Numbered from the stretch's first letter, positions 1-59,344 are shown. The stretch: 59,344 nt of DNA from an uncultured Clostridia bacterium (GCA_934132805.1 CAKPAB010000002.1:1-59344); one strand, 5' to 3'. Translations and numbers: made by a program. Notes: a model not told the origin generated them from the sequence alone.

Positions 1-1230
1 ACAGTTGAAGCTATAAACCATGCAAAATCAGCAGGAATACCAATTATAGTTGCAATAAACAAAATAGATTTACCAGACGCAAATGTTGATAAAGTAAAAC
101 AAGAATTGATGAACTATGAACTAGTACCAGAAGAATGGGGAGGAGACACAATATGTGTACCAATCTCTGCTAGAAATAATGTCAACATAGACCAATTACT
201 AGAAATGGTATTACTAGAAGCAGACGTATTAGAATTAAAAGCAAATCCAAACAAACAAGCAAAAGGTGTTGTAATAGAAGCAAGACTAGACAAAGGAAAA
301 GGAGCAATAGCAACAATGCTTGTACAAAGAGGAAAACTAGACGTAGGAGACACAATAATTGTAGGCTCATCAATTGGTAGAATAAGAGCAATGACAAACG
401 AAAACGGCAAAAAAGTAAAATCAGCAGGACCATCAACACCGGTAGAAATAATGGGATTAACAGAAGTACCAGAAGCTGGAGAAACATTCTATGAAGTAAA
501 AGACGAAAAAACAGCAAAACACCTAATAGAAAAAAGAAAACGTGAAGCTAGAGAAAAAGCATTTGGAGCAACAACAAAAGTTACACTAGACAACTTATTT
601 GAACAAATGGAAGAAGGAAACTTAAAAGTATTAAACTTAATAGTAAAAGCAGATGTACAAGGATCTGTAGAAGCTGTTAAACAATCAATGGAAAAACTAC
701 AAAACGAAGAAGTAAGAGTAAAAGTAATCCATGCAGCACCAGGAGCAGTAAACGAATCAGACGTAACACTTGCAAAAGTATCAAATGCAATAATCATAGC
801 ATTTAACGTAAGACCAATACCAGCAGCAAAAGAAATGGCAGAAAAAGAAGAAGTACAAATAAAACAATACTCTGTAATCTACCAAGCAATAGAAGAAGTA
901 GAAGCCGCTATGAAGGGAATGCTAGCACCAAAATACGAAGAAAAAGTAATAGGAAATGCAGAAGTAAGACAAACATTTAGAATATCAAATGTAGGAACAA
1001 TTGCAGGAGCTTATGTTCTATCTGGAAAAGTAGAAAGAAATGCTGGAGTTAGAGTCATAAGAGACAATGTTGTAATTCACGAAGGAAAACTTGCTACATT
1101 AAAGAGATTCAAAGACGACGCTAAAGAAGTAACAAAAGGCTTTGAATGTGGTATGCAAATAGAAAACTACAATGATATCAAAGAAGGAGACATCATTGAA
1201 GTATACATCATGGAAGAAATTAAGAGATAA
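1..1230 (+). CDS. infB: Translation initiation factor IF-2, C-terminal part (5' end lies outside the window)
   Basis: The frame is open from base 1 ([32 protein letters not shown]...), upstream of the tracked Met at 106. The C-terminal IF-2 domains are recognisable, and rbfA/nrnA/truB follow as in the Firmicute nusA-infB operon. Confidence 0.95.
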
Positions 1231-1231
1231 G

Positions 1232-1288
1232 AGGGATTGAGGGACGTTCCTTTTTCTCCCTTTTTGAAGGGATTAAGGGACATTCCTT
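1232..1288. repeat. Two direct copies of a 21-nt motif (AGGGATTrAGGGACrTTCCTT) immediately after the infB stop
   Basis: Copies lie at 1232..1252 and 1268..1288 with 19/21 identity. They are G-rich islands in an AT-rich spacer. Confidence 0.6.
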
Positions 1289-1352
1289 GAGATTACGGAG
1301 CAACAAAACTCTAAATCTTGCTAAAATTTATATAACAAGGATGTGAAATAAG

Positions 1353-1637
1353 ATGACAAATAAACATCAAATTCAAAAAGATTTTTATACAAAAATGAGT
1401 GGATGGAAAGAAAGCATTAAAGTAGATAGTGGAACAAAACAACATATTCAAGAAATACTGAAATCAAACCAAGCATCATATGAAAAAATTAAAAATAAAA
1501 GTAAAAAAATATCAATAGAAGAATTAGAAAACTCAGAATATATGGAAGCATCAATAAAAATTGATGAGAAAATTGAGCAAGCAAAAAGAAAACAAGCAAA
1601 AGCTTTAAGAGAGGCACAATACGATATGTATAGATAA
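1353..1637 (+). CDS. Hypothetical small Lys/Glu-rich protein (94 aa)
   Basis: An ORF with an upstream AGGATG-type purine tract. It sits where DUF503/ylxP-type genes lie in other Firmicutes, but I recognise no motif. Confidence 0.4.
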   Translation: MTNKHQIQKDFYTKMSGWKESIKVDSGTKQHIQEILKSNQASYEKIKNKSKKISIEELENSEYMEASIKIDEKIEQAKRKQAKALREAQYDMYR

Positions 1638-1654
1638 AAAGGAGGTAGAAAAAA

Positions 1655-2008
1655 TTGCCTAAAAAAAACAATAATAGAATGGGACGTATTGACGAAGAAT
1701 ACAGAAAAGAACTAAGCCAAATCATAGGTTTTGAATTAAAAAATTCAAGCATCACAGGAATGATAAGTGTTACAAAAGTAAAAGTAACATCAGATTTAAA
1801 ATATGCAAAAGTATATGTAAGCATTTATAATTCAAAAAATATAAAAGAAACAATGGAAGGGCTTAAAAAATCATCTGGCTATATAAGAACAGAATTGGCA
1901 AAAAGAATAAACTTAAGAAATACGCCAGAATTAATATTTGAAATAGATGACTCAATGGAATATGGAGCAAAAATAGATGCAATACTAAAAGAAATAAACT
2001 GTCAATAG
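1655..2008 (+). CDS. rbfA: Ribosome-binding factor A
   Basis: RbfA-like sequence (RIDEEYRKELSQII...VTKVKVTSDLKYAKVYVS) in the conserved position after infB. The start is either TTG at 1655 after GGAGG or ATG at 1679. The stop codon lies inside a palindromic repeat copy. Confidence 0.85.
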   Translation: MPKKNNNRMGRIDEEYRKELSQIIGFELKNSSITGMISVTKVKVTSDLKYAKVYVSIYNSKNIKETMEGLKKSSGYIRTELAKRINLRNTPELIFEIDDSMEYGAKIDAILKEINCQ

Positions 2009-2093
2009 GGACGCCCCTTTTTGACAAGTTAAAAAGTTGTCAAATAAGCCCGTCCCTATTGACAGTTGTCAAATAGGCCCGGCCCTAATGACA
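2000..2093. repeat. Array A of the TGTCAA..GGGnCGnCCC..TTGACA palindromic element (3 copies)
   Basis: Copies at 2000..2026, 2038..2064 and 2067..2093. Each is an ~11-bp inverted repeat around a GC core. Confidence 0.9.
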
Positions 2094-2108
2094 GAAATGG
2101 AGAAAATT

Positions 2109-3065
2109 ATGACTTTAGATAATATATTAGAAGAAATAAAAAAAGCTGAAACAATAGTAATAATGGCACATGAAACACCAGATGGTGATGCAATTGGAAG
2201 TTGCTTGGCAATGAAATCAGCATTAAAACAAATAGGGAAAAATGCGGATGTAATAATAAAAGAAGTTCCAAAAATATTCGATTTTCTACCAGGAAGAGAA
2301 GAAATAAAAATAGATTCAGATGTAGAAAGATATGACTTAGCAATAAGCTTAGACTGTGCAGATTTCAAAAGATTAGTAGGAAGCGAATATTTTGAAAAAG
2401 CAAAACAAACAATAGTGATAGATCACCATAGTAGCAATAAAATGTATGGAGATATCAATTTTGTAAACCCAGTTGCGCCAGCATGTTGCCAAATTTTAAT
2501 TGGAATGTTTCAGTATTTTAATATAAATATAGACAAAGAATTAGGAACATGTATATTAACAGGAATTATTACAGATACAGGAGGTTTCAGGTATTCAGGA
2601 GTAACACCGGAAACATTTGAGTTTACAGCAGAATTACTAGAAAAAGGAGTAAATGTTTCAGACATCTATAAAAGAGTACTAGACACAAAAACAAAAGCAA
2701 ATTTTGAACTTATGAAAAGAACAATAGACAGAATGGAATTTTTGAAGGATGGAAAAGTTACTTTTACATATATAACAAGTAAAGATTTACAAGAAGTAGA
2801 TGCAAAAATAGGAGATCATGAAGGTTTGGTAGAAATAGGAAGAGACGTTGAAGGCGTTGAAGTATCTATTTTCATAAGACAAAAAGATGAAGAAGAAAAT
2901 ACATACAAAGTGTCTATGCGTTCAAATGACTATGTAAATGTTTCTGATGTATGCATGATGTTTGGTGGCGGAGGACATGAAAAGGCTGCAGGATGTGTTA
3001 TCCAAGGAGACATCGAACAAGTAAAAAATAAAATAGTAAAAGAATTAGAAAAAGTATTAAAATAA
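2109..3065 (+). CDS. nrnA: DHH/DHHA1 phosphoesterase (bifunctional oligoribonuclease / pAp phosphatase NrnA type)
   Basis: Motifs HETPDGDAIGS, DHH (VIDHHSSN) and GGGGHEKAAG. I placed the start at ATG 2109 (GGAG 6 nt upstream). ATGs at 2088 and 2097 are possible. The tracked start at 2037 reads through the repeat array. Confidence 0.85.
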   Translation: MTLDNILEEIKKAETIVIMAHETPDGDAIGSCLAMKSALKQIGKNADVIIKEVPKIFDFLPGREEIKIDSDVERYDLAISLDCADFKRLVGSEYFEKAKQTIVIDHHSSNKMYGDINFVNPVAPACCQILIGMFQYFNINIDKELGTCILTGIITDTGGFRYSGVTPETFEFTAELLEKGVNVSDIYKRVLDTKTKANFELMKRTIDRMEFLKDGKVTFTYITSKDLQEVDAKIGDHEGLVEIGRDVEGVEVSIFIRQKDEEENTYKVSMRSNDYVNVSDVCMMFGGGGHEKAAGCVIQGDIEQVKNKIVKELEKVLK

Positions 3066-3120
3066 AAAAACGGGATTTTGTGTAGTGGCTCATTAGTCCC
3101 GGTTTTTTAGAAAGGAAAAT

Positions 3121-4008
3121 ATGGACGGAATAATAGTTATAAATAAAACAAATGGATGCACATCACATGATATTGTATATAAAGTCAAAAAAATGCTAAA
3201 CAAAAAAGTAGGACATACAGGAACACTAGACCCAATGGCAGAAGGAGTGCTACCCATACTAATAGGAAAAGGGACATTGCTTTCAAAATACCTAATAAAT
3301 CATGATAAGAAATACATTGTTGAATTACAATTAGGAATAAAAACAGACACAGCTGATTCTGAAGGGAAAATAATAGAAGAACAACAAGTCAACAAAAGCA
3401 TTTTAACCACCGAAAATATAACAAAAACATTACAAACATTTATAGGGAAACAAGAACAAATACCGCCAATATATTCAGCTATAAAAATAAATGGAAAAAA
3501 ACTATATGAATATGCCAGAAAAGGGCAAGAAGTCGAATTAAAACCAAGACAAATAGAAATCTATAATATAAAACTGATAGACTATTCGGCAGAAGAAAAA
3601 CAAATTAAATTTGAAGTATTTTGTGGTAAAGGCACATATATAAGAAGTTTATGTGAAGATATTGCTACTAAATTTGGAACAATTGGATATATGAAATCAC
3701 TTAAAAGAATGCAAGTTGGAGACTTTAAAATTGAAGATAGCATCACAATAGAAGAATTACAAAAAATAGTTGAAAATACTGAAATTGAAAATAGTGAACT
3801 AAAAAAACAAATAATACCAATAGAGAAAATATTTGAAAACACTCCCACAATCATATTAGACAATAGAAAATTAAGACTATTCTTAAATGGAGTAATGCTA
3901 GCACAAGCAAATAAAGATGGAGTTTACAAAATATATAATGAAAAAGATGAATTTATAGGAACAGGAACAATAAAAAACAATTTATTAAAAAGAGATATAA
4001 TAAAATAG
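3121..4008 (+). CDS. truB: tRNA pseudouridine(55) synthase
   Basis: GHTGTLDPMAEGVLPILIGKGT catalytic-Asp motif and the conserved operon position. Confidence 0.95.
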   Translation: MDGIIVINKTNGCTSHDIVYKVKKMLNKKVGHTGTLDPMAEGVLPILIGKGTLLSKYLINHDKKYIVELQLGIKTDTADSEGKIIEEQQVNKSILTTENITKTLQTFIGKQEQIPPIYSAIKINGKKLYEYARKGQEVELKPRQIEIYNIKLIDYSAEEKQIKFEVFCGKGTYIRSLCEDIATKFGTIGYMKSLKRMQVGDFKIEDSITIEELQKIVENTEIENSELKKQIIPIEKIFENTPTIILDNRKLRLFLNGVMLAQANKDGVYKIYNEKDEFIGTGTIKNNLLKRDIIK

Positions 4009-4010
4009 AA

Positions 4011-4052
4011 AAATGCATCATATATTAGAAGTAAATATATGATGCATTTTTT
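4011..4052 (+). terminator. Rho-independent terminator after truB
   Basis: Perfect 15-bp stem AAATGCATCATATAT / ATATATGATGCATTT with a 9-nt loop, followed by a T-run. Confidence 0.8.
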
Positions 4053-4069
4053 GAAATGGAGTTGATATA

Positions 4070-4915
4070 ATGGTTTATATAGAAAAAAATGACAAGCCTA
4101 CATTTATAGAAAAGATATTTTTAAAAATAAAAATCCAGAAAAACACAATAATAGTTCCTATAGAAGAAGATATGGAAGAAAAAAATATAGAAAAAATCGC
4201 TCAAAAGACACAAAAAATAATAAAGAAACTTTCAAACAGCAAAAAAATAATAATAAGTAGAAAGATTAAAAAAAATAGTAAATACATAAGCTATTTAAAC
4301 TCTTATGGAATGGATATATCAGATGGAAGGTGGCTTTTCAATATTCTGTTGGTAGACATTATAGATTTTATAGTAAAAAAACAAGAAATGAAAAAAGTTA
4401 ATATATCAGTACTTATAAACGATTTAAATGATATTGAATTTCAAAATATAAAATTATTGGCTCAAAAATATTCTACAATAAATATAGTTACAAATCATAT
4501 TAATAAATTCAAAAAACTAGAAAATGATTTGCAAAATGAAGGAATAATAGTAACAATTACAAATAATAAAAAAAAGAGTTTAATGAAATCACAGATAATT
4601 ATAAATATAGATTTTCCAAAAGAAATGCTTAATAAATATAGGGTTAATGAAAGTGCAACAATTGTCAATGTAAAAAGACCAATGAAAATTATGCAAAAAA
4701 GATTCGAAGGCATTACTGTAAATGATTATGAAATTAATTTTAATAGCGAAGTGTGCGACGAAAAATTTTTTAATAAAAAATATGATATGAAAGACTTATA
4801 CGAAGCAAGCATCTATAAAAAAAGCCCATTTATTGATTTACGAAGAAAAATAAAAAATGATAATGTAAGTATTAGCAAGTTATTTTTAAATAATGGAGAA
4901 TTAGAACAAATCTAA
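4070..4915 (+). CDS. Hypothetical Lys/Ile/Asn-rich protein (281 aa)
   Basis: A long ORF with coding-like periodicity. It occupies the slot where ribF usually follows truB. I recognise no motif. Confidence 0.5.
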   Translation: MVYIEKNDKPTFIEKIFLKIKIQKNTIIVPIEEDMEEKNIEKIAQKTQKIIKKLSNSKKIIISRKIKKNSKYISYLNSYGMDISDGRWLFNILLVDIIDFIVKKQEMKKVNISVLINDLNDIEFQNIKLLAQKYSTINIVTNHINKFKKLENDLQNEGIIVTITNNKKKSLMKSQIIINIDFPKEMLNKYRVNESATIVNVKRPMKIMQKRFEGITVNDYEINFNSEVCDEKFFNKKYDMKDLYEASIYKKSPFIDLRRKIKNDNVSISKLFLNNGELEQI

Positions 4916-5023
4916 AAAAGCAAAGATTTTTTTCAGTAAATTTCACGAAAAGCTTTTCTTTTTATAAAAAGTATACTATAATAAAGATATTAAAATGCAA
5001 AACATTGCAAGGGGGAAAATAAA

Positions 5024-7582
5024 ATGCCAAATAGTAGTAATAATGGTAGAAGAGCAAAACAAACAACAACAAGAAAAAAACAAAATAGAAACAAAACAAA
5101 CAACACAAACCAAAAAACGAGAACAAAAAAGAAAATAAACCCAAAATTCAAAATGTTCTTAAGAATATTATTAATAATATTCTTGTTAATATGTGTAGTA
5201 GGAGCAGGAGTAATAGCAGCAATGATGTTTGGCTTCTTTGGAGACGAATTTGAAATAACCAAAGATGAGCTAATAGTAGGAAGCTCAAACACAATAGTAG
5301 TAGACAAAGACGGAAAAGAAATAGCAAACTTAAGTAGTGACGAAAAAAGAAAAACCATATCACTAAGTGAAATGTCACCATATTTACCAAAAGCTTATAT
5401 TGCAATAGAAGACAAAAGATTTTATTCACACAATGGTGTAGACATAAAAAGAACAGCAGGAGCAATAATTGGAGCAGTAACTGGTAACTCATCATATGGA
5501 GGAAGTTCAATAACACAACAATTAGTAAAAAACATAACAAAAGACAAAGCAAGGTCAGGGGTAGCAGGTGTAGTAAGAAAAATGAAAGAATGGTCAAAAG
5601 CTGTACAAGTAGAAAGAATGATATCAAAAGACCAAATTCTTGAACTATACTTAAACATAATATTTGTAGGAGGAAATGAACTTCATGGAGTTGAACTAGC
5701 ATCACAATATTATTTTAACAAAAGTGCAAAAGACTTAGACTTAGCAGAATGTGCATTTTTAGCAGGAATAAACAACTCACCAAATGCATACAGTCCATAT
5801 GACACATCATTAGACCAAGAAAAAACAGCTAAATTAAGAAAAGAAAGAACACTAACAGTCCTAAAAGAAATGAAATCACAAGGAATGATAGAAAACGAAG
5901 ACGAATACAATGCAGCAGTAGCAAAAGTTGAAGCAGGTTTAACATTTGAAAAAGGATACACAGCAACATCAAACTACTCATATCATACAGATGAAACAGT
6001 AAAACAAGTTATAAAACAAGTAATGGACGAAAAAAATATTTCAGAAGATTTAGCCAAAAACTATGTATATGGAAGCGGTTTAACAATATACTCTACAGAA
6101 GACTCAACAATTCAAGCAAGAGTAGAAGAAGAATTTTCTAAGCAAAAATATCAAATTGTAGGTAGAGAAAAAAATGCAGATGGAACACTAAAAAATGACC
6201 ACACACAAGCAGGAATAGTAATAATAGATAACCAAACAAATCAAGTTGTAGCAGTAGGAGGAAACTTAGGTGAACAATCAGCAGCAGGATGGAACAGAGG
6301 AACACAGCTAACAAGACAAACAGGATCATCAATGAAACCATTAGCAGATATAGTGCCAGGTTTGCAAGAAAAAGTAATAACAGCAGCAACAATATATGAT
6401 GATGCAACAACAGACTTTGGTGGTGGATACAAACCAGGAGACTACAACACACCAAAAGGTTTAATAAATATAAGAAGTTGTATAAGAACATCTCAAAATA
6501 TACCAATGGTTAAATTAATGATGGAATTAACACCTAAAAAATCAATTGAATATTTAAAGAAAATGGGAATAACAACACTTGATGATACAGCAGATGCCAA
6601 CCCAGCACTATCAATAGGTGGTTTAAGCAAAGGAATTAGCCCACTAGAAATGGCAGGAGCATATGCATCAATAGCAAATGACGGAGTATACACAACACCA
6701 ATATTCTTTACAAAAGTAGTAGACAGTAGTGGAAATACAGTATTAACAGCAAATCAAGAAAAAACAAGAGTAATATCAGAGCAAAATGCTTATATAGCAA
6801 GATCAATTATAGAAGAGCCAGTAAAAAGTGGAGGTACAGCAACATACTGTTCAATTCCAGGAATGGAAACATGTGCTAAAACAGGATCAACTGATGATTA
6901 TGTAGATAGATGGCTTTGTGGAATGACACCATACTATACAGCAGCATGTTGGTTTGGATATGACAAAGGTCAAGAGCCATTAAAAAATTCAAAAGGAACA
7001 GTATACAGTGTAGATGGAAGAAACCCAGCAGGACAATTATGGTCAGCAATAATGAAAGATATTCATAAAAACTTATCAAATAAAAACTTTAATGTACCAT
7101 CAACAGGAATAGTAACAAAAACAGTATGTAAAGACACTGGATGTATAGCAACAACAACATGTACAAACACATACACAGAAACATTTACTACAGACAATGT
7201 GCCAGAAACATGCCAAGGACATGGAACTCAAAGAATATGTACAGCATCTGGAAAACTTGCAAATGAATACTGTCCAGAAGACCAAGTAAAAACTGTATCA
7301 TATGGAGGAGTAATACCAAAAGAACAACTAAAATTATGGAACACACTAAAACCTTCAAAACTATCTAGCGAAAAAATAGATGAAGTATGTACAATACATA
7401 CTAAAAAAGTAGAAGAAGAAAAACCAGCTACAAATACAAACACATCAAACTCAAACACAAATACAAATGCAGGCAACGAAAACAAAATAGATAACAACCA
7501 AACAATAGAAAATAAGCCAGCAGAAAACAACGCAACAACTAAGCCAGAAAAAAACGAAACTACAGATGAAACAACCGAATAA
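5024..7582 (+). CDS. Class A penicillin-binding protein (glycosyltransferase GT51 + transpeptidase), PBP1A family
   Basis: N-terminal TM segment; GT51 motifs EDKRFYSHNGVD, GGSSITQQLVKN and RKMKEW; transpeptidase SSMKP (SxxK) and KTGST. The C-terminal region is Cys-rich and ends in an Asn/Thr-rich tail. Confidence 0.9.
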   Translation: MPNSSNNGRRAKQTTTRKKQNRNKTNNTNQKTRTKKKINPKFKMFLRILLIIFLLICVVGAGVIAAMMFGFFGDEFEITKDELIVGSSNTIVVDKDGKEIANLSSDEKRKTISLSEMSPYLPKAYIAIEDKRFYSHNGVDIKRTAGAIIGAVTGNSSYGGSSITQQLVKNITKDKARSGVAGVVRKMKEWSKAVQVERMISKDQILELYLNIIFVGGNELHGVELASQYYFNKSAKDLDLAECAFLAGINNSPNAYSPYDTSLDQEKTAKLRKERTLTVLKEMKSQGMIENEDEYNAAVAKVEAGLTFEKGYTATSNYSYHTDETVKQVIKQVMDEKNISEDLAKNYVYGSGLTIYSTEDSTIQARVEEEFSKQKYQIVGREKNADGTLKNDHTQAGIVIIDNQTNQVVAVGGNLGEQSAAGWNRGTQLTRQTGSSMKPLADIVPGLQEKVITAATIYDDATTDFGGGYKPGDYNTPKGLINIRSCIRTSQNIPMVKLMMELTPKKSIEYLKKMGITTLDDTADANPALSIGGLSKGISPLEMAGAYASIANDGVYTTPIFFTKVVDSSGNTVLTANQEKTRVISEQNAYIARSIIEEPVKSGGTATYCSIPGMETCAKTGSTDDYVDRWLCGMTPYYTAACWFGYDKGQEPLKNSKGTVYSVDGRNPAGQLWSAIMKDIHKNLSNKNFNVPSTGIVTKTVCKDTGCIATTTCTNTYTETFTTDNVPETCQGHGTQRICTASGKLANEYCPEDQVKTVSYGGVIPKEQLKLWNTLKPSKLSSEKIDEVCTIHTKKVEEEKPATNTNTSNSNTNTNAGNENKIDNNQTIENKPAENNATTKPEKNETTDETTE

Positions 7583-7667
7583 AAGCAAAAAATGGCATAT
7601 GAACAAATTTACTGAAAAAATCTTTGATTTTTTCAGAATTGTTCTAATATAAAAAGGAGGAAGGATA

Positions 7668-9083
7668 TTGGATATATATTTTTATAATACACTTACAAGA
7701 AAAAAAGACAAATTTGAGCCATTAGATGCCAAAGAAATAAGAATATATTCATGTGGACCAACAGTATATAAAGATGCAACAATTGGAAATATGAGAACAA
7801 ACATATTCCAAGACATACTAAGAAGAACATTACGTTATAATGGATACAAAATAAAACATGCAATGAACATAACAGATGTAGGTCATTTGGTATCAGATGG
7901 TGACGAAGGTGAAGACAAAATGCTAAAATCAGCAAGAGAAGAACACAAAACACCACTACAAATAGCAGAACACTACACAAAGCTATTTTTTGACGACTTA
8001 AAAGCATTAAACATAGAAACACCAGAAATAGTATGCAAAGCAACAGAACACATAAGTGAAATGCTAGAATATGTAAAAAAATTAATAGAAAATGGATATG
8101 CATATGAAACATCAACAGCAATATATTTTGACATATCAAAATTAGACAAATATCCAATATTATCAAACTTAGATGTAGAAAAACAAAAAGCAGGAGCAAG
8201 AGTCGAAATAGATCCAGAAAAAAAGAATCCTCAAGATTTTGCACTATGGATAAAAGCACCAGAAAATCACTTAATGAAATGGGATAGCCCTTGGGGACCA
8301 AGCTACCCAGGATGGCACATAGAATGCTCTGCAATGGGGCAAAAATATTTAGGAGACCAATTTGACATACATACAGGAGGAATAGACTTAATACCAACAC
8401 ACCATGAAAATGAAATTGCACAAAGCAAAGGAAAATGTGGAAAAATACCAGCAAGATACTGGTTACATGGAGAATACTTGTTAATAAATGGTGGAAAAAT
8501 GTCAAAATCACTAGGAAATGTATATTTAGTAAAAGACATAAAAGAAAGAGGCTATGACCCAATAGTATACAAACTATTCAGCTACTCATGCCATTACAGA
8601 AACAAACTAAACTTCACTTGGGAAGGAATAGACGCAGCAGCAAAATCATTAGAAAGACTGCGCAACAGCTATCAATCAAATATAAATGGAACAGACGAAT
8701 TAACATATGAAGACAAGGAAAAATTAGCAAAAATAGAAGAAAACTTTCATAAAGCAATAAATGACGATTTAAACATGCCACTTGCAATGAGCTTCGTTTG
8801 GGAAGCAGCCAGATTTGAAAAGAAAAACCCAAAAGTAGCAAAAATACTTGCAAAATTTGATACAGTTTTAGGAATAAAAATTGATGAAATAAACTCAGAA
8901 AAAGAAGAAATTCCACAGGAAATATTAGACTTAGTAGAAAAAAGAAAAATTGCAAGAGAAAATAAAGACTGGGCAAAAGCAGATGAATTAAGAGATTTAA
9001 TAAAACAAAAAGGATATAATGTAAAAGACACAAAAAATGGAATGGAAATGTCAAAAGGGACGCCCCTTATTGACAGAAAATAA
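7668..9083 (+). CDS. cysS: Cysteine--tRNA ligase
   Basis: Class I signatures (GPTVY..TIGNMRT for HIGH, KMSKSLGN). TTG start after AGGAGG. The last 11 codons (SKGTPLIDRK*) are encoded by a palindromic repeat copy. Confidence 0.92.
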   Translation: MDIYFYNTLTRKKDKFEPLDAKEIRIYSCGPTVYKDATIGNMRTNIFQDILRRTLRYNGYKIKHAMNITDVGHLVSDGDEGEDKMLKSAREEHKTPLQIAEHYTKLFFDDLKALNIETPEIVCKATEHISEMLEYVKKLIENGYAYETSTAIYFDISKLDKYPILSNLDVEKQKAGARVEIDPEKKNPQDFALWIKAPENHLMKWDSPWGPSYPGWHIECSAMGQKYLGDQFDIHTGGIDLIPTHHENEIAQSKGKCGKIPARYWLHGEYLLINGGKMSKSLGNVYLVKDIKERGYDPIVYKLFSYSCHYRNKLNFTWEGIDAAAKSLERLRNSYQSNINGTDELTYEDKEKLAKIEENFHKAINDDLNMPLAMSFVWEAARFEKKNPKVAKILAKFDTVLGIKIDEINSEKEEIPQEILDLVEKRKIARENKDWAKADELRDLIKQKGYNVKDTKNGMEMSKGTPLIDRK

Positions 9084-9157
9084 AAAAATTGTCAAAAGGG
9101 ACGCCCCTTTCTGACAGAAAATCAAAAAGTTGTCAAAAAAGGGCGGCCCTTTTGACA
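9049..9157. repeat. Array B of the palindromic element (3 copies)
   Basis: Copies at 9049..9075, 9090..9116 and 9131..9157, for example TGTCAAAAGGGACGCCCCTTTCTGACA. Confidence 0.9.
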
Positions 9158-9175
9158 AATTAGGAGGAATGAAAA

Positions 9176-10183
9176 ATGGCAATATTATTACCAGGAGGAG
9201 CAGGATTTATAGGAAGTCACACTGCAGTAGAATTATTAAATAAAGGAAGAGAAATAGTTATAATAGATAACTTCTCAAACAGTACACCAAAATCACTAGA
9301 GGCAATTAAAAAAATAACAGGAAAAGACTTTAAATTCTATGAAATGGACTATATGGACAGAGAAAAACTAGAAAGAGTATTTGAAGAGAACAATATAGAA
9401 GCAGTAATAAATTTTGCAGGATATAAAGCAGTAGGAGAATCAGTACAAAAACCAATAGAATATTACACAAACAATATTTCAGGAGCATTAGTAGTTCTAG
9501 ATACAATGAGGAAATATGGATGTAAAAAATTTATATTCAGTTCATCAGCAACAGTCTACGGAGACCCAGAGAAAATGCCTATAACAGAAGATACACCAAC
9601 AGGAGGAACAACAAACCCATATGGAACAACAAAATTATTTATAGAACAAATATTAAAAGATATTTATAAATCAGATAACACATGGGATATATGCATATTA
9701 AGATACTTCAATCCAGTAGGAGCACATGAAAGTGGTTTGATTGGAGAAGAGCCAAAAGGAATACCAAATAATTTAATGCCATATGTAGCAAGAGTTGCCG
9801 CTGGAACATTAAAAGAGCTATCAGTATTTGGCAATGATTATAACACACCAGATGGAACAGGTGTAAGAGATTATATACATGTTGTAGACTTGGCTAAAGG
9901 TCACATAAAAGCACTAGAAAAGCTTGAAAAGGAACAAGAGGGTCTATACATTTATAATCTTGGAACTGGTCATGGATATAGTGTTTTAGATATGGTAAAA
10001 GGTTTTGAAAAGGCTACAGGCAAGGAAGTTCCATATAAAATTGCACCACGTAGAGAAGGAGATATTGCTACTTGTTATGCTGATCCAACTAAGGCAAAAG
10101 AAGAGTTGGGATGGATTGCTGAAAAAAATATTGATGATATGTGCAAAGACAGTTGGCACTATATTGAAGAAAGCCAAAAGTAA
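9176..10183 (+). CDS. galE: UDP-glucose 4-epimerase
   Basis: GGAGFIGSH Rossmann motif, YGTTK catalytic YxxxK, and full-length GalE-like sequence. Confidence 0.9.
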   Translation: MAILLPGGAGFIGSHTAVELLNKGREIVIIDNFSNSTPKSLEAIKKITGKDFKFYEMDYMDREKLERVFEENNIEAVINFAGYKAVGESVQKPIEYYTNNISGALVVLDTMRKYGCKKFIFSSSATVYGDPEKMPITEDTPTGGTTNPYGTTKLFIEQILKDIYKSDNTWDICILRYFNPVGAHESGLIGEEPKGIPNNLMPYVARVAAGTLKELSVFGNDYNTPDGTGVRDYIHVVDLAKGHIKALEKLEKEQEGLYIYNLGTGHGYSVLDMVKGFEKATGKEVPYKIAPRREGDIATCYADPTKAKEELGWIAEKNIDDMCKDSWHYIEESQK

Positions 10184-19798: not shown

Positions 19799-21340
19799 AT
19801 GAGGACAGAGCAATCAATCAAAAATTCTATTTCAGCAATAATTGTAAATGTATTTACAATGTTAATAGGATTTATTGCACAAGCAATTTTTATACGTTTA
19901 TTAGGAGCAGAGTATCTAGGATTAAATGGATTATTTAGCAACATTGTATCAATGTTAGCAATTGCTGAACTAGGAATTGGAAATGCAATTATTTTTAATT
20001 TATATAAACCGTTAGCAAATAAAAATATTGAGAAAATAAAGTCATTAATGGAATTTTACAAAAAAGCATATAGAATTATTTTTTTGATTGTTTTGATCCT
20101 AGGAATACTTATTTTACCTTTTCTAAAATACATTGTTGGAAATGTAACAATATCTATAAACATATATATAATTTATGCATTGTTTTTAGGAAGTTCATTG
20201 GCATCGTATGTATTAACATATAAGAGATCAATATTATATGCTGATCAAAAGAAATATATTATTAACTATATACATATATTATATTTAGTGTTTTTAAATA
20301 TAGCTCAATTATTGATTTTATACTTAACAAATAATTATTACTTATATTTAGTACTAAAAATTATATTTCAAGTACTAGAAAATATTTTGATAAACATTTA
20401 TGTTGATCGACATTATAAATTTATAAATGAAAAAAACATTAAAAAAATAGATAAAGAGACAGAAAAAAATATTTTTATTAGAATAAAAGGGCTGGTTTTT
20501 CATAAGATTGGAGCTTTTCTAGTATGGGGAACAGATAATATACTAATATCTACTTTTTTTGGTGTGATACAAGTTGGAATATATTCAAATTATAATATGA
20601 TATTAAATGCTATGAATAATTTGATGTATCAATTTATATCTGCTAATACCGCAAGTATTGGAAACCTACTAATAGAAAATGATAAAAAGAAAAATTATTT
20701 GATCTTCGAAAAGATAAATTTTTTGAATTTTTGGTTGGTCACATTTTCTGCAACTGCATTTTTAACTATTGTACAATCATTTATAACAGTATGGGTGGGA
20801 GAAGAATACTTATTAAATATTTTTATAGTAATAATATTAACTTTAAATTACTATCAAAAAATGATGAGATCAGCTTATGATACATTTAAAGAAAGTGCTG
20901 GAATATGGTATGAAGATAAAAATATACCAATTATAGAATCACTCATAAACATTATTGCTTCGATAGTATTATTAAAAATAATAGGAATAGCAGGAATTTT
21001 TTTAGGAACAATTATTAGTGGATTAGTAATATGGTTTTATAGTTATCCTAAATTTGTATATAGCAAAATTTTTGATAGAAGCTATAAAAGTTTTTTTTAT
21101 GATAATTTAAGATATTTTATTATATTTATCATAATAACTACAGTTTCATTTTTTATATCATTATTGATAAAAAATTCAAATATATTTATAAATTTAATAT
21201 ATAATGCAATTATAGGTATATTTTTACCAAATATACTATTGTTTTGTGTTTACCACAAAACAGACAAATATAAATATTTTAAAGAAATACTAAAAAAATT
21301 ATTTAAAAAAATATTAGGAGTTTTGAAAAATGAAAAGTAG
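19799..21340 (+). CDS. Polysaccharide flippase (Wzx, MOP superfamily)
   Basis: A 513-aa polytopic membrane protein with a Wzx-like N-terminus (SAIIVNVFTMLIGFIAQAIFIRLLGAEYLGLNGLF). Confidence 0.8.
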   Translation: MRTEQSIKNSISAIIVNVFTMLIGFIAQAIFIRLLGAEYLGLNGLFSNIVSMLAIAELGIGNAIIFNLYKPLANKNIEKIKSLMEFYKKAYRIIFLIVLILGILILPFLKYIVGNVTISINIYIIYALFLGSSLASYVLTYKRSILYADQKKYIINYIHILYLVFLNIAQLLILYLTNNYYLYLVLKIIFQVLENILINIYVDRHYKFINEKNIKKIDKETEKNIFIRIKGLVFHKIGAFLVWGTDNILISTFFGVIQVGIYSNYNMILNAMNNLMYQFISANTASIGNLLIENDKKKNYLIFEKINFLNFWLVTFSATAFLTIVQSFITVWVGEEYLLNIFIVIILTLNYYQKMMRSAYDTFKESAGIWYEDKNIPIIESLINIIASIVLLKIIGIAGIFLGTIISGLVIWFYSYPKFVYSKIFDRSYKSFFYDNLRYFIIFIIITTVSFFISLLIKNSNIFINLIYNAIIGIFLPNILLFCVYHKTDKYKYFKEILKKLFKKILGVLKNEK

Positions 21341-22404
21341 AAATTCAAGAATTGAATTCTTAAGGTTAATAGCAATGTTTATGATTGTTTTAAGCCATTT
21401 TTGTATTCATCGGAAATAGATCAGATGAATTATTAAATAATATTATTTTAGACATTGGATATGTTGGAAATATAGGAGTTACTATATTTTCATTAATAAC
21501 AGGATACTTTATGATTAATAGTAAATATAGTAAAAAAAATATACTAAAAATAATATTTAGTACAGAATTTTATTCTATTAGTATTTATATTATTTATATA
21601 GCTATAACTAAAAAAATTGCATTAAAAGAATGCATGCATAATTTCTTTCCAATAATTTTTAATCAATATTGGTTTATAACATATTATTGCATTTTGTTTT
21701 TTATAATTCCATATATAAATATGTTATTGAAAAATTTAAAAAAACAAGAATTAGAAGTAGGTATAATAATGTTTGGAGTTATTTTATATATAATTCCTAC
21801 TATTACAAATAACTTTTATGGATTAAGCAAATTGATATATTTAATTTATGGGTATATGTTGGGTGGATACGTAAGTCTTTATAAAAAAAAGAATATTTTT
21901 AATAAGTATATAAGTAAAAAAATATTTCTTTATGTTAGTATTTTAGAGATAACTTATATTATTATTCTTAATATTATAGCGACAAGAAATACAAAACTTC
22001 AATATTTTACAACATATTTAGGAGGAATTAGTAAAGTTACAACTATAATACTAGCATTAGAAATCTTTTGTATGTGCATAAATAAAAGTTTAAAAACAAA
22101 TAAGTATATAAATTACATAGCAAAACATACATTGGCAGTTTATATTATAACAGATAACGTATTCATTAGAGAATTATTATGGAGACATATATTTTATGAA
22201 AGAAATTTTAATAATATTTTCTTTTTTATAATTTATATATTAATAAGCATAAGCCTAACGTTTACTATGGCAATAATTATAGATATAGTGAAAGAAAAAA
22301 TTGTAGATAAAACACTTCTTAAAAAATATGTCGACTTCATTGAGAAAATATTTAATAATTTAAGAAAAAATATATTGAAAATTAAGGAGAATAGTGTTGA
22401 ATAA
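21330..22404 (+). pseudogene. Acyltransferase family 3 (O-acetyltransferase-like) membrane protein with one +1 frame break at in-frame CGG 21411. Either a pseudogene or +1 recoded.
   Basis: The ATG at 21330 overlaps the wzx stop. The sequence reads MKSRNSRIEFLRLIAMFMIVLSHFCIH|GNRSDELLNNIILDIGYVGNIGVTIFSLITGYFMINSK..., where the second part is the frame of ORF 21511..22404. The 0 frame stops 2 codons after the CGG. Confidence 0.75.
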
Positions 22405-22741
22405 GAAAAAAATAATTATAGTTATAATACTTATATTAATCTTTAAGATAAGTATTTCATTTATTACAGCATTAAATAATAATGATATAGTCTTGTTTCA
22501 GAACGGAAAAATTATAGATTACAAAGATGAGTTTAACTTAAAGAAATATTTAAGTTATAATATTAAAGCATTTTTAGCATCTTTAAATGATAATGAAATA
22601 TTAATTGAAAGTGATAATGATGTAATATATGGTCTGACAGCTAATATAAAATACAAAATTAAAAAAAATGATACAAATAAAGAATATTACTTGGTAATAA
22701 ATGAAAAAAGATATAGCATAAATGAAGAGGAACGGAAATGA
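22394..22741 (+). CDS. Signal-anchor N-terminal segment, probably the true 5' part of the following dockerin protein (0 frame ends 2 codons after in-frame CGG 22733)
   Basis: MLNKKKIIIVIILILIFKISISF signal/TM segment. The ORF overlaps the next ORF by 20 nt in the +1 relationship. Confidence 0.55.
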   Translation: MLNKKKIIIVIILILIFKISISFITALNNNDIVLFQNGKIIDYKDEFNLKKYLSYNIKAFLASLNDNEILIESDNDVIYGLTANIKYKIKKNDTNKEYYLVINEKRYSINEEERK

Positions 22742-25700
22742 AAACTATGATTTAAAAGAAGGAATTAATGAAATAAATATATATTTATTAGAAAATGAAA
22801 AAAAAATACTAGAAAAGAATTATAAAATATTTTCAATTATACCTTATCAAAAGCAATTTAATGATGAAAATACAAATAAAGGAACAGTAGTTCATTATTT
22901 AAATGGACAATGGGAAAAGTATGAAGAAACAAGCGATTTATTAATAAATTCAGGCATCAAGAATATAAGGACAACTTTTTCATGGAATGATATAGAAGTA
23001 AAGTATGGAAATTATGATTATTCATATTATGACAAATGGATAAAAAAGCTAAATGATAATAATATAAATATAATAGCATCAATAAATAGAATAACAAACT
23101 ATTCAGGAGAGGATAAAATTATTAGCAATGAGGAAGAAGAAAAGCATTTTTTAAAGTTTTACGATAATTTAATAAGTAGATATCCTTTCATCAACGACTA
23201 TCAATTCATAAATGAACCGGATTTAAATGGATATGACAATGAAGAGAAAATAAGATGGTATGCAAAGACTTTTGATGATATTTTTATTAGAAAGAAAAAC
23301 ACTATTATAGGAGGAATTTCTAATTCAAGCAGTGCAAATATAAAAAATAAAGAATATTATGACTTATTATTTAAATATTCAAATAATATTTTTAATGTAG
23401 CAACCCATATTTATGACTACGAAAATCAAAATAAGCAAAATGAAAAATTTATAAAAACAAATGAAAATTTTAAAAATAATATTAATAGCAATGGGGGATT
23501 TGTAAATAAATATTTAACAGAATATGGAATTCATACAGCAAATGGAATTGATGATATATCGCAAGCACAAAAAATATTACAACAAACTGTATTAGGAGAT
23601 AAATATAATTATACAAAAGTTATTCAGTATAATTTTTGGTCAACGGGGAATGATAAAACATTTTCTGAAAATAATTTTGGGTTAATAACATGTGATTATA
23701 AACCGAGAGTTTCTTATTATGTTATGAAAAATTATTATGAAAATACTAATGGTGCAGAATATATTGGCCAAATAAATATAAAAGAAGGACTAGAAGCACA
23801 TGTATACGACAAAGACGGAAAGCCAAAGATAATAGTATGGTCAACTGATACAAATAGCACGTCAACAATAGATTACACCGATTTTAAAGCAAGCGACTTA
23901 TACGGAAAAGAAATAGAAAACACAAATGGCAAGTTAGAAATAACGACAGCACCAATATATTTAGACAACATATCAAATAAATACTTTTACCAAGCTATAG
24001 CAAACACAATAACAATAGGATATAATGAATTTAACGAAAAGTTTTCTAATGAAATAGAAAGAATACCTGAATTAAAAACAGAAATTGCAAATTTAAATAC
24101 ATTTGCAGAAAAACTTACAACAACAGAAAACCTAGATGAAAATATTGCAGAATTAAAAACGGAAGAACATTTTAACTTAGGAAGTACAATTATAAATGCA
24201 TATAATAATGAAAAATTAAATATTGAATATGTAAAATTAAGTTCTATGCTAGACTATCTAAATACAATAGGAAATGCATATGAAGATTTAATAACAGTAT
24301 CTGCAAAAACAAGAATTACAGACTTGTCAGACATTACTAGTAAAGTAGAAGAAACCAAAAATGTTATAGAAAATAACTCAAAAGTAGATATAGTATATCC
24401 AAATAAAATATACAAATTTTCCAAAGATTTATTAGAAGCATCTAGTTATGTGTTAAATTTAGAAGAAGAAAATGACATAAAGACAGGTTTAATAAATTCA
24501 AAAGCAATACATGCTAAATACTTAGCAGAGTGGTCAAAAGAATTTAGTGAAATATATGTAAAAGATTGGTTAAAATCTAAGACTAATGACATCAAAGAAG
24601 AAAATTATAAAATATATAATGAAAATAAAAAATTAAGTACAAGTACAAAAATAAATGAAAGATATAACGAATTGATAGATAATTTAAATGATTTGGTGAA
24701 ACAAACAAAAACAGATATACCAAATGAAACAATAAATAATATTTATGAAAAACAATTTGAGCTAATAAACATAATAGAGCATGAATATAATACAAAACAA
24801 CTAGATATAACTGAAAGTGAATATGAAACGACAATTATAGAATTTATAGAAGTTTCAGATAAATACAAAGATCTATTTAATGCATACATAACTGAAGATG
24901 ATATTCCAAATGATGAAATAAAAGATGATATAAATAAAATAATTGATATATACAATGATAATAACGACATAAATATGTCATTATGTGTAAAATTAATAAA
25001 TAATATTAAAGATATTTACAACAACAATATACAAAATCAAACAATAGCAGAAAATTATTTAAACAAAAGAAGAATCCAAAACACATGCACAATAATATCA
25101 AAAATGTTAGAAAACAAAATAAAAACAACTGCACAACAAGAATCACAATCAATAGTAATAGAATACAGCGCAAATCAAAACACATTAACAAACCAAGACG
25201 TATCTGTACAAATAAAATTATCAAGTAGCAAATGTGTTATAGAAAACAACCCAGATAATGAAAAATACACATTTGCCGAAAACGGAACAAAAAACATTGA
25301 AATAAGCATAAGAGGTTACAAATACAACTACGAAATCAAAGTAACAAACATAGACAAAAAACCGCCAGAAATAACAGGAATAGAGCCAGAAGGGCGATAC
25401 AAACAAAGCGTAAAACCGCAAATAACAGACGAAAACCTATCAGAAGTAAAACTAATAAAAGACGGACAAGAAGTAGAAAATTACCAAGCAAACACAACAA
25501 TAACCCAAGAAGGAATATATCAACTAATAGCAAAAGACAAAGCCGGAAACGAAACAACAATCAACTTCGTAATAGCATATCCAGAAGACGAAAAAATAAA
25601 AATAGAAAACAACACAATAAAAAACATCAAAGGAGAAACAAAAGTCACCGAACTAAAAGAAAAACTACAAGTATCAACAGCATACACAATAAAAAGGCAA

Positions 25701-25982
25701 AACACAGAAATAGAAGATACTGAAAATATAGCAACAGGAGACATATTAGAAACCGAAGACGGAACACAATATACACTAATAGTAAAAGGTGATATAAACA
25801 AAGATGGAAAAGTTGATGTAAAAGACCTTGTAAAAATGAGAAGATATATGTTATTAGGAAACAATTTAGATGAAAACGAAAAAATAGCAGCAGACACAAA
25901 CTTAGATGGCAAAGAAATAAGTGTTAGAGACTTAGTAAAAATGAGAATAATTCTTTTAACAAGTAACACAAATGTAACATAA
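22722..25982 (+). CDS. Large surface protein: clan GH-A-like glycoside hydrolase region, long helical/Ig-like middle part, C-terminal type I dockerin
   Basis: IRTTFSWNDIE...YYDKWIKKL...FINEPDL (NEP acid/base-like motif). The C-terminal GDINKDGKVDVKDLVKMRRYML...ADTNLDGKEISVRDLVKMRIILL is a duplicated Ca-binding dockerin segment (about 25788..25960). The ORF as tracked has no signal peptide of its own. Confidence 0.7.
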   Translation: MKRNGNENYDLKEGINEINIYLLENEKKILEKNYKIFSIIPYQKQFNDENTNKGTVVHYLNGQWEKYEETSDLLINSGIKNIRTTFSWNDIEVKYGNYDYSYYDKWIKKLNDNNINIIASINRITNYSGEDKIISNEEEEKHFLKFYDNLISRYPFINDYQFINEPDLNGYDNEEKIRWYAKTFDDIFIRKKNTIIGGISNSSSANIKNKEYYDLLFKYSNNIFNVATHIYDYENQNKQNEKFIKTNENFKNNINSNGGFVNKYLTEYGIHTANGIDDISQAQKILQQTVLGDKYNYTKVIQYNFWSTGNDKTFSENNFGLITCDYKPRVSYYVMKNYYENTNGAEYIGQINIKEGLEAHVYDKDGKPKIIVWSTDTNSTSTIDYTDFKASDLYGKEIENTNGKLEITTAPIYLDNISNKYFYQAIANTITIGYNEFNEKFSNEIERIPELKTEIANLNTFAEKLTTTENLDENIAELKTEEHFNLGSTIINAYNNEKLNIEYVKLSSMLDYLNTIGNAYEDLITVSAKTRITDLSDITSKVEETKNVIENNSKVDIVYPNKIYKFSKDLLEASSYVLNLEEENDIKTGLINSKAIHAKYLAEWSKEFSEIYVKDWLKSKTNDIKEENYKIYNENKKLSTSTKINERYNELIDNLNDLVKQTKTDIPNETINNIYEKQFELINIIEHEYNTKQLDITESEYETTIIEFIEVSDKYKDLFNAYITEDDIPNDEIKDDINKIIDIYNDNNDINMSLCVKLINNIKDIYNNNIQNQTIAENYLNKRRIQNTCTIISKMLENKIKTTAQQESQSIVIEYSANQNTLTNQDVSVQIKLSSSKCVIENNPDNEKYTFAENGTKNIEISIRGYKYNYEIKVTNIDKKPPEITGIEPEGRYKQSVKPQITDENLSEVKLIKDGQEVENYQANTTITQEGIYQLIAKDKAGNETTINFVIAYPEDEKIKIENNTIKNIKGETKVTELKEKLQVSTAYTIKRQNTEIEDTENIATGDILETEDGTQYTLIVKGDINKDGKVDVKDLVKMRRYMLLGNNLDENEKIAADTNLDGKEISVRDLVKMRIILLTSNTNVT

Positions 25983-26091
25983 ATGTAATCAAAACTTAAT
26001 ATAAACTATATTTACAACAAAAAATGAAAATGGTACAATATTAATATAATTTGCAAAAACAAATAAAAAATTGATATTGGAGAGATGAAAG

Positions 26092-26805
26092 ATGAAGAAA
26101 AATATAATTTTAAGCATATTTATGATAATAATATTATTAATAGCAAACATATCATTTGCAGAAGCAACACCAACAGCAGAAATAACAGCAACAGCGAATA
26201 AAACAACAATCGAAAGTACAGATAAAACTATAGAAGTAACAATATCATTAGGAAACATTAGTGGACTAGTAGAAACAGGAAATAACATAGTTCTAGCATA
26301 CGAAGGTACTTTAGAATATGACACAAACATGTTTGAATCTGTAACTGTACAAGGACAAAACGATTGGACAGCTATATATGAACCAACTACTAAAAAAATA
26401 ATAGGCGATACAACAACAGCCAAAGCCAATACAACAATTGCAAAATTAACATTTACTTTAAAAGACAATATAGCATCAGGAACAACTGGAACAATCAAAA
26501 TTAATAATGTAGTACTAACAGATGAAACAAATGAATTTACGTTTAATAAAACGATTACTGTTACAGCTAATGAAAAACAAGAGGAGAATAATAATACATT
26601 AGATGATAATACTGTAACAGGAAAAGATGAAAATAATATTATAGATAAAGTATCAAATAAAAATAATAATACAAGCGATCCTAGTCAAGCAAAAGGAAGT
26701 ATTCCTAAAGCAGGTATAAAAAATATTGTGATTTTAACTGCTTTGATTATTGTAATTACAGGTGCATTTAGCTTAATTAGATATAAAATGATAAAATTAA
26801 AATAA
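26092..26805 (+). CDS. Secreted cohesin-like domain protein with a C-terminal sortase-type anchor (IPKAG + TM + basic tail)
   Basis: Signal peptide MKKNIILSIFMIIILLIANISFA. A cohesin-like beta-sandwich pattern (IEVTISLGNISG...LAYEGTLEYDTNMFESVTV...IAKLTFTLKD...GTIKINNVVLTD). The C-terminus is SIPKAGIKNIVILTALIIVITGAFSLIRYKMIKLK. Confidence 0.55.
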   Translation: MKKNIILSIFMIIILLIANISFAEATPTAEITATANKTTIESTDKTIEVTISLGNISGLVETGNNIVLAYEGTLEYDTNMFESVTVQGQNDWTAIYEPTTKKIIGDTTTAKANTTIAKLTFTLKDNIASGTTGTIKINNVVLTDETNEFTFNKTITVTANEKQEENNNTLDDNTVTGKDENNIIDKVSNKNNNTSDPSQAKGSIPKAGIKNIVILTALIIVITGAFSLIRYKMIKLK

Positions 26806-26811
26806 ATATTC

Positions 26812-26843
26812 AACAACTCAAAATTAGTTTTGGGTTGTTTTTT
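26812..26843 (+). terminator. Rho-independent terminator
   Basis: Stem AACAACTCAAA / TTTGGGTTGTT (one G.U pair) followed by a T-run. Confidence 0.7.
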
Positions 26844-26924
26844 AAATTAAATTTTTTAAATGAGTTTTTGAATTAGTATACCAATAATTTTGAGTTAAGA
26901 TACATTGAATTTTATTTGAATATA

Positions 26925-26952
26925 TTGACATTTGTTAAATATATGATATAAT
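26925..26952 (+). promoter_or_regulatory. Near-consensus sigma-A promoter upstream of higB
   Basis: TTGACA (26925..26930), 16-nt spacer, extended -10 TGaTATAAT (TATAAT at 26947..26952). Confidence 0.5.
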
Positions 26953-26992
26953 AAAATTACCTTTTAGGTAATTTACAAAAAGAGGTGAAAAA

Positions 26993-27316
26993 TTGGAAAT
27001 ACAATTTGAAAATCAAAAAGTACAAAAGAGTATGAGCAATATGAAAGAACTTACTGCAAAAATAGGTTTATCAATGGCAAAAACTGTGAAGCAGAGATAT
27101 AATCAATTAGAAGCATGTGAAAATTTTGAACAATACATGAAAACTGGTTTAGGAGTACCGCATCCACTAAATGGCAACTTGAAAGAGTGTTATGCAATAA
27201 GAATAACCGGAAACTATAGATTAGTAGTTCAACCAGAGACATTAGGAAACAAAAAAATTATTATTAAAGGAGTGTTAGATTATCATGAAACCAAAAATGA
27301 ATGGATTATCCCTTGA
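26993..27316 (+). CDS. higB: Type II toxin, HigB-like (RelE/ParE superfamily, 'plasmid maintenance system killer' type)
   Basis: Motifs ...HPLNGNLKECYAIRITGNYRLVV...KGVLDYH, matching the HigB pattern (L.G....ys.ri...wRi.f......DYH). TTG start after AGAGGTGA. The ORF overlaps the antitoxin gene by 32 nt. Confidence 0.75.
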   Translation: MEIQFENQKVQKSMSNMKELTAKIGLSMAKTVKQRYNQLEACENFEQYMKTGLGVPHPLNGNLKECYAIRITGNYRLVVQPETLGNKKIIIKGVLDYHETKNEWIIP

Positions 27317-28376
27317 ATTTATAATACATCCAGGTGAAACATTAAAAGAAATACTAGAAGATAAAAATATGCTACAAGAAGAACTAGCAGAAAGAACAGG
27401 ATTTTCACCAAAACATATAAGTGAAGTTGTAAATGGGAAAAAAGGAATATCACCTAAACTAGCCAAAAGCTTAGAATATGTTTTTGGAATTCCAGCAACT
27501 TTTTGGATTAATTTACAAGGCATATATGATAAGGAGATAGTAGAATTTGAGGAAAAGAACAACATATCAAAAAATGAATTTGAAATAGCAAAAAAAATAA
27601 GGCCAGTATTAGAATATGCAGTAAAACTAAAGTTAATAGACAAGATTTCAAATGATACAGAAGGTGTATTAGTATCAAGAAATATATGTGGAGTACAAAA
27701 CTTAACTTATATGGAAAAAATATTAAGTAATCAAGTAGCATACAGAACGGCTACAAAGCAAAAAGTAAATCCATATATATTATATACATGGCAAAGAGTA
27801 TGTGAATTATTGGCAAAAAAAGAGAGTAATGCAAATTATTATAACAAAACAGTACTAATTAATAATTTAGAAAATATCAAAAAATTAATGTTTGAAGAAA
27901 ACCCAAATGAGATGATAAAAAAATTAAAAGATATTTTTAATGAATGTGGAATAACATTTGAATTAGTAAAACATTTCACAGGGGCACCAGTACAAGGATT
28001 TATAGAAAAAAAAGAAAATAGAATGATTTTATGTATGACAATAAGACAATCTTATGCAGATATTTTTTGGTTTACATTATTTCATGAAATTGGACATATT
28101 TTGAATGGTGACATAGAATATAACAAAATAGATTATTATGTGGAAAATGAAGAAAAAGAAAATGAAGCGGATGAATTTGCAAAGAATCTTTTAATTAACA
28201 AAGATGATTATAATAGTTATATCAATAAATCAGATTTTTCAAAAGAAAGTATAATCGCATTTTCAAAGAATCAAAAAGTTCAACCATATATTGTTATTGG
28301 AAGACTACAAAAAGACAAAAAAATTGAATATAATCAATATAGTGATTTAAAAGTAAGATACAAATATAAACAATGA
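27285..28376 (+). CDS. higA: HigA-type XRE helix-turn-helix antitoxin fused to an ImmA/IrrE (COG2856, M78-like) Zn-metallopeptidase domain
   Basis: The N-terminus HPGETLKEILEDKNMLQEELAERTGFSPKHISEVVNGKKGISPKLAKSLEYVFGIPATFWINLQ is a HigA HTH. The C-terminal half carries FTLFHEIGHIL (HExxH) plus the downstream EADEFA motif typical of ImmA/IrrE. Confidence 0.8.
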   Translation: MKPKMNGLSLEFIIHPGETLKEILEDKNMLQEELAERTGFSPKHISEVVNGKKGISPKLAKSLEYVFGIPATFWINLQGIYDKEIVEFEEKNNISKNEFEIAKKIRPVLEYAVKLKLIDKISNDTEGVLVSRNICGVQNLTYMEKILSNQVAYRTATKQKVNPYILYTWQRVCELLAKKESNANYYNKTVLINNLENIKKLMFEENPNEMIKKLKDIFNECGITFELVKHFTGAPVQGFIEKKENRMILCMTIRQSYADIFWFTLFHEIGHILNGDIEYNKIDYYVENEEKENEADEFAKNLLINKDDYNSYINKSDFSKESIIAFSKNQKVQPYIVIGRLQKDKKIEYNQYSDLKVRYKYKQ

Positions 28377-28604
28377 TATGATAGAAAATTTAGATGCAAA
28401 GTTTATGGGGGAATTTTGAATATTTTATTTGATTATATTGAGAAAAAAGATGAAGAAATAATAGATATTTTTGAAAAATGGATTTAGTTAGAAAAACTTA
28501 AAAAGAAAATCCAAAAATTTACAAAATTTTTTTTACAAAAACTATTGCACAAAAAAAGCTTAAATGCTATAATGATATCAGTTCAAAGAAAGGGAGGATT
28601 TTAA

Positions 28605-29129
28605 ATGAAAAAATTATTATCAGTAGCAATCATATTTGTAATGATAGCAGTACTAGTAGCAACAACTGTTAATGCAGCAACAAGTTCAACATTAGCAAAT
28701 GAACTATACACAATAGGAGCAAAATACGGAATGACATCAGCAGATAAAGTAAAAATAGAAAGATATTTAGCAGACAATGCAGTAACAGATGAACAAGCTA
28801 ACCAAGTATTAGCAAAAGCACAAGAAGCTGCAAAAATAATGGATGAAGCTGGAATAACAAATTACAGCAAATTATCAGCAGACAAAAAGAACAAATTAAA
28901 AACAATAGCTAACGAAGCAGCAAGTGTACTAGGATTAACATTAACATTCAAATCAGGAAATGTTGAAGTTTACAAAGATGGAAAGCTAATTGAAACATTA
29001 GGATCAAATAGCAATGGAAAATTAGTATACACTGGAAATAATACAAACATTATTTTAGTTGTTTCTTCAGTTGCAGTAGTAGCCCTAGCTGCCGGATTTG
29101 TAGCAAGAAAGAAAATTGCTAATGCCTAA
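28605..29129 (+). CDS. Secreted helical protein with a C-terminal membrane/sorting-like segment (LVYTG + TM + RKK)
   Basis: Signal peptide MKKLLSVAIIFVMIAVLVATTVNA. C-terminus KLVYTGNNTNIILVVSSVAVVALAAGFVARKKIANA. The ORF overlaps the sortase gene. Confidence 0.55.
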   Translation: MKKLLSVAIIFVMIAVLVATTVNAATSSTLANELYTIGAKYGMTSADKVKIERYLADNAVTDEQANQVLAKAQEAAKIMDEAGITNYSKLSADKKNKLKTIANEAASVLGLTLTFKSGNVEVYKDGKLIETLGSNSNGKLVYTGNNTNIILVVSSVAVVALAAGFVARKKIANA

Positions 29130-29739
29130 GTTCATTAAAAAGACAATAAAAGCAACTATTATTGACGTAATAGTTGCTTTATTAATTGCAACACTTATAA
29201 TAGTAAGCATACAACTATTTTTTGGGGCAAAAATAGAAGAAACAATATCACTTGTAAACAAGGTTGCAATAGACTTAAACCAAAAAGAAATAAAAGAAAC
29301 AACCATAAATAACGATAATAAAATAGAAAACTATCCAGAATATGGAACACAATACGCAACAATAGAAATACCAAAAATCGACATAAACCTTCCTGTTTAT
29401 TTTGGAGACACACTAGAAATATTAAAAAAAGGCGTAGGACACTCAAGCGGAAGCTACTTCCCAGGAGAAGGTGGTAGCATTATTTACATGGGACATAATT
29501 CAAAAAAAGTATTTAGAAGATTTTCAGAGCTACAAATTGGAAATGAAATAACCGTAAAAACAGATTACGGAGAATATAAATACAAAATTTATGACATGCA
29601 ATTAATAAAAGAAACAGAAATAGACAAATTACCAATTCAAAAAGAAAAAGAAATTTTAATGATATATACATGCTATCCATTTAACAATATAGGATATGCA
29701 ACACAAAGATATGTAGTATATGCAGAATTAGAAAAGTAG
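29116..29739 (+). CDS. Sortase (cysteine transpeptidase)
   Basis: N-terminal TM segment, His motif IIYMGHN, catalytic LMIYTCYPF (TLxTC-like) and a C-terminal QRYVVYA Arg. Confidence 0.85.
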   Translation: MLMPKFIKKTIKATIIDVIVALLIATLIIVSIQLFFGAKIEETISLVNKVAIDLNQKEIKETTINNDNKIENYPEYGTQYATIEIPKIDINLPVYFGDTLEILKKGVGHSSGSYFPGEGGSIIYMGHNSKKVFRRFSELQIGNEITVKTDYGEYKYKIYDMQLIKETEIDKLPIQKEKEILMIYTCYPFNNIGYATQRYVVYAELEK

Positions 29740-29754
29740 AAGGGAGATACAAAA

Positions 29755-30597
29755 TTGAAAAAGATTCTAAGATATATAATAGCAATTCTACTAACTATTG
29801 TAATAATAGCATTTTTATTAATAAATTTGTTATCTTCTACAATTCTAAGTGAACAATATATTTTAAGCAAATTAGAAGAAACAGATTACTATAATAAAAT
29901 GTATCAATATGTAGAATCAAGTTTCGAAAATTACATTTATCAATCAGGATTAGACGAAAACGTACTAGAAGATATAGTATCAAAAGAAAAGATAGAAAAA
30001 GACACCAAAATTATTATAGGAAATATATATGACGGCAGAAACGAAAAAATAGACACACAAGAAATAAAAGATAACTTAAATGCAAATATAAATAAAAGTT
30101 TAGGAAATAAAAAACTCAATACAACACAAAAAACAGCAATAGACACATTTATAGATGAAATAACAAATGAATATAAAACTGCCATGTCACACACAAACTA
30201 TGAACAACAAATAAATAACATATATTCAAAAGGAATAAAATATGTTAATATATTAAAAAAAGCATTGTTGATATCAATTGCAGTTCTAATAATTTTACTA
30301 ATAGTATTAAGCTTGACAAAAATATATAAAGTCTTTGCTATGGCAGGGATTTCAATGTTATCAAGTGGGATTTTATTTGGAATAACCAATTGGTATATAA
30401 CATCAAAAATAAAAATACAGACAATTACAATATTAAATGATGCAGTTTCAGATACTGTTAGAAATATTTTACAAGAAATAATGAACACAGTAAAAAATGA
30501 AGCAGTCATACTTACTTTAATAGGAATAATACTTATAATAATTCCTAGTCTAATACATTATTATAAAAATTCTAAAGAAGAAAAAATGCAAAAGTAA
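29755..30597 (+). CDS. Hypothetical membrane protein (280 aa)
   Basis: N-terminal TM segment, a soluble middle part and about 4 C-terminal TM segments. TTG start. No motif recognised. Confidence 0.5.
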   Translation: MKKILRYIIAILLTIVIIAFLLINLLSSTILSEQYILSKLEETDYYNKMYQYVESSFENYIYQSGLDENVLEDIVSKEKIEKDTKIIIGNIYDGRNEKIDTQEIKDNLNANINKSLGNKKLNTTQKTAIDTFIDEITNEYKTAMSHTNYEQQINNIYSKGIKYVNILKKALLISIAVLIILLIVLSLTKIYKVFAMAGISMLSSGILFGITNWYITSKIKIQTITILNDAVSDTVRNILQEIMNTVKNEAVILTLIGIILIIIPSLIHYYKNSKEEKMQK

Positions 30598-30681
30598 TAT
30601 GAAAGAACTAAAAAACATATAAAATTTTAGAAAAATCGATTGTTTTATAGCTCAATCTGTACTAAAAGGAAAGAGGGAAAA

Positions 30682-31392
30682 ATGGAAGAAATAGATTTAA
30701 AAGAATTATTAAGCTTATTTTGGAGCAAAAAAACACAAATAATATTGATAGTACTAATTTTTATGATATTAGGAGTAATTTATACAATAGGTTTTGTAAC
30801 ACCAATGTACAGTTCATCTACAACATTAGTATTAGCATCATCTAACAGCAATCAAGCAACAGCAAATACAATAACAGCAACAGACATAACAGTAAACTCA
30901 AAATTAGTATCAACATATAGTGAAATAGTAAAAAGCAAAAACATAATGAGACAAGTTATCTCAAATCTAGGAATAAAAATTGATGAAAACGCATTAAGAA
31001 AACATGTAACTGTAAGTTCAGTAAAAGACACAGAATTAATAGAAATAACAGTAACAAACGAAAATCCAAGTAATGCTTCAAAAATAGCAAACGAAATATC
31101 AAAAGTATTTATTGACAAAATTAAAGATATATACAATATAGAAAATATACAAATAGTTGACGAAGCAGAAGTAAGTACAGCACCATCAAATATAAATCAT
31201 ACAAAAGATGTAATAATATTTACATTAGTAGGAATAGTAGTAGCAATAGGATATGTATTAGTAGCAAATATGTTAGATACAACTATAAAATCAGCAGAAG
31301 AGGTTGAAAAGGAATTTAAAATACCAGTACTTGCAACAATACCATTATATAACTTTGAGCCTGCTAAAAACAAAGGAGGAAAAACAAAATAA
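30682..31392 (+). CDS. Polysaccharide chain-length determinant / tyrosine-kinase modulator (Wzz, CpsC/YveK type)
   Basis: MEEIDLKELLSLFWSKKTQIILIVLIFMILGVIYT..., a periplasmic helical domain and a C-terminal TM segment. It sits directly upstream of the BY-kinase. Confidence 0.85.
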   Translation: MEEIDLKELLSLFWSKKTQIILIVLIFMILGVIYTIGFVTPMYSSSTTLVLASSNSNQATANTITATDITVNSKLVSTYSEIVKSKNIMRQVISNLGIKIDENALRKHVTVSSVKDTELIEITVTNENPSNASKIANEISKVFIDKIKDIYNIENIQIVDEAEVSTAPSNINHTKDVIIFTLVGIVVAIGYVLVANMLDTTIKSAEEVEKEFKIPVLATIPLYNFEPAKNKGGKTK

Positions 31393-32345
31393 TGAAAATA
31401 AAAAAAGAACTTATAACACAAAGAGACCCAAAATCGCCAGTATCAGAGACATTTAGAACACTAAGGACAAACATACAATTCATGAATGCAAACAAAAAAT
31501 TAAAAACATTACTAGTAACATCAACTTTCCCAAGTGAAGGAAAAAGTTGGGTTGCAGCAAATTTAGCAGTCACATTTGCACAAGCAGATAACAAAGTAAT
31601 ATTGATAGATGCAGACATGAGAAAAGGAAGACAATACTCAATATTTGGAGTATCACCACGCCCAGGACTTTCTAATTACTTATCAGGAATGGATGTTCCA
31701 GAAGGTCAAGAGCCAGATATCACAAATTATCTACAAAAAACAGAGATAGAAAACTTATTAATAATGACAGCTGGAAACATACCACCAAATCCATCAGAAT
31801 TATTAGTGTCACCACAAATGACTAAATTATTAAGCGACTTAAAAGAAGCTTGTGACATAATAATAATAGATGGAACACCATGTGAACTAGTTACAGATTC
31901 AGTTATTTTATCAAGAATAGCAGACTCAACATTAATAGTTACAGCACACAAAGAAACAAAAAAAGACAATTTGGAAAGAGTAATAAAAAACATACAAAAC
32001 GTAGGTGGACATTTAGCAGGAATTGTATTAAACAAAATGTCTGTATCTGTAAAAAAATATAATGAAAAATATTATTATTATGGATCAACAGGAGCATCAC
32101 TTAGCCAAGCAAGTAGAAATGAAATAAAAGAAAAAGCATACAATATTTTAAAACAAAATGACAAAGACAATAATGAAAGAAAAAAAGAATATAATAATAT
32201 AAACATCGAAAAAGAAAGCAATTCAAACAATGATTTAGAAAGACCAAGTTTTGTAAATAATGGAACAGACTCAGAACTAGGAAAAGCACAAGATATATTA
32301 AAACAAATAAATTCATATTTAGATAATGAAAAGAAAAATTTATAA
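31392..32345 (+). CDS. Protein-tyrosine kinase (BY-kinase, CpsD/YwqD type) with a long C-terminal extension
   Basis: Walker A SEGKS, ILIDADMRKG, Walker B IIIDGTP and the Tyr cluster KYYYYG. About 86 further residues follow the Tyr cluster. Confidence 0.88.
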   Translation: MKIKKELITQRDPKSPVSETFRTLRTNIQFMNANKKLKTLLVTSTFPSEGKSWVAANLAVTFAQADNKVILIDADMRKGRQYSIFGVSPRPGLSNYLSGMDVPEGQEPDITNYLQKTEIENLLIMTAGNIPPNPSELLVSPQMTKLLSDLKEACDIIIIDGTPCELVTDSVILSRIADSTLIVTAHKETKKDNLERVIKNIQNVGGHLAGIVLNKMSVSVKKYNEKYYYYGSTGASLSQASRNEIKEKAYNILKQNDKDNNERKKEYNNINIEKESNSNNDLERPSFVNNGTDSELGKAQDILKQINSYLDNEKKNL

Positions 32346-32373
32346 TAGAAACAGAAGAAAGAGGAGAGCAGAA

Positions 32374-33174
32374 ATGATAGACTTTCATACACATATATTG
32401 CCAAATATAGATGACGGAGCAAGAAATATAGATGAAACAATAGAACTAATAAAGGAAGCCAAAGAAGCAGGCTTTGACGAAATAATACTAACATCACATT
32501 ACATCGAAAATTACTATGAAACAGACGTACCAGAAAGAGATATGTGGGTAAAAGCTATAAGTGATAATTTAAAAGGAAAAGGAATAGAAACAAACTTATA
32601 TTTAGGAAATGAAATTTATATATCAGATAATATGATGCAATTATTAATAGATGGAAAAGCATCAACTATAAATAATAGTTGCTATGTTTTATTTGAAATG
32701 CCACTAAATGCAGAGCCAATGGATTTATATAATGTAATATATTCTTTGCAAGAGAATAAACTAATACCAGTATTAGCACATCCAGAAAGATATTCATTTG
32801 TACAAAAAGAGCCAGAATTAATATATGATTTAATAGAAAAAGGTGTATTAATGCAAGCAAATTATGGAAGTATTTTAGGACAATATGGAAAAAATGCCGA
32901 AATGATAGTAAGAAAATTTTACGAAAACAATATGATACATTTTTTAGGAAGTGACGTTCACAGAGCAAATACAATATACAAAAAAATACCAGAAGCAATT
33001 GAAGAAATTAGTGCAATTATAGGAGAAGAAAAAGTAAAAGAATTAACAACAACAAACCCAAAATTAGTTTTACAAAACAAAAGAATAGATATTGATGACC
33101 CAATAGAATTTAGTTTAACATTAAAAGAAAAGATAATAATGACTTTAAAAAAATTATCTAGAAGGGAAGTATAA
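32374..33174 (+). CDS. PHP-family protein-tyrosine phosphatase (CpsB/YwqE type)
   Basis: MIDFHTHILPNIDDGA..., LAHPERY and GSDVH motifs. Start at ATG 32374 after GAGGAG. Confidence 0.88.
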   Translation: MIDFHTHILPNIDDGARNIDETIELIKEAKEAGFDEIILTSHYIENYYETDVPERDMWVKAISDNLKGKGIETNLYLGNEIYISDNMMQLLIDGKASTINNSCYVLFEMPLNAEPMDLYNVIYSLQENKLIPVLAHPERYSFVQKEPELIYDLIEKGVLMQANYGSILGQYGKNAEMIVRKFYENNMIHFLGSDVHRANTIYKKIPEAIEEISAIIGEEKVKELTTTNPKLVLQNKRIDIDDPIEFSLTLKEKIIMTLKKLSRREV

Positions 33175-33176
33175 TT

Positions 33177-34541
33177 ATGAGAAAATATTTTGGAACAGAT
33201 GGAATAAGAAGAATTGCAAACACAGAACTTACACCAGAGTTAGTATATAAAGTAGCAAAAGCAGGTGCATATGTATTATCAAAACACACAGATCATGCAC
33301 CAACAATATTAATAGGAAGAGACACAAGAATATCAGGAACACTAATAGAAAGTGCAATGGTAGCAGGATTTTTAAGTTATGGAGCAAATGTTAAATTATT
33401 AGGAGTTATACCAACACCAGCAGTTGCTTATTTAACAAGAAAATTACAAGCAGATGCAAGTGTAGTAATATCAGCATCACATAATACATTTGAATTTAAT
33501 GGAATAAAATATTTTAGCAATAAAGGTATGAAAATTCCAGATAGTCTAGAAGAAGAAATAGAAGAAGTAATGGACTCAGGCAAAATCGACGAATTAACAG
33601 CAGTAAGCAGCAAAATAGGCATATCTGAATATAGAGCAGACTTACTAGACGAATATGTTTATTTCTTTAGAAAAAACTTTGATGATATTTTTGAAAAATT
33701 AAATAGAGATGATTTTGTAGTAGGTGTGGACACAGCAAATGGCGCAACATCAGTAGTAGCTGAAAAAGTATTTAAAGCATTAGGCATAAAATATAAAATA
33801 ATAAATAACCATCCAGATGGAATAAACATAAACGAAAATTGTGGATCAACACATTTAGAATCATTAAAAAAATTCGTAATAGAAAACAAACTAAGCCTTG
33901 GAGTTGCATATGATGGTGACGGAGATAGATGTTTAGCAGTTGACGAAAAAGGAAACGAAATAGATGGAGATATGATAATGGCAATTGTATCAAACTATCT
34001 AAAGAAAAAAGGAAAGTTATCAAAAGACACAGTTGTTGCAACAGTAATGAGTAACTTAGGATTACACAAATATACTAGAGACAATGGATTAGAACTTGTT
34101 CAAACAAAAGTAGGAGACAGATATGTATTAGAAGAAATGCTAAAAGATGGATATAATCTAGGAGGAGAACAATCAGGACATGTAATTTTACTAGATTATA
34201 ACCCAACTGGAGACGGAATATTAACATCATTAATGTTAATACAAGCGATATTAGAAGAAAAAGAAACTGCATCAAAAATGGCAGAAATAATAAAATTATA
34301 TCCACAAGTATTAATAAATGCAAAAGTGAACTCAGAGAAAAAATATGATTACGAAAAAGATGATGAAATAAAAAGTGCAATAGAAAAACTAGAAAAAGAA
34401 TTTGCAGGAAATGGTAGAGTACTAATAAGACCTTCTGGAACAGAGCCATTAGTAAGGGTTATGATTGAAGGAGAAGACCAAGAATATATAACTAAAAAAG
34501 CAAAAGAAATTGCAGATTTAATAGAAGAAAAATTAAAATAA
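33177..34541 (+). CDS. glmM: Phosphoglucosamine mutase
   Basis: GTDGIRR, active-site SASHN, DGDGDR and GGEQSGH motifs. Confidence 0.95.
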   Translation: MRKYFGTDGIRRIANTELTPELVYKVAKAGAYVLSKHTDHAPTILIGRDTRISGTLIESAMVAGFLSYGANVKLLGVIPTPAVAYLTRKLQADASVVISASHNTFEFNGIKYFSNKGMKIPDSLEEEIEEVMDSGKIDELTAVSSKIGISEYRADLLDEYVYFFRKNFDDIFEKLNRDDFVVGVDTANGATSVVAEKVFKALGIKYKIINNHPDGININENCGSTHLESLKKFVIENKLSLGVAYDGDGDRCLAVDEKGNEIDGDMIMAIVSNYLKKKGKLSKDTVVATVMSNLGLHKYTRDNGLELVQTKVGDRYVLEEMLKDGYNLGGEQSGHVILLDYNPTGDGILTSLMLIQAILEEKETASKMAEIIKLYPQVLINAKVNSEKKYDYEKDDEIKSAIEKLEKEFAGNGRVLIRPSGTEPLVRVMIEGEDQEYITKKAKEIADLIEEKLK

Positions 34542-34571
34542 ATACAGTACAAAAGAAAAGGGGGGAGAAAT

Positions 34572-34913
34572 ATGTTTATTTTCGACTTAACAAATTTAAT
34601 CATACTAGTATTAGCAACAATTGTAACAGTATTATTAATATTTTTATCACAAGAACTAAAAAAGAGTGTGATAGCAATGATACCATTATTTGCATTTGTG
34701 ATAGACCTAATAATACACACTGTTCAAGCTTTAACTTTAAATGCTGAATATTCATATTTATTTGGAACTTTAACAGCAAATATGGCTATAGACTTTGCAT
34801 TTTTATTAGTTACATTTTTAGCATATCTATGGGCTGACAATGTTGAAGCAAAGGCATACAATAAAAAGACAATTAACAGCAAAGACATTGATTGGTTATT
34901 TAAACAAGTATAA
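34572..34913 (+). CDS. Hypothetical small membrane protein (3 TM segments, 113 aa)
   Basis: A hydrophobic ORF with RBS GGGGGAG. Confidence 0.45.
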   Translation: MFIFDLTNLIILVLATIVTVLLIFLSQELKKSVIAMIPLFAFVIDLIIHTVQALTLNAEYSYLFGTLTANMAIDFAFLLVTFLAYLWADNVEAKAYNKKTINSKDIDWLFKQV

Positions 34914-34923
34914 AATTTAAATG

Positions 34924-34951
34924 GGGTGAGTAAAATCATCCTATTTTTTTT
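34924..34951 (+). terminator. Candidate rho-independent terminator
   Basis: Short stem GGGTGA / TCATCC (one G.U pair) followed by an 8-9 T run. Confidence 0.45.
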
Positions 34952-35073
34952 GTTCTTTCATGCTTTAAAATTGTAACCCTTATTTAACAACTTTTTTATA
35001 ATTTATTTTTATAAATATGGACAATTAATTAAAAATATTGTAAACTATAAAAGAAAAAGAAAGGAAGAGAAAA

Positions 35074-35766
35074 ATGGCAATATATACAATAGCAGACTTG
35101 CACTTATCATTCAACACAAATAAACCAATGAACATATTTGGAGAAAACTGGCAAAACTACGAAGAAAAAATAAAACAAGACTGGCAAAAAAAAGTAAAAC
35201 CAGAAGACACAATAATATTGCCAGGAGACTTCTCATGGGCTACATACTTAGACGAAACATATAAAGACTTTGAATTTATAAACAACTTACCAGGTAAAAA
35301 AATTCTACTAAAAGGAAACCATGATTATTGGTGGACAACAGTAACAAACATGAGAAAATACATAGAAGAAAAAGACTTTAAAAACATAGACTTTTTATAC
35401 AACAATAGCTATCAAATAGAAGACAAAATAATAGCAGGAACAAGAGGATGGAACATTTCTGATGACCAAGAAGACATTAGGCTAACAAACAGAGAAGTAG
35501 CAAGATTAGAAATATCTATAAAAGATGGACTATCAAAATATGGAAATAATAAAGAAATAGTAGTATTTATGCATTATCCGCCATTAACAAAAAATTATAT
35601 AAATACAGGATATACAAAAATGATGAAAAAATACAATATAAAAAAATGCTATTATGGACATCTACATGCAAACTCAATTTTAGAAGCAATAGAAGGAAAT
35701 ATAGATGGAATTAAATATAAGTTAGTAAGTAGTGACGGACTAGATTTTAAATTATTACAAATTTAA
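35074..35766 (+). CDS. Metallophosphoesterase family protein
   Basis: Calcineurin-like motifs DLHL, GDFSW, GNHDYWW, MHYPP and GHLH. Confidence 0.75.
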   Translation: MAIYTIADLHLSFNTNKPMNIFGENWQNYEEKIKQDWQKKVKPEDTIILPGDFSWATYLDETYKDFEFINNLPGKKILLKGNHDYWWTTVTNMRKYIEEKDFKNIDFLYNNSYQIEDKIIAGTRGWNISDDQEDIRLTNREVARLEISIKDGLSKYGNNKEIVVFMHYPPLTKNYINTGYTKMMKKYNIKKCYYGHLHANSILEAIEGNIDGIKYKLVSSDGLDFKLLQI

Positions 35767-35859
35767 AAAAGAAATTTGGTGTGGGCACATAATACCAAAA
35801 ATAAATTATCTAAATTTATTGTGGCAGTACCTAATCCTAGAAAATTATATGGAGAAGAA

Positions 35860-37920
35860 ATGATGAATTTAACAGAAGATGTAAAATATATAAAAGGAGT
35901 TGGACCTAATAGAGTTACACTTTTAAATAAAATAGGAATATTCAACATCCAAGACCTAATAACATACTATCCCAGAGGATATGAAGACAGAAGCAAGCCA
36001 AAAAATATATGTGAATGCGCAAATGGAGAAGTAGCATTAATAGAAGCAGTAGCAATGTCAAGACTTATAGACAGCAGAATAAGCAAGGGAAGAACAATGC
36101 AAAAACTTGCAGTTATGGATGAAACAGGACAAGCAGTAATTACATGGTTTAATCAGCCATATTTAAAATCCAAATTTCAAACAGGAAAACGATATAGATT
36201 TTATGGAAAAATCGAATTTCAATATGGAAAAATAAGCATGAATGCACCTGTATTTGATGAAATAGAAAACTCAAATAATACTGGAAAAATAATACCAATT
36301 TATCCATTAACATATAGTTTAACCCAAAACACTTTAAGAAAAATAATAGAAAATGGGTTGCAAAAAGTAAATGAACAAGGTGGCTTGCCAGAAACTTTAC
36401 CAGATTATATATTAAATGAATACAAGTTAGAAAATATAAACAAAGCAAATTATGATATACATTTTCCACATGACTTTGAAGATTTTAAAAAAGCAAGAAG
36501 AAGATTAGTTTTTGAAGAATTATTATCAACTCAGCTGGCATTACTACAATTAAAAAATAATAATTTAACAGATAAAAAAGGAATAACATTTAATAAAGAA
36601 GTAAAAATGTCAGATGTAATAAACACATTGCCATTTAAATTAACAAAAGCACAATTGCGAGTACTACAAGAAATTGACGAAAATATGGAATCAGAAAAAT
36701 CAATGAATAGGCTATTGCAAGGTGACGTAGGCTCTGGGAAAACTGTTGTTGCAATGATTACAGCATATAAAGCAGTAAAATCTGGATATCAAGCAGCAAT
36801 CTTAGCTCCAACAGCAATACTTGCAACACAACATATGGTCAATTTTGAAAAAATGCTAAATCAATTTAATATAAAATGTGAATTGCTAATATCAGGAATC
36901 AGTAAAAAGAAAAAAGAAGATATATTAGAAAGACTAAAAAATGGAGAAATTGATATATTAATTGGAACACATGCAATGCTAGAAGAAAATGTAGAATTTA
37001 AAAATCTAGGACTAGTTGTTACAGACGAGCAACATAGATTTGGAGTAAAGCAAAGAACAAAAATTGCACAAAAAGGTCAAAATCCAGATGTACTAGTAAT
37101 GTCAGCAACGCCAATTCCAAGAACACTTGCACTAATTTTATACGGAGATTTGGATATATCAATAATCGACGAACTTCCACCAAACAGAAAAACAATAGAA
37201 ACATTTGCTGTTACAAACAGGATGGAAGAAAGAGTTAATAATTTTATAAAAAAACAAATAGACGAAGGCAGACAGGCATATATTGTTTGTCCATTAGTTG
37301 AGGAGAGCGAAGAAGAGGACAACGACTTAAAAGCAGTTACAACATTATATGAAAAATGCAAAGAAGAAACATTTCATAATTATAAAGTTGAGTATATACA
37401 TGGAAAAATGAGACCAAAAGAAAAAGACAACATTATGGAACGATTCAAGAATAAGGAAATAGATATACTTATTTCAACAACTGTAATTGAGGTAGGAGTT
37501 GATGTTCCAAATGCAAATATAATGGTAATTGAAGATGCAGAAAGATTTGGCTTAGCACAATTACACCAACTACGTGGAAGAGTTGGTCGTGGAGAATATA
37601 AATCATATTGTGTTTTAAAATTTAAAGGAAAGGGTCAAAATACTAAAGAAAGAATGAAGATTATGTGTGAAACAAATGATGGTTTTCTTATTTCACAAAA
37701 AGATTTGGAATTAAGAGGCTCAGGAGATTTTTTTGGTACAATGCAACATGGCATTCCAGACTTTAAAATTGCCAATTTGTTTACAGATATGGACATTTTA
37801 AAATTGGCTCAAGAAGCGGCTGTAAAAATAGTTACTGATGACCCAAAATTAGAAAAAGAAGAAAATAAATTGCTAAAAATGACTGTGAAAAATAAATTCA
37901 CAGATAGAATTGAAATCTAA
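35860..37920 (+). CDS. recG: ATP-dependent DNA helicase RecG
   Basis: Wedge domain, Walker A GDVGSGKT, DEQHRFG and QLHQLRGRVGRG. Start taken at ATG 35860 (MMNLTEDVKYIKGVGPNR); the tracked ORF extends to 35776. Confidence 0.93.
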   Translation: MMNLTEDVKYIKGVGPNRVTLLNKIGIFNIQDLITYYPRGYEDRSKPKNICECANGEVALIEAVAMSRLIDSRISKGRTMQKLAVMDETGQAVITWFNQPYLKSKFQTGKRYRFYGKIEFQYGKISMNAPVFDEIENSNNTGKIIPIYPLTYSLTQNTLRKIIENGLQKVNEQGGLPETLPDYILNEYKLENINKANYDIHFPHDFEDFKKARRRLVFEELLSTQLALLQLKNNNLTDKKGITFNKEVKMSDVINTLPFKLTKAQLRVLQEIDENMESEKSMNRLLQGDVGSGKTVVAMITAYKAVKSGYQAAILAPTAILATQHMVNFEKMLNQFNIKCELLISGISKKKKEDILERLKNGEIDILIGTHAMLEENVEFKNLGLVVTDEQHRFGVKQRTKIAQKGQNPDVLVMSATPIPRTLALILYGDLDISIIDELPPNRKTIETFAVTNRMEERVNNFIKKQIDEGRQAYIVCPLVEESEEEDNDLKAVTTLYEKCKEETFHNYKVEYIHGKMRPKEKDNIMERFKNKEIDILISTTVIEVGVDVPNANIMVIEDAERFGLAQLHQLRGRVGRGEYKSYCVLKFKGKGQNTKERMKIMCETNDGFLISQKDLELRGSGDFFGTMQHGIPDFKIANLFTDMDILKLAQEAAVKIVTDDPKLEKEENKLLKMTVKNKFTDRIEI

Positions 37921-37924
37921 AACT

Positions 37925-38063
37925 TGTCAAAAGGGCCGCCCTTTTTTGACAGAAAAAAGAAAACTGCCAAAAAGTCCGGCCCATCTGCCAAAAAAGAAAT
38001 CTGTCAAAAAGGCCCGTCCCTTCTGACAAGAAAATCGGTCAAAAAAGCCCGGCCCTTTTGACA
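37925..38063. repeat. Array C of the palindromic element (4 copies, two degenerate)
   Basis: Copies at 37925..37951, 37965..37990 (TGCCA arms), 38002..38028 and 38038..38063. Confidence 0.85.
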
Positions 38064-38079
38064 AAAATGGAGGAGAAAG

Positions 38080-38898
38080 ATGATAATATTTGGAATAGAT
38101 ATAAGAGTATATTTTCTACTATTTTTAACATATTCTATTGTAGGATGGTGCATGGAAGTAGTAGGCAAATTAATAGAGAAAAAGAAATTTATAAACCGAG
38201 GTTTTTTAATAGGTCCATATTGTCCAATATATGGAACAGGAGCAATATTAATAACATTTTTACTTAAAAAATACATACCAGCCCCATTTGTATTATTTAT
38301 CATGGCAATTTTAGTTTGTGGAACACTAGAATATTTAACAAGTTATTTTATGGAAAAGATATTTCATGCAAGATGGTGGGACTATAGCCAAAGAAAGTTC
38401 AACATAAATGGAAGAGTATGTTTAAATACAATAATTCCATTTGGTCTATTAGGAATGTTTATAATGTATGTTTCAAACCCATTTTTAATTGGAAAATTTG
38501 AAGCGTTACCAGAACTAGTATTAAATATACTATTTTGGGCATTACTAGCAGTATGCGTATTAGACAATATTATTTCAGCAAACGTAATTAGTTATGTTGG
38601 AAAAACCACAAAAGAGTTTGGAAAACATTTAGACAACACGGAAGAAATAACAAGAAAAGTAAAAGAGGCGCTTTTAGGAAAATCTGGACTATATAAAAGG
38701 TTGTTAGACGCATATCCAAAAGTACAATCTATAAAAGTAAAAATCAAAGAGAAAAAAGATGAAATAAAAAGACAAGTAGAAGAGCAAACAGATGAACTTA
38801 AGGAAAATATCAATAAACAAAAACGAGAAATTATTGATAAAGTTGGAAATTTAAAAGATTTACCTAAGAAAGCAAAAAACAAAAAAGATATTAAATAA
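38080..38898 (+). CDS. Membrane protein of the 'putative ABC-transporter type IV' (PF06541/DUF1113-like) family with a Lys-rich coiled-coil tail
   Basis: YSIVGWCMEVVGKLIEKKKFINRGFLIGPYCPIYGTGAIL resembles the family signature. Confidence 0.65.
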   Translation: MIIFGIDIRVYFLLFLTYSIVGWCMEVVGKLIEKKKFINRGFLIGPYCPIYGTGAILITFLLKKYIPAPFVLFIMAILVCGTLEYLTSYFMEKIFHARWWDYSQRKFNINGRVCLNTIIPFGLLGMFIMYVSNPFLIGKFEALPELVLNILFWALLAVCVLDNIISANVISYVGKTTKEFGKHLDNTEEITRKVKEALLGKSGLYKRLLDAYPKVQSIKVKIKEKKDEIKRQVEEQTDELKENINKQKREIIDKVGNLKDLPKKAKNKKDIK

Positions 38899-38916
38899 AA
38901 GTAAAGGAAAAGGGCA

Positions 38917-39750
38917 ATGGAAAAATTGAAATTGAAAATTTCTAAAATGATAAAACAATTCAACACAATTTTAAAAAACAGTGGAGATGACCATGTAAGC
39001 GAATATTCAGCACAATGTTCATACTACACAATATTATCATTTATACCATTTATTATTTTACTAATAACACTAATACAATATACTAACATTCAGCAACAAA
39101 CACTGTTTGATGTAATATCAAAAATAATACCATCAAGTATGAATGAGTTTGTTATTGGGATAGTAAGAGAAGTATATTCAAAATCGATAGGAACAATATC
39201 AATATCAATTATATTTACATTGTGGTCTGCAGGAAAAGGCCTATTTGCATTAACAAAAGGCCTACATGCAGTATATAATACTGACGAAGAGAATGAAAAG
39301 TCAGTATTATATCTAAGAATAATGGCATTAATAGAAACAATAGTATTTATAGTATTAATAATGATAGGAATGGTATTGCTTGTATTTGGAAACAGTCTAA
39401 AATCACTAGCACAACAACATTTTGGAGCACTAGAAAACTTTAATACATTTTCACAAATAATAACCGAAATTAGTTTTATAATAGTAACATTTATAATATT
39501 TTTATTTTTATATAGATTTATGCCAAAACATAAAGTTACATTTAAAAGTCAAATTCCAGGCGCAATATTTGGAGCACTTGCACTTAATGTGATATCATTT
39601 GTATTTTCTAAATATTTAGATATTTTTAAGGGATTTTCCATAACATATGGAAGTTTAACCACTTTGATGCTTATTATGATGTGGACATATTCATGCTTTT
39701 ATTCATTGTTCTTAGGAGCAGAATTAAATAAAAGCATTCAAAAATTATAA
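38917..39750 (+). CDS. YihY/BrkB (ribonuclease BN-like) family membrane protein
   Basis: YSAQCSYYTILSFIPFIILL N-terminal signature and 6 TM segments. Confidence 0.75.
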   Translation: MEKLKLKISKMIKQFNTILKNSGDDHVSEYSAQCSYYTILSFIPFIILLITLIQYTNIQQQTLFDVISKIIPSSMNEFVIGIVREVYSKSIGTISISIIFTLWSAGKGLFALTKGLHAVYNTDEENEKSVLYLRIMALIETIVFIVLIMIGMVLLVFGNSLKSLAQQHFGALENFNTFSQIITEISFIIVTFIIFLFLYRFMPKHKVTFKSQIPGAIFGALALNVISFVFSKYLDIFKGFSITYGSLTTLMLIMMWTYSCFYSLFLGAELNKSIQKL

Positions 39751-39802
39751 GCATATACACCAATTTTGCATTATAACTATTAATTGCAAAAATAAAACTT
39801 AA

Positions 39803-40570
39803 TTAAAAATTAATTTTATATAAAGTAATAGACACATTATTTTTTGAAGAAGAAGCTACGACCTTGATATCAAAGCCAGTATTATTCTTAAGCTTTAAAT
39901 CATAACTACCATAGGCAACAGCAGCATCTTTACCTTGGGCAATATATGGAACTTTGTTACTATGTTCATGCCTCTCAGTAACACTCAAATTAGAAACATT
40001 TAGAGCAGCATTATATAAAGTAGTACTCACTTGACAATTACCGCCACCAAGCCCCTTTTTCTTATTACCATCTTTATCAAAAATATCAGCTTTTTGATAT
40101 CCTTTTGCAGAAGTCGAAGGACCAACAGTATTACAAAAAGAAAAAGTGGCACCATTTTTTATAATTGTATTATTTAACGTAGAGCATGTTATAGAAATAT
40201 TATTTTGCCTAGCGGAATCTTTATTATAAATTTTTGTAGAAAAAGAAGCAAGAACTTCTTCTTTTTTTTGTGTCTGCGTTTCAGATGGTGGCTGTGTTCC
40301 GGATGATGGTTGCACTTCAGATTGCGTATTTGAAGCAGAAGAATTATTTTCAATTTCATTATTTTCTGTTGATGAGTTATTAACCACGTTATTTTCTGAA
40401 TTTTCAGAAAAAGTATTATCTGTATTATTTTGTTGTTCATTTGCAGATATTTTACTTGCAGAATAGTTTGAATCACTCGAATTTTTATTCTTAAAAAAGA
40501 AATATATTCCTATTCCAATACATATAACAACTATAAGAATTACCCAAAACCATATTTTATTATTTTTCAT
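39803..40570 (-). CDS. VanW family protein
   Basis: N-terminal TM segment, low-complexity linker and a VanW domain (GATFSFCNTVGPSTSAKGYQKA...GGGNCQVSTTLYNAAL...ERHEHS). Start taken at MKNNKIWFWV (40570). This is the only minus-strand gene. Confidence 0.8.
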   Translation of the reverse strand: MKNNKIWFWVILIVVICIGIGIYFFFKNKNSSDSNYSASKISANEQQNNTDNTFSENSENNVVNNSSTENNEIENNSSASNTQSEVQPSSGTQPPSETQTQKKEEVLASFSTKIYNKDSARQNNISITCSTLNNTIIKNGATFSFCNTVGPSTSAKGYQKADIFDKDGNKKKGLGGGNCQVSTTLYNAALNVSNLSVTERHEHSNKVPYIAQGKDAAVAYGSYDLKLKNNTGFDIKVVASSSKNNVSITLYKINF

Positions 40571-40701
40571 TTTATCATGTTCCTTTCTAAAAATTAGTCT
40601 AACCAAAAAAAGTTATAAAATACAGAAAAATGAATATAATATAACATGTCCTTTTGACATTTTTAATAGATCTGCATATTTAAAGAAAGGAAGAAAAGTA
40701 A

Positions 40702-41571
40702 ATGAAAAATATAGATGAAATTTTAAGATATTTTCCAAATAAAATATATCAAATTTTTTTTAATTTATTTCAAGAGAATAATAAAATTATAGATGAATTA
40801 CAAGAAATTAGAATTAGGACAAATAGACCAGTAATTTTAAAATTACGTGAAAAAGACTTAATATTACAATATAATGTGCCACAAACAGAAATATTACAAA
40901 TAGTAGAAAGATTATGTGAAAACTCAATATATGCATATAAAAATCAAATATGTGAGGGGTTTATAACAATAAAAGGAGGACATCGTGTTGGATTAACAGG
41001 GACATGCGTTATAGAAAATGAAAAAATAGCGAATGTAAAGTACATATCAAGCTTAAATATACGAATAGCTAGAGAAGTTTTAAATTGTAGTACAAGAGTA
41101 CTAAGAGAAATAATAGACATAGAAAATAAATCAATATACAATACAATTTTAGTAGCTCCTCCAGGAAGAGGAAAAACTACGATGTTACGTGATGTTATAA
41201 GAAGATTGAGCAATGGCATTGAGGAGATAAATTTTAGAGGAAAAACCTGTGGTGTTGTAGATGAAAGAGGAGAAATTGCGTCTATGTATAAGGGTGTTCC
41301 TCAGAATGATGTTGGAATAAGAACAGATGTAATTGAGAATGTTAGTAAAAATCAAGGAATTCGTATGCTTGTAAGAACTATGGCACCTGAAATTGTTGCT
41401 TGTGATGAGATTGGGAGTAGCGATGATGTTGAAGCTATTCATTATGCGTTATATTCAGGTGTAAAAGGAATTTTTACGATGCATGGAAAGAATATTGAAG
41501 ATATAAAGAATAATAAGAAAATTTATGAATTAATAGAAAATAGAGAAATTCAAAAAATAGTATTCTTATAA
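40702..41571 (+). CDS. spoIIIAA: Stage III sporulation protein AA-like AAA+ ATPase (no spoIIIAB-AH downstream)
   Basis: ITIKGGHRVGLTG, NIRIAREV, Walker A PPGRGKTTMLRD, VVDERGEIA and Walker B VACDEIG, collinear with B. subtilis SpoIIIAA. Confidence 0.85.
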   Translation: MKNIDEILRYFPNKIYQIFFNLFQENNKIIDELQEIRIRTNRPVILKLREKDLILQYNVPQTEILQIVERLCENSIYAYKNQICEGFITIKGGHRVGLTGTCVIENEKIANVKYISSLNIRIAREVLNCSTRVLREIIDIENKSIYNTILVAPPGRGKTTMLRDVIRRLSNGIEEINFRGKTCGVVDERGEIASMYKGVPQNDVGIRTDVIENVSKNQGIRMLVRTMAPEIVACDEIGSSDDVEAIHYALYSGVKGIFTMHGKNIEDIKNNKKIYELIENREIQKIVFL

Positions 41572-41749
41572 TTTGAAAATCAATTTTAAGATAAGGAATA
41601 CAATGTATGCAAAATGTATATAAAAACATATGCAAAAAGCATAAGAAAAATGCTGGAAAGTATTGCAAAAGAAAATGTGGTATATTATAATATAATTGCA
41701 AATACGACATTTAATGTCATAAAAAGAGGTATCTACAAAGGAGGAAAAT

Positions 41750-41863
41750 ATGAAAAAGAGATATAACACAGGAATAACATTGGTGGCATTGGTTTTGACA
41801 ATCATTATTTTGTTGATATTAGCAGGAATATCAATATCAGCATTAACAAATACAGGAATATAA
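41750..41863 (+). pseudogene. Truncated pilin-like-leader gene fragment (37 codons)
   Basis: MKKRYNTGITLVALVLTIIILLILAGISISALTNTGI*. It has the same leader and hydrophobic helix as the RCC1 proteins at 42412 and 44325, and a strong RBS AAAGGAGG. The full-length paralogues continue (FARANDAKTK...) where this fragment stops. Confidence 0.6.
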
Positions 41864-41882
41864 AGATATACCATGCATTTAT

Positions 41883-42161
41883 ATGTATGGAGGTTATGAT
41901 GTTTTAAACAATGGATTCTTGAATGATTATAATTATGTAAGACAATTTGAAAAAGTTTATATAATGGATAAAAAGCTATTTTTACCAATTAAAGTAGAAG
42001 ATATTTTAAAAGAGGTAAATACAGATAATGGAATCATTTTTATAGATTACAAAGAAAAAATAAATAAAAGAGCAATGATGATAATAAATCAAATAGAAAA
42101 ATTTTCAAATTATGAAGAAATAATGCAAATAAATGATTTTTCAATATATAGAATATATTAA
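41883..42161 (+). CDS. Hypothetical 92-aa ORF (possibly the leftover 3' part of a degraded gene)
   Basis: ORF only; no RBS or motif recognised. Confidence 0.3.
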   Translation: MYGGYDVLNNGFLNDYNYVRQFEKVYIMDKKLFLPIKVEDILKEVNTDNGIIFIDYKEKINKRAMMIINQIEKFSNYEEIMQINDFSIYRIY

Positions 42162-42171
42162 GTTATAAACT

Positions 42172-42209
42172 AAAACCAACAAATACTGTAAAAGTAGGAG
42201 TTGGTTTTT
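42172..42209 (+). terminator. Candidate terminator
   Basis: Stem AAAACCAAC / GTTGGTTTT with an internally paired loop, followed by Ts. Confidence 0.5.
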
Positions 42210-42264
42210 ATATTACAAAAATATTTCAAATATTTTACAATTTTGTATCAAAATACCAAAAATA

Positions 42265-42294
42265 TTGATAAGTATATTAAGAGTATGATATACT
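42265..42294 (+). promoter_or_regulatory. Candidate sigma-A promoter of the first pilin-leader::RCC1 gene
   Basis: TTGATA (42265..42270), 18-nt spacer, TGaTATACT (TATACT at 42289..42294). A leader of about 115 nt follows. Confidence 0.4.
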
Positions 42295-42790
42295 CTAATC
42301 ACAAGAAAAGAGGGGTGATACATATGAAAAATATAAAATTAAACATAAAAAATTAAATATAATCAAAAATTATTTTAAAGTTTAATATTATTTATATCAG
42401 GAGGTTAGCAAATGAATAAAAAAATAGAAATACAAAATAATGAAAAAATATTAAAAAATAAAAAAGGTATAACACTAATCGCATTAGTAATCACAATTAT
42501 TATATTGCTAATACTAGCAGGAATAAGCATATCAGCATTAACACATACAGGAATATTTGCAAGAGCAAATGATGCAAAAACAAAAACAGCAATGTCGCAA
42601 GAAGATGAAAGTGTAAAAATGGCAGTATCAAGTGCGTTAATAGAAGGAGAAGGAGAATTAACAACAAAAAATTTACAAGATGCATTTACAAAAAGCAATT
42701 TAAATGGATCATTAACAGGAAATGGACCATGGACATATACAGGTGAATATGGCGAATACGATATAGAAAAAAATGGAAATTTAACAGCTA
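42290..42790 (+). repeat. Shared 5' module (leader + first ~125 codons), copy 1
   Basis: Near-identical to 44107..44703, apart from a ~100-bp insertion in copy 2 and a few substitutions. Confidence 0.85.
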
Positions 42791-44097
42791 ACGGAAAAGA
42801 CGAAAGCACAAATGACGAAGTAGTAAAAGTAATGGGAAATTATGGAGTTACTAAAAAAGAAAAAATTGTTTCATTGATATTTAACAACGAAGAAACAAAC
42901 ACGTGGAAGGAAGTAAATATTGGACAAGAAATAACTGAAATAGGGACTGTAAAAAAGATGTATCAAGAAGGAAGTTCATATTATGTAATAAACACCAAAG
43001 GAGATGTCTATGCATGGGGATTGAACTTTAGCGGAAGACTAGGGATTGGAAATATGGACGACCAAGAGTCACCTAAAAAGATAAGTGAGTTATCAAATGT
43101 TGAGGATATATATACAAGTAATTATACAAGATTTGCAAAAACAACAACAGGAGATGTATATGCGTGGGGAGACAATGGCAGTAACCAACTAGGAATAGGA
43201 AATGAAGATGATCAATATTCACCGGTAAAAATAACAAACTTACCAAAAGTAGATAAAATATATGCAGAGGAATCTAACACATATGCTATAACAACAGCAC
43301 ATGAAATATATGTGTGGGGAGCCAATTATTCTGGCCAATTAGGAATAGGAAATACAGAAAATCAGAATGCGCCAGTAAAAATAACAAATTTAACAAATAT
43401 AGATGAAATATATGTGAATAGATCTAATGCATATGCTAAAACAACAACAGGAGAAGTCTATGCATGGGGATATAATAACTATGGCCAATTAGGAATAGGA
43501 AATACAGAAAATCAGAATGCACCAGTAAAAATAACAAATTTAACAAATATAGATGAAATATATGCAAATGGATCTAATGCATATGCTAAAACAACAACAG
43601 GAGAAATGTATGCATGGGGATATAATAACTATGGCCAATTAGGAATAGGAAATACAGAAAACCAGAGTACACCAGTAAAAATGAATACAATAAAAAACAT
43701 AAAATATTTAAGCGGAGGAAATAGCATTAGTGCAATAACAGAGACAGGAGAAATATATGTATGGGGAAATAATGAAAATGGACAGCTAGGAATAGGAAGT
43801 ACAGAAAACCAAAGTACACCAGTAAAAAGGGATACAGTAAATAATGTTGAAGAAATGTTATTTTTATCTACAGAAGGAGTTGACTATATAAAAACAACAG
43901 CAGGAGACATATACTTGTGGGATGGTGACGATAGTGAGTTAGGAATAGAAGATACATCAGGAAATAATAAACCAATATCTTGGAATAATCAAAAAATAAC
44001 GAATATATATTCAAACAAGGAATTAGCAGGAAATAGCAATATTATATGGACAAATGATGGAAAAATATATAGATACTATTATGGAGAGCCAATGTAG
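42412..44097 (+). CDS. Prepilin-like N-terminal leader/helix fused to a 7-blade RCC1-repeat beta-propeller (561 aa)
   Basis: N-terminus MNKKIEIQNNEKILKNKKG|ITLIALVITIIILLILAGISI (type IV pilin-like, but Ala instead of Glu at +5). Seven units of the form YAWGxNxxGQLGIGNxxxQxxPVKI. Confidence 0.8.
   Translation: MNKKIEIQNNEKILKNKKGITLIALVITIIILLILAGISISALTHTGIFARANDAKTKTAMSQEDESVKMAVSSALIEGEGELTTKNLQDAFTKSNLNGSLTGNGPWTYTGEYGEYDIEKNGNLTANGKDESTNDEVVKVMGNYGVTKKEKIVSLIFNNEETNTWKEVNIGQEITEIGTVKKMYQEGSSYYVINTKGDVYAWGLNFSGRLGIGNMDDQESPKKISELSNVEDIYTSNYTRFAKTTTGDVYAWGDNGSNQLGIGNEDDQYSPVKITNLPKVDKIYAEESNTYAITTAHEIYVWGANYSGQLGIGNTENQNAPVKITNLTNIDEIYVNRSNAYAKTTTGEVYAWGYNNYGQLGIGNTENQNAPVKITNLTNIDEIYANGSNAYAKTTTGEMYAWGYNNYGQLGIGNTENQSTPVKMNTIKNIKYLSGGNSISAITETGEIYVWGNNENGQLGIGSTENQSTPVKRDTVNNVEEMLFLSTEGVDYIKTTAGDIYLWDGDDSELGIEDTSGNNKPISWNNQKITNIYSNKELAGNSNIIWTNDGKIYRYYYGEPM
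43332..43631 (+). repeat. Two near-identical 150-bp tandem units (RCC1 blades) in gene 1
   Basis: TGGCCAATTAGGAATAGGAAATACAGAAAATCAGAATGC... recurs at 43332, 43482 and 43632, a period of 150 bp. Confidence 0.85.
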
Positions 44098-44106
44098 ATT
44101 AATCAC

Positions 44107-44703
44107 ATACTCTAATCACAAGAAAGGGTGATACATATGAAAAAGATGTACGTTAGAACTCTTGGGGCTGTAGAGAGAGCGCGCACGCTACACTTTAGAA
44201 AGCTATAAAAAAGCGTACAGCGTAATAGAGCTAAGAAAACTGATAATATAAAATTAAACATAAAAATAAATATAATCAAAAATTATTTTAAAGTTTAATA
44301 TTATTTATACTAGGAGGTTAGCAGATGAATAAAAAAATAGAAATAAAAAATAATGAAAAAATATTTAAAAATAAAAAAGGTATAACACTAATAGCATTAG
44401 TAATCACGATTATTATATTGCTAATACTAGCAGGAATAAGCATATCAGCATTAACACATACAGGAATATTTGCAAGAGCAAATGATGCAAAAACAAAAAC
44501 AGCAATGTCGCAAGAAGATGAAAGTGTAAAAATGGCAGTATCAAGTGCGTTAATAGAAGGAGAAGGAGAATTAACAACAGAAAATTTACAAGATGCATTT
44601 ACAAAAAGCAATCTAAATGGTCCATTAACAGGAAATGGACCATGGACATATACAGGGGATTATGGTGAATATGAGATAGAAAAAAATGGCAATATAACAA
44701 CAA
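44107..44703 (+). repeat. Shared 5' module, copy 2 (carries the 44145..44246 insertion)
   Basis: Aligned by eye to 42290..42790. Confidence 0.85.
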
Positions 44704-46163
44704 CTGCTAAAGGAACAGATGATAAAGTTATAAGCTTGATAGGAGGCTATGGAATTACAGAAAGCAAAAAACTTGTAGAAATAGGAAAACCCCGCATGGA
44801 GCCTCTTACTTGGGGAGAAACTGAAATTGGGGAAGAAATATCTGAAGTAGGAAAAATAAAAGAGATGTATGACAATAATCAAAGCTGGTATGTAATTAAT
44901 AGTAATGGAGAAATATATGCATGGGGATATAATTTTAACGGACAATTGGGAATAGGAAATACAGAATACCAAAGCACACCAGTAAAAATAGAAGGACTAA
45001 AAGATGTAGAAAAAATATATGTTAATGATGATACAGTATATGCGAAGACAACGAATAAAGAAATATATGCATGGGGGAATAATGATAATGGACAATTAGG
45101 AATAGAAAATATAGAATACCAAAGCACACCAGCAAAAATAGGTGGATTAACAAATGTAGAGGAAATATATATGTGTTTTGATAGTATATATGTCCAAACA
45201 ACAAATAAAGAAATATACGCATGGGGAAAGAACAACAATGCACAATTAGGAATAGGAAATACAGAAAAACAAAGTGTGCCAGTAAAAATAGAAGGATTAA
45301 CAAACGTAAAAGAAATATATGCTGAAAATTCTTCTATATATGCCCAAATGACAAATGGAGAAGTATATGCATGGGGAAACAATAGTTATGGACAATTAGG
45401 TATAGGAAATACAACAAATCAAAGTAGGCCAGTAAAAATAGAAGGATTAACAAACGTAAAAGAAATATATGCTGAAAATTCTTCTATATATGCCCAAATG
45501 ACAAATGGAGAAATATATGTATGGGGAAACAATAATGATGGACAATTAGGCATAGGAAATACAACAAATCAAAGTAGGCCAGTAAAAATAGAAGGACTAA
45601 CAAATGTAGAACAAATATATATGGGGTTTATTACAGTATATGCTAAAACAACAGGTGGAGAAGTATATGCATGGGGATGGAATTCTGGTGGAAAATTAGG
45701 AATAGGAAACACCGAAAACCAAAGTGCACCAGTAAAAATAGAAGGTTTAGAAAATGTAGATGAAATATATATTTATAATAATAGCATATATGCTAAAATG
45801 ACAAATGGAGAAATGTATGCATGGGGAAGAAATGATGAAGGACAATTAGGCATAGGAAATACAACAGATCAAATTATACCAGTAAAAATAGAGGGGATAA
45901 CAAATCTGGATGAAATATATACTGGTTATAATCTATATGTTAAAACAACAGATGGGAAAATGTATGCATGGGGAAGAAATGGCGAAGGACAATTAGGAAT
46001 AGGAAACACCGAAAACCAAAGTGCACCAGTAAAGATAGAAGGATATGGCAATACACAAAAAGTGAATAAATTTTATATTAGCGGCGGTAGTCAAACTACA
46101 ATAAATATTCTTACAAAAGATGGAAAAATATATACATGGTTATCAGACATGAGACCTATTTAA
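44325..46163 (+). CDS. Prepilin-like N-terminal leader/helix fused to an 8-9-blade RCC1-repeat beta-propeller (612 aa), paralogue of 42412..44097
   Basis: The first ~118 residues are nearly identical to the upstream paralogue. RCC1 units of the form YAWGNNxxGQLGIGNTxxQSxPVKIEGL. Confidence 0.8.
   Translation: MNKKIEIKNNEKIFKNKKGITLIALVITIIILLILAGISISALTHTGIFARANDAKTKTAMSQEDESVKMAVSSALIEGEGELTTENLQDAFTKSNLNGPLTGNGPWTYTGDYGEYEIEKNGNITTTAKGTDDKVISLIGGYGITESKKLVEIGKPRMEPLTWGETEIGEEISEVGKIKEMYDNNQSWYVINSNGEIYAWGYNFNGQLGIGNTEYQSTPVKIEGLKDVEKIYVNDDTVYAKTTNKEIYAWGNNDNGQLGIENIEYQSTPAKIGGLTNVEEIYMCFDSIYVQTTNKEIYAWGKNNNAQLGIGNTEKQSVPVKIEGLTNVKEIYAENSSIYAQMTNGEVYAWGNNSYGQLGIGNTTNQSRPVKIEGLTNVKEIYAENSSIYAQMTNGEIYVWGNNNDGQLGIGNTTNQSRPVKIEGLTNVEQIYMGFITVYAKTTGGEVYAWGWNSGGKLGIGNTENQSAPVKIEGLENVDEIYIYNNSIYAKMTNGEMYAWGRNDEGQLGIGNTTDQIIPVKIEGITNLDEIYTGYNLYVKTTDGKMYAWGRNGEGQLGIGNTENQSAPVKIEGYGNTQKVNKFYISGGSQTTINILTKDGKIYTWLSDMRPI
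45241..45540 (+). repeat. Near-identical 150-bp tandem units (RCC1 blades) in gene 2
   Basis: GACAATTAGG recurs at 45391 and 45541. An ~82-bp stretch (AGTAAAAATAGAAGGATTAACAAACGTAAAAGAAATATATGCTGAAAATTC...) is identical at 45281 and 45431. Confidence 0.85.
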
Positions 46164-46182
46164 TGAACTTTAAAGTTATTAC

Positions 46183-46212
46183 AAAAAGCGAATTTTATAC
46201 AATTCGCTTTTT
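46183..46212 (+). terminator. Rho-independent terminator
   Basis: Stem AAAAAGCGAATT / AATTCGCTTTTT with a 6-nt loop and a T-run. Confidence 0.8.
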
Positions 46213-46339
46213 ATTTGGCACTTACCAAAAAAGTATAAATTAATATCCAGTAAATTTAAATTTGACTTATTATTCTAATAGCCTAGATTTTATAAACAAG
46301 AAGTGATATAATAGCAAAAAACAAAAGAAGGTAATAAAA

Positions 46340-47782
46340 ATGAAAAAAATAAACGGAACAATAATGCAATATTTCGAATGGTACATGGAAAGCAACCAAA
46401 CACTATGGAAACAAGTAAAAAAAGAAGCAGAAAAACTAGCAAAAATAGGAGTAACAGCCATGTGGCTACCACCAGCATACAAAGGAGCAGGAGGAAAAGA
46501 CGAAGTAGGATATGGAGTATATGACGTATACGATTTAGGCGAATTCGACCAAAAAGGAACAATAAAAACAAAATATGGCTCAAAAGAAGAATATCTAGAA
46601 GCAATAATAGCATTAAAACAAGCAGGAATAGAAAGTTATGCAGACATCGTCCTAAATCACAAAATGGGAGCAGACGCCCTACAAACAATACCAGCAACAA
46701 AAGTCGACTGGTCAAACCACAATATAGAAACATCACAAAAAGAAACAGTACAAGTAGCAACTAAATTCACATTTCCAGGAAGAAAACACAAATATTCAGA
46801 CTTCGAATGGAACTGGACAGACTTTGACGGAATAGACTATAATAATAAAACAGGAGAAAATGCAATATTCAAATTTATCAATAAAAAATGGGGAGAAGAA
46901 GTTGACGAAGAATATGGAAACTTTGACTATTTAATGGGAGCAGATTTAGACTTTTCAAACCCAAGAGTAGTAAAAGAATGCATTGATTGGGGAAAATGGT
47001 ACTTAGACATAACAAAAGTAGATGGTTTTAGATTAGACGCAGTAAAACATATAGATGCTGATTTCTATGAAAAATGGATACAAACATTAAGAAAAGAAAG
47101 CAAAAAAGAACTATTCGCAGTAGGGGAATATTGGTCAGCAGATGTAAACAAACTACACAAATACATAACAGAAACAGAAGGAAAAATATCATTATTTGAT
47201 GTACCATTACACTATAATTTTTACACAGCATCAAATGAGCCAAATTACAACATGTCACAAATATTAGATCATACACTAGTAAAAGAAAATTCATGCATGG
47301 CAGTAACATTTGTAGACAACCATGACACACAGCCAGGCCAGGCATTACAAAGCTATGTTCAAGAATGGTTTAAGCCAATAGCATATTCAATTATATTGTT
47401 AAGAAACGAGGGATACCCATGTGTATTCTATGGTGACTATTATGGAATACCACATGACAAAATACAACCTGATAAAAATCTACAAACATTAATGATAATA
47501 AGAAAAGACAAGTCATATGGTTTACAACATGACTATTTTGACAATAATAATTATATAGGATGGACTCAAGAAGGAGACGATGAACACATAAATTCAGGAA
47601 TAGCAGTAGTAATTTCTAATGCAGGAGATGGATATAAAAGAATGTATGTTGGAAACCAAAACATAGGAGAAACATATATAGATGGACTCGGAAACTGTGA
47701 AGAAGAAGTTACTATAGAAGAAGACGGATGTGGAAACTTTGGAGTCAAATCAAGAAGTGTATCTGTCTGGATAAAAAAATAA
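46340..47782 (+). CDS. Alpha-amylase, GH13 (no signal peptide, so probably cytoplasmic)
   Basis: NGTIMQYFEWY, DIVLNH, GFRLDAVKHI, EYW and FVDNHD conserved regions. Confidence 0.9.
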   Translation: MKKINGTIMQYFEWYMESNQTLWKQVKKEAEKLAKIGVTAMWLPPAYKGAGGKDEVGYGVYDVYDLGEFDQKGTIKTKYGSKEEYLEAIIALKQAGIESYADIVLNHKMGADALQTIPATKVDWSNHNIETSQKETVQVATKFTFPGRKHKYSDFEWNWTDFDGIDYNNKTGENAIFKFINKKWGEEVDEEYGNFDYLMGADLDFSNPRVVKECIDWGKWYLDITKVDGFRLDAVKHIDADFYEKWIQTLRKESKKELFAVGEYWSADVNKLHKYITETEGKISLFDVPLHYNFYTASNEPNYNMSQILDHTLVKENSCMAVTFVDNHDTQPGQALQSYVQEWFKPIAYSIILLRNEGYPCVFYGDYYGIPHDKIQPDKNLQTLMIIRKDKSYGLQHDYFDNNNYIGWTQEGDDEHINSGIAVVISNAGDGYKRMYVGNQNIGETYIDGLGNCEEEVTIEEDGCGNFGVKSRSVSVWIKK

Positions 47783-47801
47783 TATAAAAAAGGAGAGACA
47801 A

Positions 47802-59344: not shown

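What the first reader, a model, noticed from the sequence alone, without database searches (positions are those of the whole stretch)
41750..46163. Cluster of pilin-like-leader::RCC1 beta-propeller genes with a shared recombinogenic 5' module
Two adjacent genes (42412..44097 and 44325..46163) encode proteins with a common layout:
- a charged leader ending in KKG;
- a pilin-like hydrophobic helix, ITLIALVITIIILLILAGISI. This is the type IV pilin/pseudopilin class III signal layout, but with Ala rather than the canonical Glu at +5;
- a ~100-aa helical stalk;
- 7 or 8-9 RCC1 repeats (YAWGxNxxGQLGIGN..Q..PVKI).

The first ~0.5 kb, comprising the leader RNA plus about 125 codons, is almost identical between the two genes (42290..42790 versus 44107..44703), while the propellers differ. 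A third, truncated copy of just the leader and helix lies upstream at 41750..41863.

An RCC1 propeller displayed on a pilin-type N-terminus is not a combination I know to be characterised. The architecture (conserved 5' cassette, variable 3' binding domain, a dead extra copy) resembles variable surface-adhesin or tip-pilin loci. The window contains no pilus-assembly genes and no prepilin peptidase.
Basis: partly seen in the sequence, partly recalled or inferred. Interest (0 to 1): 0.65.

Follow-up and report, generated by a model that had tools for sequence, protein, structure and literature searches.

The report
Pilus subunits carrying RCC1 propellers
Two neighbouring genes of an uncultured gut Clostridia bacterium encode a seven- or eight-bladed RCC1 propeller fused to a non-standard type IV pilin front end, and this front end belongs to a very large, unannotated family that appears to be used to display many different domains on pili.

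Summary
Gene A (42412..44097) and gene B (44325..46163) encode a leader, a hydrophobic helix, a small head, a linker and an RCC1 propeller. A 37-codon leader-plus-helix relic lies at 41750..41863.

The pilin reading is supported by evidence from outside the window. In seven related uncultured-Clostridia MAGs, 130-154 aa proteins with the same N-terminus (KG|ITLIALVITIIVLLILAG) lie inside a conserved type IV pilus operon. That operon holds pilMN, pilin(s), a prepilin-peptidase-like gene, two minor pilins, pilB, pilT and pilC. Three of those MAGs also hold orphan long members of the family.

The window genes are therefore best read as "modular type IV pilins", the kind defined by Streptococcus sanguinis PilB and PilC. 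They differ in having Ala5 instead of Glu5, so they fall below the Pfam and NCBIfam pilin thresholds.

The family is very large: 23,566 clusters at 50% identity. Its C-termini include BspA-LRR, RCC1, FGE-sulfatase-like, dockerin and PT-HINT domains.

The pilin module and its leader are homogenised among three paralogues, including at synonymous sites. I found no programmed variation system.

Not shown: peptidase cleavage, incorporation into pili, or a pilus operon in this particular genome.

The parts
41750..41863 (+). Truncated family member of 37 codons: an 8-aa leader (MKKRYNTG) plus 29 aa of the hydrophobic helix alpha1-N, then a stop. It has a strong ribosome-binding site (AAGGAGG) upstream. 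Homology to the full genes ends at 41861.
   Evidence: (79-80% nt identity over 99 nt). Similar 41-42 aa relics occur in L024, L034 and L087.
42265..42294 (+). Promoter-like site upstream of gene A (TTGATA, 18 nt, TATACT, with an extended -10 TG). Weak evidence only.
   Evidence: The scan as a whole finds no more sites than its shuffled controls.
42290..42330 (+). Conserved upstream motif ATACTCTAATCACAAGAAA(AGA)GGGGTGATACATATGAAAAA, shared with gene B (44107..44144) and with the third paralogue.
42331..42411 (+). 5' leader with the ribosome-binding site, nearly identical to 44246..44324.
42412..44097 (+). Gene A, a modular pilin-like protein of 561 aa.
42412..42468 (+). Gene A leader peptide (aa 1-19, MNKKIEIQNNEKILKNKKG). 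The predicted prepilin-peptidase site is G19|I20.
   Evidence: Cleavage is inferred, not shown.
42469..42786 (+). Gene A pilin module (aa 20-125): the hydrophobic alpha1-N helix ITLIALVITIIILLILAGISI with Ala5, a kink at T46-G47, alpha1-C to aa 78, a short helix at 85-94 and a 4-stranded sheet at 100-127.
   Evidence: AF2 models. Alignment A3. The best PDB sequence matches are pilins (MshA, S. sanguinis PilE1) but they are not significant.
42787..42966 (+). Gene A linker or neck (aa 126-185), beta-rich and conserved within the pilin::RCC1 subfamily.
42967..44094 (+). Gene A RCC1-like beta-propeller (aa 186-561), with 7 repeats.
   Evidence: Pfam. 150-nt repeats. AF2 pLDDT mostly above 90, and Foldseek matches UVR8, HERC2 and RCC1 at 1e-29 to 1e-20.
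44107..44144 (+). Upstream motif of gene B, the same as at 42290..42330.
44145..44245 (+). A leader segment of about 101 nt, richer in G+C. It is present upstream of gene B and of the unlinked third paralogue and is deleted upstream of gene A. No Rfam match; the fold z-score is -2.1.
44246..44324 (+). 5' leader with the ribosome-binding site of gene B.
44325..46163 (+). Gene B, a modular pilin-like protein of 612 aa: leader aa 1-19 (44325..44381), pilin module aa 20-125 (44382..44699), linker aa 126-185 (44700..44879), and an RCC1 propeller with 8 repeats plus a closing strand (44880..46160).
46183..46216 (+). Hairpin followed by a T-run after gene B (AAAAAGCGAATT...AATTCGCTTTTTATTT), a likely terminator. 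No comparable hairpin follows gene A.
   Evidence: Read directly from the sequence. The terminator scanner did not report it.

Best explanation
Genes A and B encode modular type IV pilins. Each has an N-terminal pilin module (short basic leader, predicted prepilin-peptidase site G|ITLIA, a near-invariant hydrophobic alpha1-N helix, and a small alpha/beta head). A ~60-aa linker joins it to an RCC1 beta-propeller that serves as the effector, most probably a ligand-binding or adhesive module.

Proposed mechanism:
1. The preprotein inserts into the membrane.
2. The clade's prepilin-peptidase-like enzyme removes the leader.
3. The type IVa pilus machinery (PilB, PilC, PilM/N, PilT), encoded elsewhere in the genome, takes the mature subunit through its alpha1-N helix.
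4. The pilus presents it beyond the cell wall, either at the tip or interspersed along the shaft.

What is shown: the architecture; membership of a very large family that shares the N-terminus; and the location of small family members inside pilus operons in related genomes.

What is inferred: cleavage, incorporation into pili, the position in the filament, the ligand, and the presence of the operon in this genome.

The near-identity of the pilin module plus leader among three paralogues of the same genome reflects gene conversion or module exchange. It does not point to a dedicated variation system.
For: 1. Operon context. In L017, L027, L029, L041, L068, L070 and L088, 130-154 aa proteins beginning MxNxKG|ITLIALVITIIVLLILAGVSIAMLTGxNGIL lie, mostly as tandem pairs, in a conserved gene order. 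The order is a PilM/N fusion, orf241, orf145, the pilin(s), an A24_N_bact protein (2e-29; two invariant Asp), orf140 (KG|FTGIE), orf150, PilB (T2SSE 4e-104; TIGR02538 1.5e-126), PilT (TIGR01420 1e-94) and PilC (T2SSF 8e-29).
2. The same MAGs hold both the operon and orphan long members: CAUWEX has L088 and L037, CAUWGA has L068 and L030, and CANRCM has L029 and L048.
3. The window proteins match those operon pilins at 19 of the first 21 mature residues (Ile/Val differences at +12 and +19) and get the same N_methyl score of 18 bits.
4. The helix is almost invariant over about 22 residues in the 55-protein alignment. That set was collected by protein search, not by the motif. This degree of conservation is typical of pilin alpha1-N and not of a plain membrane anchor.
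5. AF2 gives a 59-residue kinked alpha1, a short helix and a 4-stranded sheet, with pLDDT above 90 for aa 60-125.
6. The C-termini of 79 long members are highly diverse, as expected for modular pilins: LRR_5 in 12, FGE-sulfatase in 6, RCC1 in 3, plus dockerin, PT-HINT, fn3, Big_2 and Laminin_G_3.
7. At least 28 cluster representatives share the whole architecture of leader, pilin, linker and RCC1.
8. Modular pilins are an established kind, and N_methyl+RCC1 architectures are already catalogued.
Against: - There is no Glu5. Glu5 is held to form the salt bridge that docks subunits in bacterial type IV filaments.
- Pfam N_methyl is below threshold and there is no NCBIfam pilin hit.
- Foldseek matches of the N-terminal model to solved pilins are not significant (best is PilA5 at E=0.55). 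The PDB profile hits to MshA and PilE1 are at E of about 0.3.
- The peptidase-like protein of the operons shows only the A24 N-terminal domain. The Pfam catalytic Peptidase_A24 domain is not detected even at E<=5.
- There are no pilus genes in the 59-kb window, and the operon of this genome was not located.
- None of the four orphan relatives whose flanks were annotated, nor the window genes, has a pilus gene within 8-10 kb.
- Some relatives are split by frameshifts.
Confidence: 0.68

Rival explanations
1. The proteins are processed like pilins but are never polymerised. The peptidase-like enzyme cleaves them, and they stay anchored in the membrane by alpha1-N, or form only short pseudopilus-like stubs. 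This would be a general surface-anchoring device for binding proteins and enzymes, like the class III signal-peptide sugar-binding proteins of the archaeal bindosome.
For: Every family member seen lacks Glu5. The family has a very large number of paralogues with enzyme-like and toxin-like C-termini (FGE-sulfatase, PT-HINT, dockerin), which is hard to reconcile with all of them being structural pilus subunits. The genes are scattered away from the pilus operon.
Against: The small operon-encoded members share the same Ala5 N-terminus and are the obvious candidates for the major pilin. The operon includes both an extension and a retraction ATPase, which points to real filaments. A membrane-held 560-aa protein with a ~60-aa linker would barely clear a Gram-positive wall.
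Confidence: 0.17
2. The N-terminus is a plain uncleaved signal anchor (type II membrane protein topology), and the resemblance to pilins is only compositional.
For: The N_methyl score is below threshold, there is no Glu5, there is no NCBIfam hit, and the structural matches are not significant.
Against: G-1, I+1, T+2 and L+3 are invariant or nearly so in the 55-protein alignment. About 22 helix residues are almost invariant across 23,566 clusters whose remaining sequence is otherwise unrelated. The same sequence occurs on small proteins placed between pilMN/orf145 and the peptidase-like gene in seven operons. A generic anchor has no reason for this level of conservation.
Confidence: 0.07
3. The locus is a programmed antigenic- or phase-variation system. 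The shared 5' cassette and the truncated copy would serve as recombination substrates that swap propeller cassettes, as with Neisseria pilE/pilS.
For: The 5' module is homogenised at synonymous sites among three paralogues. A truncated 5' copy lies upstream. One strain at 99.2% identity lacks one 150-nt repeat in gene A. Relatives carry frameshifts.
Against: The geometry is the reverse of pilE/pilS: here the relic holds the constant 5' part, not a silent variable 3' part. Both genes are complete, each with its own ribosome-binding site and leader. No recombinase or invertase lies nearby. The locus is 100% identical over 13 kb in a contig from a Hadza metagenome. Other tandem pairs in related genomes are either uniformly similar or uniformly diverged. 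The missing repeat could be a short-read assembly collapse.
Confidence: 0.08

Closest known systems
Modular type IV pilins: Streptococcus sanguinis PilB (vWA module) and PilC (lectin module); Raynaud et al. 2021, PMC8179133; Shahin et al. 2023, PMC9934059
   Same: A small N-terminal pilin module is joined by a short linker to a bulky domain that is not specific to pilus biology. The host is a monoderm with a type IVa-like machinery that includes PilT. Tandem small pilin genes occur in the operon. The predicted role is adhesion or ligand binding.
   Different: PilB and PilC are encoded in the pil operon, whereas the genes here are orphans far from any pilus gene. PilB has a class III signal peptide with Glu at +5, whereas here +5 is Ala and the standard pilin models do not reach threshold. 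The module here is an RCC1 propeller. The family is expanded to at least 3-5 genes in several of the MAGs sampled (a lower bound) and to tens of thousands of clusters overall.
   Same: A pilin-type N-terminus is followed by RCC1 repeats.
   Different: Those proteins carry the canonical G|F(T/S)LxE motif (P0209: EKG|FSLIELIVV). They are singletons from other lineages and none has been studied experimentally.
Tip or cap minor pilins that lack Glu5 (GspK/PilK type)
   Same: They lack Glu5 and are large pilin-like subunits thought to sit at the filament tip, where no subunit lies above them (review PMC10191384).
   Different: GspK has its extra domain inserted within the pilin beta-sheet, is encoded in the operon and works with the I and J partner subunits. 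Here the apparent major pilins of the clade also lack Glu5.
PilY1/PilC tip adhesins of diderm type IVa pili
   Same: A beta-propeller is presented by a type IV pilus for adhesion.
   Different: PilY1 is not a pilin and is held by the minor-pilin complex. Its propeller belongs to another family (IPR008707).
[quoted passage not shown]
   Same: Large functional proteins carry a pilin-type signal without Glu5. They occur as many paralogues scattered through the genome.
   Different: They belong to a different domain of life, use a different peptidase (PibD/FlaK) and have an unrelated sequence motif. This comparison rests on my own knowledge and on reference titles seen.
Eukaryotic-type RCC1-like domains (UVR8, HERC2 RLD, RPGR, RCC1)
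   Same: A seven-bladed RCC1 propeller fold (Foldseek 1e-29 to 1e-20, 22-28% identity).
   Different: Their cellular context is unrelated. No function can be transferred beyond 'interaction platform'.

Membership tests
Type IV pilin (subunit of type IV filaments, class III signal peptide) | A short, positively charged leader ending in Gly (or Ala) at -1 | tested here: met
   MNKKIEIQNNEKILKNKKG| in A and B, and MKKRYNTG| in the relic. G19 is at least 90% conserved in alignment A3, which was collected by protein search. Position -2 is K or R in 96 of 116 ORFs.
Type IV pilin (subunit of type IV filaments, class III signal peptide) | A stretch of about 21 hydrophobic residues right after the cleavage site, forming alpha1-N of a helix of about 53 residues | tested here: met
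   ITLIALVITIIILLILAGISI. AF2 gives helices 16/18-45 and 47/48-78 with a kink at T46-G47.
Type IV pilin (subunit of type IV filaments, class III signal peptide) | Glu at mature position +5 | tested here: not met
   Ala at +5 in A, B and the relic, and in at least 90% of the A3 alignment. In the genome loci Ala5 was imposed by the scan pattern.
Type IV pilin (subunit of type IV filaments, class III signal peptide) | A match to the curated N-terminal methylation models (Pfam PF07963 at its gathering score; NCBIfam prepilin-type models) | tested here: not met
   PF07963 gives 18.0-18.1 bits against a cutoff of 21.2, and NCBIfam gives no hit at E<=0.01. The operon-encoded small pilins score the same 18 bits.
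Type IV pilin (subunit of type IV filaments, class III signal peptide) | The pilin fold: alpha1 packed against a 4-stranded antiparallel sheet | tested here: inconclusive
   The AF2 topology fits (pLDDT above 90 for aa 60-125). However, the Foldseek best pilin hit has E=0.55 and the profile search against PDB gives pilins first only at E of about 0.3.
Type IV pilin (subunit of type IV filaments, class III signal peptide) | Encoded with, or in a genome that has, a prepilin peptidase and the PilB/PilC assembly machinery | tested here: inconclusive
   Met for the family: seven operons in related MAGs, three of which also hold orphan long members. Not met within the window. The rest of this genome could not be searched.
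Type IV pilin (subunit of type IV filaments, class III signal peptide) | Leader cleavage, N-methylation and polymerisation into a filament | not testable with these tools
   This needs biochemistry: co-expression with the peptidase, mass spectrometry of the N-terminus, and pilus purification.
Modular type IV pilins (Raynaud et al. 2021) | An N-terminal pilin module fused through a linker to a domain that is not specific to pilus biology | tested here: met
   Pilin module aa 20-125, linker aa 126-185, RCC1 propeller aa 186-561. The definition is taken from PMC8179133. This holds to the extent that the pilin module is accepted; see the rows above.
RCC1-like beta-propeller | Repeats of about 50 aa that match PF00415/PF13540 above threshold and form a seven-bladed propeller | tested here: met
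   PF00415 scores 228 and 299 bits, and PF25390 239 and 306 bits. 150-nt periodicity. The AF2 model matches UVR8 at 1.7e-29. Gene B has 8 repeats; its blade number was not modelled.
pilE/pilS-type antigenic variation locus | Promoterless silent copies of the variable 3' part that donate sequence to one expressed gene | tested here: not met
   The only partial copy holds the constant 5' part (41750..41863). Both long genes are complete, each with its own ribosome-binding site and leader. No variation is seen against the Hadza contig L002.
Sec-type cleavable signal peptide | A hydrophobic core of 7-15 residues followed by an AxA-type signal peptidase I site | tested here: not met
   Read directly from the sequence: the hydrophobic run is at least 22 residues long with no AxA motif after it. 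The criteria come from general knowledge; no predictor was run.

The most novel reading that the evidence does not exclude
A whole clade of uncultured, low-G+C gut Clostridia may build type IVa pili whose major subunits lack the supposedly essential Glu5. These bacteria would use the same near-invariant Ala5 alpha1-N helix as a universal 'plug' on several to many interchangeable cargo proteins per genome: RCC1 and LRR binders, dockerin proteins, FGE-sulfatase-like enzymes and even PT-HINT polymorphic toxins. The pilus would then act as a general surface-display or delivery platform of a Gram-positive cell rather than as a simple adhesive fibre. Gene A, gene B and the unlinked paralogue would be three alternative heads for that platform.
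Probability: 0.3. Interest if true: 0.8.

Novelty: new variant of a known kind. Interest (0 to 1): 0.58.

Why it matters
- It would show that modular pilins, so far studied in only a few proteins, form a dominant class of surface proteins in a widespread group of uncultured gut bacteria.
- It would give a name and a testable secretion route to tens of thousands of protein clusters that current annotation leaves as hypothetical. Their pilin signal falls just below the model thresholds.
- A bacterial type IVa pilus built from Glu5-less subunits would challenge the accepted role of Glu5 in subunit docking.
- RCC1, LRR and toxin modules on pili suggest unexplored ways in which these bacteria bind to hosts, to fibre or to other bacteria.

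Tried and rejected
- Rfam scan of 41000..46600 at E<=1 found nothing. The shared leader is not a known RNA.
- The 101-nt segment upstream of gene B is not a repeat or mobile element. It occurs once in the window and otherwise only in this species' paralogues. The small upstream ORFs are not conserved in frame between gene B and the third paralogue, so I do not call them leader peptides.
- Foldseek with the 196-aa N-terminal model gave no significant pilin match. The sequence profile against PDB put pilins first but without significance.
- The promoter and terminator scans are not above background.
- Apparent synteny with L028, L050, L052 and L065 (orthologues of window genes within 10 kb of family genes) was dropped. 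With several family genes per genome, such proximity is expected by chance, and the slots are not the same.
- No paper contains the motif ITLIALV. A search for Glu5-less major pilins in Clostridia found nothing specific.
- The genome scan did not return this species: the best locus is 42% identical over the module. I therefore could not inspect the rest of its genome. I ran no further search on PilD or PilT, because hits cannot be filtered by sample.
- I found no phage or plasmid context and did not use those collections.

Full report
**1. The observation**

The window is low in G+C (about 27%) and comes from a human gut metagenome. It is identical to a 65.6-kb ENA scaffold, and 13 kb of it is identical to a contig from a Hadza metagenome.

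- Both long proteins match RCC1 (PF00415, 1e-68 and 9e-91) and the RCC1-like domain PF25390.
- The DNA has a 150-nt periodicity, with 6 and 8 copies.
- The N_methyl model PF07963 reaches only 18 bits against a cutoff of 21.2. NCBIfam finds nothing.
- A six-frame motif search finds exactly these three copies of the G|ITL(I/V)ALV N-terminus in the window.

**2. The shared 5' module**

- From 42331 to about 42786 (gene B: 44246 to about 44699) the two genes are 96% identical in nucleotides.
- Third codon positions are 92% identical in codons 1-125.
- After codon 125, nucleotide identity falls to 59-65% and third-position identity to 53-57%.
- The break coincides with the end of the predicted pilin module.
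- Further upstream, a 40-nt motif is shared (42290..42330 and 44107..44144). Gene B has 101 extra nucleotides between this motif and the leader.

A third paralogue, P0123 (609 aa), lies on another contig of the same two samples, with matching coverage (10.49 against 10.06, and 5.43 against 5.16). It is therefore very probably in the same genome.

- It shares the whole cassette, including the 101 nt, so gene A carries a deletion.
- Its module is about 89.5% identical in nucleotides to A and B, against 66-73% downstream.
- The leader occurs only in these three genes among 97 loci and matches no Rfam family.

**3. What the N-terminus is**

A protein search with aa 1-198 found 1,960 relatives. Those listed are 109-346 aa long and very few have a Pfam domain. 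A profile of 55 of them, searched against 1.84 billion representative proteins, found:

- 23,566 clusters at E<=1e-10;
- 32,401 clusters at E<=1e-3.

Their alignment shows a basic leader, a conserved Gly, then ITLIALVITII(V/I)LLILAG(I/V)SI..LTG.NGIL..A..AK..T. Eight positions are invariant and a further eleven are at least 90% conserved. After a small head the sequences become unrelated.

A scan of one genome per GTDB species found at least 454 relatives. All of the best 80 loci are in uncultured Clostridia, Clostridium sp. or Eubacteriales assemblies, nearly all MAGs. Isolate names include human, rabbit and chicken samples, and several loci come from the same genome.

**4. The decisive evidence: pilus operons in related genomes**

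In seven of those loci (L017, L027, L029, L041, L068, L070, L088), small family members of 130-154 aa lie in a conserved operon. Most are tandem pairs, and they have the leader MxNxKG. The gene order is:

1. a 546-aa PilM/N-type fusion (PilN 5e-5);
2. two small membrane proteins;
3. the pilin or pilins;
4. a 270-aa protein with the N-terminal domain of bacterial A24 prepilin peptidases (2e-29) and two invariant Asp residues;
5. a 140-aa protein with a canonical KG|FTGIE signal;
6. a 150-aa protein with KG|VTLIS;
7. PilB (T2SSE 4e-104, TIGR02538 1.5e-126, plus an MshEN domain);
8. PilT (TIGR01420 1e-94);
9. PilC (T2SSF 8e-29).

Three MAGs hold both this operon and orphan long members. The N-terminus of genes A and B is therefore the pilin N-terminus of this clade's type IVa-like pilus.

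**5. Structure**

With the family alignment, AlphaFold2 gives for aa 1-196:

- a helix at 18-45, a kink at T46-G47, and a helix at 48-78;
- a short helix at 85-94;
- four strands between 100 and 128, with pLDDT above 90 for aa 60-125.

This is the layout of a small pilin. Foldseek does not confirm it statistically (best pilin hit is Thermus PilA5 at E=0.55). The profile search against PDB ranks MshA and S. sanguinis PilE1 first, at E of about 0.3.

The full-length model (mean pLDDT 83, pTM 0.72) adds a beta-rich linker at aa 126-185 and a propeller. The propeller matches UVR8, HERC2, RPGR and RCC1 at 1e-29 to 1e-20.

**6. The family is modular**

The parts downstream of the module in 79 long members carry the following domains:

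| Domain | Members |
|---|---|
| BspA-type LRR | 12 |
| FGE-sulfatase-like | 6 |
| RCC1 | 3 |
| LRR_8 | 3 |
| GLUG | 3 |
| DUF285 | 3 |
| Dockerin, PT-HINT, fn3, Big_2, PKD, Laminin_G_3 | 1 each |

Many others have no Pfam match. Orphan members sit among housekeeping genes with no pilus genes within 10 kb.

A full-length search shows at least 28 cluster representatives with the complete architecture of leader, pilin, linker and RCC1. It also found one protein (P0209) with a canonical G|FSLIE signal plus RCC1, from another lineage.

**7. Comparison with what is known**

Raynaud et al. 2021 (PMC8179133) defined modular type IV pilins from the structure of S. sanguinis PilB. They found more than 1,200 proteins in 264 architectures. 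Their Dataset S1 lists several singleton N_methyl+RCC1 architectures, and 18+6 N_methyl+IPR026906 proteins.

The kind is therefore known, and the RCC1 combination is catalogued but unstudied. Three things differ here:

- The signal has Ala5. It escapes the models on which that census relied.
- The family is very large, and the genes are orphans rather than operon members.
- Even the probable major pilins of the clade lack Glu5. A recent review describes Glu5 as forming the inter-subunit salt bridge, with only the cap subunit lacking it (PMC10191384).

Which operon protein is the major pilin is my inference, not a result. If the Glu5-bearing 140-aa protein were the major subunit, the whole Ala5 family would be read as tip or initiator pilins, which would fit the known rule.

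**8. Variation**

- The locus is 100% identical over 13 kb to a contig from a Hadza metagenome.
- A third contig, at 99.2% identity, carries a gene A allele that lacks exactly one 150-nt repeat (511 aa). This could be real or a short-read assembly collapse.
- More distant relatives are split into two or three ORFs, reproducibly in independent contigs.
- Short relics holding only the leader and helix recur in other genomes.
- Other tandem pairs are uniformly similar or uniformly diverged, so the sharp mosaic is specific to this species' RCC1 paralogues.

Taken together, this indicates gene conversion or module exchange and repeat instability. It does not indicate a pilE/pilS-like programmed system.

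**9. Limits**

- The window has no pilus or peptidase genes.
- The peptidase-like protein lacks a detectable Pfam catalytic A24 domain.
- Cleavage, methylation, polymerisation, position in the filament and the ligand of the propellers are all untested.

**10. Verdict**

The finding is a new variant of a known kind: modular type IV pilins with a non-canonical Ala5 module. Its wider interest lies in the size of the hidden family and in the pilus whose subunits lack Glu5.

Noticed in passing
window 40702..41571: spoIIIAA (TIGR02858, 9e-89) stands alone. None of spoIIIAB to spoIIIAH follows it. The next genes are the pilin relic, a 92-aa ORF with no Pfam match (41883..42161) and the two pilin::RCC1 genes. 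The sporulation operon is either split or decayed in this organism.
   Followed up: no
L088:7143-16754 (also L017, L027, L029, L041, L068, L070): A conserved type IVa-like pilus operon in uncultured gut Clostridia. Its tandem small pilins have Ala5 instead of Glu5. Its peptidase-like gene shows only the A24 N-terminal domain in Pfam, although two Asp residues are invariant.
   Followed up: partly
L007:12078-13859 (and the fragments at 10001-11279): A family member of 593-596 aa carries a pretoxin-HINT domain (PT-HINT, 4.7e-22) behind the pilin module. This suggests that polymorphic-toxin cargo may also be attached to the module.
   Followed up: no
L095:8001-9830 (contig NODE_377 of ERZ4562116): A third pilin::RCC1 paralogue (P0123, 609 aa), very probably in the same genome as the window (same samples, matching coverage). 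It shares the promoter-proximal leader and the pilin module at about 89.5% nucleotide identity.
   Followed up: yes
window 44145..44245: A leader segment of about 101 nt, richer in G+C. It is conserved upstream of gene B and of the third paralogue but deleted upstream of gene A. It has no Rfam match and a weak fold signal (z = -2.1). The small ORF that starts just upstream at 44137 and runs into it is not conserved in frame.
   Followed up: partly
L097:4416-5951: A strain at 99.2% nucleotide identity whose gene A lacks exactly one 150-nt RCC1 repeat (511 aa instead of 561). This is either real blade-number variation or an assembly collapse.
   Followed up: partly
L024:8894, L034:16463 and 18376, L087:519: ORFs of 41-42 codons that hold only the leader and the hydrophobic helix recur in other genomes, like the relic at window 41750..41863. 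The breakpoints differ (+17 to +29).
   Followed up: no
L090:10001-11532; L092:360-2038 (also L093, L094): Pilin::RCC1 relatives are split into two or three consecutive ORFs, reproducibly in contigs from different samples. They are pseudogenes, or genes that need a frameshift.
   Followed up: no
window 12134..34541: A long surface-polysaccharide gene cluster with very low G+C (20-26%): Bac_transf, several glycosyltransferases, Wzy, a flippase, Wzz and CpsB. Interspersed towards its downstream end are a 1086-aa protein with a weak dockerin hit (22722..25982) and a sortase (29116..29739).
   Followed up: no
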